Origin: Myxococcota bacterium
GTDB taxonomy: Bacteria > Myxococcota_A > SURF-8
Assembly (NCBI GenBank): GCA_965140415.1
Contig: OZ223209.1
Coordinates: forward strand, 5,280,001 to 5,344,000
Length of the DNA stretch: 64,000 nt
Reading direction: 5' to 3'
Shown here: piece by piece, positions 1 through 64,000 of the stretch
How the letters are laid out: each line of letters starts with the position of its first letter
Position numbering within the stretch: the first letter of the stretch is position 1
The notes under the pieces: model-generated
What the model was told of the DNA's origin: nothing
The model's input: only the letters and a program-made list of their open reading frames with translations
The model's database searches: none
Translations under genes and position numbers: made by a program

Positions 1-593
1 TTCTTATTGAAGATTTCGCGAGTCATTTCGATGGAGCGGACGAGATCCGCTTCGGGGAAGGCCAGGAAGAACTGGTCCGACCAGTGGAAGCTCACCATTT
101 CGATACGCCCGGCTTCCGTTGCTTGCTGAAGTTTTTGCAGAATCTGCGGATGCCGTTCGGCGATGGCTTCCAGCATCATGGCCTGCATTTCGAAGGTGCC
201 GCGATACTCGTCGTGCGCCATGTAGAAATCGAGCACGGGTTCAAAGGTCTCCGTGATGATCCAATCCTGTAGTTTTTCATCGGTCCAGCCTTTACAGGGC
301 GTACCGCAGAGATAGATTTCCTCGTCGTTCCAAACGGTTTCCAAGCCACCGGCCACATATTGAATGTTGAAGTGGAACATGGAGAGCGCGAACTTCTTCT
401 GATTCAGATCCGGTTCGTCGCTTAACGCATCCAGCGCAGGCGTCCAGCCTTCGAGTTCGGCATCCATATCGCCATCGATGTCACCGTCGACGTCGCCATC
501 AGAGGAATTCTCGTCACCATCTCCACAGCCGGAAAATCCCAAGAGCATGATTGAAACGACCAGCATCCACCACCAATTAGACTTCCGTTGCAT
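1..593 (-). CDS. Lipoprotein with GH57/polysaccharide-deacetylase-like domain (partial, runs off left edge)
   Basis: Manual translation (not in ORF track): MQRKSNWWWMLVVSIMLLGFSGC lipobox, DGD linker, FHFNIQY motif, GRIEMVSFHW motif; purine-rich RBS upstream. Confidence 0.65.
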   Translation of the reverse strand, partial: MQRKSNWWWMLVVSIMLLGFSGCGDGDENSSDGDVDGDIDGDMDAELEGWTPALDALSDEPDLNQKKFALSMFHFNIQYVAGGLETVWNDEEIYLCGTPCKGWTDEKLQDWIITETFEPVLDFYMAHDEYRGTFEMQAMMLEAIAERHPQILQKLQQATEAGRIEMVSFHWSDQFFLAFPEADLVRSIEMTREIFNK

Positions 594-775
594 TCCTTCC
601 TCCGTTACTTCTTTCGCGTCACGATGATTGTTCGATGAGTTGGCGGAAAGTAAATACTACTCCGCATTATGGCGCAGTATAGCATACTGTTTCGGACACG
701 CAACGAGTTCGGTGGAATTCTGTTTGTATTGATATAGCAGACTTCAATCTAAATGATGACGTGTAGCAATCTCCG

Positions 776-844
776 TTGGAGCATGGGCTGCTGCCCTGCT
801 CCAAATGTTTGTCTTGGGTTTCTTGGACGGGAGCAGCTCTACAT
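776..844. repeat. REP-like family A, inverted partial copy
   Basis: TTGGAGCA..TGCTCCAA hairpin followed by atgtttgtctt; reverse complement matches aagacaaacgtttggagcaggg near 5802 and the similar copy near 2373. Confidence 0.6.
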
Positions 845-866
845 GTGAACGTTTCATCCCTAGGGG

Positions 867-2150
867 CTAATCGAGGTCGATATCCGGATAGATCCTAGCC
901 GCGCATTCCGGGCAAAGGCTGTGACTGAATTGCGCCGAGGAATGGGAACTGATGTATTTTTCGATGCTACTCCAATAGCCTTCATCGTCCCTGATTTTCT
1001 TGCATGATGCACAGATGGGAATCAAGCCGCTGAGTTGCTTGACTTCATTGATGGCAGACTGAAGCTCCTTCAGATACTTTTCGCGCTCGAACTCCATCTC
1101 TTTGCGATCGCTGATGTCCCGGGTGATACCAAGGATATCGGTTGGCTTTCCATCCTCATCCCGAATGAAGGAGGCTTTTACGTCCGTCCAGATCGTGCTT
1201 CCATCTTTACAGAGTTGACGGATCTCGATGTTGCTGGACCGGTCGAAATCCACTTCGGATGTGTTTTCTTTCTCAAGCTCTTCAGAAATCGTGGTCATCA
1301 CCCGATCCAAATCCTCCGGCGAAATGTGTTCGGTCAAATCAAGGCTTATCGATTCTTCAGGCGTGTAACCGAACATATCCTTGACCGATGGACTGATATA
1401 GGACAATTGCATCTTGGCCAGGTTGAATACCCAGATGTTATCGACCATGTTGTCCGCCAAAAGGCGATACTGCGCCTCTCGCTGAATCAGTTCCCGGGAG
1501 GAGGACACCCGGTATCGTTCGTTCGCGATCCAGAAAATGCCTCCAGCGATCAACAGGAAAGTCAGCACCATTGGAAGGGTTGCTGCAAACATGACCATCC
1601 ATTTCCAACTGGTAGCATCGATATCCATCCCCAGCACGGCGACCAGATCGCCGGTTTGCGCATCGTGCATGGGAACCAGAGCAGAGACCCAGCTTCCCCA
1701 GCGATCGGTTACGGGGCCTTCAACACGACTGACTTGTTCTTCGAATGTTTTCAGGTATCCCGATGAGATTTCGGTATAAATCTGCCCGGCAGGTGATTCA
1801 TCCTTGGAGCCGATCGCTTCTGAATCCGCATAGAAGAAAACCTCTAAATTGGGTTTCTGTCCCATCAGGTAGATGAAGCGGCATTTCTTATTTGCTTGGC
1901 GAGCACTGGCGAGCGTTGCCTTCAAACGAAGATAGGTGGGATCGTTCAGATCGGCCTCAGTCCCGGATAGCTTTTGAATTCGCTGATTGCCGAGTGTATT
2001 GGCAACCATCCGGGCTTGGGTCAACAGATTGTCTCGCAGGGAGTGTTCGGTTAATTGCACGGTCCAATAAGCGAAAATGAGTCCGCCAATCAAAACACCG
2101 AATGAAATCAGAAGTGTCCGAGTATCGAATACGGAGCTTTTGTTACTCAT
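867..2150 (-). CDS. Membrane sensor: periplasmic domain, PAS/PAC and C-terminal Cys/His zinc-binding module
   Basis: Two TM segments, PAS (YISPSVKDMFGYTPEE...GITRDIS), tail PICASCKKIRD..W...FSHSLCPEC; no kinase domain; start taken at MSNK. Confidence 0.8.
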   Translation of the reverse strand: MSNKSSVFDTRTLLISFGVLIGGLIFAYWTVQLTEHSLRDNLLTQARMVANTLGNQRIQKLSGTEADLNDPTYLRLKATLASARQANKKCRFIYLMGQKPNLEVFFYADSEAIGSKDESPAGQIYTEISSGYLKTFEEQVSRVEGPVTDRWGSWVSALVPMHDAQTGDLVAVLGMDIDATSWKWMVMFAATLPMVLTFLLIAGGIFWIANERYRVSSSRELIQREAQYRLLADNMVDNIWVFNLAKMQLSYISPSVKDMFGYTPEESISLDLTEHISPEDLDRVMTTISEELEKENTSEVDFDRSSNIEIRQLCKDGSTIWTDVKASFIRDEDGKPTDILGITRDISDRKEMEFEREKYLKELQSAINEVKQLSGLIPICASCKKIRDDEGYWSSIEKYISSHSSAQFSHSLCPECAARIYPDIDLD

Positions 2151-2270
2151 CGAACGTTGCCTTGTTTTACAAATTCTTACCGGAAACAACGACCCCTGTC
2201 GATTCGGCTTGGTGGAAAATCAAAATGAAGTGTTTTCTATAATAGCCTTTAGAAGTGCTCGTGCAACAAA

Positions 2271-2417
2271 AAATGGGTTCGGCTGAGTTTCGATTTGCTT
2301 GGGAATATCGAAAAGAGCTGAATTCCAACAATTTGAATCATCGGTTTCCGGTCGGGGTCTCGTCTTGACCAAGAAGACAAACGGTTGGAGCAGGGCAGGA
2401 GCCGCTGCTCCAACATA
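2271..2417. repeat. REP-like family A, ~145 bp
   Basis: Aligns along its length with 5698-5844; ends in TTGGAGCAG..CTGCTCCAA hairpin. Confidence 0.75.
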
Positions 2418-2449
2418 AGACACGGCTTTAAATGACTCTTCCAGAGACC

Positions 2450-3994
2450 TTAGCGAGTGAACGTGAGATACTGAACCTCGGGTGTCAGTTTCATTTCCAG
2501 CGTAGCCGTCGCTTCCGGTCGCTCGGTTTCCGTTCCATCGATGGCGAAGCGAACGAGGTTTGTGGCCGATTCCGGTAAAGTGAGTGTGAGATCGTAGCTG
2601 GTATCCCAGCCCCCTTCCCCTTCCTGCGCCAACGAACCATCCGGGTTATCGCGGCCATCCCAAAGCGCCAGAGCGACCTGACCACCTTCTTGCGTAAAGG
2701 CCAGCACATAGACGTCGTTCGGCAAATTGAAATACGGTGACAAATCGCCTGCGAAACGGTAGTCACCAATGACATCCTCCAGTCCCTTCATGGCAACCCA
2801 GGCAGGCTTGGGCCGGATCACGTCCTCATCCGTACCCGGCCAGGCGTACAGACCGAAAAAGGATTCGTGCGGACGCCAACCATCGCGAGGTTCCGAATCC
2901 CAGAAGGTATACCAGAAGTAGCGCTCGATTCCGTCTTTGGCGGCGATCAAGACGCTGCGCGCCAGGAAATGTCCCTGAATCTCTTCGTCGATATCATAGC
3001 TTGGCCATCCGGCTTCCGTGTACCAGACCGGTGCATCGCCACAGCCCATCGTGGTCATCTTGTCGCGGATAATATCGGTCATCCAGGTCTGTCCCGGCAG
3101 GAAGACCTCGTCGTTGATCAAATAATCGCGTTCCGGGCTGAATTCCTGGTTGAACGTGTAGGGGTGAATCGCCATGATGTCGAAAGACTGGCAGATATCG
3201 GGGTGATTCTCGTAGACTCGATCTGCAAAGGCCCACCAGTTGACAGGATCGTTGTCGTCCAGCGCCGACAAGCCACCGAACAACACCTTGGCATCCGGGC
3301 AGGCTGTTTTGATGCTGGCATAGGCGGCTTTCAGCATTTGACCGTAAAAGTTCGGGTCCGGTTCCGGTTTCCAGAAGCGTGTCAGGTTCGGCTCGTTCCA
3401 GATTTCATAATGCTTGATATCGTCGCAGAATTCCGCTGCCACCGCACCGGCGAATTCGGCATATTCCGCCGGGTCCATGCTGCTGTACTCGCCTTCGTCA
3501 ATCGCCCAATCCACCGTGTAAGCCAGCATTGCCAGAATATGACTGCCGGTTTGCCTGGCCATGTCCACCTGGGTGGAAACTTTTTCAAAATGCCATTCGT
3601 CGTCGACCGGCTCGATCTTGTGCCAGTGATAGTCTTCCCGAATCCATGCACCGCCAAGTTCTTGATATTTCTCGAACTCCAGATCACGCCGCCAGTTTTC
3701 GCCTTCATCCTGCTTCATGTGGGATGAAACACCCAGCATATCGCGGACAGCCTCCCCCTTGGCTTCCAGCGTATCCCAAGGATCGATCTCGATCTCTTTT
3801 TCCGTTTCCGGCTCCATCTCAACATCAAGATCGCCGTCGATATCGATCTCCTTCTCGACATCTCCATCCGGAGTACTATCCGCATCATCCTCCGAGTCAC
3901 AAGCCACTGCGAACAACAGGGAAAAAACAAACGTCACGCAAACAATAAGCATCCACGGACGGGCGGTCTGGGTCTGGATCTCTCGGCTCAACAT
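2450..3994 (-). CDS. Lipoprotein glycoside hydrolase, clan GH-A (GH39/GH5-like)
   Basis: FAVAC lipobox, acidic linker, YEIWNEPN acid/base motif, WYTEAGW nucleophile motif. Confidence 0.8.
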   Translation of the reverse strand: MLSREIQTQTARPWMLIVCVTFVFSLLFAVACDSEDDADSTPDGDVEKEIDIDGDLDVEMEPETEKEIEIDPWDTLEAKGEAVRDMLGVSSHMKQDEGENWRRDLEFEKYQELGGAWIREDYHWHKIEPVDDEWHFEKVSTQVDMARQTGSHILAMLAYTVDWAIDEGEYSSMDPAEYAEFAGAVAAEFCDDIKHYEIWNEPNLTRFWKPEPDPNFYGQMLKAAYASIKTACPDAKVLFGGLSALDDNDPVNWWAFADRVYENHPDICQSFDIMAIHPYTFNQEFSPERDYLINDEVFLPGQTWMTDIIRDKMTTMGCGDAPVWYTEAGWPSYDIDEEIQGHFLARSVLIAAKDGIERYFWYTFWDSEPRDGWRPHESFFGLYAWPGTDEDVIRPKPAWVAMKGLEDVIGDYRFAGDLSPYFNLPNDVYVLAFTQEGGQVALALWDGRDNPDGSLAQEGEGGWDTSYDLTLTLPESATNLVRFAIDGTETERPEATATLEMKLTPEVQYLTFTR

Positions 3995-4179
3995 AACACC
4001 TCCACGGGGTTCGAGTCACAACGGGGCGCATAATAACAGAAACCAGCGTAGGAAATGAAAGAAAATTCATAGAAAATGGAAGGTTTTTAAAACGAAAGGA
4101 CCGCCTCTGCCCTTTTCGGGTAGATGACGGTCCTTGTAATTCAATTCCCAAGATACGACCTGGAGTACCGTAAAACGAC

Positions 4180-5520
4180 TTACTTATACGGGTCCGGGCA
4201 ATGGATCGTAATGCTGTTGCAGCCCCAATCCGGCTTGTTGAACGTCGTTCCATCTACATACAGGATGTCGGGATCCTCTCCGTTGGCTTCGACGATGGAA
4301 TGCCAGCCGGAGCAGGCTTCGCCGTCGTCCCATGTGCAATCGGCAGTAAAAGTCGTTCCGTCCGGATAGGGTATACAATCGTAGGAATTGTCTGGATTCT
4401 GGGTGCATGAACATCCACAAATGTTCTGGCCCCAATCGTAATCAGCACCATACTCTTCCCACTCGAAACTATCAAGCTCACCCCAATCAAAGCTCCATTC
4501 ATAGTCCCAAGCCCACTCGAAATCACCCAACTCGACGTTTTCCCATTCGAACTCACCCCATTCGAAGTTTTCCCATTCCATGTCTGCCCAATCAATCTCA
4601 CCGATTTCAATATCCGCCCAGTCGTAGTCCCCATAGGGCATATCCATGTCGCCGTCTATCATGTCACCGTCGATCATGTCGCCGTCGATCATGTCACCGT
4701 CGATCATGTCGCCGTCGATCATGTCGCCATCGATGAAATCACCATCGACATCCATATCCCAGTCACCGTCTACCGAAATGAGTACGCAGCGAACGGGGAA
4801 CATCTCCGATTTATCTTCCATCGTGATCTCACCGGTTTCGAAATCGATCAGGAATCCCTGGCTCGTATCGTCACTAACTTCGGACATCGACCATAACGAG
4901 CCGCAATCACCAGTCAGATCACCGGATTGATAACAGCTTCCACTTGCGCATCCTGTACAGTCACCCGTTACACATGCGGCATCGGTGCACGTATAATCAA
5001 CCGGACAGGTACCACCGGTTTCGGTGGCGGCACAATTTCGAATCAGCGTTCTGAGATCTGTGATGCACGCGGCGCGCCAGGCAGAATGTCCCGCCCAGAC
5101 AAGGTTTTCGCAGTACTGCACGATGTCATCATGTGCTACTGCTGGAGAGGGTGGATCCTGCCAGCAAAGCCCACTGTCCGGGTCGCACCAGTAACTCTCG
5201 GTCATTGGCGTATCGCCATCGACCATATCACCATCCACCATGTCACCATCTGCCGTATCACCATCTACGAAATCCCCATCGGCTTTGTCGCCGTCAACCA
5301 CATCGCCATCGACGGTATCTCCATCCGAGAAATCACCGTCTACAAAATCTCCATCCACATGGTCTCCATCCACATGGGTGTCTTCCTCCAGGTCGCCATC
5401 GCCGACATCGCCGTCCGTTTTATCTCCGTCGGTTGTTTCGTCGTCGTCACCGCAGCCCGCAAAGCCTAGAGACAGCAGAAGCAACAACATCACTACACTC
5501 ACGCATTGTAATGCCTTCAT
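4180..5520 (-). CDS. Lipoprotein with DGD pentapeptide repeats, Lcl/DUF1566-like domain and Trp/acidic repeat region
   Basis: FAGC lipobox; WCDPDSGLCWQ..YCENLVWAGHSAWR..VRCV; RBS gggagg. Confidence 0.7.
   Translation of the reverse strand: MKALQCVSVVMLLLLLSLGFAGCGDDDETTDGDKTDGDVGDGDLEEDTHVDGDHVDGDFVDGDFSDGDTVDGDVVDGDKADGDFVDGDTADGDMVDGDMVDGDTPMTESYWCDPDSGLCWQDPPSPAVAHDDIVQYCENLVWAGHSAWRAACITDLRTLIRNCAATETGGTCPVDYTCTDAACVTGDCTGCASGSCYQSGDLTGDCGSLWSMSEVSDDTSQGFLIDFETGEITMEDKSEMFPVRCVLISVDGDWDMDVDGDFIDGDMIDGDMIDGDMIDGDMIDGDMIDGDMDMPYGDYDWADIEIGEIDWADMEWENFEWGEFEWENVELGDFEWAWDYEWSFDWGELDSFEWEEYGADYDWGQNICGCSCTQNPDNSYDCIPYPDGTTFTADCTWDDGEACSGWHSIVEANGEDPDILYVDGTTFNKPDWGCNSITIHCPDPYK
4646..4750 (-). 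repeat. 15-bp coding tandem repeat (DGDMI, about 7 units)
   Basis: Repeated atcatgtc(a/g)ccgtcg units. Confidence 0.9.
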
Positions 5521-5697
5521 GGTTCCTCCCTTTCCGTTGAACACTCCGGTAGTGAACCCTACTTCTATAACTTTTATTTTATAGTTCCCATGATACCTTT
5601 ATTAAGATCTCTTGCAACCTAAAAGTTGACTTTGCAACTCCGCAATACAACATGCTGCGTCATGCTGCGTCATGCTGCGAAAAGACACTTCGACGGG

Positions 5698-5844
5698 AAA
5701 TGGGTTCGACGGAGTTTTGATTTGCTTGGGAATGACAAAAGGAATTGAATTACGGGAACTTGAACCGTCGGTTTCCGGTTGGGGCTCCCGACTCGACCAG
5801 GAAGACAAACGTTTGGAGCAGGGCTGGAGCTACTGCTCCACATA
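5698..5844. repeat. REP-like family A, ~145 bp
   Basis: Diverged copy of 2271-2417; TGGAGCAG-N11-CTGCTCCA perfect stem. Confidence 0.75.
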
Positions 5845-5862
5845 TTATTGCTATGATTTCGA

Positions 5863-7737
5863 CTAAAATGCGATATTCGGCTGGTTGCGGCAAAGTTCCA
5901 CCAGCACCAAAGACACCGCCGCCGGAGTCACGCCGCTGATGCGCCCCGCCTGTCCGATCGTCGCCGGGCGATGGCGTTCCAGTTTTTCCCGCACTTCGGC
6001 GGACAAGCCACCCACGCGCGAGTAATCGAAGTGGTCCGGGATTTCCAGATATTCCAGACGACGCTGCCGGGCGGCCTGCTCCCGCTGGCGCTCGATGTAA
6101 CCTTCGTATTTCAGTTCCACTTCGACCTGCATGCGTACCGCATCCGACACGCTCGCGAAATGCTCGTCCAAGGCGGGAAAATCTTCGGCCATAAGCTCGG
6201 GGCGCTTGATCAGCCGTGACAGAGGCAGGGGCTTTTGCAGAGGCTTCGTGTTGCGTCGTTCAAGTAAGGCGTTTAGCTTCTCGCCGGGCAGCACGACGGT
6301 TTTGCGCGCCCGCTCGACCTCGGCCTGGATGGCCGTCTGCTCCGCCCGGATTTCCTCCGCCGTTTCCTCGCTGACCAGGCCGACTTCGCGCCCGATTTCC
6401 GTTAACCGGTAGTGGGCGTTGTCCTCGCGCAACAGCAGGCGATACTCGGCACGACTGGTAAACATACGGTAAGGTTCTTCGGTGCCCAGCGTCACCAGAT
6501 CATCGATCAGTACGCCGGTGTAAGCCTGATCGCGTCGCAGAACGATCGCATCCTTTTTCTGTAGCTGACGCGCCAGGTTGATGCCCGCCATCAGTCCCTG
6601 AGCCGCCGCTTCCTCGTAACCGGAAGTGCCGTTGACCTGCCCGGCGAAATAAAGACCTGTAATGCGTTTGGATTCCAGCGAAGATTTCAACTGCGTAGGC
6701 GGAATGAAGTCATAATCCACCGCATAGCCGGGTTGCAGAATCACCGCGTCTTCCAGCCCCGGCACCGAGCGGTACATCAATTCCTGCGTATCCAGCGCCA
6801 GGCTGGTGGAAAAACCGTTACAGTAAATCCGGTTGCGATTCAATCCTTCCGGCTCCAGAAAGATCTGGTGCTTGTCCTTTTCGGCAAAGCGTACCACCTT
6901 ATCCTCGATGGAGGGGCAATAACGCGGTCCACGGCCCTTGATGATTCCGGTGAATAGCGGTGAGCGGTCCAAACCGGCGCGAATGATTTCGTGGGTGCGT
7001 TCGTTCGTATAGGTGATGTAGCAGCTTTGCAACGGCAACTTGTAGCCGTCGGAGTGACGCGAGAAAGGAAAGATCTTCTCGTCGGAGGGCTGCTCGATGG
7101 TTTTAGAGAAATCGATGCTTTCAGTGGCGATACGCGCCGTGGTGCCGGTTTTCAACCGTCCAAGCGTGAAACCCAGTTTGCGCAAGGATTCGGACAAACC
7201 CGCCGCCGGGGGATCGTCCACTCGCCCGCCGGGCGTTTTATCAAAGCCGATGAACAGGTACGCATCCAAAAAGGTTCCGGCAGTCAAGATCGCGCCTCGA
7301 GTCGCAAAGCGACGCCCGTCCACAAGCCGCAGCGCCTGCACTTTTCCACTTTCCGCTTCGATCTCTTCGACCATACCTTCGATGATGGAAACGCCGGGCT
7401 GTTCTTTCAAAGCCCGTGTCATGCGCTCGCTGTAAAGGTCCATGTCCGACTGCACCCGGCGCGCACGTACAGCGGGCCCTTTGCGGGTGTTCAGCAGCCG
7501 AAATTGAATGGCCGTTTCGTCGGCTGCTTTGGCCATCTCTCCGCCTAACGCATCGATTTCACAAACCAAATGCCCCTTGGCCAGTCCACCGATGGCCGGG
7601 TTGCAGGACATCTCCGCAATGCGGTTGATATCACTAGTGATCAGCGCGGCCTCAAAGCCCAGACGCGCCAGCGCCAGCACTGCCTCGCAGCCTGCATGCC
7701 CTCCACCAATTACGATAGCATCGAAACGATCATCCAT
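5863..7737 (-). CDS. mnmG: tRNA uridine-5-carboxymethylaminomethyl(34) synthesis enzyme MnmG (GidA)
   Basis: GGGHAGCEA, MSCNPAIGG, GPRYCPSIEDK, GQVNGTSGYEEAAAQG, YRMFTSRAEYRL. Confidence 0.98.
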   Translation of the reverse strand: MDDRFDAIVIGGGHAGCEAVLALARLGFEAALITSDINRIAEMSCNPAIGGLAKGHLVCEIDALGGEMAKAADETAIQFRLLNTRKGPAVRARRVQSDMDLYSERMTRALKEQPGVSIIEGMVEEIEAESGKVQALRLVDGRRFATRGAILTAGTFLDAYLFIGFDKTPGGRVDDPPAAGLSESLRKLGFTLGRLKTGTTARIATESIDFSKTIEQPSDEKIFPFSRHSDGYKLPLQSCYITYTNERTHEIIRAGLDRSPLFTGIIKGRGPRYCPSIEDKVVRFAEKDKHQIFLEPEGLNRNRIYCNGFSTSLALDTQELMYRSVPGLEDAVILQPGYAVDYDFIPPTQLKSSLESKRITGLYFAGQVNGTSGYEEAAAQGLMAGINLARQLQKKDAIVLRRDQAYTGVLIDDLVTLGTEEPYRMFTSRAEYRLLLREDNAHYRLTEIGREVGLVSEETAEEIRAEQTAIQAEVERARKTVVLPGEKLNALLERRNTKPLQKPLPLSRLIKRPELMAEDFPALDEHFASVSDAVRMQVEVELKYEGYIERQREQAARQRRLEYLEIPDHFDYSRVGGLSAEVREKLERHRPATIGQAGRISGVTPAAVSLVLVELCRNQPNIAF

Positions 7738-8151
7738 GGTCGATTCCTGAAAACACGACAACCGCGAGAAACTAGCACCGTTTTTCAATTCGTGCAAGGC
7801 ATCATATTATGAGATATTACAAAGGATGCTGACCAGTCTCCATTTTCTCACTTTGTGTGAAAACCGCTCATGGCGAGTGATTACATGAGTTGTCGGACCG
7901 GGCAAGAAAACAATAACCAATTGTATTTACTAATATATTAGTAACTCGCGCACTGCTCTTCGATGGAGATCCCGCACCTACTGCGCTAAATCCTCCCTCT
8001 ACATTTCCCCTTTCTTTTTATTCTTACATATATGTCAGTTTTTTTACTGGTACTTCCTTTGGATTACTGATATTATAAACGAGTTATTAGGATTTCTTGT
8101 CGGTATGGGGATGCTGACCTGAGGTTCTTCGATTCGAAAAGGGGCTTTCGA

Positions 8152-8481
8152 ATGAAACTCATTGCAGCCAGCATTGACCGCATTGCGGTTGTGTTCACTA
8201 TCTTGTCCATTGTTTTATACTCACTATTCATATACGTTTTTCCCGAAAGAGCGGTGGGGTTGACATGGAAATCACCACTCTACTTCATCCTTTGTGCACT
8301 GGGAGCCAACTTGGTCGGCTTGGGACTGAGCCTGCTGCGTGCGCTTTGCAGGAAAAACAATGATTTGCGCCCGGCGAAACTGATACTGGTCAATGTAGCG
8401 ATATTTGGCCTGTTCATACTTGCTTTTCTGTTAACAAATGAAACCGCGATTCGAAGTGATCTGACTGCAAATTTATTTTAA
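8152..8481 (+). CDS. Small membrane protein (3 TM)
   Basis: Three hydrophobic segments; aagggg RBS-like sequence upstream. Confidence 0.6.
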   Translation: MKLIAASIDRIAVVFTILSIVLYSLFIYVFPERAVGLTWKSPLYFILCALGANLVGLGLSLLRALCRKNNDLRPAKLILVNVAIFGLFILAFLLTNETAIRSDLTANLF

Positions 8482-8665
8482 ATCATCCAAACGAATATCT
8501 AGCGAACTCGCCTGCATTTTCCTTACATTTTACATGAAAAAACAACGCATTTTTCTCTTGCAAGATGCCCTTTGGGTTTGTACCATCCCATGTCGGATTT
8601 GCCAGCCTCAAGAACAGGAGGCCCCGCCACAATTGCCAGCGGAGTCGTAAAAAGGAGCGCAGCAG

Positions 8666-11272
8666 ATGAAACGCCGCATCAATACCCACGAATTTCCACG
8701 TCGAATCGCATGGTTGTCATTGATTTTCCTGCTTTCGAGCCTGTTTTTCGCCTGCGGAGAATCAGCAGAAGACAATCCTGATCTGGCCATTGCCGGTCCG
8801 TTTGCGATTTACTACGGTCAGACCTCTCCGACGTTGTATACCAGCATGACAAGCGCTCAACAGGCTGCCGTATTGCAAATCAGCATTCAACGCTCCAACG
8901 GTACCTATTCCTGCTCCGGCGCGCTGATCGCTCCGCGTGTCGTTCTGACTGCCGCCCACTGCGTCACGGAAAACGGCTCGAATCTTTCCGCAGGCAGCTT
9001 CACGGTGCATATCGGTTCGAACAGCTACTATCCGGACTACACCCTGCGACCGATGGCGATGTTCCGGCATCCTTCCTACAATCCCAACGATTACCGCTCG
9101 GAACGCCACGATGTGGCCGTGTTGATTCTGTCGAGCGCATTCAACAACGCCACACCACTGCCGATCAAGCGCGGCGGACTGGACGGGCTGGACGGCCACA
9201 ACAGCCAGGCGGTCGGCTTCGGTCGCACGCAATCGACGGATTACAACACCCAACGTTACTGGACAACCCTGCCGGTGGAATTCGTCGGCTGGGATTTCAT
9301 CGTGACCAACGGCCAGGGCTCCACCGGCATCGCGTCGGGCGACTCGGGTGGTCCATTGTTGTACAACTTCGGTTCGGGCGTACAGGTCGTCGGCGTCAAC
9401 AGCACCGGAATGGAATCCTCCGTGGATTATTCCTTCCAGGCTTCGGTGCACACCAACGAACAGTGGATTCAGCAGTATGTAGACACTTACAGCCCGGATA
9501 GCTGCACCAGCACTTGCAGCAACGTGGATTGCGGCACTTACCAGGGCTGCAACTGCGGCAGTTGCGCCTACGATGAACAGTGCAGCAGCAACCAGTGCGT
9601 CGATCTCGAAGGTCGCGGGGGCGGCTGCGTGAACATCGAAAGCTCCGGCACCCAGTGCACCACTACCGCCGATTGCAGCGCAGGTAAAATCTGTGCAACC
9701 TATGGCACGTCACGCGCTTGTGTGGATCGTTGCGAACCGCGCGCCTGCTCCGACCGGGACAACTCCAGCTTCTGCTACGGCTTCAACGGCGGAGACGTCA
9801 AGGTCTGCCTGGAAAGTTCCGCTCCCATCAGTAATTGTGCCAGCCAACAGGATGGTATGCCCTGTACCACGCCCGACGGCCATGCAGGGGTCTGCTTCCA
9901 GTTGTATAGCGGCGACTCCAAACGTTGCTATGAATACTGCGACGTGGTGGAAAACTGCGCTGATGGAACGGGTTGCATCACGGACAACTGCGAATCCTGG
10001 TGCCAGGCAATGAACGCCGAATGCGGCGGCGAAACGGCGGGTTGCTATTGCGGCGCCTGCGGTACGGGTGAACGCTGCGTGGACTTGGAATGCGTTTCCG
10101 ACGATCAATGCGATACCATCTGTGAAGCGGTGGATTGCGGCAGTTACCAGGGTTGCGACTGCGGCAGCTGTCAGAGCGGCTATAGCTGCGAGGAAAACGA
10201 GTGCGTATACGACGGACCGGCTTCCTGTTCCGAATTGTGCCAGGCGGTGGACTGCGGCAGTTATCAGGGTTGCGATTGCGGTGGCTGTCAGACCGGCTAT
10301 CACTGCGAAGGCAACGACTGCATCCAGGATATCCCGACCTGCGCCGACCTCTGCGAGGACGTGGATTGCGGCAGCTACCAAGGCTGTAACTGCGGTGGAT
10401 GCGGAACCAACGAAAGCTGCATTGAAAACACTTGTGTGGCGGATACTCCCGATTGTACCCAACTGTGCAGCGATGTGGATTGCGGCAGCTACCAAGGCTG
10501 TGACTGCGGTGGATGCGGAACCAACGAAAGCTGCATTGAAAATGCCTGTGTGGCGGATACTCCCGATTGTACCCAACTGTGCAGCGATGTGGATTGCGGC
10601 AGCTATCAGGGTTGCGACTGCGGAGAATGCGATGCCGGGAGTAGCTGCACGGAAAACCAATGCGTTCCCGACGATCCAAGTTGTGTGGACACCTGCAACG
10701 GCGTCGAATGCGGCACGGTGAGTGGCTGCAACTGCGGCAACTGCCAGGATGGCTATCATTGTGAAAACAACGTCTGCGTAGAGGGCGAACCGGACTGCAC
10801 GAGTATCTGCCAGGATCGCGAATGCGGCGAAACGGATGGTTGCAATTGCGGTTCATGTGCAGACGATGAAAGCTGCGTGGAAGGCGTATGCGAAGCGAAC
10901 GGCACCTGCGAACCGAATTGCGCCGGGAAGCAATGCGGCGATAACGGCTGCGGTGGCGTGTGCGGCGCCTGCTGGGTAGGCTACCAATGTGTGAACTATC
11001 AGTGCGTAGAGCAAGGCGTCTGCTTTGCAGAATGCTCCGGGCGCGAGTGTGGTGATGACGGCTGCGGCGGTTCCTGCGGTGAATGCGACTCGGACGAAAC
11101 ATGCAGCAGTTCCGGTATCTGCGAAGAAAAAAATACTAACGATGAAGATGACGACGGTGGTTCCGGCGGCGGCTGTCAGAATAGTTCCTCCGCTTCCGGT
11201 ATGATGCTGCTGTTGTTCTTCTTCCTGATCGGTTTCCGGCGCAGACTCACACACACCGGTTTTACAAAATAG
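8666..11272 (+). CDS. Trypsin-like (S1) serine protease with Cys-rich repeats and MYXO-CTERM-like tail
   Basis: FFAC lipobox, LTAAHC / HDVAVL / GDSGGP triad, 38-aa Cys repeats, GGGCQ..hydrophobic..RRR tail. Confidence 0.9.
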   Translation: MKRRINTHEFPRRIAWLSLIFLLSSLFFACGESAEDNPDLAIAGPFAIYYGQTSPTLYTSMTSAQQAAVLQISIQRSNGTYSCSGALIAPRVVLTAAHCVTENGSNLSAGSFTVHIGSNSYYPDYTLRPMAMFRHPSYNPNDYRSERHDVAVLILSSAFNNATPLPIKRGGLDGLDGHNSQAVGFGRTQSTDYNTQRYWTTLPVEFVGWDFIVTNGQGSTGIASGDSGGPLLYNFGSGVQVVGVNSTGMESSVDYSFQASVHTNEQWIQQYVDTYSPDSCTSTCSNVDCGTYQGCNCGSCAYDEQCSSNQCVDLEGRGGGCVNIESSGTQCTTTADCSAGKICATYGTSRACVDRCEPRACSDRDNSSFCYGFNGGDVKVCLESSAPISNCASQQDGMPCTTPDGHAGVCFQLYSGDSKRCYEYCDVVENCADGTGCITDNCESWCQAMNAECGGETAGCYCGACGTGERCVDLECVSDDQCDTICEAVDCGSYQGCDCGSCQSGYSCEENECVYDGPASCSELCQAVDCGSYQGCDCGGCQTGYHCEGNDCIQDIPTCADLCEDVDCGSYQGCNCGGCGTNESCIENTCVADTPDCTQLCSDVDCGSYQGCDCGGCGTNESCIENACVADTPDCTQLCSDVDCGSYQGCDCGECDAGSSCTENQCVPDDPSCVDTCNGVECGTVSGCNCGNCQDGYHCENNVCVEGEPDCTSICQDRECGETDGCNCGSCADDESCVEGVCEANGTCEPNCAGKQCGDNGCGGVCGACWVGYQCVNYQCVEQGVCFAECSGRECGDDGCGGSCGECDSDETCSSSGICEEKNTNDEDDDGGSGGGCQNSSSASGMMLLLFFFLIGFRRRLTHTGFTK

Positions 11273-11382
11273 TAAGACTATTAAAGGTTGTCTTAGGCAA
11301 CCTCTATAAAAATCCTGTTACCATCAACCCCAGGTCGTATTCCCCAATCGTTCGGATCGGCCAATCAAGCACGAGGTCAAGT

Positions 11383-14300
11383 ATGTTGCAACCACTGATA
11401 ATTCGGAAAAACCGTGCACTCTCGTCCGTAATCGTAATGATTTTCCTGCTTTTACCTTTCGCCTGTACAAATGGCGACTTCGTTGAAAAGCCGACCGATC
11501 CACCGCAAACCAGCGATCCGGCCACTCCGGCAACCGAAAACACCGGTACCTTGATGGCCGCTCCACGACCGATCTACTACGGGCAGACTTCACCAACCCT
11601 GTATACCAGTATGACAACCAGTCAACAGAATGCCGTGATGGCGCTCTGGAATACGACCTATAATTACGGCTTCTGTACCTCAACGCTGATTTCCCCGCAC
11701 GTTGTTCTGACTGCGGCCCATTGCGTGGTACAGGACGGATATCAATTGAGCCCAAGCGAAATCACGGTGCGCGTTGGCAGTAATGCCGCCAGTCCCATCG
11801 CCACGCTCTACCCTTCGGCGATTCACGTTAAAACCGGTTACAGCCCCAGCACTTACGATGCAGACACCGCCAACGATGTGGCCGTGCTGATTTTATCTTC
11901 CGGCTATACCGGCGTCACGCCGATTCCGATCAAGCAGAACGGCTTGAGCGGCTTGAGCGGTCACAGTGCGCAGTCGGTCGGCTACGGTCGCACGCAAAAC
12001 AACGACAACAACAACATCCGTTATTGGACCACCATGCCGGTGGAATACGTGAGCAACTCCTATGTCGAAGTCAACGGCAGCGGCTCCACCGGTCTGGCTC
12101 CCGGCGATTCGGGCGGTCCGTTGCTGTACAATTTCGGCTCCGGTCTCCGGGTGGTCGGTGCGGCTTCTACTTCCGAAGAGGGCTGGGTATACCATGGTTA
12201 TTACGCGCCCTTGTCCAATAACGAGACTTGGATTCAAGCATTCGTCGATCAATACGACAACGCCGAATGCGTGGCGACTTGCCAGCAGGTCGAGTGCGGC
12301 TCGTATCAGGGCTGCGAATGTGGTTCCTGCTCGACCGGCGAAATATGCCAGAGCAATCAGTGCGAGGAAATTCAGGCCGGAACCGGTGGAGCCTGCGTTA
12401 CCCTATCGCCCAGCGGAACGGAATGCTCCAGCGACTCCGAGTGCGGCTCGGGTGCGATGTGCGTACAATATCAGGGCGGTTCCAGCGAATGCGGCGAGGA
12501 ATGCGGCCCCGAAGCCTGCTCGCCCAACGATTCCGCCTCGTTCTGCTACCCCTTCAACAACGGCGAAATCAGCTTATGCCTGGAGGATTCCCCGGAAAGC
12601 TGCCCGCAGGAAGGTTATTCCTGCACCACCAGCGATAACCGCAGCGGCGTCTGTACCCAGGTGTATCAGGATGGTCCCATCGGTTGTTACACCTACTGCA
12701 CGCCGGTCGTAACCTGTCCGCAGGGAACGGCCTGCCTTCCCATGCAGCCCACCGACTGCACAAGTTGGTGCGAGGACAATGGTCTCGAATGCGATGGTGA
12801 GCAATTCGGTTGCGACTGCGGCCAGTGCGGCTCGAATGAAGTTTGCGACAACTTCAGTTGCCGTCCCTACGGCAGTTGCGGCGAACTTCCCATGGCCGGT
12901 TGCTGTGCAGGCGATACCTTGCGCTATTGCTACAACGGCGAACCGGGCGAGATCGACTGCGGCTCGCAGGGTTGCGGCTGGCAGGACAGCCAGGGCTACA
13001 CCTGCGGAGGCTCGGGAGAAAACGAAACCTACCCGATCGACTGCCCCACTCCCGATTGCTCGGCGCATTGCCAGGAAGTGGAATGCGGCGATTTCGTCGG
13101 CTGCGACTGCGGCAGCTGCGGGAGTGGTTATCACTGTGACGATAACACCTGCGTACAGGACGCACCCGGCTGCGATGTATTGTGCCAGCAGGTGGATTGC
13201 GGTTCGTACGAGGGTTGTGAATGCGGGCTCTGTCCCACCAATTACACCTGCGAAAGCAACACCTGCGTCGCTAACTGCGAGCGCATGTGCTACGACGTGG
13301 ACTGCGGCAGCTATCATGGTTGCGATTGCGGCGGCTGCGAGAGCGGTTATAGCTGCGTAAGCAACACCTGCACCCCCGACGGTCCCGACTGCTCCTCTCT
13401 TTGTGAAGACGTGGATTGCGGCAGCTACCAGGGTTGCGATTGCGGCGGCTGTCAGAGCGGTTATAGCTGCGTAAGCAACACTTGCACTCCAGACGGTCCC
13501 GACTGCGCCTCTTACTGCGAAGATGTGGATTGCGGCAGCTATCAGGGTTGCGATTGCGGCGGCTGTGAGAGCGGTTATAGCTGCGTGGAAAACACCTGCA
13601 CCCCAGACGGTCCCGACTGCACCTCCTACTGCGAAGACGTGGATTGCGGCAGCTACCAGGGTTGCAACTGCGGCGACTGTCAGAATGGCTATAGTTGCGT
13701 GGAAAACACCTGCACCCCAGACGGTCCCGACTGCACCGCCTTATGCAGCGATGTGGAATGTGGCAGTTACCAGGGTTGCGATTGCGGCGGCTGTGCAACG
13801 GGCACGCATTGCGAATCCAATGTCTGCGTGGACGATCTGCCTACCTGCGATGAAGTGTGCGAAGCGGTAGACTGCGGTAGCTACATGGGTTGTACCTGTG
13901 GTAGTTGTCAGAATGGCTATCACTGTGCGGAAAATGCCTGCGTCGAAGACGCCGCCACCTGCACGGATATCTGTCAGGGCATCGAATGCGGCGACGTGCA
14001 GGACTGCAACTGCGGCGTTTGCGGCGACAAGCAGGAATGCAGAGAGCAGCTCTGTGTGGACGTGACCCAGTGTTCGGAGGTTTGTGCCGATGTACAATGC
14101 GGCGTGATCGGAGACTGTCAATGCGGTTCCTGCCCGCAGGATACCTATTGTGAGAACGGATACTGCAAGCAGGGCGTCTGCGAGCCGGATTGCAACGAAC
14201 GCGCTTGCGGCGACGACGGCTGCGGCAATAGCTGCGGCTGGTGCGAAGACGGTAAAACCTGTAACGACGAAAACGGCCAGTGCGAAGAGCCGGTTTGTGT

Positions 14301-14661
14301 TGCCGACTGCCAGAACAAGAACTGCGGCGACGACGGCTGCGGCGGTTCCTGCGGAACCTGTTTGACGAACCAGCTCTGCCAGTCCGGAGTCTGCGTCGCT
14401 CCTCCCGCGACCTGCACGCCTCAGTGTCTGGGCAAGGTTTGCGGTGACGACGGCTGCGGTGGCTCCTGTGGAAGCTGCGGCGACGACGAACGCTGCTCCA
14501 ACGTTGGCAAATGCGTTTCAACCGATGACGACGGCAACAACGAAGATCCTACAGACGGCTCCGGCAGCGGTTGCCGCCAGAGCGACTCCCCCATGATAGG
14601 CTGGATGTTGCTGATGTTGCTCGGCCTTGTCGGACTCAGAAGAAAATCGATGCTGCACTAA
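11383..14661 (+). CDS. Paralogous S1 serine protease with longer Cys-rich repeat stalk and MYXO-CTERM-like tail
   Basis: LPFAC lipobox, LTAAHC / NDVAVL / GDSGGP, GSGCRQ..LRRK tail. Confidence 0.9.
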   Translation: MLQPLIIRKNRALSSVIVMIFLLLPFACTNGDFVEKPTDPPQTSDPATPATENTGTLMAAPRPIYYGQTSPTLYTSMTTSQQNAVMALWNTTYNYGFCTSTLISPHVVLTAAHCVVQDGYQLSPSEITVRVGSNAASPIATLYPSAIHVKTGYSPSTYDADTANDVAVLILSSGYTGVTPIPIKQNGLSGLSGHSAQSVGYGRTQNNDNNNIRYWTTMPVEYVSNSYVEVNGSGSTGLAPGDSGGPLLYNFGSGLRVVGAASTSEEGWVYHGYYAPLSNNETWIQAFVDQYDNAECVATCQQVECGSYQGCECGSCSTGEICQSNQCEEIQAGTGGACVTLSPSGTECSSDSECGSGAMCVQYQGGSSECGEECGPEACSPNDSASFCYPFNNGEISLCLEDSPESCPQEGYSCTTSDNRSGVCTQVYQDGPIGCYTYCTPVVTCPQGTACLPMQPTDCTSWCEDNGLECDGEQFGCDCGQCGSNEVCDNFSCRPYGSCGELPMAGCCAGDTLRYCYNGEPGEIDCGSQGCGWQDSQGYTCGGSGENETYPIDCPTPDCSAHCQEVECGDFVGCDCGSCGSGYHCDDNTCVQDAPGCDVLCQQVDCGSYEGCECGLCPTNYTCESNTCVANCERMCYDVDCGSYHGCDCGGCESGYSCVSNTCTPDGPDCSSLCEDVDCGSYQGCDCGGCQSGYSCVSNTCTPDGPDCASYCEDVDCGSYQGCDCGGCESGYSCVENTCTPDGPDCTSYCEDVDCGSYQGCNCGDCQNGYSCVENTCTPDGPDCTALCSDVECGSYQGCDCGGCATGTHCESNVCVDDLPTCDEVCEAVDCGSYMGCTCGSCQNGYHCAENACVEDAATCTDICQGIECGDVQDCNCGVCGDKQECREQLCVDVTQCSEVCADVQCGVIGDCQCGSCPQDTYCENGYCKQGVCEPDCNERACGDDGCGNSCGWCEDGKTCNDENGQCEEPVCVADCQNKNCGDDGCGGSCGTCLTNQLCQSGVCVAPPATCTPQCLGKVCGDDGCGGSCGSCGDDERCSNVGKCVSTDDDGNNEDPTDGSGSGCRQSDSPMIGWMLLMLLGLVGLRRKSMLH

Positions 14662-14683
14662 GCATTACTATACCAGTAACCGA

Positions 14684-14745
14684 GTCGGACAGATATTCTG
14701 TCCGACATGAATTGGATTGTCGGTCAGAAAATCTGACCGACCTAC
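14684..14745. repeat. GTAG-type REP doublet (family C)
   Basis: GTCGGACAGA-tat-TCTGTCCGAC and GTCGGTCAGA-aaa-TCTGACCGAC-CTAC. Confidence 0.75.
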
Positions 14746-14766
14746 AGCCTACAGCCTGATTCCATG

Positions 14767-14901
14767 AATGTGTGGCATAGTCTTACGCGATCGAAGATCG
14801 TGGAAGGCTGTGTGTCTTCAATAAGTTACACACGGCCTCCCGGAATTTCCATTCCGTGAGACCATGGCACATCGTGATTGCTCGATGGACAGAAATGAGT
14901 A
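14767..14901. repeat. 135-bp palindromic repeat, family B (REPIN/MITE-like)
   Basis: 4 mismatches versus 27153-27287; nested inverted arms. Confidence 0.9.
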
Positions 14902-14911
14902 TTACCTAACT

Positions 14912-16105
14912 CTAATCGCTTAAGCGATCGTGCACTTCCCGAATATCGATAATGGCGGCCATGAAGGCTTCCACACAGGCCGGATCGAAATGCTTGCCGG
15001 ATTCCTCTTTGACGATTTTCAGCACCTCGTGGAACGGCACGGCATCCTTGTAACAGCGCTTGGAGGCAATCGCATCGAATACGTCCGCCAGCGCCACGAT
15101 GCGCCCCGCCAGCGGGATATCTTCGCCCTCTAATTGATTCGGGTATCCCGACCCATTCCATTTTTCATGGTGGGTGCGGGCGATCTGTTCGCACATCTGA
15201 ATAATCGGGGAATCCGAACCGCTCATGATCTGCGCACCGATTTCCGCGTGCGTCTGCATAACGGAACGTTCCTGATCGGTCAAGCGATCCGGTTTGAGCA
15301 GAATCACGTCGGGAATGCCGATTTTGCCGATATCGTGCAGGGGACTGGCAGCGGTAATCATCTCCTGGTACAACTCGTTCTTACCCAGATTGCGCGCGAT
15401 GATACGTGAATATTCACTCACGCGGCGAACGTGATTCCCGGTTTCGTTGTCCCGATATTCGATGGCGGCTGAAAGCCGCAGGATGGTGTCGTAGTGGGTC
15501 TGCTTGAGTTCTTCTGTCAGTTGCGCGTTGCGAATGGCCACGGCAGCCTGACTTGCCACCGCCTGAACCAGCGGAATGATTTCCTGCGGATAAGCAATGG
15601 TCGCACCGCTGGAATCCTGGTGGTTGATCAGTTGCAGAACGCCGACAAGATCCCCTTCCGGGTCCAGCATGGGAACCGTTAGAATCGATTTGGTCTTGTA
15701 ATTGTTCTGCTGATCGAAGGTCTTGCTATGCTCGTATGGCTTGCCAGGCGGCAGGTGGTAGGCATCTTCGATCATTTCGACGACTTTGAACAAGGCCACG
15801 TACCCGGCAATGCTGCTGGTAGTGATGGGAATGGAATGCTCCCGAAACACCGTGCGCGAAATGGTGGAATTGGGATTGTTGTTCAAGCTGTCGCACTGGC
15901 TCACCAGAAAACGCAGGCTGTTGTCTTTTTCACGAATATACAGACTTCCCGCATCGCTGTTGGTCAACTGACGCGCTTCGCGAGTGATCAACTTCAGTGT
16001 TTCTTTAAGTCCGTATGCGGAAGAAAGGGAAATTCCGATCTGGATCAGTTTTGCCAGAATCTGCTGATCGTAATACTCTCGATCATCTAAAACTTTTTTC
16101 TTCAT
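14912..16105 (-). CDS. GAF + HD-GYP cyclic-dinucleotide phosphodiesterase
   Basis: GAF domain; LHDIGKIG, HHEKWNGSGYP, ADVFDA. Confidence 0.92.
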   Translation of the reverse strand: MKKKVLDDREYYDQQILAKLIQIGISLSSAYGLKETLKLITREARQLTNSDAGSLYIREKDNSLRFLVSQCDSLNNNPNSTISRTVFREHSIPITTSSIAGYVALFKVVEMIEDAYHLPPGKPYEHSKTFDQQNNYKTKSILTVPMLDPEGDLVGVLQLINHQDSSGATIAYPQEIIPLVQAVASQAAVAIRNAQLTEELKQTHYDTILRLSAAIEYRDNETGNHVRRVSEYSRIIARNLGKNELYQEMITAASPLHDIGKIGIPDVILLKPDRLTDQERSVMQTHAEIGAQIMSGSDSPIIQMCEQIARTHHEKWNGSGYPNQLEGEDIPLAGRIVALADVFDAIASKRCYKDAVPFHEVLKIVKEESGKHFDPACVEAFMAAIIDIREVHDRLSD

Positions 16106-16432
16106 CTACCGCTCTTTCAAAAACCGTACTTTCCAGGTTGTTTTTTTAGTAAAGAGATCCATCTCATCGACTTTGCTCTAATCAAATTCAGGATCTCCAT
16201 CACCCCTTCAGTATACCCCATTTCATACCACCGGGTAAACAGAAAGATTCCGCCAGCTTAAGCGTACATCAAAATCTAACGGGCGAAAACGAGTCGATCT
16301 GCATTTTAGAATCACGTTTCGATAGACATAGCTATCCACTTCATGCCTTTTCGCGCTGCGATGCCAATACAAGACAAACTCATCGTCGCACTGTTACAAA
16401 GACGCTCAATCCCCCACATTCATTCCAATATT

Positions 16433-19147
16433 TTAATATCCGGGAACGCAGCACTCCGCCTGTAAACCGAGAATGCTCGGGCATCCTGCCGTGTCCAGGA
16501 ACTCGAAGTAACCCTCATCGCAACCACCAAACGCCATGTTGCAATAGCCACCAAGACGCTGGCAGGTTACCGTTCCGGCCTGGGCGCAGCAGATCGGGGT
16601 GCCCATACCGTCACAGACCGCATCCGAGGGTGTAAAGCCATCCAGGCAATCATTGCTCAGATAATTGCAATATCCGTGCTGCTGCTGGCAATCGAGCATC
16701 TGCTCGGTACATTGGCCGCTGGCTTCATCGCAGACGGTGTTTTCGTAATAGCTCATCTCGGACTCGCACATGCCCTGCCAATTGCAGTAAAATCCCTCCT
16801 GCACACACCCCGACATCTCATTGTAGCAATAAGATTCTCCACACTCCCGATCGGAGGTGCATTGCTGGCTGTACGGCTCGCAGCGACCCGTGGATGGATC
16901 GCACACCGCTTCCGGGTAATCCCAAATGGCGATCTCGCATTGTCCGTTTTCACACACAGGAACTTCCTCGAAACAGAAGCCCGGTTCATCGCCGAAGCAC
17001 TTGGCGGCGCCACATTCCCGATCGGACGTGCATTGCTCGCCGTAAGGGACACACAAACCGCTCTGATAATCGCAGGCCCCATCCACGGTGCCATTGGGCC
17101 ACTGCGTACATTGGCCGTAGCGGCAGGCGGGCATTCGCTGCAAGCACAGTCCGTCTTCCGTATCGATACAGGTCGGGTCGCCGCATTGTGAAGCGGAAAC
17201 GCAATACGTGGTCTCGATGATACAGCGCCCCCGGTTCACATTACAAACGCGATCCCGGAACCGGTCTTCAAAACTGATACAAGTTCCATTTGCGCAGTCG
17301 GGAACGGTTTCCACGCACCCACCATCGGCGGTCGTTTCACAATTCGGGTAGCCACACTGGCTGTCGTAAGAGCATTCCGGCGGATTGCTTTCCATGCAAC
17401 ACACACCGGAGGGATACTCGCAGCCCATCGGGTTGTTGATCGCCTGATATCCCGGCTGGCAGTTGGCGTTGGCATTGCAGTAGCCGCCCTCCATAATGCA
17501 TTCCGGGGGAGCGTAGGGCATGCAGCAATCCCCGCCGCCGTCCATGCAGGAATAGCGGTCGTCGGCAATGCTTCCCGGCGGGCAGGGCTGCATATAACCG
17601 GAGCAGATTCCCCCGGCTTCCTCACAATATTCCGGTATGGGAGGGAAGCAGCAGCCTTCGTTTTCGCCGTGGCATTCGTAATACACGCCGGAAGTCGACC
17701 ACCAGCCATCCGGGCATTGATAACCTTCGAAACATTCTCCGCCATGATCGAGACACTGCGGAGTGGTATTTCGACAACACTGGAGATCATCACTGCCGCA
17801 AGACAAATCAACCGGGTCCGTTGCGGAAGGACAAGGGGTGCCTCTCTGTACACACTCGCCACCCATTCCCTCGCAAACAGAAACATTATTGGGCATACAA
17901 CAATTTGCGTCGCAACCGAAAGGATTGTTGGTGGCAACCATTCCATCCGGGCACAAGCCATCTGGCCCGACGCAAACACCGCCTTTGGTTTCACATTCCG
18001 TCGGGTCGGGTTCACATTGCGCTGCGGGATTATCCACACATTCCCAATCCGGCGCACAACTTCCACGCTTGATCAAAGCTCCGCTACAGGAATCGAACCA
18101 ACCCTCACGCGCCGTGCCGATCTGCTCGCATTGCGCCTCACAGTTCAGACATTCGACATTGTCCAAAAGAATCTGCCCCGTGCAGGAATCCACCCAACTG
18201 CCAGCCCATACATCGTCCGGGACTTGCTGGTCTTCATACCAACTCATGCATTCTGGGGCGCATTCGCCGCCAACGCACTCGCATTCCAGAACCTGCTGGC
18301 CATCCGGGCAACTGTATGATGTGGCTTGTCCGACGCCGCAAATCGGCTCGTCGGGACAGGCCGCTTCCGGCATTGGTGTGCAGACCCAATGGTTGATGGT
18401 TTCGCAAACACAGCCTAAAACTTCCGTTCCATCCCAGCAGGTGTAGGGAGCGGAGTCACCCGGGCGGCATTCGAGCGGAGTGCAAGCGTCGTCGTAACAG
18501 AAGCTGTTCTCGCTTCGAGTCTGGAAGATGTCGCATTGCCCTCGCTGGCAATAAGGAATGTACTGGATACATGCCCTGCTGGTGACATCGGCGCAACTGG
18601 CCTCGCCGCAGTCGGCATCATTCACACACCAGTCCGCTGGGCGCGGGCAATCCTGATCGCAATTGCAGACGTTTTCCGGTCCGCTGCAAACGCCATTGCC
18701 ACAACGCGAACAGGTAAACATTGCCACCGGTGGGGAAACACATTCGCTTTGCAGATCGCCGGGGTCTTCAGGTTCATCGATACTGATCTCCACCAGCCCT
18801 TCACAGCAGCTGTCCCGACCGATGCTGCCTTGCTGGCCCAGTTCGATACATCTGGGATTAGGCACATCGCCATCGATCGGATTATCACCATCGATTGGAG
18901 GATCGCCATCGGTGTACCAATCGCCATCGACCGGCACATCGCCGTCCGGAATATCTCCATTTTCCAGGTCGCCATCGACAGCCACGCAAACCCCATTCTG
19001 GCATTGCAGACCGCTTGCACAATCCTCATCGCTTTCGCAAGCAGTCAAGTCGCCGTCGCCGGTCGATAACGAGCTGCTATCGCAACCCGCAAAACCAAGA
19101 ACGATCATTCCCGCCATCAGGGCCAAAAACCAAAATGAGGTTTTCAT
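16433..19147 (-). CDS. Large Cys-rich lipoprotein with defensin-like six-cysteine repeats
   Basis: FAGC lipobox, DGD linker, seven C-xxx-(G/H)G-x-C...C...C...CC units; RBS gggaga. Confidence 0.8.
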   Translation of the reverse strand: MKTSFWFLALMAGMIVLGFAGCDSSSLSTGDGDLTACESDEDCASGLQCQNGVCVAVDGDLENGDIPDGDVPVDGDWYTDGDPPIDGDNPIDGDVPNPRCIELGQQGSIGRDSCCEGLVEISIDEPEDPGDLQSECVSPPVAMFTCSRCGNGVCSGPENVCNCDQDCPRPADWCVNDADCGEASCADVTSRACIQYIPYCQRGQCDIFQTRSENSFCYDDACTPLECRPGDSAPYTCWDGTEVLGCVCETINHWVCTPMPEAACPDEPICGVGQATSYSCPDGQQVLECECVGGECAPECMSWYEDQQVPDDVWAGSWVDSCTGQILLDNVECLNCEAQCEQIGTAREGWFDSCSGALIKRGSCAPDWECVDNPAAQCEPDPTECETKGGVCVGPDGLCPDGMVATNNPFGCDANCCMPNNVSVCEGMGGECVQRGTPCPSATDPVDLSCGSDDLQCCRNTTPQCLDHGGECFEGYQCPDGWWSTSGVYYECHGENEGCCFPPIPEYCEEAGGICSGYMQPCPPGSIADDRYSCMDGGGDCCMPYAPPECIMEGGYCNANANCQPGYQAINNPMGCEYPSGVCCMESNPPECSYDSQCGYPNCETTADGGCVETVPDCANGTCISFEDRFRDRVCNVNRGRCIIETTYCVSASQCGDPTCIDTEDGLCLQRMPACRYGQCTQWPNGTVDGACDYQSGLCVPYGEQCTSDRECGAAKCFGDEPGFCFEEVPVCENGQCEIAIWDYPEAVCDPSTGRCEPYSQQCTSDRECGESYCYNEMSGCVQEGFYCNWQGMCESEMSYYENTVCDEASGQCTEQMLDCQQQHGYCNYLSNDCLDGFTPSDAVCDGMGTPICCAQAGTVTCQRLGGYCNMAFGGCDEGYFEFLDTAGCPSILGLQAECCVPGY

Positions 19148-19483
19148 GTTTGATCTCCCATGCAGTTCGTTCTGCATTCTCATTTCACTCTGTCGTTGTG
19201 TGTTCCATAAAAGGATTCACGTACAACTATAGCAAAACCCATACCGGATGCAATCCTTTCCGAAAGGATGTGGCATTCTATATTTTTGTATGATTTCAAC
19301 CAATTGGAGCGACGTCTACCGCAACGACGTACACGACCGGGCAAAACCTGTCAATTAAACCAGACAACCCCTGACGGCATTGTCATGTTTTGTAAGCGTT
19401 TCAGAAACGTTTCTTTGCCGAATACCCCAATGCAAGACACAGCCATTCAAGGGCTTATCGGGTTGCATGAAGCACCGTGAAAC

Positions 19484-21388
19484 TCAGGTTTCCACCACGA
19501 TCAGGGCTTCATCCGCCTGCACCGCCTGACCTGCAGAAACCAGAATACTCTTCACTGTTCCACTGACGTGCGTGAGGACGTCGTTTTCCATTTTCATGGC
19601 TTCGACGATGCAGATTTTCTGCCCGCGCTCGACAACATCTCCCGGCTTGACCAGAATATTCAGAATCGAGCCCTGCATCGGACAGGTTACCTGTACGCCT
19701 GCACCGTTTCCACCGCCCGCAGAAGCAGCGGGCGCAGCGGCAGGAGGCGTCGGAGCTGCTGGAGCGGCAGGCGCGGCGGCAACGGGAGCCGGGCGACTGG
19801 GTGCCGCAGGTCTGGCCGGAGCGGCAGCACGCGGTCGGTTAGGAGGTCCGGCGGGAGCGGGACGTGTACCGGAACCGGCAGGAGCCGGGCGCGTCGGGGC
19901 TGGACGTCCGCTGCTAGCAGGCGCGGGCCGGGCGGCAGCAGCTTTTTCCGTTTTGGCAGCCACCGGAACGATGCTCGCGCCTCCCGGCTGGGAAGGATTC
20001 ACTTCAACATGGTAGTTCTGTCCACCCACGTTGACATCGTAGGCCCGAACTTTCGACTGTCCCGGTTGTTCGGCTTTGGCTTTGCCTGACAACAACGCTT
20101 CGGCAGCTTTTTTATAGAAGGCCAGAAGCAATGATTCTTCTTCGCCCTTCACCAGCGACGAAAAGCTTTTTCCCAACTCGCCTAACACCGGTTCGATCGC
20201 TTCTCCCGCGCGCTCGGTATGTTCCGTTTTACCTTCCGGCAGCGCCTGTTTGAGATCAGAAGCCAATGAACCGGGCAAAGCGCCCCAGCAACCCAGCGTC
20301 AAGGCGCTGAAATCATCTGCCAGTTTTGCATACCGCTTTGCAGCGCTGCGATTCAAAACGGCCTGCTCGGCAATCGCCATAGCGGCAGCACCAGAAAGCG
20401 CCACCCCGCCAAGATCGTTGCGGATCGTAGCGACTTCGGCAAGAATCTGTTCCAAGCCGCTGTCATCACCGACCTCCGGCTTTTCCGCCAACTGGCGCAC
20501 CAGATAAGACGGCAGGTGGTGCTTCAGGATGCGCGATCCGACGCGAGAGCAACCTGCATCCGTGTCGCCGTCGTGCAAAGCTCGAAGCTTGCGGGCGAGA
20601 ACGAGCGCGGCGTCCAGCGCAGCCAGTTTGATTGTGCTATCGGCACTCACCACCAATGCTTCCGTTGCCGGAGCCGCTTCCCCGCGCGAGAAGGGAGAAA
20701 GCGCGGTATCCAAAAAATCGATCCCGGCGGAAATCGCCGCCTGATAAACCAGACCCGCTGTTTGTCCGGCATCGCTAACCGTTAAGGCCATGGGAAGCTT
20801 TACGGCTTTTTTCAGAGCTTGAACCAGCGCCGTTGCTAACACTGGTGTTAAAAACGCGGAACCATCGGAGAGGCACAGGGAATTGCACCCCATTTCCTCG
20901 TACTGCTTCGCCAGCTTGGCGGCTTCATCCGGCGCATTCACCAGTTTTTCCGTCAACTCGATGACGGCTTCCACCTGCTTACCGGCAGCCATCGCCGCCT
21001 TGACTGCAACCTCCAGGTTACGCGGATCGTTCAACGAGTCACCGATGCGGAAGAGATCCGCTCCGGCCTTGGCAACCTGCTGCACGGTTTTCTCAATGAC
21101 TTCATCCGGTTGCAGCTGCTTTCCGAAACCGCACAAGCCATCCAGGTGAACCATCAGGGGAGTGGCGCTCAGCGCCTGCTTGACGGTTTTGATCCGCTGC
21201 CAGGGGTTCTCGGCCAGCCGCTCCATGCAGATGCGGAACAGGTCCGAATTAAGGACTTCCAGCGCACGAAATCCGGCGCTATCCAGCGCTTTGGCCAGCG
21301 CAATCACATCCTCGTTTCGCATACGTCCACCGATCAGACATCCTTGCGCACTCCCAACCACGGTTTCCGTCAATTTGACCATTGGCAA
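19484..21388 (-). CDS. Pyruvate carboxylase subunit B / oxaloacetate decarboxylase alpha-like protein with degenerate catalytic motifs and biotinyl domain
   Basis: ENPWQR, FRIGDSLND, DTALSPFS..PATE; Pro/Ala linker; EAMKMEN biotinylation motif. Confidence 0.8.
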   Translation of the reverse strand: MPMVKLTETVVGSAQGCLIGGRMRNEDVIALAKALDSAGFRALEVLNSDLFRICMERLAENPWQRIKTVKQALSATPLMVHLDGLCGFGKQLQPDEVIEKTVQQVAKAGADLFRIGDSLNDPRNLEVAVKAAMAAGKQVEAVIELTEKLVNAPDEAAKLAKQYEEMGCNSLCLSDGSAFLTPVLATALVQALKKAVKLPMALTVSDAGQTAGLVYQAAISAGIDFLDTALSPFSRGEAAPATEALVVSADSTIKLAALDAALVLARKLRALHDGDTDAGCSRVGSRILKHHLPSYLVRQLAEKPEVGDDSGLEQILAEVATIRNDLGGVALSGAAAMAIAEQAVLNRSAAKRYAKLADDFSALTLGCWGALPGSLASDLKQALPEGKTEHTERAGEAIEPVLGELGKSFSSLVKGEEESLLLAFYKKAAEALLSGKAKAEQPGQSKVRAYDVNVGGQNYHVEVNPSQPGGASIVPVAAKTEKAAAARPAPASSGRPAPTRPAPAGSGTRPAPAGPPNRPRAAAPARPAAPSRPAPVAAAPAAPAAPTPPAAAPAASAGGGNGAGVQVTCPMQGSILNILVKPGDVVERGQKICIVEAMKMENDVLTHVSGTVKSILVSAGQAVQADEALIVVET

Positions 21389-21475
21389 CCTCTCTTGTCG
21401 AACGAGCTTTCACATATATTCACGATTAGTCCGGTATTACCCGATAACCGCTTCCAGTCAATCCTATTTTCAACG

Positions 21476-22228
21476 CTAACGGCGCTTCGTCACTCGCAGG
21501 CAATCACCTTCCGACAACTGTTCCACACCACTTGCCGTTTTCACTTTCAACTCAAAGGCATCCGTCACACCCAGGCATTCACCACAAACTTCACCACGGT
21601 GCGTCTGAATGCAAACCCAACTCCCCGGCATGATCGAACGTTCACTCCAACGCTGCAACAACAGCTTTGCGTCACTTTCAGAAACAAGCGACCATTGCAG
21701 GCGCAGTTCTCGCAGCAGCGCATCGCGCAGAGTTTCGATATCGTACTGTAGCCCGGTCTGTTGCGCAAGGGAGGTTGGCGGAAATAATGAATCCGTCGGT
21801 TCCACCTCGGCATTGACGTTGATCCCGATTCCCGCAATCACATGCACCGATCCACCGGGAACCTGTACCAGTTCGGATAAAATACCGCAGAGCTTTTTCC
21901 CGTTTAACAGAATGTCGTTCGGCCACTTCAAATCCGCTTCGACCTGCGCCTGTTCATGCAACATGCCTTGCACGGCCAGTCCCGCCGCCACGGCATACAA
22001 GATAGGCTGGGAGAACCCTTGCGGCAAACAATGCGATACGGACAGGTAGCATCCTCCCTCCGGCGACAGCCACCGACGACCCATGCGCCCTACCCCGGCC
22101 ATCTGCCGACGCGCCCACACGGCGCCATTATGCATCTCGCCTATAAGTAAGGCGTTTTTCAGCACCAGGTTTGTAGAGTCGGTCTGCTCCAGTTCGAGCA
22201 GCCCGTTGTCATCCGCCTGCGCATACAC
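21476..22228 (-). CDS. birA: Biotin-protein ligase (no HTH)
   Basis: DSTN, QMAGVGRMGRRWLSP, KWPNDI, KKLCGIL, GIGINV. Confidence 0.92.
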   Translation of the reverse strand: MYAQADDNGLLELEQTDSTNLVLKNALLIGEMHNGAVWARRQMAGVGRMGRRWLSPEGGCYLSVSHCLPQGFSQPILYAVAAGLAVQGMLHEQAQVEADLKWPNDILLNGKKLCGILSELVQVPGGSVHVIAGIGINVNAEVEPTDSLFPPTSLAQQTGLQYDIETLRDALLRELRLQWSLVSESDAKLLLQRWSERSIMPGSWVCIQTHRGEVCGECLGVTDAFELKVKTASGVEQLSEGDCLRVTKRR

Positions 22229-22488
22229 GGTTATTTTCCTTTGCGCTTACGGTTGCGCCGAAAGCGAACCGCTTTTGTTGTTGTACAGAACCACTCTTGA
22301 CTACCGCGTGCGCCCTTGTGCGTCAACCCTTTTTATCATCTCATCTCGGAGACTTTCCTCGTCCCTTTCAGTTGGTTGCAATTGATTGACAGTTCATTCC
22401 CATTTGAGGTAGGCTACGACAATCAACATTGATTCACGAATCAACCGCCACCGTTATATACAAGACCGTTTTGAAAGGAGCAAAAGAA

Positions 22489-23400
22489 ATGAAGCGTTTG
22501 GTACCCATGTTCGTGCTCGCTTGCGTCCTGATATCTTTTTCCGCCTTTGCCCAGCAAGCCGAGAAAGCCAAAGAAGCCCCGGCTGCTGAAAAAGCTCCCG
22601 CAGCACAAGCGGCGCAACCCGCCGCAGAAGCCAAAACAGAAGCCGCCCCGGCTGAACCTGCCAAAGCAGAACCTGCCAAAGCTGAACCTGCTAAAACTGA
22701 ACCTGCCAAGGCTGAACCCAAAGTGGATGAAGGTCTGCTTTTGGCCTCCAAACTGATCAAGCAGGCGAAAGCCGCTGCGGACGCAGTAAAAACGATGACC
22801 TGCAAATTCCACAAACAGGAATACAAAGGCAAGCAGTGGCCCAAGGAAGAAGCCATGATGAAATGGCGTCGCAATCCGCGCAGCATTTATATGAAATGGG
22901 TCGGCAAAGAAAAAACCAACCAGGAAACCATTTGGCGCAAAGGCTGGAACGACAATAAAATCCGCGCCCACAAAGGCTCCTTCCCCGATGTCACCGCCAA
23001 TCTGAAAACCGATTCCTGGATGGCCATGCGCGATAATCGCCACCCGGTCGTCGATGCCGGTTTCGACCACACCATTTACCTGATCCAGAAAGACATCAAC
23101 TACGGTCTGAAGCACCCGGAATCGATTTCGGTCAAGAACCTGGGGCTGAAAAAAGTGTTCGGACGCAAAAGCCAGTGTTTCGAATCCACCACCGACAAAA
23201 AGAACCACAAAGAATATTACGGTTATAAAGCGGTCATCTGCATGGATGCCGCCCTGAAAACTCCCAGCAAAGTTCAGATCTGGGATCTTGAGGACGACAA
23301 AGTCCGCAAGGTCGAAGACTACGGCTATTCGGAAGTCGTGTTGAATCCGCCGCTGACCGACGCGGATTTCGATCCTGAAAACGAGAAATACAACTTCTAA
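22489..23400 (+). CDS. Secreted DUF1571/LolA-fold-like protein with EPAKA repeat linker
   Basis: Signal peptide AFA-QQ, AEPAK repeats, FHKQE..MKW..SIYMKW, NPPLTDADFDPEN.YNF terminus. Confidence 0.7.
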   Translation: MKRLVPMFVLACVLISFSAFAQQAEKAKEAPAAEKAPAAQAAQPAAEAKTEAAPAEPAKAEPAKAEPAKTEPAKAEPKVDEGLLLASKLIKQAKAAADAVKTMTCKFHKQEYKGKQWPKEEAMMKWRRNPRSIYMKWVGKEKTNQETIWRKGWNDNKIRAHKGSFPDVTANLKTDSWMAMRDNRHPVVDAGFDHTIYLIQKDINYGLKHPESISVKNLGLKKVFGRKSQCFESTTDKKNHKEYYGYKAVICMDAALKTPSKVQIWDLEDDKVRKVEDYGYSEVVLNPPLTDADFDPENEKYNF

Positions 23401-23423
23401 GATTTTTCCTACGTGACAGATCG

Positions 23424-23458
23424 ACCGGCGGCGAGGGATTTCCTCCCGCCGGTTTTTT
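23424..23458 (+). terminator. Rho-independent terminator
   Basis: accggcgg..ccgccggt stem followed by T run. Confidence 0.75.
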
Positions 23459-23782
23459 ACGTTGTGAACGTTGGATGAGTAGTAGCTGAGCCACTTACAG
23501 TACTGTAAGTTTTACACGACGCGGCGGCAGACGTACTAAATCCGCACTAGAACGACAGTAAAAGCACACTAAAACAACACTAGATGACCGTAAACGACCA
23601 CTGGAATTTCGGCATCATTCGAAAAAGTGGCCCAATACTAGCCAATGTGCTTATTTGCGCAATTGCTCTATCGGTTCAGAGTATTTTTTACTGCGTGTCA
23701 GCAGTTGTTCGTGCCACAAATTTCGGAGTGATGAACCATGCGATAATTTGGGGATCATTCATGCAAGGATCGCATCTCAAAA

Positions 23783-23823
23783 ACACACAGCCTCCCGAAC
23801 TCCGTTCGTGAGACTATGGCACA
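23783..23823. repeat. Right half of family B repeat
   Basis: acacacagcctccc..cgtgagactatggcaca matches the 3' arm of the 14767 and 27153 copies. Confidence 0.65.
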
Positions 23824-23836
23824 ATTACAATTCAAT

Positions 23837-24044
23837 AAGATCAAGGCTTGTCACGGACACCCGCCAATGTCGGGCAAAAAATTTGCCCGACCTACTTTTT
23901 TCTTAGCCCATGACACCCAATCAATTCGTCAAAGATCAAGGCTTGTCACGGACACTCGTCGCAAGTCTTTCATAAACGAAATTGTATCATTGAATCGTTA
24001 TATGACGAAATGAAAATGTCGGGCAAGAAATTTGCCCGACCTAC
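23837..24044. repeat. Composite repeat cluster: two 24-bp direct repeats and two GTAG-type REPs
   Basis: aagatcaaggcttgtcacggacac at 23837 and 23932; GTCGGGCAA..TTGCCCGAC-CTAC at 23869 and 24018. Confidence 0.8.
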
Positions 24045-24074
24045 TTTTTACGAATCAATTGATTGAGAAGCGAT

Positions 24075-24890
24075 CTAACGCGGGGAAGAACAATCGCAAT
24101 AAACGGAGTTATACAGATCATCGAAACACAAGGGCTGCGGGGCGGTTTCTTCCGTCTGGCAGTAGGCGGCGCAATCGACGAGGCTCCATTCGCCTTGCGT
24201 ACAGGAGCACAAGTTCCAATCATCAAAACAGAACTTGCGCCCTTCGTTGTCGCAGGAGCCGGAACACTGCACGGGAAGCGGGTCTTCGCAGAAGCATTGA
24301 TTCAATCCGCTTCCTGCGTTTAACCCGCAATAAGCGAAGTCCTGTTCCAGATCCTCACACCAATCGACACAATCGGTCTGCGTCCAGTTGCCATCGAGGC
24401 AGGCACACAGCACGCCATCGATACAGAAGGTTTGTACGGTATCGCCGCATTCACCGCTGCAACTGGCTGGAGCATCGCCATCGACAATGGACAGATCGCC
24501 ATCCGCATCGACGACCCCATCTCCGTCCTGAATACGCTCATCGCCATCCACTAACGGGATATTTTGCAGGCATTGTTGAATGCCGGAACAACTTGCACTT
24601 AAAACACAATCGGGAAAGTCCTGACCGTATTCCCCGGCGATGCAGCGTTGCAGGCAGATCGAGTCGACGTCTCCATCTTCTTCGGTAGCGGAAGTGTTGG
24701 CAAATGCCGCCAGGCATTCATCCTGACGCGCACAGGCGAGTCGGCAGGATTCGATCCAGTTCACATCGCCGTCTTCGCCGAGTTGATCGCCATCGGTTTC
24801 ACTTGAAAAGTCATCGTCTTCCGTACAGGCGAAAAACGCGAGTACAATTATCATCAACATGAACAGTAAAGGGAATCGAGAATGGGACAT
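24075..24890 (-). CDS. Cys-rich lipoprotein
   Basis: FFAC lipobox, DGD linkers, one 8-Cys module and two Cys-rich repeats. Confidence 0.7.
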   Translation of the reverse strand: MSHSRFPLLFMLMIIVLAFFACTEDDDFSSETDGDQLGEDGDVNWIESCRLACARQDECLAAFANTSATEEDGDVDSICLQRCIAGEYGQDFPDCVLSASCSGIQQCLQNIPLVDGDERIQDGDGVVDADGDLSIVDGDAPASCSGECGDTVQTFCIDGVLCACLDGNWTQTDCVDWCEDLEQDFAYCGLNAGSGLNQCFCEDPLPVQCSGSCDNEGRKFCFDDWNLCSCTQGEWSLVDCAAYCQTEETAPQPLCFDDLYNSVYCDCSSPR

Positions 24891-25059
24891 TAGTAGGTAA
24901 CTCCGTACATAGCGGTCGTGGTCGGTTCCGTGACGAACCGATGCGATATAGTATACTTCATGGCATAGGATGTCGTCAATGGTGGTTGCAGCCACAAAAA
25001 AGCCGACGCAAGGATACGCCGGCTGTTGAAGCTAGGCTTCGAATCGTCTATTCAGCGAA

Positions 25060-25362
25060 TTATTCGCCGCTGGGGCTGCCGCAAACAGACTTGAGCTCTG
25101 CGCAATCTTTCTCGACGATGCACTGGGACATGTCCTGGTTGATCTCGTCTGCTTCATCGCAGGAGGTCTTGCAGTTTTCGGACCATTGCAGATCCAACAC
25201 GCCGTCCCCACCGTTTTCGGGCTGGTCGCATTCCATCAGCTTCACGCAGGCTTTCTTGCAATCTTCACGATTGGGATCGCCACAACCGCTTGCCAACAGC
25301 AAGGAGAGCAATATGGCCATCACAACGAGCTTGAGAGTCAACAAGCGGCTATTTTTCTTCAT
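25060..25362 (-). CDS. Small Cys-rich lipoprotein
   Basis: LASGC lipobox; 8-Cys module; RBS aggag. Confidence 0.75.
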   Translation of the reverse strand: MKKNSRLLTLKLVVMAILLSLLLASGCGDPNREDCKKACVKLMECDQPENGGDGVLDLQWSENCKTSCDEADEINQDMSQCIVEKDCAELKSVCGSPSGE

Positions 25363-25532
25363 TCGCCTTCTCCTTCAAACGAAGGGAACCACCCGGCTTG
25401 TTCCCGCAGCATGTCCCCAAAAACGGCCCCAGCACAACTGGAAGCAACGACAATCGCACCGATTATTAACCGATTACACCGGTTTAGTCAAGAATTTCAG
25501 CTAAGTTCAATTCTCGAAGCAGCGTCTGTCGT

Positions 25533-25853
25533 CTAATAATCCCAGCTACATCCCATGATCGCGTCGCACTCGGACGATTCAATGCAAAGCAGCGTTTCGT
25601 AATCGAAATATTGCAACTGGTTGCAACGCTGTTCGCAGTCAGTCAGGAAATTACCCTCAGCCAATTCCTCAATACAATCCGCCAACTTCTGGCAGGCATC
25701 CTTGCAGCGCTGTTCATCGCGCTGACCGCTGGTCGGATAGGAGTCGGTGGGGTCATTATCACTGCTGTTATCGCCGCAAGCGCTGAAACTAAGTGCCAAA
25801 ACGAGCATAAGCGCCACCAACAACCCGAACATCAGGCTTGAGCTCTTCTTCAT
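25533..25853 (-). CDS. Small Cys-rich lipoprotein
   Basis: FSAC lipobox; 8-Cys module; RBS aggag. Confidence 0.75.
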   Translation of the reverse strand: MKKSSSLMFGLLVALMLVLALSFSACGDNSSDNDPTDSYPTSGQRDEQRCKDACQKLADCIEELAEGNFLTDCEQRCNQLQYFDYETLLCIESSECDAIMGCSWDY

Positions 25854-26020
25854 CCAACTCTCTCCTTTCAGAAGTCCAATCGAGGACTGAGTTTCCACCA
25901 CTTCTGAACTAGATTGACTAGCACGAGATTCCGCAGGCTGTCAAGATCATTCGAATATAATTTATAGAAGGGGAAGGAATTCCGGCGTCAGAAAAAGCAG
26001 TTCAACAGCGCGAAATCGGT

Positions 26021-27118
26021 TCAATTCGACGGCAACATGCCTCGATCCAGGTAACGGTCGATAATCACAGACGATTCTTTGGTCAGCAATTCCCTGGCCG
26101 CCAACATGCGCGACACAATGAAATCCATGCGCACGATTCGAACGACGGGAGTGGCTACCGTCGCCGTGCTGGCCCGTACCAACACACCGACCAGAATTCC
26201 CTGCTCATTGAACACACCGGAGCCGCTCATGCCCAGCGCCGCCGTGCCCGTTACGATGAATTCCGCTTCCGGATCGTAGGCAATGCCGCCCTCTTCATCT
26301 CCAGCCTCACGCAGCGCCGCCAGTGCAGCGTCGATTTGCGCATCGGACAAGACCTGCCCCACACTGAACACCATGTGATCGGTATAGACGTCGCTGTTGG
26401 GAAAACCGATCAGCAGAACGCGCTCCCCGATTTTGACATCGGCGTAAGTCGGTGACTGACTGGCGCGCTGTAATGGATCGTAGAAATCCGGACTTTGTGG
26501 CTGAATCCCTGAAACATCCTGCGGAATCAGCGGACTGGCAATGGTTTGCGAATCGACGGCCAAGGCGAAATAGTCGTGTCGTGGCAAGATGTTGGCATAG
26601 CCATCCAGCGTCATCGCGCCGGGAATATCCGGCTGAAAGAGCATAAAACTGGCAGAAGCCATCCCTTTGGGCTGTGCCGAGCCGGTTTGAACCAGGAAAC
26701 TGAAGTCGAAGCCACTCTGCTCTTCGGGATTGTATAGGGTCAACGGAATATCCGTGCCCACCGCTTCTCCGAAGCGGCGAAGCACATGCGCGGCGGAAAG
26801 CAGCAGCGCCGTTTGGGATTCGGTGTTCCGGCTCCAGATCGAAGCGCTGCCGGAATAGCCTTTGACAACCCGACCATAGACGGCCTCCACCCATTCGTAG
26901 CAGGCATTGCCTGGAGCGTTCAAAAGAGCTGAAACCGCAAATACACCATTGATATCACTGCAATTACTTGGCAATGCGTCAGCGGAAAACGGGATGTTGG
27001 TCGAAACCGTCTGCCCGGCTTCGCTTTCGTGACAGGCAACAGATCCCGCGCACATCGCCAGTGCAACCAGCACCGGCACGATCCATTGCCATAGCTTTTT
27101 ACCAAAACCCGATTTCAT
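26021..27118 (-). CDS. Divergent trypsin-like serine protease lipoprotein
   Basis: SVAC lipobox; LSAAHV, HDYF, GMSGSGVF. Confidence 0.7.
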   Translation of the reverse strand: MKSGFGKKLWQWIVPVLVALAMCAGSVACHESEAGQTVSTNIPFSADALPSNCSDINGVFAVSALLNAPGNACYEWVEAVYGRVVKGYSGSASIWSRNTESQTALLLSAAHVLRRFGEAVGTDIPLTLYNPEEQSGFDFSFLVQTGSAQPKGMASASFMLFQPDIPGAMTLDGYANILPRHDYFALAVDSQTIASPLIPQDVSGIQPQSPDFYDPLQRASQSPTYADVKIGERVLLIGFPNSDVYTDHMVFSVGQVLSDAQIDAALAALREAGDEEGGIAYDPEAEFIVTGTAALGMSGSGVFNEQGILVGVLVRASTATVATPVVRIVRMDFIVSRMLAARELLTKESSVIIDRYLDRGMLPSN

Positions 27119-27152
27119 TTGCTATACCGGTTCTCAATCATTTCCAGCCACT

Positions 27153-27287
27153 AATGTGTGCCATAGTCTTACGCGATCGAAGATCGTGGAAGGCTGTGTG
27201 TCTTCAATAAGTTACACACGGCCTCCCGGAACTTCCATTCCGTGAGACCATGGCACATCGTGATTACTCGATGGTCAGAAATGAGTA
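27153..27287. repeat. 135-bp palindromic repeat, family B
   Basis: Near-identical to 14767-14901. Confidence 0.9.
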
Positions 27288-27652
27288 ATATCTGTTCTAA
27301 GCACTCCCATTTCATCGCGTTTTCCAGCCGAGACGGTTATCGGTCACACTGGAAGTGACTTTGTTTTCATCGGTGTACGCCATCACAGGGAGACTGTCAA
27401 GTTGCTTTGAACGTTGTGAAACGAATCGGCCACCCACAGATGGGTGATATGGGCTAAGCGACGAGAAACGGAGCTTGCCCATGTGGCTCTCGAACACGGG
27501 CAAACCTGCGGTTTAGCCCGCGCCACCCGGAACTCAGACAGATTTTCAATAGTTGATGATGCTCCCAAAACGAATCGGCCACCCACGAATTGTCGCGAGT
27601 GGCCGATTGACCGGAACAATGGGGTCGGGGTTGTTAACCCGTGGCGAGACCC

Positions 27653-29116
27653 TTACTTGTTGCGGAAGGCGATAAAGAGCGCCATGCGGTTGCGGTTGAC
27701 GAGCATCCGCACGGTTTTCCCTTTCTTGATCTTCTTCATGATTTTGACGAAATGCTCGGGACTTTTCACGATTACACTATTGACTTTGCGAACCACGTCG
27801 CCCGGACGCAGACCCGCCGAAGCGGCTGGAGAATCCATCTCGATGCGTGTGATCAATGCGCCCTTCCCGTCTGAAATACCAAGTCTTTTCTGGATCTTAG
27901 GATCGGGAGAGGTCACATGCATGCCCAGTGCGTTATATCCGCTGTCACCCGGTTGCAGATCGCCCATGGCTTCCTCGTCGGAATCGGGCATCCGACCGAG
28001 AGTCAGGGAGAGTGAAATCGTTTTCTTGTCCCGCCAGACCTCCAGCTTGACTTTCGTACCGACTCCGGCGGTGGAAGCGTACCAGGTCAGATCGGAGTAG
28101 GTTTTGATATCCTTGCCGTCGAATTTCAGGATGACGTCTTCCGCTTTAAGGCCCGCCTTGTCCGCCGGGCTGTCGGGAACGGTGGCCGCCACCAGTGCGC
28201 CTTTAGCCTCTTTCAAGCCCAGGCTTTCCGCCAGTTCGCTATTGATCTGCTGAATACGAATGCCGATCCAGCTACGCTCCACTTTGCCGGTGACAAGCTG
28301 CGGCAGCAGCGTTTTGGCCATATTGACCGGAATGGCAAAGCCGATGCCCGCGCCCTGCGCAATGGCGGTATTGATACCCACCACTTCACCGTAGATATTC
28401 AAAAGCGGTCCACCGGAGTTTCCGGGATTGATGGAGGCGTCGGTCTGGATGAAATTGGCATAGATATGCCGTCCCGACGGCGTGATGTCCTTGCGGCCCT
28501 TCTGGCTGACGATACCCTGGGTCACTGTCTGCGAAAGCCCCAACGGATTGCCCATGGCCACCACCATGTGGCCGACTTCCAACCGGTCGGAGTCTCCCAA
28601 GACCAGGTAAGGAAGCGGATCGCCGGCTTCGATCTTCACCAGGCCCAAATCGGTGCGTTCGTCGCGCCCGATGATCTTGGCCGGGTATTCCTTACCGTCG
28701 TCAAGCGTAACGGTGATTTCGTCGGCGTCTTCAATCACATGGTTATTGGTCAGGATGTAGCCGTTTTCATTGATGATAAACCCGCTGCCCAGCCCCTGCT
28801 GTTTGAACGGAGAACGGCCCTGCGGCATATTGAAGAAGAAATCGAAGAAATCATCGTAACGCTGGTTACCACGTCCACGCCTGCCAATACCTTTTTCGGT
28901 GGCGATCGAGACCACCGCAGGCAGGGTTTGCGTAACCAAGGCATTCATTTTATTATTAAATTCAGGATTGACGAAAGGCTCGTGATCGCTGTCGGAATCG
29001 GTCCAGATTTTATCGTTGGCGCTGGCGAGATTGGGACTGACGTTTAGTGTATACGCCAGAGCAAGTACGGCGAATAATCCCAGAATCAGTATCGAAATTT
29101 GTCTGGTTCGTTTCAT
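27653..29116 (-). CDS. degP: Do/DegP/HtrA family serine protease with two PDZ domains
   Basis: GSGFII, TNNHVI, QTDASINPGNSGGPL, two PDZ domains. Confidence 0.92.
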   Translation of the reverse strand: MKRTRQISILILGLFAVLALAYTLNVSPNLASANDKIWTDSDSDHEPFVNPEFNNKMNALVTQTLPAVVSIATEKGIGRRGRGNQRYDDFFDFFFNMPQGRSPFKQQGLGSGFIINENGYILTNNHVIEDADEITVTLDDGKEYPAKIIGRDERTDLGLVKIEAGDPLPYLVLGDSDRLEVGHMVVAMGNPLGLSQTVTQGIVSQKGRKDITPSGRHIYANFIQTDASINPGNSGGPLLNIYGEVVGINTAIAQGAGIGFAIPVNMAKTLLPQLVTGKVERSWIGIRIQQINSELAESLGLKEAKGALVAATVPDSPADKAGLKAEDVILKFDGKDIKTYSDLTWYASTAGVGTKVKLEVWRDKKTISLSLTLGRMPDSDEEAMGDLQPGDSGYNALGMHVTSPDPKIQKRLGISDGKGALITRIEMDSPAASAGLRPGDVVRKVNSVIVKSPEHFVKIMKKIKKGKTVRMLVNRNRMALFIAFRNK

Positions 29117-29234
29117 TCGTAACCTCCTTCAGGACAAAACAGTTCGTCGCTATCTGCCTGATACAAACAGACTCGCCCCCTATTATATTCCCGATTTTCA
29201 GGACAAATACAGAAATGGAAAATCGACGCGACGG

Positions 29235-29903
29235 TCAGTCGGAACCTTCGGGAATCAGATCTTCGATGGCTTTCAGATCCGCCGAATCAAGTTCTTCCAT
29301 CGGTTTTTCAAGCTCTTTTTTACGCTGAATGCTCTTTCCCGACTTACGCATTTCTCGGATGACGGGATTGTGTTTACTGGAACCGGCCTTGTTTCGAATC
29401 GACTTGGCTTTCTTCTTCAGGCTCTTTTGAAGATCGTCCGCACCGTCTTTCAAGCGATCTTCCAGATCCTCCGCACCATCCTTGACGTCGTCTATTGCAT
29501 CCTGGCCCGTGGACCAGATGCTTTTTCTGGCTTTCTTGAGCCATTTGATACTGGCTTTATGGCTGGGCTGGAACAAATCCGTTCCGATCAGACGATCCAG
29601 GTGCTCGAAAGTCGTGCGCCCTTCAATGTCCACCGATCCACAAAACAGAAAGAGAAGAATCGCCACCAGACTCCAGAACAAAATACGGCGAATTCGTCCT
29701 TTTTTGGGGGCGGCAGCACTGTTCTTCTGCTTGGATTTCGCCTTGGGTTCGCTTTTCTTTTTGGCTTTCGGCTTGCTTTTGCTTTTCGGCTTTTCAGCGG
29801 AAGCAGATGCTTTTCCGCCGGAATCGGATGGACCTTTTTTGGGCGTCGCTTTCTTTTTGGCGGGACTTGCCGCCGCTCCGTTTTTCTCTGACTTCTCACT
29901 CAT
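29235..29903 (-). CDS. Hypothetical single-TM protein with Lys-rich N-terminus
   Basis: Start 2 nt after upstream stop; one TM segment; helical C-terminus. Confidence 0.65.
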   Translation of the reverse strand: MSEKSEKNGAAASPAKKKATPKKGPSDSGGKASASAEKPKSKSKPKAKKKSEPKAKSKQKNSAAAPKKGRIRRILFWSLVAILLFLFCGSVDIEGRTTFEHLDRLIGTDLFQPSHKASIKWLKKARKSIWSTGQDAIDDVKDGAEDLEDRLKDGADDLQKSLKKKAKSIRNKAGSSKHNPVIREMRKSGKSIQRKKELEKPMEELDSADLKAIEDLIPEGSD

Positions 29904-29905
29904 GG

Positions 29906-31852
29906 TTACAGCTCGTAGCGCAGCATCAGATACGCCTGGTCGTTATTGGAATAGCGCCCGAATAAGGTATCTTTGCTGTCGTTGTTGGCGTTGTAGCGGT
30001 CAAAGCCCTGCGGCTCTTTCGACCAGCTTTCAAGAATCATCGAACCGAGGATGATACTCAGGTTCTGCACCGGTCGCACCGTAGCCCGGAAAACGAAAAC
30101 GGTGTCCTTTGTGTTGAAGTTGGTGGTGTTGACGAACTCGAATTCCAGGTCGTCATCCAAAAAACCAAAGCGGATCGTAGTGTTCAAACCGAGGTTGATA
30201 TCATTATTGAACATCAGGGGCTCGTCGTCCGGTACGCCGTAAAGCACGTTCTGGTAGAATTCCAGGTTGATGAACAGCGTGGAAAGCGGTCCCTGATCCG
30301 TCTTCATGTAATCGATGCCTAACGCACTGGCCTGCGTGTGATAGGTGCGTGGCAGCATGTTCTGGGTGTAATAGAGGGCGTCGAAAGTCGCTCCATGTTC
30401 GAGCTTGATTCCGAATTCCCACAACGACGCGCCGAACTCGAACGCAAGCGAATGCTTCCGCTTGTATTCGGACAGGATCAAGTCTTCCAGGCTTTCACCG
30501 TTATTCAAGCGTGCGATCAAATCCTGGGCGTACCCGTTGATCAGGCCAGTTTCGTTTCGGGCGATGGCCTCCGCAAAAGCGCGCACTTCCGGGTCGAAAG
30601 TCGCAGTAGGCAGCGCATCGTAACCGTACCAGTAAGACAGGCCGAAGTCGCAGCCGGATTTGCTGCCGCTGAAACGCGCTCCGATCTGGGAATTGACGGG
30701 ATTGGCGTCCACCGATTTGGTGGTGACGAATTCCGGGTTGTAGCCGCCGGTTTTGCTTTTATTGATGTAGCTGTTCAGATCGGGCAATGGATGAGTGGTC
30801 TGACCGTACATCGAGCCATAGCGGAAAAGGGAAAAATCGCCGCCGTACAAATCGACCGGCGGACTGACGAAGAAAGGAATCCAGACGATTTCGAAATTCA
30901 GGTCCGATACCGTCCCGATGGCGCGGATGGCCGGTTCGGGCATGCGGCTGCCGGAAATGTCCGACCAGTAATAGGCGCGAATATCACGCGGGTTGACGCG
31001 GTTGGAGGGACTCATGTTGGTCAGGGTTCCCCAGGAAACGATCTGATTTCCCACGCGCAACTGGATCGGGCCATTGAAATAGTCCAGGTACATTTCTCGC
31101 GGTTCGATAAAGAATTCGTGCCGGTAATTACGACCGTTGAAAATGATGGTGGGATAGTCTTCGTTGCGTTTACCCACGGTGAAATATTCCGCATACGCTT
31201 CCAGGTAGACCTGCACGTCTTCATGCAGTTTCAATCGCGTCCAGAATTCGAAACTGGAGCGGAAATCGATCACGTCTTCGGTGCCGACGGCTTCCGGTGT
31301 GGAGTTGGCGGTTTCACGGATTAGCGTATATTCGTTTCGCAGATCGAATCCCAACCGGGCGCGGAATTCGCCACCGTATTCCACCTCGGGACGCCAGCCT
31401 GCTTCCACCTGCGCGGCAGCAGGCAGATCGGCCACTTCCGCCGCAGGCGGCAGGGCGAATTCCGGATCGACAAAGACATCCGCCTGCTCGGTTTCAGCGG
31501 GTGCGCTTGGTTGCTCAACGGCAGGCGCAACCGGTTCCGGCGATGCTGCCGGTTGCTCAGCAGGTTTCGGTTCTACAGCGGGTGTTGGTTCCGCTTGCGG
31601 TTCAGCAGCAACGGGTTCGGCCACCGGCTCCGCTTCAGGCTCCTGCACCGGTTGTTCGACCACCGGAGTCGGCGCGGTCACTGGCGCCTGGCTTTCATCC
31701 ACAACCTGTTCGTCGGGCGTGATAAACGGGTCCACGATCAGCATGGGCGCGTCGTCCGTCTGCGCCTGCGCAGATGCAACCGATAGAGACAAGAACGACG
31801 AACCGACCAGCCAGGCCGCAACAACAATAAGCACCACGAAACTTCGAGTCAT
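29906..31852 (-). CDS. Outer-membrane beta-barrel (DUF1302-like) with Pro/Glu-rich N-terminal linker
   Basis: Signal peptide; REMYLD..LRVGNQIVSWG..NRVNPRD; C-terminal YLMLRYEL. Confidence 0.7.
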   Translation of the reverse strand: MTRSFVVLIVVAAWLVGSSFLSLSVASAQAQTDDAPMLIVDPFITPDEQVVDESQAPVTAPTPVVEQPVQEPEAEPVAEPVAAEPQAEPTPAVEPKPAEQPAASPEPVAPAVEQPSAPAETEQADVFVDPEFALPPAAEVADLPAAAQVEAGWRPEVEYGGEFRARLGFDLRNEYTLIRETANSTPEAVGTEDVIDFRSSFEFWTRLKLHEDVQVYLEAYAEYFTVGKRNEDYPTIIFNGRNYRHEFFIEPREMYLDYFNGPIQLRVGNQIVSWGTLTNMSPSNRVNPRDIRAYYWSDISGSRMPEPAIRAIGTVSDLNFEIVWIPFFVSPPVDLYGGDFSLFRYGSMYGQTTHPLPDLNSYINKSKTGGYNPEFVTTKSVDANPVNSQIGARFSGSKSGCDFGLSYWYGYDALPTATFDPEVRAFAEAIARNETGLINGYAQDLIARLNNGESLEDLILSEYKRKHSLAFEFGASLWEFGIKLEHGATFDALYYTQNMLPRTYHTQASALGIDYMKTDQGPLSTLFINLEFYQNVLYGVPDDEPLMFNNDINLGLNTTIRFGFLDDDLEFEFVNTTNFNTKDTVFVFRATVRPVQNLSIILGSMILESWSKEPQGFDRYNANNDSKDTLFGRYSNNDQAYLMLRYEL

Positions 31853-31887
31853 AAGGATACTCCCACCGGGTTAGGCGTCGAGCAGGA

Positions 31888-32697
31888 TTAGAGTTTGGTC
31901 ATGCGCTCTTTGGTGAAATCCGCCGCGTCGAGCTTCGATTTCGTATTGATGTTGGTCAAGTACAGGCGCGTGGCTTTCTTGTTCTGAACGTTGAGCATGG
32001 TCATCTGGGTGATGGCGTTTTTGCCGTCGATCAGTTCCACTTTCTCGGTCATCATCACTTTCTGGAACTTGTCTTTCAGATCGAACAGTTTGATACGCAT
32101 GGAAACGAAGGTCGTTTTGTTCACCCAGGTAATGTACTTGCTGTAATTGTTGTCTTTGGGATTGGTCGGAATCGACTCGATCACGTAACAATCGACTTGG
32201 CCCAGTTTTTCATCGGGCAACCTTTTGTGAGTAGCCTTGTTAACGTCCTTGCTTTCCATATCACCGTAGGTGAACTGCGTACCCATGAACGCTTCGCCCT
32301 TGCCGGTCTTACCGCCTTTACGCAACACTTTTTTCAAGGCCGGTAGATACAGGAACTGGTCGTCGTCCTGTTCGCCGGGCAGTTCGATATTCAAAAAGGC
32401 GGTACCGGAAATGTCGGCGGGTTCGGTAAAGGTCATTAAAATGCGATTGAGCGTTTCCTTTGATTCCTTGGTTTTTTCTTTCAGGGCCTTTACGCGCACT
32501 TTGCGAACTTCCACCACTTCCTGGCCTTCGATCATATCCATGCGCATATCCGCCGTAGCGGCATCGAAATCCATCACGTTGTGCTGATAGGACTTGTCGA
32601 TAATCTGATTGGCCGTCAATTCCGCCGCCTGCGCCTGCGCGCAAAACAACAAGCCCGTAACCAGGGCTAAAGCCAGGTACATTCCTAAGGATTTCAT
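31888..32697 (-). CDS. Outer-membrane lipoprotein-sorting (LolA-like) protein
   Basis: FTEPADISGTAFL, DDQFLYLPALKK, FMGTQFTYGD, CYVIESIP. Confidence 0.85.
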   Translation of the reverse strand: MKSLGMYLALALVTGLLFCAQAQAAELTANQIIDKSYQHNVMDFDAATADMRMDMIEGQEVVEVRKVRVKALKEKTKESKETLNRILMTFTEPADISGTAFLNIELPGEQDDDQFLYLPALKKVLRKGGKTGKGEAFMGTQFTYGDMESKDVNKATHKRLPDEKLGQVDCYVIESIPTNPKDNNYSKYITWVNKTTFVSMRIKLFDLKDKFQKVMMTEKVELIDGKNAITQMTMLNVQNKKATRLYLTNINTKSKLDAADFTKERMTKL

Positions 32698-32923
32698 AAA
32701 AAACCTCCTCGTTCGGATATGGGGCGTTCATCGCTTTTCGATGATGTGCAGTGACCTCGTTCGCTTCATAACACAAAGCCGTGGGTTTGTAAACGAGCGA
32801 GGTAAACTAGCAATAAACTTCTTGCTCCATTTCTCTTGCCATCCTTGACTTTGCTGGCTATCCTACGCCCGACGATTGTACCGGGTCCGACAATCGGCCC
32901 GCTGGAAATGGAGGAGGTAACCG

Positions 32924-34159
32924 ATGGCAATCATCAAGGCTTTCAAGGGATTTCGTCCACCGCAAACCATAGTAGCTCAGGTCGCCGCGCCCCCCTACGA
33001 CGTGCTCAATTCCGCCGAGGCGCGCGTGATGGCCGAAGGAAATCCCAACAGTTTCCTGCATGTCAACAAACCCGAAATCGATCTGGACCCCTCGGTGAAT
33101 CTGTACGCCGATGAAGTCTATGCCAAAGCGGCTGAAAATCTTAAGGATTTCATCGCCCGCGGCGTGCTGGTCGAAGACAAGGCGGATTGCCTGTACGCCT
33201 ATCGCCAGGAAATGGGACCGCACAGCCAACTGGGCTTGATGGCGGCGGCGGCGGTAGATGATTACGACAACGACAACATCAAAAAACACGAAAAGACGCG
33301 CAAAGATAAAGAAGACGACCGCGCCCGGCACGTGGATGAAACCAACTGCAACGCCGGTCCCGTATTTTTGACTTATCGTCAGGATGATTCCGTGGATGCG
33401 TTGATGGCGCAGGCAAGCGCCGGAGAACCCACCTACGATTTCACCGCCACAGACGGCATCCGGCACACCCTGTGGGTTATCGACGATGCCGAGCTGATCG
33501 AAAAGCTGACGGCGTCTTTCTCCGACATTCCGCGCACCTACGTTGCCGACGGACACCATCGTGCCAAATGCGGCAGCCGGGTTCGAGAACTCAGGAAGCA
33601 AAACAACCCGAATCACACCGGGCAGGAAGAATACAACTTTTTCCTGGCGGTCTTTTTCCCGCACGATCAGTTGAAGATTCTGGACTACAACCGCGTGGTG
33701 ATGGATCTGAACGGTTTGAGCAACGAGGAATTCCTCGGTAAAGTAAAAGAAGCCTTCGAATTGTCCGAAAGCAGTTTGCCATACCCGGAAAAAGTTCATG
33801 ATTTCGGTATGTACCTGGATGGTCGCTGGTATCGCCTGACAGCCAAAGAAGGCAGCTTCGATCCCAACGATCCGGTCGGCTGCCTGGACGTGTCGATTCT
33901 GCAAGAGAACCTGCTCTCCCCGATGCTGGGGATCGGCGATCCGCGCACGGACAAGCGCATCGATTTCGTCGGCGGCATTCGCGGCACGATGGAACTGGAA
34001 AAGCGCGTTAAAGAAGGTTGCGCGGTGGCGTTTTCCATGTATGCCACGACGATGGAGCAACTGATGGACATCGCCGACGCCGGGGCGATCATGCCACCTA
34101 AATCCACCTGGTTCGAGCCGAAACTGCGCTCCGGGCTGGTGGTGCACCTGCTAAGCTAA
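32924..34159 (+). CDS. DUF1015 family protein
   Basis: APPYDV, IKKHEKT, YVADGHHR, MPPKSTWFEPKLRSGL. Confidence 0.92.
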   Translation: MAIIKAFKGFRPPQTIVAQVAAPPYDVLNSAEARVMAEGNPNSFLHVNKPEIDLDPSVNLYADEVYAKAAENLKDFIARGVLVEDKADCLYAYRQEMGPHSQLGLMAAAAVDDYDNDNIKKHEKTRKDKEDDRARHVDETNCNAGPVFLTYRQDDSVDALMAQASAGEPTYDFTATDGIRHTLWVIDDAELIEKLTASFSDIPRTYVADGHHRAKCGSRVRELRKQNNPNHTGQEEYNFFLAVFFPHDQLKILDYNRVVMDLNGLSNEEFLGKVKEAFELSESSLPYPEKVHDFGMYLDGRWYRLTAKEGSFDPNDPVGCLDVSILQENLLSPMLGIGDPRTDKRIDFVGGIRGTMELEKRVKEGCAVAFSMYATTMEQLMDIADAGAIMPPKSTWFEPKLRSGLVVHLLS

Positions 34160-34181
34160 TTGATTACGCTAGTCGATTCGG

Positions 34182-34254
34182 AGCCGGGTGAGCAATCACC
34201 CGGTTTCAGACTGCCGATAAAGTCCTCGCCGAAAGGCGGGGAATTTTTGTTTTA
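34182..34254 (+). terminator. Two tandem hairpins; the second is terminator-like
   Basis: ccgggtga-gcaa-tcacccgg; cctcgcc-gaaa-ggcgggg followed by T-rich tail. Confidence 0.65.
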
Positions 34255-34430
34255 TGTCCGATTTCAACGCTTTTAATCTATTTACTTCTTCCGGGCCAAC
34301 TCCACCTAAATGATTAATGCAACTTCATGATGTACATTTCTACCAATTGAATCAGGTGCATTTCCAGGTTGACAATTGTATTCGGGTATCGCTATTGTAT
34401 TCATGCTGATATATCATTGATACAATCAAA

Positions 34431-37400
34431 ATGGAGATCACAATGATTCGTATGGGTTGTCTACTGGCGTTCTTGCTTTGTTCCATCTATTTAATAGGTT
34501 GCGGTTCGGACAACTGCGAGGATTGTTTGGACGGAGATGCTGAATCCAATGCGGATTTAGATCTGATCGCAGATGGCGACCCGGAAGGGGAAATCGATCG
34601 GGATCGGAATATCGACGGCGACACGGACGGCGACACGGATGGTGATTTCGATAAAGACTCTGATTTCGTCGAACAAGCGGATTCCGACTTCATGGGGGAT
34701 GGCGATCCCATGGAAGACGGTGATGGGTTCATCGATGGCGACAACGACCTCGCTGAGGATGTCGAGTCGGATTCCGATTTCATTGAAGCGGATGCGGCGG
34801 AATTCGACGAAGGCGGCGAAGTGTTTCTGCCTGATCCAAGTCAGTGCGTTTCATACGGAGACAAGGAAGTCTGCACTTACCGTGTTACGGATATCAATAC
34901 ACAGCGTATCACTTCCCACTCTACTCCCGAAAACTACACGCAGGTCGGGGACATGATTTTCTTCACCGCCTTCGATCCTCAATTAGGAGTAGAATTGTGG
35001 CGCTTCGATCCTGTCTCGAAATCCGCATGGATCGTCAAAGACATCAACCCCGGCTCTTTCGGCTCGTTTCCACGGGATCTGATTGCATTCGACGGCAAGC
35101 TGTTCTTCATCGCCCAAAACAGCGAATATGGACGCGAGATCTGGCGTTCGGATGGCAGTGAAGAGGGAACGGAACTGTTTGCGGATCTCTATCCTGGCAT
35201 GGGATCGTCCTGTTTCTATGAATCCGGCAGCGGTGGAGGCCAGTTCGTCGAATTCAAGCAGCGCCTGTATATCGCGTTACGCACCGAGGAATACGGCTCG
35301 GAAATCTGGAGCACTTCGGGAGATGCCAACGATATCACCCTGTTGAAAGACATCCGGGACATCGACTGTCCGAATGCTTCTCACAATGAATCCTACGGTC
35401 CCTTCGATCTTGCCGCCACTTCCGAGCATCTCTTTTTCTGGGAATACGAAAACCTGGTTTCCAGCTTATGGGTTACGGACGGAACGGAAGCGGGAACGGA
35501 GCAGATTGTAACCGGCGGTCGCTGCTGGTCCGGTGAATGCGCGTTGACTCCCTTAGGCGATTCGGTTTTCTTCGAGTACGGCGATGCCACGAATGGATTT
35601 GAATTATGGACCAGCGACGGCAGCGCCGCAGGCACGCATCTGGTTTCCGATATCAATGAAGGACCGGAATCTTCCGACGCTGGAACGATGATCGTTTTTC
35701 AGGGAAAGTTGTATTTCAGTGCAACAAATGGCGCCACTTCCAATTACTACAGGGATTGCGATTGGGACTATGACCAATTCAGTCTGTATCGAACCGACGG
35801 AACGGAGCAGGGAACGGAACGCATATCCAATATAGTCCATCCCTATACGTTTTCATGGAGAGAAGGAAAGAGCATCCTGTCCCACAACGGCTCGCTGTAT
35901 TTCGTTCATGGAAACTACATGCAAACACGATTTGAGTTATGGAGATTAGATGGCCAGGACGACAGCTTAATACAACTTGCCAGTTTTGAACCGCGATATG
36001 TACCGGAACGAAGTAGCAGTCGTAATTTGGAAACACGACGGGAAGAATTTGACGGCAGAGGCAAACCAACCTGTTTGCATGTGGTAAACGACACAGTCAT
36101 CTTCACTGTTACGGAAACGGGTATGATCCCGGAACTGTGGCGCACTGACGGCACAGCGGCGGGAACGCAGTTCGTCACGTATCTTGGAGAACGAGACTAC
36201 TGGGATGACGACGTTCCGCAACAGCTGGGAGCCTTTAGCGGCTTCGCCTTGTTCAATGCCAACGACGGCATGAATGGCCAGGAACTATGGATCACGGATC
36301 TGACCGACACCGGCACCTACATGCTCAAAGACATCAATCCTATTACGGGCGATTCCAAAATCAATGACATGGCGATCATGGGCGGAAATGCCTACTTCTC
36401 CGCCTTCACCGGTTCGGGCCGATCGGAGTTATGGAGAAGCGATGGTACCGAGCAGGGAACCTATATGATTAAAAACCCTCCGAGTGATGAAATCTTCTGG
36501 GATTCGCCTTCTAATTTCGCGGCACTGCAAAACAAGGTCTTTTTCCAGGCGCGTTGCAAACTGGGTTCGAGTTATCTTCACGTTTCCGATGGCACGGTAG
36601 AAGGAACCAAGCAGTTGCACAACGCAGCATCCGAGCATAATCCCCGTCTTTTTGAAGAAGGAATCGAGTACGATGGAAAGATGTATTTCATTGCTTCTCA
36701 TTTCTTGAAAGGGAAACGGATTTTTAAAAGCGATGGAACTCCCGCTGGCACCCAGTTGGCGGCAGTGGAGAACACCTATCAACAGCCGGAAAAGCTGACA
36801 CTTGCCGACGGTGCGTTTTATTTTCAGTCGAGATTTTCTTCCAATACTGGTGCTGAACTCTGTTTTCTCGATCTTGAAACCCGGCAGGTTCGCATGGCCA
36901 AGGACATCAATACAGGATCGGCCTCTTCGTATCTTCAAGATATGACCGCTCTGGATCATCGCATCCTGTTCTCTGTAGACGACGGCGAGCACGGACAAGA
37001 ATTATGGGTGAGCGACGGCACGGAAAACGGCACGAAGATGGTCAAGGATATCCTGGAAGGCGAGGAATCCGGTTACCCGCACAATCTGGCAAAATGGCAT
37101 GACAGAATCGTCTTTGCCGCTAACGTACAACCCGGAACTCTGGGACTGTGGACCTCGGACGGCAGCGCAGCGGGCACCTCGTTACTTCTGGATTTCAGCC
37201 AGTCAACGGAGCGAAGCTTCAGAGGAAGTCTACAGGTTGCAGGCGATCGTCTTTACTACATCACCTACCAAAGCGATGGAGATATGGAACTATGGGTATT
37301 GAACCAGCCGGGCGACGACCCCGTGCTGCTCAAGGAATCCGACTCACTACAGGGTTGCTCTGACATTTCCGAGATCAAGGATTTCGGCGGTCATGCCCTG

Positions 37401-37655
37401 ATCATGGCATATGGCTCCGATAACAATATAAATTTCAGCTATATTCTCGAATCTCAGAAAGGTTGCTTGTGGTTGACGGACGGCAGCCCGGAAGGCACAC
37501 AGGAACTCAATGCCGGTTCCGGCGAGCGACTCGAACGTTTTAGCATGAATCGTCACTTTTACATCAATGGCAACAAGGCGTTTTTCGTAGCCTGGGACGC
37601 CGCTCACGGCTATGAACTATGGAGCACCCGGATACTGAATGCTCGGCAAGAGTGA
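34431..37655 (+). CDS. ELWxxDGT-repeat beta-propeller lipoprotein
   Basis: LIGC lipobox, DGD linker, many ELW(R/T/V)(S/T)DG(T/S) repeats. Confidence 0.9.
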   Translation: MEITMIRMGCLLAFLLCSIYLIGCGSDNCEDCLDGDAESNADLDLIADGDPEGEIDRDRNIDGDTDGDTDGDFDKDSDFVEQADSDFMGDGDPMEDGDGFIDGDNDLAEDVESDSDFIEADAAEFDEGGEVFLPDPSQCVSYGDKEVCTYRVTDINTQRITSHSTPENYTQVGDMIFFTAFDPQLGVELWRFDPVSKSAWIVKDINPGSFGSFPRDLIAFDGKLFFIAQNSEYGREIWRSDGSEEGTELFADLYPGMGSSCFYESGSGGGQFVEFKQRLYIALRTEEYGSEIWSTSGDANDITLLKDIRDIDCPNASHNESYGPFDLAATSEHLFFWEYENLVSSLWVTDGTEAGTEQIVTGGRCWSGECALTPLGDSVFFEYGDATNGFELWTSDGSAAGTHLVSDINEGPESSDAGTMIVFQGKLYFSATNGATSNYYRDCDWDYDQFSLYRTDGTEQGTERISNIVHPYTFSWREGKSILSHNGSLYFVHGNYMQTRFELWRLDGQDDSLIQLASFEPRYVPERSSSRNLETRREEFDGRGKPTCLHVVNDTVIFTVTETGMIPELWRTDGTAAGTQFVTYLGERDYWDDDVPQQLGAFSGFALFNANDGMNGQELWITDLTDTGTYMLKDINPITGDSKINDMAIMGGNAYFSAFTGSGRSELWRSDGTEQGTYMIKNPPSDEIFWDSPSNFAALQNKVFFQARCKLGSSYLHVSDGTVEGTKQLHNAASEHNPRLFEEGIEYDGKMYFIASHFLKGKRIFKSDGTPAGTQLAAVENTYQQPEKLTLADGAFYFQSRFSSNTGAELCFLDLETRQVRMAKDINTGSASSYLQDMTALDHRILFSVDDGEHGQELWVSDGTENGTKMVKDILEGEESGYPHNLAKWHDRIVFAANVQPGTLGLWTSDGSAAGTSLLLDFSQSTERSFRGSLQVAGDRLYYITYQSDGDMELWVLNQPGDDPVLLKESDSLQGCSDISEIKDFGGHALIMAYGSDNNINFSYILESQKGCLWLTDGSPEGTQELNAGSGERLERFSMNRHFYINGNKAFFVAWDAAHGYELWSTRILNARQE

Positions 37656-37682
37656 AGCAGGCGAAGGACGTCGGTCGAACCT

Positions 37683-39242
37683 TCACCCGGCTTGGGTTGA
37701 TTGCATGCTTTCCCATGCGCCACGGTCGTTGGCCTGCACCTGCTTGCGCACTTCCGGCAGGAAATGATCGGCGCGGGTCAGATAGTCGTGAAAAGCCTGC
37801 ATCGAAAGCAGAAATACCACAACCTGATCCATCGAGGTGATGCCCTCCCGTCCCATTTGAATGGCGCGTTGGAACAACTCCCGCTTGTGGCGGTTGCGGC
37901 TGAATGCATAGCGGCGCGTCAAGGTCGCCATCACGCGCAATTTCTCTCTTGCGGAAACGGGCTGTTTGCCGGAATGCGTGAATGCGCCGTTTTGTAACAG
38001 CGCCAGTCCGCGCCTTTTCACGCCTTCCCAGTCGAACAAGCGCCGCAAAGCATCGAAGTAGCCGTCCAGCAATTCGGTTTGAGACATTTTCATGTAATGA
38101 ATGCAGGGGAATGCCCCGTTGATGAAGCGCCGGTCCACATCGAACAGGCGGCCTTCTTTTTCCATGCGCTCATGCAGATCCGTGCCGGGAGCCACAGCCA
38201 TGACGGAAAGCATGGTGTAGATCAGGTTGTTACGCTCCACGAATTCCAGGATACGGTCGAAGGCGCATAACTCGTCGGCATCGAAACCAACGATAAACGA
38301 CGCCAGCACGTTGACGCCTGCGCCGTGAATGGCGGCGATGGCCTCTTCGTAGTCTGCGCGCAGGTTATGGCGCTTACCGGTTTCCTTCAAACTGTCCGGG
38401 TTGATCGACTCGAAACCGATCAGCACGCTTAAACAGCCGCTCTCCTTCATCAACTGCAACAATTCCGCATCCTGCGCGATTTCGATACTCGACTGGCAGA
38501 CCCAGGAGCAGTCCAGAGGTTTCATTTGCCGGCACAACTCTTTGGCGTATTCCTTGTTTTTGGCGAAGTTGTCCGCCACGAAAAAGAGCCTGCGAATGGG
38601 TAGAGCTTCGATTTCGGCGATGACATCGGAAATTTCGCGGTAGCGCATTTTGCGCCCGAACAGCTTGTTGACCAAACAGAATTCGCAGGAAAAAGGACAG
38701 CCTCGCGAGGTTTCCAGCGGCAGGCTGTTGATTTGCGAAGTGTTCACCAGATCCCAGCGCGGCAGCGCACTCTGCTTGAATTCGCAGATTCCTTCCGCCT
38801 GATAACGTGCTTTCAACGCTCCCCGTTCGAAATCCTCCAATAACGAGGCCCACACGTTTTCCGCCTCACCCAGCACCACCGCATCGGCATGTTGCAGGGC
38901 TTCGTCTGCACATACGGTCGCATACGAACCGCCCATGACGACGGGCACACCGCGCCGCCGGAAGTCATCTGCAATTTTGTAAGCCCGGTCTATCGTAGAA
39001 ACCAAGGTGGTGATCCCGACCAGATCCGGTAAGTTACCGGTCGGGATGCGGTCGGTTTCGTCGTCGATCAAGCGGATGTCGTAATGATCGGGAGTCAATG
39101 CGGCGATCAAAGGCAGCGCCAGCGGCATGGTCATCTTCCGCTTGCCGAGTAAAAGCGACAATTCTTCCTGCGCGCCATAGTGCTTGTAATCCAAGCGCGG
39201 ATTGATCAGCCACAATCGTTTTTTCTTGTTGGATCGATTCAC
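37683..39242 (-). CDS. B12-binding radical SAM protein
   Basis: PLALPLIAALTP, SRGCPFSCEFC; GTG start overlaps upstream stop (GTGA). Confidence 0.88.
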   Translation of the reverse strand: MNRSNKKKRLWLINPRLDYKHYGAQEELSLLLGKRKMTMPLALPLIAALTPDHYDIRLIDDETDRIPTGNLPDLVGITTLVSTIDRAYKIADDFRRRGVPVVMGGSYATVCADEALQHADAVVLGEAENVWASLLEDFERGALKARYQAEGICEFKQSALPRWDLVNTSQINSLPLETSRGCPFSCEFCLVNKLFGRKMRYREISDVIAEIEALPIRRLFFVADNFAKNKEYAKELCRQMKPLDCSWVCQSSIEIAQDAELLQLMKESGCLSVLIGFESINPDSLKETGKRHNLRADYEEAIAAIHGAGVNVLASFIVGFDADELCAFDRILEFVERNNLIYTMLSVMAVAPGTDLHERMEKEGRLFDVDRRFINGAFPCIHYMKMSQTELLDGYFDALRRLFDWEGVKRRGLALLQNGAFTHSGKQPVSAREKLRVMATLTRRYAFSRNRHKRELFQRAIQMGREGITSMDQVVVFLLSMQAFHDYLTRADHFLPEVRKQVQANDRGAWESMQSTQAG

Positions 39243-40669
39243 GAGGGATTCTCCAGATTTGCAGCTTGCATACGTTGTCTGCGAATGCGCAGCAGGCTGC
39301 GGAACATCGGTTCGTCCAGTTTCAATTGCGCCCGTTGCTGCATGGCCTGCTGGATCATCTCCGGGTCCGGGCTGGATTCCAGCGCCGGAATGCAATTTGG
39401 ACGGATAGCGGCGGCCTGTTCGATTCGTTGTGCCAAACGCTGCCTGCCGATACTCGATGATACGTAAAACACCGGACGCAACAGGGAATCCGCAGCCTTT
39501 ATCACACCTTCCTCGCTGGCGATGCGGTGCAGAGCCGTATTCGGATAAATACGAATTCCCTGAGTGATATGAACCATGTCCACCGGATCAATGAAACGGT
39601 CGATGAAATCCAGGCTTTCATCTATGGTCTTGTCCGTTTCGCCGGGCGCGCCGAAAATGAAAAACCACATGGTCGGCATGTCGAGTTTTTTCAAGATGTT
39701 GGCGCACTGCTCCAGCTTTTTGCGGGTGAAGGTTTTCTGAAATGCTTTCAACATGGCCGGGCTGGCGCTGTCGGGAGTGCAATCGATCTGAGCGAAACCG
39801 GCCTGCCGCATCAACTCGATCAACTCTTCCGTTACTCCACCCGGATTGACTCCCATGGTGCGCAGTCGCACCCGCAGACCACGACGAATGATTTCCCGGC
39901 AGATATCCAGGGCATGCGACAAGGGATGGTTGAAGGTGGAATCCACGAACTCGAAGGTCACGTCTCCAAGCCGCTGCTGGGCATCCTCGATTTCGTCTAC
40001 AACCTGATTCACAGGTCGCAGGCGATACTGGCGGCCTTCAATCGTAGGATAGACGCAATACAGGCAATTCAGCTTGCAACCACGCTTGGTTTGAATCGAA
40101 TAGCTTCCCCTGCGGCTGTAAGGGGACCAGTCGAGCCAGCGGTCCAGATGCGCCGGAGGCAGGTCCAATTCGCCATCCTGGATATCAAGCGGCTTGGCCG
40201 CTATGGCGTCGGGCGTTAGTACACCGGGGATTTCCGAAGGATCGCCACCCTTGTCAAGACACTGTAATAACAAGGGAAACACGCGCTCGCCTTCGCCGAT
40301 CACACCGTAATCCGCGCCGAAATCCCATAAAATCGCCTGACCGAAGACGCTGAATCCGGCTCCTCCCAGAATCACGGGAGCCGCGCTTTCTTCGCGGATC
40401 AACGGCATAAATGAGTCTCGGATACCATCCAAATAATAGACGTCGCTGCCCATGACGACATCATCGATGTTGCGAATACCCAAGCCGATGTAATCCGGTT
40501 GAAAATCGCGCAGCAGTTCGCGAAGACCGTCGGTTTTGCGGAAGGTGGCATCGAACAGGCGCACTTCGTAAGCGTTGGCGATGGCACCCGCTACCAGCCC
40601 CAGACCCAACGGCAGAACCGGATAGGGAGCTTTTTCGGAATTGGTATTGATTAAAAGGACTTTCTTCAT
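39239..40669 (-). CDS. B12-binding radical SAM protein (resembles lipid-biosynthesis type)
   Basis: PYPVLPLGL, GIRNIDD, QTKRGCKLNCLYC, FVDSTFN. Confidence 0.88.
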   Translation of the reverse strand: MKKVLLINTNSEKAPYPVLPLGLGLVAGAIANAYEVRLFDATFRKTDGLRELLRDFQPDYIGLGIRNIDDVVMGSDVYYLDGIRDSFMPLIREESAAPVILGGAGFSVFGQAILWDFGADYGVIGEGERVFPLLLQCLDKGGDPSEIPGVLTPDAIAAKPLDIQDGELDLPPAHLDRWLDWSPYSRRGSYSIQTKRGCKLNCLYCVYPTIEGRQYRLRPVNQVVDEIEDAQQRLGDVTFEFVDSTFNHPLSHALDICREIIRRGLRVRLRTMGVNPGGVTEELIELMRQAGFAQIDCTPDSASPAMLKAFQKTFTRKKLEQCANILKKLDMPTMWFFIFGAPGETDKTIDESLDFIDRFIDPVDMVHITQGIRIYPNTALHRIASEEGVIKAADSLLRPVFYVSSSIGRQRLAQRIEQAAAIRPNCIPALESSPDPEMIQQAMQQRAQLKLDEPMFRSLLRIRRQRMQAANLENPS

Positions 40670-40858
40670 ACACGTCGCTCGCAAGATTGCAGAATTTATT
40701 CGAACATTTATCAGGTTACGAAAAATACGGGCTTTTCGTATGAGAGTCAAGCTTGACGCGCACGCCAATATTGACTTTTTGTCAGATTCATTTTACGTTT
40801 CCACGGTCGAACGGCTATAATCCGCAACAGTAGTAATAGTAAAAGCGGTCCTTAGTCA

Positions 40859-41284
40859 ATGAAAACGAGGCGATGGATGACCAAACAGCTGCGTGATGAG
40901 TTCACCTTCCCGGTGACAGTCGAATTCGAGGATGTCGATTCCTACCAGATCGCGCATCATTCCAAGTACGTGTTATACCTGGAACGGGCGCGGCTGCGAT
41001 ATTTCAAAAGCTTGAATTTCAAGCTGGATGCCGGTTCGACCAACGCGGTGCTGTATCACCTGGATATGCAGTTCAAGAAAGTCGCCCGGCTGCTGGATGA
41101 ACTGACAGTCTCCGTTTTCGTGGAAAGCGTGGATGCCTACCGCCTGACGTTGGGATATCGCATCCGCAAAGGGGACGAGCTGATGGTGCGAGCGAAAACC
41201 GTGCTGGCGTTCATCGACTCCGCAAACAAAGAACTGGTTCCCATCCCCCCGGAGTATCTGGAACGCGGAGGATGGACGATTTAA
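40859..41284 (+). CDS. Acyl-CoA/ACP thioesterase (YbgC/4HBT hotdog fold)
   Basis: VEFEDVDSYQIAHHSKYVLYLERAR. Confidence 0.88.
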   Translation: MKTRRWMTKQLRDEFTFPVTVEFEDVDSYQIAHHSKYVLYLERARLRYFKSLNFKLDAGSTNAVLYHLDMQFKKVARLLDELTVSVFVESVDAYRLTLGYRIRKGDELMVRAKTVLAFIDSANKELVPIPPEYLERGGWTI

Positions 41285-41342
41285 CAGCTTGAATGAACAA
41301 GACCGAATCAATCGAGACCGAATCAATACGGAATAGTAAGAA

Positions 41343-42791
41343 ATGAAAATTTGCCTGATCATGTCCGCCTCGCCTACCGATGCACTGCGAGGCTTCGAAC
41401 CCTTCATGCCGCTATCATTGCCTCTGCTGGCAGCGACGGCTCCCGATCACGACTATACGTTGATCGATCAACTGGCCAGCAATGATTCCGTCGATTTCGA
41501 GCGTCATTACGACCTGGTCGGTATCAGCATGCGTATGACGGCGGAAGCGGAAGCGTATCGAATTGCAGATGAATTCAGAAAACGCGGCGTGCCGGTGGTG
41601 ATCGGTGGACCACAGGCAACTGCCCTGCCGCAACGAGCCAAACGACACGCAGATGCCGTTGCCGTCGGTGAGGGCGAGGCGCTATGGCCGATCATCGTTT
41701 CCGATGCCGAACGTGAAGACCTGCACGATTTCTACGTCTGTTCCCCCAAACCTTTCGAAGCCGGGGATGCGCGCGTGTTCCAGTTTCAAGGTTACCCGGA
41801 ACTGGCCGGTCTGGCGCAGCCCTTGCGCAAGCTGTACCCCAAACGCTATCGTTTCGACACGGTCTTCGCCTCGCGTGGCTGTCCGATCAACTGCGACTTC
41901 TGTGCTGTAAGCGGCATGTATGGCTACCGGGCGCGACTGCGACCGGTGGAAGAAGTTGTAGACGAGATCCGAAAATTCAAGAGTTTCTACTACCTGCTGG
42001 ACGATTCGGTTTTCGGGCGGCCTTCTACCTATGATTACTACCTGGAACTGTACGATGCCTTGGCGAAATTGCCGAAAAAGCAGTTCTGGGTCGGACAGGC
42101 AAACCTGGGCGCAATCGCCGATGAAAAAGGGCGCGAAGTCATTCGCCGCGCGGTGGACGCCGGATTCCTGTATGCCATGGTCGGCATGGAATCGATCAAT
42201 CCGCAAGTGTTGGAAAAAACCGGTGTCTTGCGCAAAGCCGGATTGCAAAAGGCTTCACAGGCCGTAGAGGAAATGAAGGAGCAGATCGCATTCCTGCAAG
42301 ACTTGGGTATTGTGGTCAGCGGCTGGTTCACCATGGGCTACGACGATGACAGCCTGCAAACCTACTACGACACGCTGCGTTTCTGCCTGGAAACGAAAGT
42401 CCTGCCGGTGCTCTCGCCGGTCAACGCTCTGCCTGCCACTCCGCTATACGAGCGACTGGCAAAGGAAGGTCGCCTGGATAACGCAGACAGCCTGACCAAC
42501 TATCCGCAACCCAAGATCCCCAAAGAGGACATCATTCAGGCACTGCGCCACAGTGTGGACGAGGGTTACAGTCTGTCCGTCAACTGGAAGAGGCTGGTTT
42601 TTTACCGCAAACGATTCCGCAACGTCAACGGCTCCAGCCCGGAGGACCGCATCAAGAAAACGATTTTCACGGCGATTCTGCAACGCAACATGCCCAAGAT
42701 TCTGCGGCGTGAAATCGACAATCTCGCGAACGAGCAGTCGCAGAATTATTACGAAACAGAGGAGGAACGCAGGGGAGGCAACCTTGGGTAG
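41343..42791 (+). CDS. B12-binding radical SAM protein
   Basis: PLSLPLLAA, VVIGGPQAT, SRGCPINCDFC. Confidence 0.88.
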   Translation: MKICLIMSASPTDALRGFEPFMPLSLPLLAATAPDHDYTLIDQLASNDSVDFERHYDLVGISMRMTAEAEAYRIADEFRKRGVPVVIGGPQATALPQRAKRHADAVAVGEGEALWPIIVSDAEREDLHDFYVCSPKPFEAGDARVFQFQGYPELAGLAQPLRKLYPKRYRFDTVFASRGCPINCDFCAVSGMYGYRARLRPVEEVVDEIRKFKSFYYLLDDSVFGRPSTYDYYLELYDALAKLPKKQFWVGQANLGAIADEKGREVIRRAVDAGFLYAMVGMESINPQVLEKTGVLRKAGLQKASQAVEEMKEQIAFLQDLGIVVSGWFTMGYDDDSLQTYYDTLRFCLETKVLPVLSPVNALPATPLYERLAKEGRLDNADSLTNYPQPKIPKEDIIQALRHSVDEGYSLSVNWKRLVFYRKRFRNVNGSSPEDRIKKTIFTAILQRNMPKILRREIDNLANEQSQNYYETEEERRGGNLG

Positions 42792-43194
42792 ACCCTTTAA
42801 ACCGAGAAAACCGGCGGCGAGCAGTGGCTCAGCGGCGGATATCGTGCAGCGCATCAAGCAACAACGGGAGGAAGAACGCACGGAGTTCGACTACCGCTCC
42901 TTAAGTCTGCGTATCCACGGTCACATCTGCGCCCGCTGCGGGCGCGAATTTTCCGGCAAGGATCTGCGCCTGCTCACCGTACACCACAAGGATGGCAACC
43001 ATCACAACAACCCTCGCGACGGCAGCAACTGGGAAAACCTCTGCGTTTATTGCCATGAGGATATTCACTCGCGCGAGATTCTGGCCGGTCAGATCGACAC
43101 CGACGGCGACACCCTGACCCGCTCCGACTCCGGCGATTCTGAAGGCATGGTCAGCCTGGCCGACAAACTAAAGGCAGCACTGGAGAAGAAGTAA
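42784..43194 (+). CDS. YajD-family HNH nuclease
   Basis: CARCGREF..LTVHHKDGNHHNNP.DGSNWENLCVYCHE; TTG start after aggggagg. Confidence 0.85.
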   Translation: MGRPFKPRKPAASSGSAADIVQRIKQQREEERTEFDYRSLSLRIHGHICARCGREFSGKDLRLLTVHHKDGNHHNNPRDGSNWENLCVYCHEDIHSREILAGQIDTDGDTLTRSDSGDSEGMVSLADKLKAALEKK

Positions 43195-43392
43195 GAGGAG
43201 AATTTACCTTACTCCCTAAAGGAAATAAGGGAGTCCACAAGGAGAGTTCACGAGGGGAGTTAATGACACAAGAACTTCATCCCACCGTTCTTCAAACTGA
43301 GCGACACAGAACGGCTTCTTCTCCGAAACTCCAACAATCGACTCAGGGGATCCAAGCCCCTTTAAGAGTTCCACTATTTTCCATCAAGAATC

Positions 43393-43422
43393 TTGACAAG
43401 CCTGAAAGATGCTGCTAAGAAT
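43393..43422 (+). promoter_or_regulatory. Putative sigma70 promoter for the tRNA
   Basis: TTGACA-N17-TAAGAA(T), ~17 nt before the tRNA. Confidence 0.55.
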
Positions 43423-43438
43423 ATCGCTCGATTTGAGC

Positions 43439-43514
43439 GCCAACGTAGCTCAGCTGGTAGAGCAGCTGATTCGTAATCAGCAGGTCAGCGGTTCGAGTCC
43501 GCTCGTTGGCTCCA
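43439..43514 (+). tRNA. tRNA-Thr(CGT)
   Basis: GCCAACG/CGTTGGC acceptor stem, GCTGA-TTCGTAA-TCAGC anticodon arm, TTCGAGT T-loop, encoded CCA; 76 nt. Confidence 0.97.
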
Positions 43515-43521
43515 TGATTTC

Positions 43522-43556
43522 AAGCACTTACGGTTCTAGCTGTAAGTGCTTTTTTC
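43522..43556 (+). terminator. Terminator hairpin after tRNA
   Basis: aagcacttac..gtaagtgctt followed by T run. Confidence 0.7.
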
Positions 43557-43797
43557 TTTCCGTCGTGCATCCGTCGTACAGAGGCGGAAAATTAGGGCAA
43601 AAAACTTACAGCACGATATATGGTAGGCGTTCACGCTCATTCGTACGTTCTTGTACGTTCATTCCCCCAAACCCGCCCCGATTGGGAGCAACCCCCGTCT
43701 TCCGCATTAGGATCCCTATCGATATTCGATAAGCCTCGCCAAATACGAAGACCCCGAAATCGCCTTGCCTCGCCTGGATCCGCAAAGTTCCATCCCT

Positions 43798-44658
43798 TCA
43801 CATCGCCTTCCAGGTTGCGATGTACTCCGCCACACCAGCATGGATGTCCGCTGGGCTGTCCATCGTCCAGGCTCCCGACAAGCCCAATGCCTTCGCCGCA
43901 GCTTCCAGGTGCTGCATGGCGATGCCCATGTCGATCATCTGCAGGTCCGTGGAGGGCACCAGCCGTCGGTAACGTGGCGTGCGGGCCAGGTAGAGGTGTA
44001 GGTTCTCTCCGTCCATCACGATCCGCCATGGCTGCTTGTTCGAGGCGGAAGGGCCGATGCGCACCATCTCAAGCACCTCGGCGTACTCCCCGGCTCTCTC
44101 ATGGCTCAGCGGGTACGTGAAGTCGCTGTCGAAGAATAGCTCGCCAAAGGGCTTGCGGTTATTCGCCTTGGCGCCCCAGCGGATGAGCCGCTTCACTGTC
44201 CCTTTCCGCTTGGCGGGAACCCCGAGCGCCAGGATGGCGGGCACCCAGCTCCGATCATCCAGCCGCAACACCTGCGCGTATTCCTTGCGGCTGAAGGTGC
44301 CGCCCAGCCAGCACGTGCCCAGGCCCAGGCACGTCATCTCAAGGACGATCTGCTCCATGACATAGCCGAAGTCCACCTCGGCCATTTTGCCATGTTTCAG
44401 CGCCCCGGCCACGAAGTACGGCGCGCCCGAAATAAAGCCGTAGGTGCCGAGCCGGACCTTTTCGTCTTGTTGCGCCTTGCTGCGCTCGATCAGGGCGAAG
44501 CGGACCTGGTGGCCGAAGGGGCCGGATCCCGGATCGACAAGGATCGCCTCGACCTTATGGCGGACACCCGGATTCAAGGGCTGATCGGCGTAGGTGCGGA
44601 CGGATCGGCGGTTGCGGATGGTGTCGAGCGTGGAAATGGTATCAGTTCCTTCTTGCAT
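43798..44658 (-). CDS. Nitroreductase family protein (tandem-domain type)
   Basis: RRSVRTY, LGLGTCWLGGTF, GPSASNKQPWR, IDMGIAMQH. Confidence 0.88.
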   Translation of the reverse strand: MQEGTDTISTLDTIRNRRSVRTYADQPLNPGVRHKVEAILVDPGSGPFGHQVRFALIERSKAQQDEKVRLGTYGFISGAPYFVAGALKHGKMAEVDFGYVMEQIVLEMTCLGLGTCWLGGTFSRKEYAQVLRLDDRSWVPAILALGVPAKRKGTVKRLIRWGAKANNRKPFGELFFDSDFTYPLSHERAGEYAEVLEMVRIGPSASNKQPWRIVMDGENLHLYLARTPRYRRLVPSTDLQMIDMGIAMQHLEAAAKALGLSGAWTMDSPADIHAGVAEYIATWKAM

Positions 44659-44670
44659 GAATTGTCTCCT

Positions 44671-45444
44671 TCACATCACCCCCAGCACCCAGCCTTCCAT
44701 CGTTTCCGCGATATCGAGTTCCGCTTCCGTCAACTGCGGATGAAAGTACGCCTCTAGGCGACCGGTAAGGTCCATTTCGGATAACCAGCGCGCCACCGCG
44801 TAGGCGTCGTGTTCGTGCGGATTGCGATCCGTTTTGGAATATCGGCGGCTGAACATAGATGGATAGATTTCCGCGATGACCGATTTGTCCTCCGGCGGCG
44901 TCCAACCATCAAAGGGCCAGAAATGGACCCGGTCGCCGATTTCCTTTCGGATGTGTGCCAACCAGGGGATGCCCGCCCAGCTCGATTTCCCCACCATGCC
45001 GGGACCGTCAAAGCGAAACACGCTCTTAGCGCTCGGTGTCCAGGTTTCAGTGATTCGTAGCTCGTCGGGAAAACCACCTGGTGGCGGTGAATCATAGACT
45101 TCCCAAAGCATATCGACGTAAACGGCTTCATGCGCGGGCCACAGGCGGGGAAAGACTTCCAGCAACTGGTTCCAATCGCGCACGCCCTGGCGTTTGAACC
45201 AGGCAAGAGGCAAAGAAAAGCAATGGTCGATACCAACAATGATCCGTTCGGAGGACAGGCGCTCGACCAGCCACTCAGCTATGATCCGTCGGGACCATTT
45301 CTGGGGGCCGTGTGGACGAGCGTCCGGAGTAGAGACGCGCCGGGGTGCCTCGCCTTTGTCGGATTGGTAGACAGCCAGTCCTTTCAGGCGGCTTTCAGCC
45401 GTTTCCGCCCCGGAGTAGTCAATGCCGATGTATGAGTCGTACAT
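44671..45444 (-). CDS. Predicted RNase H-fold protein (DUF429-like)
   Basis: YIGIDYSGA, VGIDHCFSLP, R.TE, FWPFDGW, AEIYPS, HEHDA, EGWVLGV. Confidence 0.6.
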   Translation of the reverse strand: MYDSYIGIDYSGAETAESRLKGLAVYQSDKGEAPRRVSTPDARPHGPQKWSRRIIAEWLVERLSSERIIVGIDHCFSLPLAWFKRQGVRDWNQLLEVFPRLWPAHEAVYVDMLWEVYDSPPPGGFPDELRITETWTPSAKSVFRFDGPGMVGKSSWAGIPWLAHIRKEIGDRVHFWPFDGWTPPEDKSVIAEIYPSMFSRRYSKTDRNPHEHDAYAVARWLSEMDLTGRLEAYFHPQLTEAELDIAETMEGWVLGVM

Positions 45445-45448
45445 GGTT

Positions 45449-47497
45449 TCACCCAAATTCGTGGCGTCCGTTTGACCGGTTTCGAGCAAAAAGCGTCTTC
45501 GCAAATGCGGCAATCGAACCACCAGACAATGCGGTTTTATCCATCAACTGATAGGTTGTTCCATCCTCCAGCCAAATCATACCTGTTGCCGTCTCCAGGC
45601 ACATGCTTGGCGTGCTCTCACCAGATAGAAACCAGAAGCGATAAGCCGGGATGCCGAGCAGGTCGTCTGGCAGGTGATGTTCCAAGCGACGCCCTGCGTC
45701 CGGGAAGGATTGGAAATCTCTCCGTACCCCGCAGCCCTCATCGCCGGAGCTGTCGAAATAGCCGTTGTGGCAATCAACTCGAGAGGCAGTGGTAAGCGCC
45801 CGTATGAGGTAGGCGGCAATGAATTCGTAGACGTAAACAGCCGGTGTTGGCATTGGCGTCGGTCCATCCGGCTTGTGGCCGATCCAGCGCAAACATGCCT
45901 CCGGTAGATTCTCCCTGTTTGCGACAAGCTCCATCCAGTCCCGACGTCGGTTTAGCGTCCGGTTACCGTTCAGTGCGGAAAAGACATGGAAGCCGCCCTT
46001 GAGATTGAGATCGGCAATGTGTTGGTTGTTCCGATCATGAAGGGATAGGCAATGATACTGCCCGCCACCGGGATAGGTTTCGATCAGCTTTAGATCAGGC
46101 CGCATTCGGAGAATCACCGCCATGGCCGAAAAGGCATGGGCCATTAGAAAGGTTGGATTACTGAAGTTGCGCCGCTGTTGCTCTTGACTCATGGCCAGAA
46201 GGTTGCGCAATGACGCACGAAGCGCTTCTCGCGCTTCTATATCTCCCAGAGGATGGCTGATGTTGACTTCTCGCACCAGGATACGGCGCGCCGAATCTTC
46301 CTCTTCACGTCTCTGATGGCGGTAGGTGGTCGCATGTGTTGTGTTGTCAGACAGCTTCGGACTTAGCGGATAAAGCAGTGTGACGCGTCCGACATCGTAC
46401 TCCCGTCCATAGGCGTACATCTGGTAGATGTCGCTCTGGGATACGCCCCCATGTGGCTGACTGGAATCGAGTTCCTTCCACTTCGTGTCGATCAGTTCCG
46501 AGATCGTTCTTTCGCGGAAAACACCGATGTCGGGACACAAGCGGAATTCACCTCTGCCGTTCCGGCGAAGTAGATGCTTCGACGCCAGCTGCGGTTCGAT
46601 GGTGATGTTCGGATCATCGACGGCTGCCTTCAATTCCTCGGCAATGAAGCGTTCGAAGACGACATTCATGTCGAACATAAGCGAATAGACTTCGCGCCCG
46701 CCGGTGTCCCGCTCGCCGGACGTTGCGCCGATGATCAGCGTCGCCAGATTGAGCAGCGGCTCGAAGCGCTTCAGGTTTCGGTCGAGGGGAAGATGCTCCC
46801 CGTTCATCAATTCAACAGGCTCGTCCGCCACATCGTCGAAAAGTGCGACTAATTGAGTTGCACGGCGCGAGACGTCGTTGCTGAAGACCTGCCGCTCACA
46901 GATGCGTAAGGCTGATTTAAGGCGTCGCGAGAAACGATTGTCGGACTCAAATTCGTCTGCCGCCGTGAAGAAACGTTCCTTGTGAACCAGGTTGTGGCGG
47001 ATTTGCTCCTGGAAAAGCAGCTTGCCGCGCAGGTACGGGCGATTCTCTTCCTCCCTTACATATCGTCGAATCGGTCCTCGCGTCCATTCGCGGAACAATT
47101 CCCGCACGTAAAGATCCATGAAAGCTACGATCAGCGGGTTATCCGAATGCGCCAGTGCCGCGATGTGAGCAGGATGAACCGGCACCAGTCCGGCTGTGGC
47201 GATCATGTGCAGCAAATTTTCCATTGAGCCGCACAGGCCGTCTGGATCATTCGGACGGTCGATTTTCGGAACGACATCGACACAAGTCGATCCCACACCT
47301 AACGAGCCGACCCATTGGGTCGCCTTCAAGCTGTCCAAACCGAGCTTGAAATAATCGATACCTATACGTTTCTGGTAGCGATCGATAGCATAGGCCTGTT
47401 GTCGGCTTAGCGAGCGTTCATTCACATGGAATCCGTCCGAGACAATGATTGTCTCGTGCTCGCGGATCAAGATGCGTTGGCCTCGTCCCATCACCAT
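45449..47497 (-). CDS. mcrC: McrC-family PD-(D/E)xK nuclease with ~245-aa C-terminal extra domain
   Basis: VVPKI, LRGKL, FDMNVVFERF, PDI..IDTKWK, DIYQMYAY. Confidence 0.88.
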   Translation of the reverse strand: MVMGRGQRILIREHETIIVSDGFHVNERSLSRQQAYAIDRYQKRIGIDYFKLGLDSLKATQWVGSLGVGSTCVDVVPKIDRPNDPDGLCGSMENLLHMIATAGLVPVHPAHIAALAHSDNPLIVAFMDLYVRELFREWTRGPIRRYVREEENRPYLRGKLLFQEQIRHNLVHKERFFTAADEFESDNRFSRRLKSALRICERQVFSNDVSRRATQLVALFDDVADEPVELMNGEHLPLDRNLKRFEPLLNLATLIIGATSGERDTGGREVYSLMFDMNVVFERFIAEELKAAVDDPNITIEPQLASKHLLRRNGRGEFRLCPDIGVFRERTISELIDTKWKELDSSQPHGGVSQSDIYQMYAYGREYDVGRVTLLYPLSPKLSDNTTHATTYRHQRREEEDSARRILVREVNISHPLGDIEAREALRASLRNLLAMSQEQQRRNFSNPTFLMAHAFSAMAVILRMRPDLKLIETYPGGGQYHCLSLHDRNNQHIADLNLKGGFHVFSALNGNRTLNRRRDWMELVANRENLPEACLRWIGHKPDGPTPMPTPAVYVYEFIAAYLIRALTTASRVDCHNGYFDSSGDEGCGVRRDFQSFPDAGRRLEHHLPDDLLGIPAYRFWFLSGESTPSMCLETATGMIWLEDGTTYQLMDKTALSGGSIAAFAKTLFARNRSNGRHEFG

Positions 47498-47503
47498 GGC
47501 TGA

Positions 47504-49786
47504 TTACTCATAGATCTTGCGCAGGCTCTGGGCCGTCAAGTCGTCGGTTACTTTGTACGTGCGCTGCAGCGATACTTGGTTATTGGGGAAACGCAACGCT
47601 GCGGCATCCGGGACCGTGTGGGCGATGATGGCGTTCGCCGGGTCACGCAGAGCGGGAAGGTGATCCCGATCCTTCTGATCGCCGAGATCGTTGAAGATCA
47701 GCTGCAACTTCTCCCAATCCTCGTAGAAGTATTCCTGCAAAAGCGGGATGATGCGGTCGAGGAACGTTTGCTTTAATTGCTCGAAGCTTTCGATACCGAT
47801 AAAGTAGGAATGCCCGATCTGGTGATCCCGATCCATCAGAACCTCGATGCGGGCATTCATCGCGTCCAGCAATTTCTTGAGATCGATGGATTCACCACCA
47901 TCGGGCGCGTCGATTAAGCGCTTTCCTTTGACGTCATCGATATCGAAAAGATCAGAATCTGGCATCAGTTCGACGAAGGTGAAGCGCCTCCGGAGCGCCG
48001 TATCCATCAGGGCGATGGATCGATCAGCGGTGTTCATGGTGCCGATGACGTACAGATTGTCGGGAACGCCGAAAAGCGGCGCGCCGGGGTTTTGGCTGTG
48101 TGAGTATGGCAGTTTCACGCGCAGGCCATCGGTCCACTCGCCCTTATCTGCGTTCCAGGTCATGCGTTTGTCCGGCTCCAGGAGCGTAATCAATTCGCCC
48201 AGCACTTTGGAGATGTTGGCCCGGTTGATTTCATCGATAAAGAGAGAGTAGTTGTTGTTCGGATCTCGAACGGCGTCCTTGACGATCTGCTTGAAGATGC
48301 CGTCCATGACGCGGTAGCTGATGCCGCCTCCAAGCTCATCATCTTCCTCTGCAACTGGTTTGATGCCTTCCACGAAATCCTCGTAACTGTAAGACTGATG
48401 GAAGGTGATCATTTCAAAGCGGTTGTCCGTTTCCTCCGTCGGCTCGTATTCCTCCAATTCTTGCTGAATTTCCAACAATTCCGGTGCTTCCTGCTCGATC
48501 TTCTCATCGATTACACGCCAGGAACCATCGGCTTCCTTGAAGAAAATCTGGGGCTGGTTGCGGCGATTGTACTTTACATTCTTGCAATCATCAACCGTGT
48601 GAAGCATTAGTTGAGCCCATAGAGTGTTGGGAATATTGCTCGAATTCGCCTGTTTCACCCGTGCTTGGGTGTAGGGATGCTCATGGATGTCTTTCACCTT
48701 GCAGGTTCCCATATCCAATACGGCCAAGGCAATGGCCTGCCACCAGGTGAGCGTGGAGATACGCTGTTCGGCGTATTTCTCCTTAGTGATGGCCGTACCA
48801 ACGCTACGGAACTTCGGCATGTACTCCGTCTGTAGCCTGTACGTCTTCCCCGTTCCCGGCGGGCCGTAAAGGATGAGATTGAGCGGAAGATCGATGTTTT
48901 CCGGTTCTACGATTGGACCATCGCCCAAGTAAGCCAGCAAGGAGTCTTCTGAATGGTATGGCGGCTTTCCTTCCGCCGCTTCGTAAGAGATAACCGGGAA
49001 ATCGGAGCCTATCTTTTTCCGCACGGTTTCCAACAGGTTTCGGTAATCCTCGATCGTCTTAATGGTGGGATCGATACCACGTTTGCGAAGGTAGGACGCT
49101 ACCGGCCCATCCACCGGCAGGAAATGCTCCGGATCGAGCCAGAAAAAGCCCATGGTAAGCTTGCCAACACCAACTGAAAGGATCCCCAAACATTGCTGAA
49201 AGAGTTCGTTGGAGATATTTCCCGGATCGCCGGTGATACATGCTTCGGCAATGTCCCACAGGTTGTCGATATCATTGGGACCGCGATGCTCCGCCTGGCC
49301 GAAAAAACGACTGCCGATCTGATTGACGCTCGGAATACCATACAAATCCGTGGGCAGGTCTTCCTCGATTCCGAGCCGCTCCTTGAAAATCGTCAGCATG
49401 GCCAATCGCTTGTTGAAGTCCGAACCAGACCCGCGATTGAATGCTCCGATGAAAGTGAACGGGTCGATGATGTCGAGTGTCTGAATGCTTCCGTCTAATT
49501 GACGGTCGTCCATTTTCGTGACCTTGTGGCCCGCCTCGCGCATCTCCGAGAGGATGCCGATCAGTTCCGGCTGCCGATCCCGGTACGCCATCACCTTGCG
49601 CGCCTGCTCCTGATAGAACGGCACCCAGGAGAAATAGGTTTTACCCTCGGCAGAGCCGCGTGGATTTTTTTTACGCCACGTCTCGCCCTCCGGACCTTTC
49701 CAGAGCCTACTGATTTCTCTAAACGGGAGTCCTTGGAGACGCTTTTCCCGTGCGAATAAATTCCAACTGCTCAGAGGTTTGCTCAT
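47504..49786 (-). CDS. mcrB: McrB-family AAA+ GTPase
   Basis: [52 protein letters not shown]. Confidence 0.93.
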
Positions 49787-49813
49787 GTTTTCCTCACCTG
49801 CTATCGGTTTATC

Positions 49814-50542
49814 CTAAAATACGATCCCTCCCGGCCCATACGCCAGCACCGTTTCTTTGTGTTTGAAAGCGTACTTTCCGGCCTTGTATCGGTCTACATG
49901 TCGCACGATGCGCATTGGCATCACATCCGTGAAGCTGCAAAAAGTCACCGTGATCGTACCACCCTTACGCGACACGTTCGGTCGCCAATCGTCCGGTTTC
50001 TCTTTTTCCCAGTGCCACGCTTCAATCATTTCCGGATCGTAGCCGAAAAAGAAGTTTTTCTTGTCCATTTGAAAGGGATCCGCGTCGAAGACGATGTGTT
50101 CGCCCCAGGAAATGCCATGCCAGATCGCACCGAATTCGGCCAGCTCACGCGCCAGGATGGACGCTTCGAGGTAAGAGCGCAATGAGCCGTCACCGTCAAT
50201 GGCCTGCATATAGTCGTCCAGCGCGCCTGGAACGATGGGCGGTTCGAGAAAAACATCCTCCCGTCGCTCGCATGTGTCGGGATCGGGCAGTAGTATAGAC
50301 TCCGGCAAAGCGTAAACGATGGCGTTGCCGTTGTATCCAGATCGGAATTGACAGGCTCGCAGGGCGTAGCCCTCGCGTACATGCAGCTTCGGAAACGCAT
50401 CGACAAGCATCATTGGGCTGGTGGTGCTCTCAGACCAACCCTGCGGACCGTCCATGTCGATCTCGGCCAGATGGTTGACCTTATTCCGCCAGCGCTTGAT
50501 CATCGTGGCGGTGAAGGTTTCTATGTTTGTTCCAGACTTCAT
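49814..50542 (-). CDS. Hypothetical protein
   Basis: 242-aa globular-looking ORF, co-oriented and closely spaced within the operon. Confidence 0.7.
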   Translation of the reverse strand: MKSGTNIETFTATMIKRWRNKVNHLAEIDMDGPQGWSESTTSPMMLVDAFPKLHVREGYALRACQFRSGYNGNAIVYALPESILLPDPDTCERREDVFLEPPIVPGALDDYMQAIDGDGSLRSYLEASILARELAEFGAIWHGISWGEHIVFDADPFQMDKKNFFFGYDPEMIEAWHWEKEKPDDWRPNVSRKGGTITVTFCSFTDVMPMRIVRHVDRYKAGKYAFKHKETVLAYGPGGIVF

Positions 50543-50573
50543 AACTGTATTTTATCTCTGTTTTTCTCCATCA

Positions 50574-51062
50574 TCATGCTTTACCGGTCGTACTGTCATT
50601 CACTTCCCGCAGGATCTCCAGAACCAGTCGATTGGGTCTGGCATATGGATGATCCTTCTTGAAATGCTCACTATCCAGTCCGTATTTCTCTACGATAAAG
50701 AGGCAAATAGCCGTTGAGCGGGATACGCCTGCATTGCAATTTACAACAACGGTTTCAACCCTGCTTTCGACTTCCTCAAGGAACGAAATGACTCGCCTGG
50801 CCATCTTTGCATCAAAATACACAAAGTTATCGTCAGTGTTTCCAAACAGCGGCGAAACATCGTCGAATGAAAGGAATAAAGAATCGACAAGATTCTCCGG
50901 TGGATGCAAAGCATCTACCTCGTCTAGTAAATGAGGTTCCGAGCTTCCCTTCACCGAAATCAGCGCCCAAGGCGTATCGAGTCGAAATCGTATTGCTCCC
51001 GTTTCGCCTTGTAACACAGCGAGCGCCTGATCCAGCGAAATGGCAAATGTTCGATTGATCAT
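50574..51062 (-). CDS. CX5R (tyrosine/dual-specificity-like) phosphatase
   Basis: LSFDD, VVNCNAGVSRSTA, PNRLV. Confidence 0.85.
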   Translation of the reverse strand: MINRTFAISLDQALAVLQGETGAIRFRLDTPWALISVKGSSEPHLLDEVDALHPPENLVDSLFLSFDDVSPLFGNTDDNFVYFDAKMARRVISFLEEVESRVETVVVNCNAGVSRSTAICLFIVEKYGLDSEHFKKDHPYARPNRLVLEILREVNDSTTGKA

Positions 51063-51086
51063 TGAATCCTTAGGAAAATTTAGCTA

Positions 51087-51575
51087 TCAGTTCTCACTCG
51101 TAAATTCTTTGTCCAAATTCCAACGCTTACCGGAACATTCCGGCAAAAGCCTTCTATAATCACCCAAATTAAAAACCCTTACATTTTGACAGTCCTCGGG
51201 CAATTCATTCACTGAAGCAGAGTTGTAGGCAGGACCGTGGCTGAAAATGAGAAGTCCTTCAACTCGTTTAAGTAAAGCAGGGTCTTCTCCCTTGTTAGGA
51301 TTGATTGGCGTGATTTCGCCAAAATATACTTGAAGATTGCGTGTATCCGATGTCCACTCATGTGGTTTTTTCAAAATTCCATGCTCTTTAAGTCGATCTT
51401 TGAGATCACGCTTGGTTTTTCCGATGTAAAGAAGGACATTGTCTCCATAAACAGGATGGCAGCCATATATTTGATATATTCCGTTTGTATTTGTTTTTTC
51501 GTCGTTCTCTGGAACATCCCTGAACTGAGCGGGCTCCCAACTAATTGTAACTTCGATCTCGTTTTCGTTTGTCAT
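51087..51575 (-). CDS. GIY-YIG nuclease family protein
   Basis: GIYQIYG..LLYIGKT..RLKEH..VEGLLI..PAYN. Confidence 0.85.
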   Translation of the reverse strand: MTNENEIEVTISWEPAQFRDVPENDEKTNTNGIYQIYGCHPVYGDNVLLYIGKTKRDLKDRLKEHGILKKPHEWTSDTRNLQVYFGEITPINPNKGEDPALLKRVEGLLIFSHGPAYNSASVNELPEDCQNVRVFNLGDYRRLLPECSGKRWNLDKEFTSEN

Positions 51576-51578
51576 CTT

Positions 51579-54500
51579 TCATTCTCCTTTCAATTGTTCC
51601 CTCCCCACCGGCATCCGCTGCGGGGCCGTCTTCCACATCAGGTCGATTTCCTCGGGGGTGAGGCCGTAGGCCTGGTTGACGAGGTCGGCTAGGCGGCGCT
51701 CGTGCTGCTGGGCTTCAGCGGTGCGGCGCTGCATGGCGGGGACGGTATCCTCGTAGGCCTCGCGCAGTTCCTTCACCCCGCTAACACTCAGCTTACCCGC
51801 CGCTTTGGGGTGGCGTTTCTTCACTTCGGCCATGAAGGCGTCGAAGTACAGGGCGGCGGCGTCTTGCAGCTTCAGGCCCGGTTGGTCGATGGACTGGATC
51901 TGCTTCAGCCAGTCGAGCAGGTCGCGCTGGGCGCTCTGGTTGGCGCGGGTCAGTTCGATCAGGGCCGCCACGTGCTCCTCGGCCTCGGCGCGGATGACTT
52001 CGGTGGGTGGGGCGATGGGGAGTTTTTCCATCAGGTAGCCTTGCGTGCCCAAGGCTTCATCCTTGCCATGCGGCAGATAGCGCCAAGTGAACCACCACAT
52101 CAAGGGGGAGTTGAGAACTGCGAGCAGGTAGAAATCGCTTGTCGGGATAATGAAGGTCTTGTTGTTGCCAATCAATCCGCTTTCATCAAATCCATAAGCT
52201 GAATGAAACTGGATCTCCTGGTAGAATATTTTCGGTGCATCGTAAATTGCGTATGTGTCAGCGCTTTTTTGAAGTTGCCACCATTCTTGTGATCCTGCTC
52301 TCTTTTCCAATCGTTCCCGATGCGAGAGCAGATGTTCTTTGATGGCTGGATAAGCATCGATATCTAGCGAATTGTGAGCAGCGATTAGCCAGACATCAGC
52401 AAATTCCAATGTCCATCGCTTCACATCCTTGCCACGAACAAACGGCTTGATAACTTCCGCAGATTTGGGATCTCTCGCTATCAGCTCTTTTCTCTGTTCT
52501 GGAGTAATTACAAATGCTGCGTTGTAGCCGGTTTTTATTCCCCAATGTGGAACATCCCCGCAATACTCTTTTAGCAATTGTCCCGATTTTACAATCTTCT
52601 GGAATAGGGTTTCAACTTCCACCGGATCCAGACTCCACGCCTGTTCAGTAAACCGCGACCAAGGCACTTCGTAGCCGTGTTGGCGAACGAACTGCTTGAG
52701 GTTGATGTCGGCCAACTTCTCACGCGGCACGGGGCAGATGATCACCGGCGCGGCAGGTTCAGGCTTAGGCTTCACTTCCGCGATGGGTGCATCCGGCTTG
52801 CGCACCGACACGATGCAGGGGAAGACGTCGGCATCCTCGAAAATGGGCGCGTGACCGAAGTCGAGGATCTGCTCGAAGACCGTATGCTCGGCGAAAAAAC
52901 GCCGCAGCGCTTCGCCATAGCCGGACTTCAGCCACTTGTTCGTCACGATGAACGACAGCACGCCACCCGGCTTCAGGGCCTGCACGCCGCGCTCGTAGAA
53001 GTAGGTGTACAGATCCGCCACGCCGTCGAAGGAATGGTAATGCTCTTTCAGATACGGTTTGATGGGCGAAAGCAGCTCCTGGCGAACGTAGGGCGGGTTT
53101 CCAATCACCACGTCGAAACCGCTTGAGACATTGTCTCCATCGGCGAATACAGCCGCGAAGCGCGCCCGCCAGTCGTAGGGCGTTTCCGAATAGGCCGGAT
53201 CGTCCACGATGGAGTCGCCTTGCTGGATGTTGTCGTCCAGGAAGGTCAACGGCTTGCCGCGCTCGGCGGTCTTCAGCCACAGGCTGAGCTTGGTGATCTC
53301 CACCGACTCCTTCGAGAGATCCACGCCGTAAAGATTGTGATTGAGGATGGTCTTGTTAAGACCAAAAATATCCTGCTGCCCGCCCTCGAAAGCCGCCAGG
53401 GCATCGTTGACGCGCTCGTACTGCGCCAGCAAGTAATCGTATGCCGCAATCAGAAACGCGCCGGAGCCGCAAGCCGGGTCCAGTACGCGGGTACGCTTCA
53501 GCACCTCGTCACGGTAGGTCTCCCAGAACTCGCGCTCGGCCGTGGCTAGCTTGCGCCCGTGCGCTTCAGGAATGGCGTCCAGCCCGATGCGTTGGCGAAG
53601 TTCCTCTTCCTTGCGCCGCAGATAACCACCCAGCGCCACGTCCACGATGTACTGCGTCACCATCGCGGGCGTGTAATAAACGCCTTGGGTTTTGCGGCGG
53701 CCCTTCTTCTTATCGAAGTCCTCGCCGGACGCAGCGGCTTTCAACTCCTCCAGGTCGGTGACCGACTGCTCGAAGATGTGACCCAGCACCTCGACCGACA
53801 CGTCCGTATCGAAATCATAGCGCGTGATGGCGTTCAGTTCGTCGCACAACTCGTCCGGCAGACTGATCTGTTCGTCTATGACCGGATCCGGCTTGAACAG
53901 CCCGCCGTTGTAGCCTTTGATATCCAGGTTGTTGTTGCCTGTATCTACCCAACGAAACACGGCCTTATAGCGCGTCCAGATGGCGGTCGGATTGTACGGA
54001 TCCTTATGCTTATAAGCCTTGTTGATTGTGTTGGGGGGTAAAAGTCCACGATCCTCACAAAACGCGATGAACAGCACGCGGTCGAGGATCTTCTGCGCCG
54101 TCTCGATCATAGCGGCCTTGTCGCCGTCCGCTTGCTCCGTCAGGTATTGCACGAGCTTAAGGCGCGTGTCCTTGTACTCGGCGTAAAGCGCCTTGGTGAT
54201 CGCCTCCTCGGCGTTGTCGGATTCTCGCAGCAGCGCATCCACGCGGGAATCGCCATCCGGTCTGGATTCCAACGGCAGGAAGTTCTCGGCGCAGAGCAGG
54301 AAGTAGAAGCGTCGGAAAACGGTTTCGTCGGCCAGGTCGGACAGCTTGAAACGCTCGTAGAAGGCAGGTGTCTTGCTGGTGCGGTAGAGGCGGATCTCGC
54401 GATAGTTGCTGACCAGCACCCACTTGCAGCCCTCGGTGTAGTTGGCGTAGCGCCAACCTTGCTCGACGGCGGATTCCGTGCGCCCGGAGGCGGGACGGTC

Positions 54501-54896
54501 GAGATTGTTGACCGCGCCCTTCAGCTCGATCGGCGCGACAATGCGACCTTTCAGGCGCGTGGCCTTGCTGGCGGATTCGGTGGCGGTGAAGAAGCCCAGC
54601 GCGCCATCGGCGGAGCCACCGCCATCGGAGATATGCGCCTCGGCGTGCAGCGTCCAGGCTTCACCTTCTCCCTGGATGACGGAACGATAGCCCAGCACCT
54701 CGCCGAAGATGTCGCGCAGAAACTCGCCGTGCAGCGAAACTTCCTTGATGACATCCAGTGTGCCGCGCTCCAGAGAGGTGATCCAGCGCGCCACCACGGC
54801 CCGGCGGGTGTCCATATCGGACGGAAAGGCAAAGCCCGCCATCGCTTTGGAGAGCGTCTTTTCATGAAACAAGGGTTTGACGTGACCTGTGGGCAT
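51579..54896 (-). CDS. Type IIG (Eco57I-like) fused restriction endonuclease / amino (probably N6-adenine) methyltransferase
   Basis: ADGALG..IELKG..Q..Y nuclease motif; YNGGLF; LDPACGSGAFL; GNPPYV; TaqI_C-like TRD. Confidence 0.92.
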   Translation of the reverse strand: MPTGHVKPLFHEKTLSKAMAGFAFPSDMDTRRAVVARWITSLERGTLDVIKEVSLHGEFLRDIFGEVLGYRSVIQGEGEAWTLHAEAHISDGGGSADGALGFFTATESASKATRLKGRIVAPIELKGAVNNLDRPASGRTESAVEQGWRYANYTEGCKWVLVSNYREIRLYRTSKTPAFYERFKLSDLADETVFRRFYFLLCAENFLPLESRPDGDSRVDALLRESDNAEEAITKALYAEYKDTRLKLVQYLTEQADGDKAAMIETAQKILDRVLFIAFCEDRGLLPPNTINKAYKHKDPYNPTAIWTRYKAVFRWVDTGNNNLDIKGYNGGLFKPDPVIDEQISLPDELCDELNAITRYDFDTDVSVEVLGHIFEQSVTDLEELKAAASGEDFDKKKGRRKTQGVYYTPAMVTQYIVDVALGGYLRRKEEELRQRIGLDAIPEAHGRKLATAEREFWETYRDEVLKRTRVLDPACGSGAFLIAAYDYLLAQYERVNDALAAFEGGQQDIFGLNKTILNHNLYGVDLSKESVEITKLSLWLKTAERGKPLTFLDDNIQQGDSIVDDPAYSETPYDWRARFAAVFADGDNVSSGFDVVIGNPPYVRQELLSPIKPYLKEHYHSFDGVADLYTYFYERGVQALKPGGVLSFIVTNKWLKSGYGEALRRFFAEHTVFEQILDFGHAPIFEDADVFPCIVSVRKPDAPIAEVKPKPEPAAPVIICPVPREKLADINLKQFVRQHGYEVPWSRFTEQAWSLDPVEVETLFQKIVKSGQLLKEYCGDVPHWGIKTGYNAAFVITPEQRKELIARDPKSAEVIKPFVRGKDVKRWTLEFADVWLIAAHNSLDIDAYPAIKEHLLSHRERLEKRAGSQEWWQLQKSADTYAIYDAPKIFYQEIQFHSAYGFDESGLIGNNKTFIIPTSDFYLLAVLNSPLMWWFTWRYLPHGKDEALGTQGYLMEKLPIAPPTEVIRAEAEEHVAALIELTRANQSAQRDLLDWLKQIQSIDQPGLKLQDAAALYFDAFMAEVKKRHPKAAGKLSVSGVKELREAYEDTVPAMQRRTAEAQQHERRLADLVNQAYGLTPEEIDLMWKTAPQRMPVGREQLKGE

Positions 54897-55138
54897 CCGC
54901 TACCTGCTTGAAAGAAATTATCCCAATCAAAACCAACGCTTGCAAAATCGTCCGCGGTGAATCGTCCCTGGTTGCTGCTTCCGAATCGGTAGGCAAGTTT
55001 ATAGCATTTATGGGGCAAAGGCGGAAAGGAATTTATGTGGAGTTATCGAGGGGATAGGTGATCAAGGGGAGGCTATGACGTATTCTGGCACAACCCCTAC
55101 GATGTCTTGGACTCTGATCTGGCTTGAGGGCGTCCGGT

Positions 55139-55331
55139 CGCTGGCCCATGCCTGATTCGGTTGCGCGACGACGACGTTTCTCAGTAGATACGGATAGATC
55201 CGATATGCCTGATTCGGGCTGGTCATGTTCGGTTTCGGATAGATCGCCTCAAGACCGATCAGACGCATCAAACGTTGTACGCGCTTGCGGTTGATTCGAA
55301 TGCCATACCTTTTAAGGAACTCTTTCTTCAA
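55139..55331 (-). pseudogene. IS3-family transposase OrfB fragment
   Basis: NRKRVQRLMR.IGL.AIYPKP..YPYLLR..PNQAWASD, then similarity is lost; no complete DDE domain. Confidence 0.85.
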
Positions 55332-55351
55332 AGTACAACAGATTACAAAAA

Positions 55352-56182
55352 TTACAATATGTCCTTTAGCCCGTATATTTGTGGGTGGTATTTCAATGTC
55401 ACTATTCCCGTTGGCCCGTGAAGATTTCTAGGCACAATGATATTTGCATAGTCTCGGTCTTCCTGATTTGAGTTATAAACGAAACTCCTGTATATGAACA
55501 ACACCAACTTCGCTACCATCCCGAGTCCTCCATCAAAGGGCAGATCAGCTAGGGTCGGATAATGATCATCTCGTTTCTCAATCGCGTCCGATATTGGCGC
55601 TGTAATCAAAATAGGAATATTGATATCCTGAACTAGCGATAGGAACCAGTTCGGACCAAAGGTCAATCCACATTCCCAGCCGCCGATGTTTTCCAATCCA
55701 TCGATCGCCAAAAAATCCAGATGGTGCTTGTACTTCATCGCCTCAATTTGTCGGACAAGTATATCAGGATCGATGTTGGGTTGATCTTCCACTGTGATCT
55801 GCGCATCCATTAAACGTAAGTATGCTTGTTCCAGATGATTGTGCATATCATGCACATTTTTTTCTTTTTCAGAAGGTCTTACAGAAACGTCAGCCAATCG
55901 ATGAAGAAAACGGGTCGTCCATTGCGTGGCACCAAGTGCAAAGGAAAACACGCCTACTGAAATGTTTTTTTTCAACGCCTGATGAAGAATAATCTCCGAG
56001 ACTAGAATCGATTTTCCCATGCCGGGTCGTCCGGCTACAATCGTTAGGGCATTAATTGGAAGTCCACGGGTCAACCTATCGAGAGATGATAGGCCGGTAG
56101 ATAGACCCGATAAGGTATCATTGTTTTCTAGTGTGATTAGCTTCAGCGCGTCCGGCAGAATCTCTCTAAGTCTTTTAGCCAT
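55352..56182 (-). CDS. Stand-alone, degenerate DnaB-like C-terminal (RecA-fold) domain
   Basis: GLSTGLSSLD.LT.GL..AGRPGMGKS; P.LADL; VLFIYR; GPTG; no DnaB N-terminal domain. Confidence 0.8.
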   Translation of the reverse strand: MAKRLREILPDALKLITLENNDTLSGLSTGLSSLDRLTRGLPINALTIVAGRPGMGKSILVSEIILHQALKKNISVGVFSFALGATQWTTRFLHRLADVSVRPSEKEKNVHDMHNHLEQAYLRLMDAQITVEDQPNIDPDILVRQIEAMKYKHHLDFLAIDGLENIGGWECGLTFGPNWFLSLVQDINIPILITAPISDAIEKRDDHYPTLADLPFDGGLGMVAKLVLFIYRSFVYNSNQEDRDYANIIVPRNLHGPTGIVTLKYHPQIYGLKDIL

Positions 56183-56455
56183 TTTATTCCTCTATTTGCC
56201 TTCAACAATTTAAAATGGTAGAGCAAACCATTCTTGTTGTATGTGTGTCGCAAAATCTGAAATCCGGAAAATATGCACTTTTAGTTACGGCATAATATTT
56301 CCCCCTTCTTGATTTAGCAGGAGCGCGTTCCACCCGATTCGATCATTTCAGGCATAGTGCGTAAGTCGTCAAGCCACAAGGAAATCCTCATTGCAAATTC
56401 TTCCCTAAAGAATGCGAAAACGTCCGGATCTAACGATAAGCATAGACGTGGCAGG

Positions 56456-56470
56456 TGACAGAATCTGTCG
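56456..56470. promoter_or_regulatory. Candidate WYL-regulator operator TGACA-N5-TGTCG
   Basis: Imperfect inverted repeat 25 nt downstream of the WYL gene and upstream of the leftward arm. Confidence 0.45.
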
Positions 56471-56495
56471 TATAGATGGGTTAATTCAGGGGGTG

Positions 56496-57521
56496 CTAGG
56501 AGTATCTTTCCAGCGTAGCGGTGAGTTTTTCTTTGACTTGATCCACCAGCGACTGCGGCTCGACCACCTTGGCCAGCGGACCGAAGCCGATGATCCAGTT
56601 GACGATCTCGTCGTTGACGTGGATGTGGGACTTGAATTCCAGAGTGCTTTTATTTTTTGGTGTGATTTTGGTTTTGCGAGGCCAAAGTAGATGTTTCAAA
56701 TAGGCTTCCACAGTGGGGTCGAAATGAATGACGACGTCTTCTTCCTTGCCGGGCAGCAGACCGCCAAGGCTTGGGAAGTTCTTTTTCGGGTCCCAATCGC
56801 CTGGCAGATCGAACTTCTCCTTCTGTCGCAGGGCTTTCTGGATTCGCTCTAGAGCAAAGGTCGTCGGTTTGGCGTTCTCCGGAGCATCGTCGATCTTTGC
56901 AATCAAATACAGACCGGTTTTGTAGCTCATCAGCGTGTATGGGCGTACGATATGCCAATGGGGGTTACTGCCGATCGAGTGGTAATGGATTTTGAGTTTG
57001 TCCTGATAAAGAATCGCGGCCAGGATCTCCTCGAACTGATCGGTGCTACGGCGATAATTGCGGGTGAATGTATGATGCGAATAAAGTTTCTTGTCAAGGT
57101 TCCGAACTCGTTCGGCCAATGCATGATTGAGCCGATCGTTGACCCGCTGGGCCAGTGTCTGAATATAAACCACCAGTCCAGTCCCTTTAAACTGCTGCAT
57201 CATCTGCAGAGCCATTTTGGCTACGATGATATCGGAAAGTCCGAATGTCACCGGAAAGCGGGTGGCGCTGTTCATCAGCATGTATTCTTTTCGGCCGTCT
57301 ACTCGTTCGGATACGACCGGAAGGTGCTCCATTTCAGAAAGATCCGCCATATCGCGTTGAAGCGTGCGAAGATCGACCTTGAATTCGTCCGCGACATCCG
57401 GGAGATACACCCGACGCCCGCTCATCAGGCGATCGTAAAGCCGAATGATGCGCATGACCTTCTTTTCATGGCCCACCGCCATCTTGTTTGCAGCCTCGGC
57501 TTTCTTGCCATTTTTCACCAC
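56496..57521 (-). CDS. HTH-WYL-WCX transcriptional regulator
   Basis: VDLRTLQRDM HTH; VRPYTL..LYL..TFALERI; WIIGFGP.AKVVEP.SL. Confidence 0.92.
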   Translation of the reverse strand: MVKNGKKAEAANKMAVGHEKKVMRIIRLYDRLMSGRRVYLPDVADEFKVDLRTLQRDMADLSEMEHLPVVSERVDGRKEYMLMNSATRFPVTFGLSDIIVAKMALQMMQQFKGTGLVVYIQTLAQRVNDRLNHALAERVRNLDKKLYSHHTFTRNYRRSTDQFEEILAAILYQDKLKIHYHSIGSNPHWHIVRPYTLMSYKTGLYLIAKIDDAPENAKPTTFALERIQKALRQKEKFDLPGDWDPKKNFPSLGGLLPGKEEDVVIHFDPTVEAYLKHLLWPRKTKITPKNKSTLEFKSHIHVNDEIVNWIIGFGPLAKVVEPQSLVDQVKEKLTATLERYS

Positions 57522-57636
57522 GGACGCCTCCGTTCCGGCATTGAATCAGGAATGAATTGACCTTTTTCGTAAGTCGCAGCTATTATACGTGAGATTACCT
57601 ACGCTTAGCAAAACATTTGGCGATCAGGCGAGGACG

Positions 57637-58122
57637 ATGATTCAAAATACTGTTACTCGACATAATTCATTCATGTCTCAATTGGCTTGTTCGCTTGCGT
57701 TCCTCATTCTTGTCGGTTCATCCGTGGCGTGGTCCGCCGATGGTTCGATATCCATTCGCGACAGCAGTGGTCGACTGACGGGGAAACTGGAGGCTGATGG
57801 CGACGTCCGGGATAGTAGTGGAGCCAAGATTGGTGTAATCGAGCTTTCCGGGCAAATTCGCGATCGTAGCGGTCAAAGTGAGGGAACATTCAACTCGAAA
57901 GGTGAAATTCGGGATTCGTCAGGCCGCAAGCTCGGATCCGTCGATGAAGACGGTCGCTTACGTGATGCATCCGGGCGCTTAAAGGGACGTATCGATGGTT
58001 CCGGTCGATTCCGAGACGCTTCAGGCAGATCGCGCATGTCGTTTAAGCCCTATGTCCCGGATGCTCGGCTGAGAGTCGCCGCTTACCTCTGGTTTTTCAC
58101 GGATGAATTGACAAGAAAGTAG
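57637..58122 (+). CDS. Secreted 17-aa beta-repeat protein (5-fold beta-flower-like)
   Basis: Hydrophobic signal; six hRD(S/A/R)SG repeats at 17-aa spacing; start uncertain (57637 or 57673). Confidence 0.65.
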   Translation: MIQNTVTRHNSFMSQLACSLAFLILVGSSVAWSADGSISIRDSSGRLTGKLEADGDVRDSSGAKIGVIELSGQIRDRSGQSEGTFNSKGEIRDSSGRKLGSVDEDGRLRDASGRLKGRIDGSGRFRDASGRSRMSFKPYVPDARLRVAAYLWFFTDELTRK

Positions 58123-58147
58123 CAGGAGAAGAAAGGAAAAGCTGTTC

Positions 58148-59845
58148 ATGGCGCACATGATACCGGACACACCACCGACACTTGGGCCTGGTTCTCAGGC
58201 CGAACGGGAACTTTATCTTGCGCTCAAGGAGCATCTTTCGGATGAGTTCTTCGTCTACCACGGATTGCAATACCTCCGGGACGACCGTCCCATCGAGGGC
58301 GAAGCGGACTTTATGATTGTCCACCGCGAACATGGCCTGCTGGTGATCGAGTGCAAGGGGCACGGCGTGTGTGTCACCGGCAATGGCAAATGGGTTCGGG
58401 TTCTATCGGACACCTATCAGCAGGAATTAAAATGCTCTCCCTTCGAGCAGGCGCGACGCCATATTCACGACCTGGTTCACGAACTCGGCGAGCGGTCGCG
58501 GCGTCTGTTCCCGGAATTTAGTGGAGAACTACCCTTTTTCTATGGCTCATCCGTGGCTTTTCCCTTGGCAAAACTCGATGAGATCGGCCTGCCGCTTGAA
58601 ACCACCCGGAAGGTGATTTTCGACATCACAGATCTTCCCGTCATCCGGGATCGTGTAATGGAAGCTCTGGAGTATTGGCGCGATGGACGAAGTGTCCGCC
58701 GCTTTTTCGAGCCGCACGAGTTCAAGCGCTTCCGCAAACAGATCCTTCATCCGCGCTTCTGTATCGTGGAAAAGCTGGGGGCCAGGGTCGAGTACAACCG
58801 CCAGCGCTTTGCCCGCTTGAGTGAGCAGCAGATCGGCGTGGTTCGCAAGCTGGCGGATAACCGACGACTGCGCGTCCGAGGCGGCGCGGGAACCGGTAAG
58901 ACCGTCTTGGCTATCGAGGCTTTGCGCTACCATGCTTTGCAGGGGCGAAGAGCGCTGTTCGTCTGCTTCAATCGAAACCTGGCTCAGTATGTGCGAACTT
59001 TCGTTGCAGACAGTTTCGATGATCCTGAAAACCCAACCGTTAAGACTTTTCACCAGCTTTCTACGATGGCCATGGATGAACTCGGCCAGGAGATTACCGT
59101 TGCCGATGATGATAAAAAAGGTCAGGAGCGTCTGTGGAATGAGGAAGCTCCTTTGGCACTCCTTGAAGCATTCGAGAACGATGCATTGCCTCATTTCGAC
59201 GCCATCGTTGTGGATGAGGGACAGGATTTCGCTACGGACTGGTGGGATATCCTAGAAAGCGGACTATCCGATTCGGAAAGCAGCTATCTATGGGCTTTTT
59301 ACGATCCCTTCCAGAACATCTTTGGCCGAGACTTCCAAATACCGGAAAACTGGCCGAGCTATCTGCTTGATGAGAACTTCCGCAACACAAAATCGATTAC
59401 ACGCACCTTGAAACTGCTGCGCGACGTTCAAATGGAGCCACACATCGACTGTCCTGAAGGCGTGGAGCCGATTTTCCATAAGCAGGACGGGCCAAGCAAA
59501 ACATGCCGCCAGATTGAAGAGCTAGTTGCAGGTCTCCTCGACCACCAGGATGTGAACCCAGAGGACATCACCATCCTGACACCGCATTCGAGGCCGAACA
59601 GCATTCTGGCGGAAATGACGGAACTCGCGGGGCGTCCGCTGGCAGATCATCCCCTGGATCGGCAAGATTCACTTCTGCATACGACTATCGGAAAATTTAA
59701 GGGATTGGAATCTGAAATCGTGATTATGGCTGACGTTGATTTGGATGATCCTCGATGCGATCATAACGCCTGTTACGTAGCGGCTTCGAGGGCCAGGCAG
59801 CTCTTGCACGTATTTTATAAAAAGCAGAATCCAATGGAATCCTGA
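58148..59845 (+). CDS. NERD nuclease fused to SF1 (UvrD-like) helicase
   Basis: GEADF..VIECKG; GGAGTGKT; VDEGQD; NFRNT; FKGLE; YVAASRA. Confidence 0.9.
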   Translation: MAHMIPDTPPTLGPGSQAERELYLALKEHLSDEFFVYHGLQYLRDDRPIEGEADFMIVHREHGLLVIECKGHGVCVTGNGKWVRVLSDTYQQELKCSPFEQARRHIHDLVHELGERSRRLFPEFSGELPFFYGSSVAFPLAKLDEIGLPLETTRKVIFDITDLPVIRDRVMEALEYWRDGRSVRRFFEPHEFKRFRKQILHPRFCIVEKLGARVEYNRQRFARLSEQQIGVVRKLADNRRLRVRGGAGTGKTVLAIEALRYHALQGRRALFVCFNRNLAQYVRTFVADSFDDPENPTVKTFHQLSTMAMDELGQEITVADDDKKGQERLWNEEAPLALLEAFENDALPHFDAIVVDEGQDFATDWWDILESGLSDSESSYLWAFYDPFQNIFGRDFQIPENWPSYLLDENFRNTKSITRTLKLLRDVQMEPHIDCPEGVEPIFHKQDGPSKTCRQIEELVAGLLDHQDVNPEDITILTPHSRPNSILAEMTELAGRPLADHPLDRQDSLLHTTIGKFKGLESEIVIMADVDLDDPRCDHNACYVAASRARQLLHVFYKKQNPMES

Positions 59846-59954
59846 AAGAAGAAATGCTTGCCGAAACGACAGAATCTGTCATCCACCTCAGCTAGTTTCA
59901 AAGAAGGGATGCTTGACTCGATTGAACGGCATTTTTGATGAGAGGGAGGATGGC

Positions 59955-60629
59955 ATGAAGCCGGCTGAAACCTGTTTGCTATGTGGAAAGCCATTTGAGA
60001 AAAATGCAAAACCGTTTGTAAACGTAAGTGGTTTACGTATTGTGGCTACAACGGTTCGTGGGGCTGTTTGGGTAACGGAAACGAAAGAGATAAAAAGACC
60101 CGGTCTCCGGATGGGGGATCGAGAAGAATTGATTTGGAAAGAGGTGGAAACGGATAGAGGAATGCAATACCTGCAGATTTCCGGGCGGTTTGCTAGAGAA
60201 GAAGCGATCTCCCGCGCCATCGAGATGGTGAAGCAAGATAGTCACCCCTGGGCATGCATGGAATGCGCCGGCTACCGGTGCAACGTCTGCGGTGGAAGAC
60301 TGAACTATGCTCCTGGAGCAGAGTCCATTGCTGATAATGGCGCAATCCTTCACAACGCCATCCTGCCATTTCAGCCCACATGCGTTATGAAAGGTTGCCC
60401 AGCCAGTCGAACGAATGGACAGGCCGAAGCGGATCTGGAGAAGGATGATAACTCCAGGTGGCACGTCTTAACCGGGGTAAGCGCGAAGGATATGGCGACG
60501 GTGCAGGAGGTGTTGGCCTATATCGAGCAGCAAACTGGACTGCGACTGATCGCCTACGATCAGAAGGAAGATTCCATTGTCTATGGTGGTGAATTGATTG
60601 ATGAACTGGTTGTGGTGAACGAGGAATAA
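59955..60629 (+). CDS. Hypothetical Zn-binding protein
   Basis: CLLC, CMEC..CNVC, CxxxxC; RBS gggagga. Confidence 0.65.
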   Translation: MKPAETCLLCGKPFEKNAKPFVNVSGLRIVATTVRGAVWVTETKEIKRPGLRMGDREELIWKEVETDRGMQYLQISGRFAREEAISRAIEMVKQDSHPWACMECAGYRCNVCGGRLNYAPGAESIADNGAILHNAILPFQPTCVMKGCPASRTNGQAEADLEKDDNSRWHVLTGVSAKDMATVQEVLAYIEQQTGLRLIAYDQKEDSIVYGGELIDELVVVNEE

Positions 60630-60634
60630 TTTCA

Positions 60635-60838
60635 ATGCGAATGCTTCACCTGAATGGGCAGCATGTGGTATTCTTCTGCGATCGTTGCGGCAAACGATTG
60701 AACGACGATGACCCCGGCACACCCCACTGGGAGGACTACGACCGCTTCCTGGAGACGGTTGGGATAGAAGATGAGGTGGAGACGGAGTTGTTGTGTGGAG
60801 AGTGTGTGGTGAAGAAATGGAGCAGAATAAATGAATAG
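60635..60838 (+). CDS. Small zinc-finger protein
   Basis: FCDRCG...LCGEC; overlaps the downstream mcrB start by 8 nt. Confidence 0.65.
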   Translation: MRMLHLNGQHVVFFCDRCGKRLNDDDPGTPHWEDYDRFLETVGIEDEVETELLCGECVVKKWSRINE

Positions 60839-62543
60839 CGAATTGATTAAAAAATACTTCCTTTCCATCTTCGATGGGAAATCCATGAGCAGTAAAAGCT
60901 ATCATGCATCAGAGAGGGAATGGAAAATTGATTGGTCTAGGTATGCAAATATAATGTTGGGAAAGGATGAATTGGCACAACATATTTCAACAGCGGATTG
61001 GGACACCGTTCTGAAACGAATGAAAATGGTGATGGAGCCCAGCAGCAAAGACGTTAAAGGGACTGCGCAATTATTAAATAATATGCATTATCCCTGGTTT
61101 TCAGACTTTATGACCGATGGCGACGTCGATAGTAAGCAAGCATTTGTAAAATCATTTTATAACTACCTGTATGGCTCGAGTACACTTAGGGATAGATTTA
61201 CCAACTTTTTCGATGTGGCATACTCCACAGCAAAAAAGCATTATCGAACAAATGTTTCGCCTAATTCGGTCATTTCTTGGCCTTTCATGCTTTTCTTTCC
61301 CTACATATTATCACCGGAAAGCAATGAATTTCCCTATTTTCGACCCAAAGATATTAATAAACTTAGAAGCAGTTACGGGAGTACCTACAAGCATTCAACA
61401 AAACCAAATTTTGACTCTTACCTTGATGCCAAGTCCTTGTTTTCGGACTTAATGTCTATTATCAAAGAACTTGATGGCAAGGATTGGCTTGATGTGCAAA
61501 CCCTGATCTTCGTCTTATCTTCATATCAAAAGGATGAAGCATCAAAAAATCTAACTTCTAAAAACAAGGAACCTAACTTGACAAGAATACCATCCTCATC
61601 AAGAATCGAAATAGAATCCACACCCAACCTCATCCTCTACGGCCCTCCGGGAACCGGGAAGACACGCATGGCCAAGCAAATCGCTGTTTCGTATTTGACA
61701 GGCGAAGACATTCAGGATGATTACAGATTGGAAATTGAAGTGGCCAAGCACCAAGGCACTGAAAAGACCCCTGGCTCGCTTGGCATTGTCGTATTCCATC
61801 CGTCTTATGAATACGAGCAGTTCATTGGCGGCATTACCGTCAAAACCGTGGATGAGGAGCAGGCCAAAACGGAGAACAATCCCGGAACCAATACCTTACG
61901 CTACAAGGCGCAGGACGGCATTTTCCTCAAAATGTGCGATCAGGCGGATAAAGATGAACATCCGGAGAATGAAGGGAAAGCCGTACTCATCATCGACGAG
62001 ATCAATCGCGGCAACCTGCCCAAGCTATTAGGCGAACTGATCTATGCCTTGGAGTATAGAGGCAAGGAAGTCACCCTGTCCTATCAACAAAAAAAGATCA
62101 AAGTTCCCGAAGGGTTGATTGTTATTGGGACGATGAATACCGCTGACCGCTCCATCGGCCTTATTGATGTGGCTGTACGAAGACGCTTTGCGCATGTGGA
62201 TGTCGAGCCGAATTCAAGCATTGTAAAAGATCTTTGGGAGAAAAACGACGCCGGGCTTAAAGACTTCGGAGATAAGCTGGCAAACTTGATGAACAAACTC
62301 AATATCAAACTCAAAAACCACCAGGAATTCGGCGATTTTCGCATCGGGCATTCTTATTTCCTGCCAGTGGGATTAAAGGAAAATGAAGATAAAGATAAGT
62401 ACGCGCAGAGAGCAAAAATAGCGATGGATTGGAAGTGGAAAACCTCCATCGTGCCTCTTTTAAAGGAATATGCGAGCATGGGCGCAGAAGATCTTGACAT
62501 CTACATCGAAGCCGGTTCACTTGACGATGCATTCGGAATTTAA
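60831..62543 (+). CDS. mcrB: Second McrB-family AAA+ GTPase
   Basis: [40 protein letters not shown]. Confidence 0.93.
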   Translation: MNSELIKKYFLSIFDGKSMSSKSYHASEREWKIDWSRYANIMLGKDELAQHISTADWDTVLKRMKMVMEPSSKDVKGTAQLLNNMHYPWFSDFMTDGDVDSKQAFVKSFYNYLYGSSTLRDRFTNFFDVAYSTAKKHYRTNVSPNSVISWPFMLFFPYILSPESNEFPYFRPKDINKLRSSYGSTYKHSTKPNFDSYLDAKSLFSDLMSIIKELDGKDWLDVQTLIFVLSSYQKDEASKNLTSKNKEPNLTRIPSSSRIEIESTPNLILYGPPGTGKTRMAKQIAVSYLTGEDIQDDYRLEIEVAKHQGTEKTPGSLGIVVFHPSYEYEQFIGGITVKTVDEEQAKTENNPGTNTLRYKAQDGIFLKMCDQADKDEHPENEGKAVLIIDEINRGNLPKLLGELIYALEYRGKEVTLSYQQKKIKVPEGLIVIGTMNTADRSIGLIDVAVRRRFAHVDVEPNSSIVKDLWEKNDAGLKDFGDKLANLMNKLNIKLKNHQEFGDFRIGHSYFLPVGLKENEDKDKYAQRAKIAMDWKWKTSIVPLLKEYASMGAEDLDIYIEAGSLDDAFGI

Positions 62544-62546
62544 GTG

Positions 62547-64000
62547 ATGCAAGATTCCGAAAAGAATACGAATACCGAAAACGACAACTATCGGGATGCG
62601 TCGGAATCTGACGCACAACCGACGACGGTGCTTCACCGCGAATATGATAAGGAGACGTCACTTTACGCGGATAACACCGAAGGACTTGCAGGGAAAAAAG
62701 AATTAACGCTCGTCAACGCCGAGCGTCCCTACTATCAGCCCACCTATTATGTCGGTTTCATGCCTTTTTCGTGGAATGAGCGAATACATGATGGTGAGGA
62801 AGCATCAAAGGAAGGGAACAAGGAAAAAGCTCTATTATTGCTTCTGCCAAAGGGCGCTCCGAAATCGGAGGAGAGCGAAAATGCGGGAGAATTGCAGTTT
62901 CAAAGCCTCGTGCGGTTTCTGGATATGTGGGCGATTGGAACCGGTCTGGATGAAAAAGAAAAGGCCGAAAAGGAAAACGAAACTTACACGTTCGCCCGCG
63001 ATCTCCCGCTTGCTTATCGCTTCTTCTTCCTCATCGCATGGCGCTATGAAAAGGCCTTGCGCACCCTTTGCCATCACGACTTCCGCCGCTTCTACACCAA
63101 GCACGAAGAAACCCTCAACGGAAGAATCAAGGGGCGCATGCATTTTCCCTCGATGATGAGAAATGCGCTTCACGGCAAGGCGCACCGCATCCCCTGTAGA
63201 TGGGAAGAGTTCGATTTCGACAATCATGACAACCGCGTGCTGAAAGCCGCCATGACGGCCCTGATGCACCATGCGCCCGATCCCGCTTTGCGAAGAAAGC
63301 TCTTCGGGCTTTTCGCTCATGTTTTACCTTATTTCAGCGAGGTGCAAGATGTTTCTATTTCACCAGCAGATTTATTGAAAACGAAGCTCAACCGCATCTC
63401 GAAGCAATACAAGGCCGCGCATGAATGGGCGTCATTTATCATAAGAGGCATGAACGCTTTTGAGCAGGGCACGATGCCGCAATTGACCTTTAACGCGAAT
63501 GATGCCTTCGAACGCTTTGCTTTTCGCATCACCCAAAAAGCAGCAGAAGCGGCTGGGAATGCAAAGGCGGTCAAACAACCCACGCACGGGCTTGTAACTA
63601 ATCAAGAGAAACCCCAAATCGATCCCGATATTCGGATTCTTCCGTTTGGTGCCGGTCTCGATGATACTCACATAGCGGTGGGCGATGCGAAATATAAACA
63701 AGTTTTGGAGTTGAAGGATGTAGATACGAGTAAAGACAAAGATGTCATCGTATTCAACGAACAATCGTGGAAGATGAAACTTCGCTCGGCCGATCTTTAC
63801 CAACTCTACGCATATATAATGCTAACAGGCGCAAAACGTGGTTTTTTTGTAGTTCCGTTTTGGGGTGAAAACATGGACGCAGAAGCCACGATTCTTCATA
63901 ACCAAAATGGAGAACTTAAAATTGGTATAAAAGATATGAATTATCCAATCGCCGTTCTCATGCTCAATCTTATGAAACCGCCCCGTGATGTGCTACATGA
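62547..64000 (+). CDS. mcrC: Second McrC-family nuclease (partial, runs off right edge)
   Basis: Manual translation from ATG 62547, open to the edge: YVGF, LLPK, IKGR, DN.DNRVLK, FERF, PDI..GDAKYK, DLYQLYAY. Confidence 0.88.
   Translation, partial: MQDSEKNTNTENDNYRDASESDAQPTTVLHREYDKETSLYADNTEGLAGKKELTLVNAERPYYQPTYYVGFMPFSWNERIHDGEEASKEGNKEKALLLLLPKGAPKSEESENAGELQFQSLVRFLDMWAIGTGLDEKEKAEKENETYTFARDLPLAYRFFFLIAWRYEKALRTLCHHDFRRFYTKHEETLNGRIKGRMHFPSMMRNALHGKAHRIPCRWEEFDFDNHDNRVLKAAMTALMHHAPDPALRRKLFGLFAHVLPYFSEVQDVSISPADLLKTKLNRISKQYKAAHEWASFIIRGMNAFEQGTMPQLTFNANDAFERFAFRITQKAAEAAGNAKAVKQPTHGLVTNQEKPQIDPDIRILPFGAGLDDTHIAVGDAKYKQVLELKDVDTSKDKDVIVFNEQSWKMKLRSADLYQLYAYIMLTGAKRGFFVVPFWGENMDAEATILHNQNGELKIGIKDMNYPIAVLMLNLMKPPRDVLH

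Follow-up and report, generated by a model that had tools for sequence, protein, structure and literature searches.

The mcrC gene in the window, the 64,000-nucleotide stretch of a Myxococcota bacterium genome analyzed here, is fused in frame to a gene for a TY-Chap2 domain, and this fusion is a real, lineage-specific joining of neighboring genes of an operon ordered mcrB, mcrC, TY-Chap2. The fused gene (45449..47497, reverse strand) translates as one uninterrupted 682-aa frame, with McrC first and TY-Chap2 from residue 436. McrBC is the textbook two-component restriction enzyme, and the fusion, together with separate-gene operons in three phyla, indicates that some McrBC-type systems have a tightly coupled third component. 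Our overall explanation, to which we assign a probability of about 0.6, is a lineage-specific fusion in which TY-Chap2 would be an accessory subunit at the nuclease end of McrBC, with a sensor or guard role.

The McrC core (46193..47497, reverse strand; residues 1–435) consists of a DUF2357-type N-terminal part and a PD-(D/E)xK nuclease. Residues 57–377 match the Pfam McrBC profile PF10117 across its entire length (positions 1–318 of 318, E = 2e-70), and when the protein is aligned with 11 McrC relatives (413–450 aa) its McrC part ends at about residue 435, confirming the boundary given in the initial annotation. Identity of the core to these standalone proteins is 42–51% for ten and 32% for the eleventh, and D323, D337, and K339 are unchanged across 43 McrC sequences, the fused protein included; the McrC part is complete, with its catalytic D...DxK residues intact. 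No PADLOC model matched the fused protein or its tail. Immediately upstream, with its stop 6 nt before the McrC start, lies a 760-aa McrB-type GTPase subunit (P0003, 47504..49786, reverse strand) that matches AAA_5 (E = 2.9e-15), contains the NxxD motif as MNTADRS in translation, and matches the C-terminal two-thirds of the NCBIfam McrB model (E = 4.2e-43, below the equivalog cutoff). Its N-terminal ~290 aa, presumed to be the specificity domain, matched no known family. At the gene level, the fused McrC and the adjacent NxxD AAA+ subunit would together constitute a McrBC system.

The TY-Chap2 domain (PF22553; 45449..46192, reverse strand) comprises residues 436–682 and the stop codon. As first claimed, it is an in-frame C-terminal domain on McrC (residues 436–682, window 45452–46192), with no stop interrupting the single frame, and the elements MSQEQQ, LIETYPGGGQYHCLSL, NGYFDSSG, PAYRFWFL, and CLET are all present as originally listed. 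The identity proposed in the initial annotation was borne out by Pfam: PF22553 matches residues 463–671 when the entire protein is searched (E = 2.7e-21, 76.8 bits), and the excised tail alone scores 80.3 bits (E = 2.4e-22; cutoff 27 bits), spanning profile positions 11–219 of 223. The match was reproduced by a six-frame genome search, and the tail is alignable end to end with 39 standalone TY-Chap2 members, so that by profile and alignment it reads as a full-length member of the family. The motif by which the domain had been recognized proved to be the family signature, with the consensus IETHPGGGQYDCLSL from 40 aligned members; the signature ETHPGGGQYDCL appears in the fused copy as ETYPGGGQYHCL.

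An AlphaFold2 model of the tail (pLDDT 92, pTM 0.91) contains two tandem helix/beta-meander/helix modules, at about residues 5–109 and 116–239 of the tail, each of which separately matches small alpha/beta sandwiches. This predicted fold agrees with the description of TY-Chap2 by Iyer et al. 2022 (PMC9503650) as two tandem beta-meander copies, each flanked by two helices. From the model, the tie to the T3SS-chaperone fold appears weak: chaperone-type Z-scores were 4.4 for AvrPphF ORF1, 4.0 for SicP, and 3.9 for both Spa15 and DR_1245, and better matches were obtained with Med17C (7.4), Nqo15 (6.5), and frataxin/CyaY (5.8–6.3), all of these values falling within the comparison tool's stated middling/noise band. 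The idea that TY-Chap2 binds peptides depends on this chaperone-fold link, weak here at Z ~4. Foldseek returned nothing for the model at E ≤ 0.001 from either the PDB (best 0.2) or the viral BFVD (best 0.068). A complex prediction for the McrC core and TY-Chap2 gave scores of 0.01 and 0.00 relative to a mark of 0.32, in runs without controls, and is evidence neither way.

A second locus in the same genome, 2 Mb away (G000:C1:3329003-3331051; copy B, the window's being copy A), encodes the same 682-aa frame at 95.7% amino acid identity. The repeated cassette runs from the 3′ portion of mcrB through mcrC::TY-Chap2 to the downstream gene P0004, and the two McrB proteins that precede it have unrelated N-terminal regions. 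A 1.2-kb tract (window ~45845–47044) is 100% identical between the copies, having been homogenized by gene conversion, and because the junction lies inside this tract the copies do not attest to the fusion independently of each other. At the junction itself (46186..46198, reverse strand; ...CTG GCC ATG AGT...), the McrC frame enters the former TY-Chap2 ATG. An ATGA tetranucleotide is retained, the A after ATG having a 1-in-4 chance of occurring anyway, and the sequence upstream lacks a purine-rich ribosome-binding run.

The initial annotation had raised the possibility of a stop codon lost near this point, and comparison with Logan contigs from two runs of one study gave 0 differences and 0 gaps at the junction (46192). 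Both matching pieces span it, one of 1670 nt (X1, 45428–47097) and one of 292 nt (X2, 46032–46323), no insertions or deletions are listed for these contigs in 45300–47600, and they also show the three variants of copy B, at 45782, 45801, and 45843. The missing stop between McrC and TY-Chap2 is real DNA and not an assembly slip. It is highly improbable that a false indel erased a stop between two genes: the genome is a single contig and so may derive from long reads, a systematic error could recur because the junction lies in the identical tract in both copies, and the runs, probably from the same study as the assembly, may be its source sample, which makes the check independent of the assembler and not of the sample, but the separately built contigs of the two runs agree base for base and resolve the copy B variants, the junction has no homopolymer, and the McrC frame tracks its relatives up to residue 435.

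All relatives found with McrBC adjoining TY-Chap2 encode the two as separate genes. In a Geobacteraceae MAG (L015), McrB (717 aa), McrC (449 aa), and TY-Chap2 (242 aa) are separate genes in that order, and the junction reads GAGGGAatATGA, the McrC stop TGA overlapping the TY-Chap2 ATG (ATGA). The McrB and McrC of this locus score closest to the window's among 71 TY-Chap2 loci, at 386 and 639 bits, respectively, the McrC score coming from a profile built from the fused protein (P0001) and its relatives. In a Myxococcota MAG (G009, contig C59 = L010), the order is again mcrB, mcrC, and TY-Chap2 as separate genes, with the McrC TGA followed by a 13-nt spacer containing AAGGGA and then the TY-Chap2 ATG. 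These two operons and the DUF2357/PDDEXK_7 versions at L011, L012, and L018 share the window's gene order and tight spacing, but their TY-Chap2 is a separate protein of ~230–245 aa with its own start and purine-rich run, whereas in the window it is fused and the run is absent. In a tree of the family, all seven McrBC-linked rows fall within one 14-row subtree (84/85), and the window's TY-Chap2 is sister to that of G009 (100/99). The two also have an upstream gene in common: P0005 (49814..50542, reverse strand; 242 aa), which had no Pfam, NCBIfam, or PADLOC match and whose Atlas clusters are named merely 'hypothetical', has a close homologue in G009 that occupies the corresponding place before McrB (199-aa ORF, L009 14734–15333).

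The MSQEQQ... stretch of the fused tail aligns with the N-termini of standalone TY-Chap2 members. We infer that a small shift in reading frame (+1 or −2 nt), within the final few codons of mcrC, joined this gene to the frame of the TY-Chap2 start codon, which would yield a 682-aa protein with a PD-(D/E)xK nuclease, almost no linker, and a complete TY-Chap2 domain. No other McrC::TY-Chap2 fusion was present among 49 McrC relatives, all of 402–450 aa with PF10117 only, nor was a further one present among the 150 matches listed of 378 from HMMER; of five long HMMER matches, P0001 alone has this architecture. Across a sample of the phylum, the TY-Chap2 family occurs in 12 of 401 genomes and a ~684-aa frame in this genome (G000) alone; the other ten phylum loci showed no McrB or McrC by local profiles within ~1.5 kb on each side, and a 594-aa frame in G248 (550-aa ORF) has TY-Chap2 as its sole Pfam domain, with an unassigned N-terminal part. 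The tail gave no tblastn match at E ≤ 1e-3 against 50,697 phage and 72,556 plasmid records. A word-based search for homologues of near length, with just the tail as query, also returned nothing, a blank attributable to the limited sensitivity of that search since HMMER found relatives. The initial annotation had set out what would count against its reading, namely that relatives always encode the two parts separately and that a stop was lost only in this assembly; the first half of this holds, the fusion being found in this genome alone, and the second does not.

The canonical McrBC of the E. coli K-12 type, as described by Bell et al. 2024 (PMC11090510), pairs a McrB GTPase with a McrC made up of DUF2357 and a PD-(D/E)xK nuclease. 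The window's system resembles it in its adjacent mcrB and mcrC, its AAA_5 and NxxD-bearing McrB, its full PF10117 match, and its intact D...DxK; it differs in the extra 247-aa C-terminal TY-Chap2 domain on McrC, in the ~290-aa N-terminus of McrB that matches no known family, and in the conserved flanking genes P0005 (upstream) and P0004 (downstream). The same paper describes the type III CoCoNuT systems, whose Hsp70-like module is fused to a McrC homologue in III-A (CnuCD) and encoded separately in III-B and III-C (CnuD). The likeness lies in a chaperone-like module that is in some cases fused to a McrC-family protein and in others encoded apart from it, but in CoCoNuTs the module is an Hsp70 NBD/SBD on the N-terminal DUF2357 side whereas the window's is a C-terminal TY-Chap2, and the GTPases are of the NxD type with coiled coils whereas the window's McrB is NxxD. 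Membership of the window's McrBC in the CoCoNuT subclass was rejected, its McrB being NxxD and Pfam showing no coiled coil or second nuclease domain. The terms 'TY-Chap', 'YbjN', and 'PF22553' are absent from the text and four supplementary files of Bell et al.

Standalone TY-Chap2 and REase-ARP::TY-Chap2 fusions have been placed by Iyer, Burroughs, Anantharaman, and Aravind 2022 (PMC9503650) within ARG-centred systems predicted to counter viral ADP-ribosylation. Set beside that account, the fused protein is alike in its PF22553 domain, its N-terminal PD-(D/E)xK-fold nuclease followed by a C-terminal TY-Chap2, and its defense-island setting, but it has McrC (PF10117), a nuclease dependent on a McrB motor, in place of REase-ARP, and its genome is without ARG. 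The main text of Iyer et al. does not mention McrB or McrC. The family has so far been described by computation alone, within ARG-centred systems, and no experiment on any TY-Chap2 protein was found in the literature searched.

In a census of 71 TY-Chap2 loci, ~25 have a nuclease encoded either by the TY-Chap2 ORF itself or no more than two genes away on the same strand. The partners include McrBC-type nucleases in six loci (L010, L011, L012, L015, L018, and L029, with TY-Chap2 directly after the McrC-like gene in five), GmrSD in three, REase-ARP fusions in three, and others. Fusion to a nuclease recurs in the family, to REase-ARP in P0129, P0145, P0177, L050, L056, and L058 and to HNH_2 in L065. 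Very close TY-Chap2 relatives adjoin differing nucleases (PF10117 McrC, DUF2357/PDDEXK_7, and ERCC4), which argues against a fold-specific docking surface. ARG or PARG lies beside TY-Chap2 in only 4 of the 71 loci, and PF03747 had 0 matches in the whole 5.98-Mb single-contig genome (93.7% complete), in a search whose control was positive in 7 of 14 reference genomes; with this core gene absent, the operon was dismissed as an ARG-centred system. Given the many nuclease neighbors, the few ARG or PARG genes, and the ARG-less genome, TY-Chap2 seems to serve restriction nucleases in general as an accessory, which widens its likely role from the handling of ADP-ribosylated proteins to that of a general accessory of DNA-targeting defense enzymes. 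The fusion in this genome and the next-gene position in relatives suggest that TY-Chap2 is a likely working partner of such nucleases.

As an accessory subunit, TY-Chap2 would be stoichiometric at the McrBC nuclease end and would elsewhere accompany many unrelated restriction nucleases, the fusion being this partnership made covalent. Most likely it would act as a sensor or guard, binding a protein or ligand and linking the activity of the nuclease, or protection, to an invader cue, for example an anti-restriction protein or a phage-made modification of host proteins, and would probably take no part in DNA recognition or catalysis. We infer this sensor or guard role, and the suggestion of the initial annotation, that a protein-binding domain could let McrBC sense a phage protein or inhibitor, fits the habit of TY-Chap2 of adjoining many unrelated restriction nucleases. 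A DNA mimic or evident DNA binder is unsupported by charge, the family having a median pI of 6.7 and a median net charge of −1. Should the domain sense phage proteins or inhibitors, it would represent a new mode of type IV restriction regulation.

The leading alternative, which we consider unlikely, is that a frameshift fused the genes in a recent neutral or mildly harmful accident, after which McrBC works as before and the tail is relaxed or decaying. The fusion was unique to this genome in all searches made and may for that reason reflect a recent chance event instead of adaptation. Of 30 positions conserved in at least 85% of members, the fused tail keeps 22 and changes eight (S20A, W21F, H40Y, D47H, R64L, R123E, W139V, and Y220T, with H40Y and D47H inside the signature motif), the most departures of the 40 sequences, which could mean relaxation. 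Between the two copies, omega is 0.35 for the tail, an estimate based on 15 substitutions, versus 0.13 for McrC codons 1–150. Yet those substitutions (7 synonymous and 8 non-synonymous) leave synonymous changes in marginal excess (one-sided binomial p = 0.048), no stop or indel occurs within the 247 tail codons of either copy, the predicted structure of the tail is confident and complete, and the cassette has been duplicated or homogenized behind two different McrB proteins. If the fused domain does nothing, the case would simply be a neat instance of two genes fusing where stop and start codons overlap.

A broader form of the accessory-subunit reading is tentative and, taken whole, unlikely: TY-Chap2 would be a third subunit, so far unrecognized, that is widespread among restriction nucleases (McrBC, GmrSD, type I/ISP, REase-ARP, and others), a guard that keeps the nuclease on or switches it on by binding a phage anti-restriction protein or a modification that the phage places on the enzyme. 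Were it true, modification-dependent restriction would have a further way to perceive infection, at the protein level and with no need for ADP-ribosylglycohydrolases, and McrC::TY-Chap2 would be the Rosetta-stone case for physical coupling.

It is less likely still that TY-Chap2 binds host proteins ADP-ribosylated by phage, perhaps McrBC itself, with McrBC as a second-line effector. Such a countermeasure is the published hypothesis for TY-Chap1-3, as set out in PMC9503650, where rhodanese-phosphatase enzymes accompany TY-Chap proteins in ARG systems, and ARG or PARG does adjoin TY-Chap2 at the four census loci noted above. Phosphatases of the kinds described there lie nearby in both copies, as a DSPc-like ORF in copy A (50574..51062, reverse strand; 162 aa), possibly in the same gene string, and as a Metallophos (calcineurin-like phosphoesterase) gene directly following P0004 in copy B, and a WYL-WCX regulator gene is ~9 kb away within the same island. 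Against this, the defining ARG enzyme was not found in the genome at the completeness and control rate given above, and no ADPr-processing domain was seen in either operon copy or its neighbors. The DSPc match (PF00782, E = 1.8e-7, 31.5 bits) also falls under its Pfam cutoff of 33.5, and the census neighbors are mostly nucleases and not ADPr enzymes.

More doubtful again is a built-in, immunity-like inhibitor, by which TY-Chap2 would restrain the nuclease until released and so limit self-damage. In its favor, TY-Chap2 always either adjoins the nuclease directly or is part of the same protein, the two genes being translationally coupled in L015, and the weak fold matches include the toxin-immunity proteins TriTu (Z 5.1) and PIM7 (Z 4.3), as well as PsiB (Z 4.1). 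Those scores, however, lie inside the tool's stated noise band, most McrBC systems manage without an inhibitor of this kind (49 of 49 relatives are McrC only, counted at the level of the single protein), and closely related TY-Chap2 proteins of one lineage are found with nucleases of unrelated fold.

The gene downstream of the fusion, P0004 (44671..45444, reverse strand; 257 aa), begins with an ATG placed 4 nt beyond the stop of the fused gene and is conserved in both operon copies. It was dismissed as a specific partner of TY-Chap2, since two further copies in the genome and a homologue in G009 sit away from McrBC. Its assignment to DUF429 was also dismissed at the sequence level: there was no Pfam match at E ≤ 10, DUF429 (PF04250) included, no BLASTP similarity to a DUF429::TY-Chap2 protein (P0207), and its own paralogue alone was found by jackhmmer. 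A weak lead remains from fold and language-model comparisons, as the nearest Atlas clusters among language-model neighbors are named 'putative DUF429' at 0.98 and the Foldseek list consists mostly of RNase H folds (best E = 0.057, non-significant), and P0004 may be an RNase H-like or DUF429-like enzyme. Its conserved motifs are GIDYSGA, GIDHxFSxP, AExYP, and HxxDA, and between the two copies its dN/dS is 0.165 at a dS of 0.565.

The open frame at window positions 45449-47497 (-) runs uninterrupted through 682 codons and encodes a protein (P0001) in which the McrBC family (PF10117) occupies residues 57-377, with the whole profile covered (Pfam E 2e-70), and TY-Chap2 (PF22553) occupies residues 463-671 (Pfam E 2.7e-21). 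When excised, the tail (residues 436-682; window 45452-46192) scored 80.3 bits against a curated TY-Chap2 cutoff of 27 bits, matching profile positions 11-219 of 223, and an alignment with 11 relatives placed the end of the McrC portion near residue 435, where the relatives' sequences end. The initial annotation had described McrC with an in-frame C-terminal TY-Chap2 domain and had named ETxPGGGQYxCL as the motif of that family. Both points were borne out, as every motif quoted is present in the frame and the named motif is the family signature, IETHPGGGQYDCLSL, the consensus across 40 aligned TY-Chap2 members.

No other McrC::TY-Chap2 fusion was found by whole-protein, HMMER, or length-restricted profile searches or in the phylum sample. 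All 49 whole-protein homologues recovered from 5.8 billion clusters are 402-450 aa in length and carry PF10117 only. HMMER with the tail against 1.84 billion representatives gave 378 matches at E <= 1e-3; of the 150 matches listed, almost all are 130-280 aa long, and the five longest after P0001 (556-1289 aa) have no McrC, three of them (P0129, P0145, P0177) combining REase-ARP/PDDEXK_13 with TY-Chap2 and two (P0118, P0195) carrying TY-Chap2 with an N-terminus of no assigned family. A profile search limited to proteins of 455-2000 aa found five, namely P0001, a DUF429::TY-Chap2 fusion (P0207), and P0204-P0206, which are 467-470 aa long and have in common an N-terminal half of ~250 aa without an assigned family. 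Within the phylum, TY-Chap2 occurs in 12 of 401 genomes, with frames of ~684 aa only in the window's genome. The fusion is lineage-specific and perhaps recent. DUF429 also lies directly upstream of a 467-aa TY-Chap2 protein at another locus (L013, 5399-7594).

In two relatives, McrB, McrC, and TY-Chap2 are separate genes in the same order. A Geobacteraceae MAG (L015) encodes proteins of 717, 449, and 242 aa, respectively, the McrC scoring 639 bits against a profile made from P0001 and relatives, and its McrC stop and TY-Chap2 ATG overlap in an ATGA that follows GAGGGA. In a Myxococcota MAG of the same order as the window's genome (G009; contig C59, locus L010), the 450-aa McrC is separated from TY-Chap2 by a 13-nt spacer that contains AAGGGA. 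The tail of the fused protein starts with ATG in the junction DNA ...CTG GCC ATG AGT..., with no purine-rich run ahead of it in the junction sequence, and its N-terminal residues line up with the starts of standalone members in the 40-member alignment, which fits a candidate ancestral start codon. The window retains ATGA, but McrC is read in the frame of the ATG and agrees with its relatives as far as LRNLLA, so that the simplest origin would be a change of +1 or -2 nt in the final few codons of McrC, ahead of the former overlap, although an A would by chance follow ATG in a quarter of cases.

The genome (G000; one contig, 5.98 Mb) contains a second 682-aa frame with both domains (copy B, C1:3329003-3331051), the two fused proteins being 95.7% identical. 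The copies share a ~3.8-kb block with 88% DNA identity, which reaches from P0004, the next gene downstream, into the 3′ portion of mcrB. Across these loci, 2 Mb apart, identity is mosaic, reaching 100% over ~1.2 kb (window ~45845-47044; C1 ~3329400-3330600) and 57-98% in the flanks, a pattern suggestive of recent gene conversion between two paralogous cassettes of defence genes lying behind two McrBs with unrelated N-terminal regions. Between copies, McrC codons 1-150 gave dS 0.63 and omega 0.13, codons 150-550 of the fused gene are identical, and TY-Chap2 codons 550-682 differ by 7 synonymous and 8 non-synonymous substitutions (omega 0.35), a synonymous excess with a one-sided binomial p of 0.048. 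Both tails are intact. The fused domain is off consensus at 8 of the 30 positions conserved at >=85%, among them H40Y and D47H of the signature motif, more than in any other of the 40 sequences (runner-up 6; 0-3 departures in 32 of the 40); the standalone sister domain of G009 has 5 departures among the same positions. These departures could reflect adaptation to tethering or relaxation. A neutral accident that left the tail relaxed is unlikely.

An AlphaFold2 model of the TY-Chap2 domain, built from the 40-sequence alignment (pLDDT 92, pTM 0.91), has two tandem helix/beta-meander/helix modules (residues ~5-109 and 116-239), in agreement with the published description of TY-Chap2 (Iyer et al. 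2022, PMC9503650). Foldseek of the model against the PDB returned nothing significant. The top VIA-align rows were Med17C (Z 7.4), Nqo15 (6.5), frataxin/CyaY (5.8-6.3), and DUF419/YjbR (5.2-5.3), with the T3SS chaperones AvrPphF ORF1, SicP, and Spa15 at 3.9-4.4 and DR_1245 at 3.9, all within the range that the tool calls common. The YopN/CesT/YbjN-like chaperone assignment of the initial annotation thus stands in part: membership of the TY-Chap2 family is firm, and the TY-chaperone superfamily, with the putative peptide binding that follows from it, is only compatible with these scores.

The partners of TY-Chap2 were surveyed in one genome per species by a scan requiring the canonical peptide [EQ][TM]HP[GC][GS]GxYD, which puts divergent members, the window's own included, out of its reach. 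At each of the 71 loci in this motif-biased set, the TY-Chap2 ORF was kept if >300 aa, along with up to two same-strand ORFs per side at gaps <300 nt, and ORFs on the other strand, farther off, or beyond two genes were dropped. The 162 kept ORFs, from a simple ORF caller, were searched with Pfam at E <= 1e-5. A recognised nuclease domain was present in the same ORF or kept neighbours at 25 of the 71 loci (hand count). Six are McrBC-type, three with PF10117 (L010, L015, L029) and three with DUF2357/PDDEXK_7 and a 772-783-aa partner (L011, L012, L018), which in L011 shares the McrB Walker-B and sensor motifs (BLASTP E 1e-6). The others are GmrSD (L024, L028, L073), fused REase-ARP (L050, L056, L058), fused HNH_2 (L065), Type I HsdR or type ISP (L042, L068, L079), PLD (L014, L069), ERCC4 (L017), GIY-YIG or T5orf172 (L036, L070), NOV_C, which we take to be nuclease-like (L020, L023), REase_MTES_1575 (L041), and HEPN (L047). 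Eight more loci have helicase, ATPase, or methyltransferase neighbours only. Two TY-Chap2 genes occur at some loci, in tandem after GmrSD in L028 (6279-7678) and on either side of an ARG-DSPc gene in L035 (435-3372).

In five of the six McrBC-type loci, TY-Chap2 lies directly 3′ of the McrC-like gene, with a 4-nt overlap or a gap of <=35 nt. A careful maximum-likelihood tree built from 66 domains placed the window's domain as sister to that of L010 (100/99) and all seven McrBC-linked rows within one 14-row subtree (84/85). The McrBC label requires four changes on this tree, as few as in only 2 of 500 shuffles, though many of these rows are Geobacteraceae kin and so are not independent. In the same subtree, very close relatives adjoin PF10117 McrC, DUF2357/PDDEXK_7, ERCC4, PLD/SNF2, or DUF429, indicating that the McrBC partnership is clustered, yet partners have been swapped. 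Close downstream of TY-Chap2 in G009, past an 89-aa ORF, is a 1140-aa CHAT-domain protein (CHAT E 5.3e-9; weak Csx29-like match; L010 8017-11439, equivalent to L009 6001-9423, minus strand).

The nuclease of a complete McrBC pair is intact in P0001, with a complete TY-Chap2 joined covalently to its C-terminus by hardly any linker; in relatives, these three functions form a translationally coupled operon, and TY-Chap2 is recurrently paired or fused with unrelated nucleases. TY-Chap2 would be an accessory subunit acting at the nuclease end, where it would bind some protein or small ligand by which infection is signalled or counteracted. Given its many catalytic-fold partners, its near-neutral charge, and its dispensability in most McrBC systems, a part in DNA recognition or catalysis is unlikely, and binding of such a protein or ligand is more likely. 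A sensor or guard is the specific mechanism we favour, tentatively and at somewhat under even odds; the fusion history and the accessory sensor/guard reading together we put at a probability of roughly 0.6. The published role as a chaperone in ADP-ribosylation is decidedly doubtful here: nearby phosphatases and a WYL gene lend it slight support, but ADP-ribosylglycohydrolase (ARG), on which the systems that served to define TY-Chap2 are centred (Iyer et al. 2022, PMC9503650), had no match anywhere in G000. ARG or PARG neighbours occur at only 4 of the 71 loci (L035, L039, L052, L066). That the domain is instead a built-in inhibitor of the nuclease to which it is joined seems a little more doubtful still.

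A sequencing or assembly artefact as the source of the open frame is highly improbable, since Logan contigs assembled separately from two public runs of one study, probably the assembly's own and possibly of the source sample, span the junction with no differences or gaps (X1, 1670 nt, 45428-47097; X2, 292 nt, 46032-46323). No indels were listed for window 45300-47600 in either run, and no homopolymer is present at the junction. The junction (46192) falls within the tract identical between copies, so the two copies are not independent witnesses of it; one X2 contig has precisely the three substitutions by which copy B differs (45782, 45801, 45843), and both copies are thus visible in the reads. 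The initial annotation had raised the possibility of a stop codon lost near 46190 in this assembly alone, with the two parts encoded separately elsewhere; the relatives do have separate genes, yet the fused frame is real.

Literature searches for TY-Chap, TY-chaperone, and TY-Chap2 returned only Iyer et al. 2022 (PMC9503650), whose main text does not mention McrB or McrC. According to an McrBC census (Bell et al. 2024, PMC11090510), McrC homologues can bear additional domains, and an Hsp70-like module switches between fused and separate forms; TY-Chap, YbjN, and PF22553 are absent from its available text and four supplementary files. On these searches, the McrBC-TY-Chap2 operon and fusion were not previously published, the novelty lying in architecture and context, as both families were already known.

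The closely spaced minus-strand genes of the operon are, 5′ to 3′, a DSPc-like ORF that may belong to the string (50574-51062; 31.5 bits, under the cutoff), P0005, McrB, McrC::TY-Chap2, and P0004. P0005 (49814-50542, 242 aa) matched no family in Pfam, NCBIfam, or PADLOC and has a close homologue in the equivalent place ahead of McrB in G009; that homologue is shorter (L009 14734-15333, (-), 199 aa), with a diverged C-terminus, and may be frameshifted. McrB (47504-49786) has AAA_5, an NxxD motif, and an N-terminal ~290 aa without an assigned family. The corresponding G009 region (L009 11805-14574, (-)) consists of two overlapping ORFs, one of 340 aa with Mrr_N, the first 40 residues of which resemble the window McrB N-terminus, and one of 606 aa with AAA_5, representing a split specificity subunit or, alternatively, a frameshift. 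P0004 (44671-45444) begins 4 nt after the fused gene and is under purifying selection (omega 0.165, copy A vs copy B). Its family has four copies in G000 (window 44671-45444; C1 2726314, 3328228, 4089866; 63-90% identical), two of them near integrase or serine-recombinase genes, and occurs in 24 of 401 phylum genomes, often away from McrBC. No Pfam family matched P0004; its conserved acidic motifs (GID...GIDH...AE...DA), language-model neighbours named 'putative DUF429', and a non-significant Foldseek list of mostly RNase H folds suggest an RNase H-like enzyme. Assignment to DUF429 at the sequence level was rejected, as no sequence search gave a link.

Copy B has the order McrB, McrC::TY-Chap2, P0004-like gene, calcineurin-like phosphoesterase, AbiEi/AbiEii pair, and integrase, and its McrB differs, being 891 aa with an N-terminal part unrelated beyond window position ~48870. 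A second, unrelated McrB/McrC pair in the same island (window 60831-63998, (+); McrB 570 aa, AAA_5; McrC at least 485 aa, PF10117 E 1.5e-28, continuing past the window end) gives the genome three McrBC systems. Between this pair and the operon, the island also holds a weak GIY-YIG-like ORF (51087-51575, 162 aa) adjoining an MmeI/Eco57I-like type IIG restriction-modification enzyme (51579-54896, (-), 1105 aa; Eco57I, MmeI_Mtase, TaqI_C, MmeI_TRD), a 276-aa DnaB_C-like ORF (within 55352-59845), a WYL-WCX regulator (56496-57521), and a NERD-UvrD helicase (58148-59845); WYL regulators are listed companions of TY-Chap systems (Iyer et al. 2022, PMC9503650). A tRNA-Thr (CGT; 43439-43514, (+)), ~1.2 kb past the operon 3′ end and beyond a nitroreductase gene (43798-44658), may be a boundary or integration site of a defence island that reaches at least as far as 64 kb in the window. 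Upstream of the tRNA (39239-42791), the translations of two large ORFs contain CxxxCxxC motifs (CKLNCLYC, CPINCDFC), which are typical of radical-SAM enzymes.
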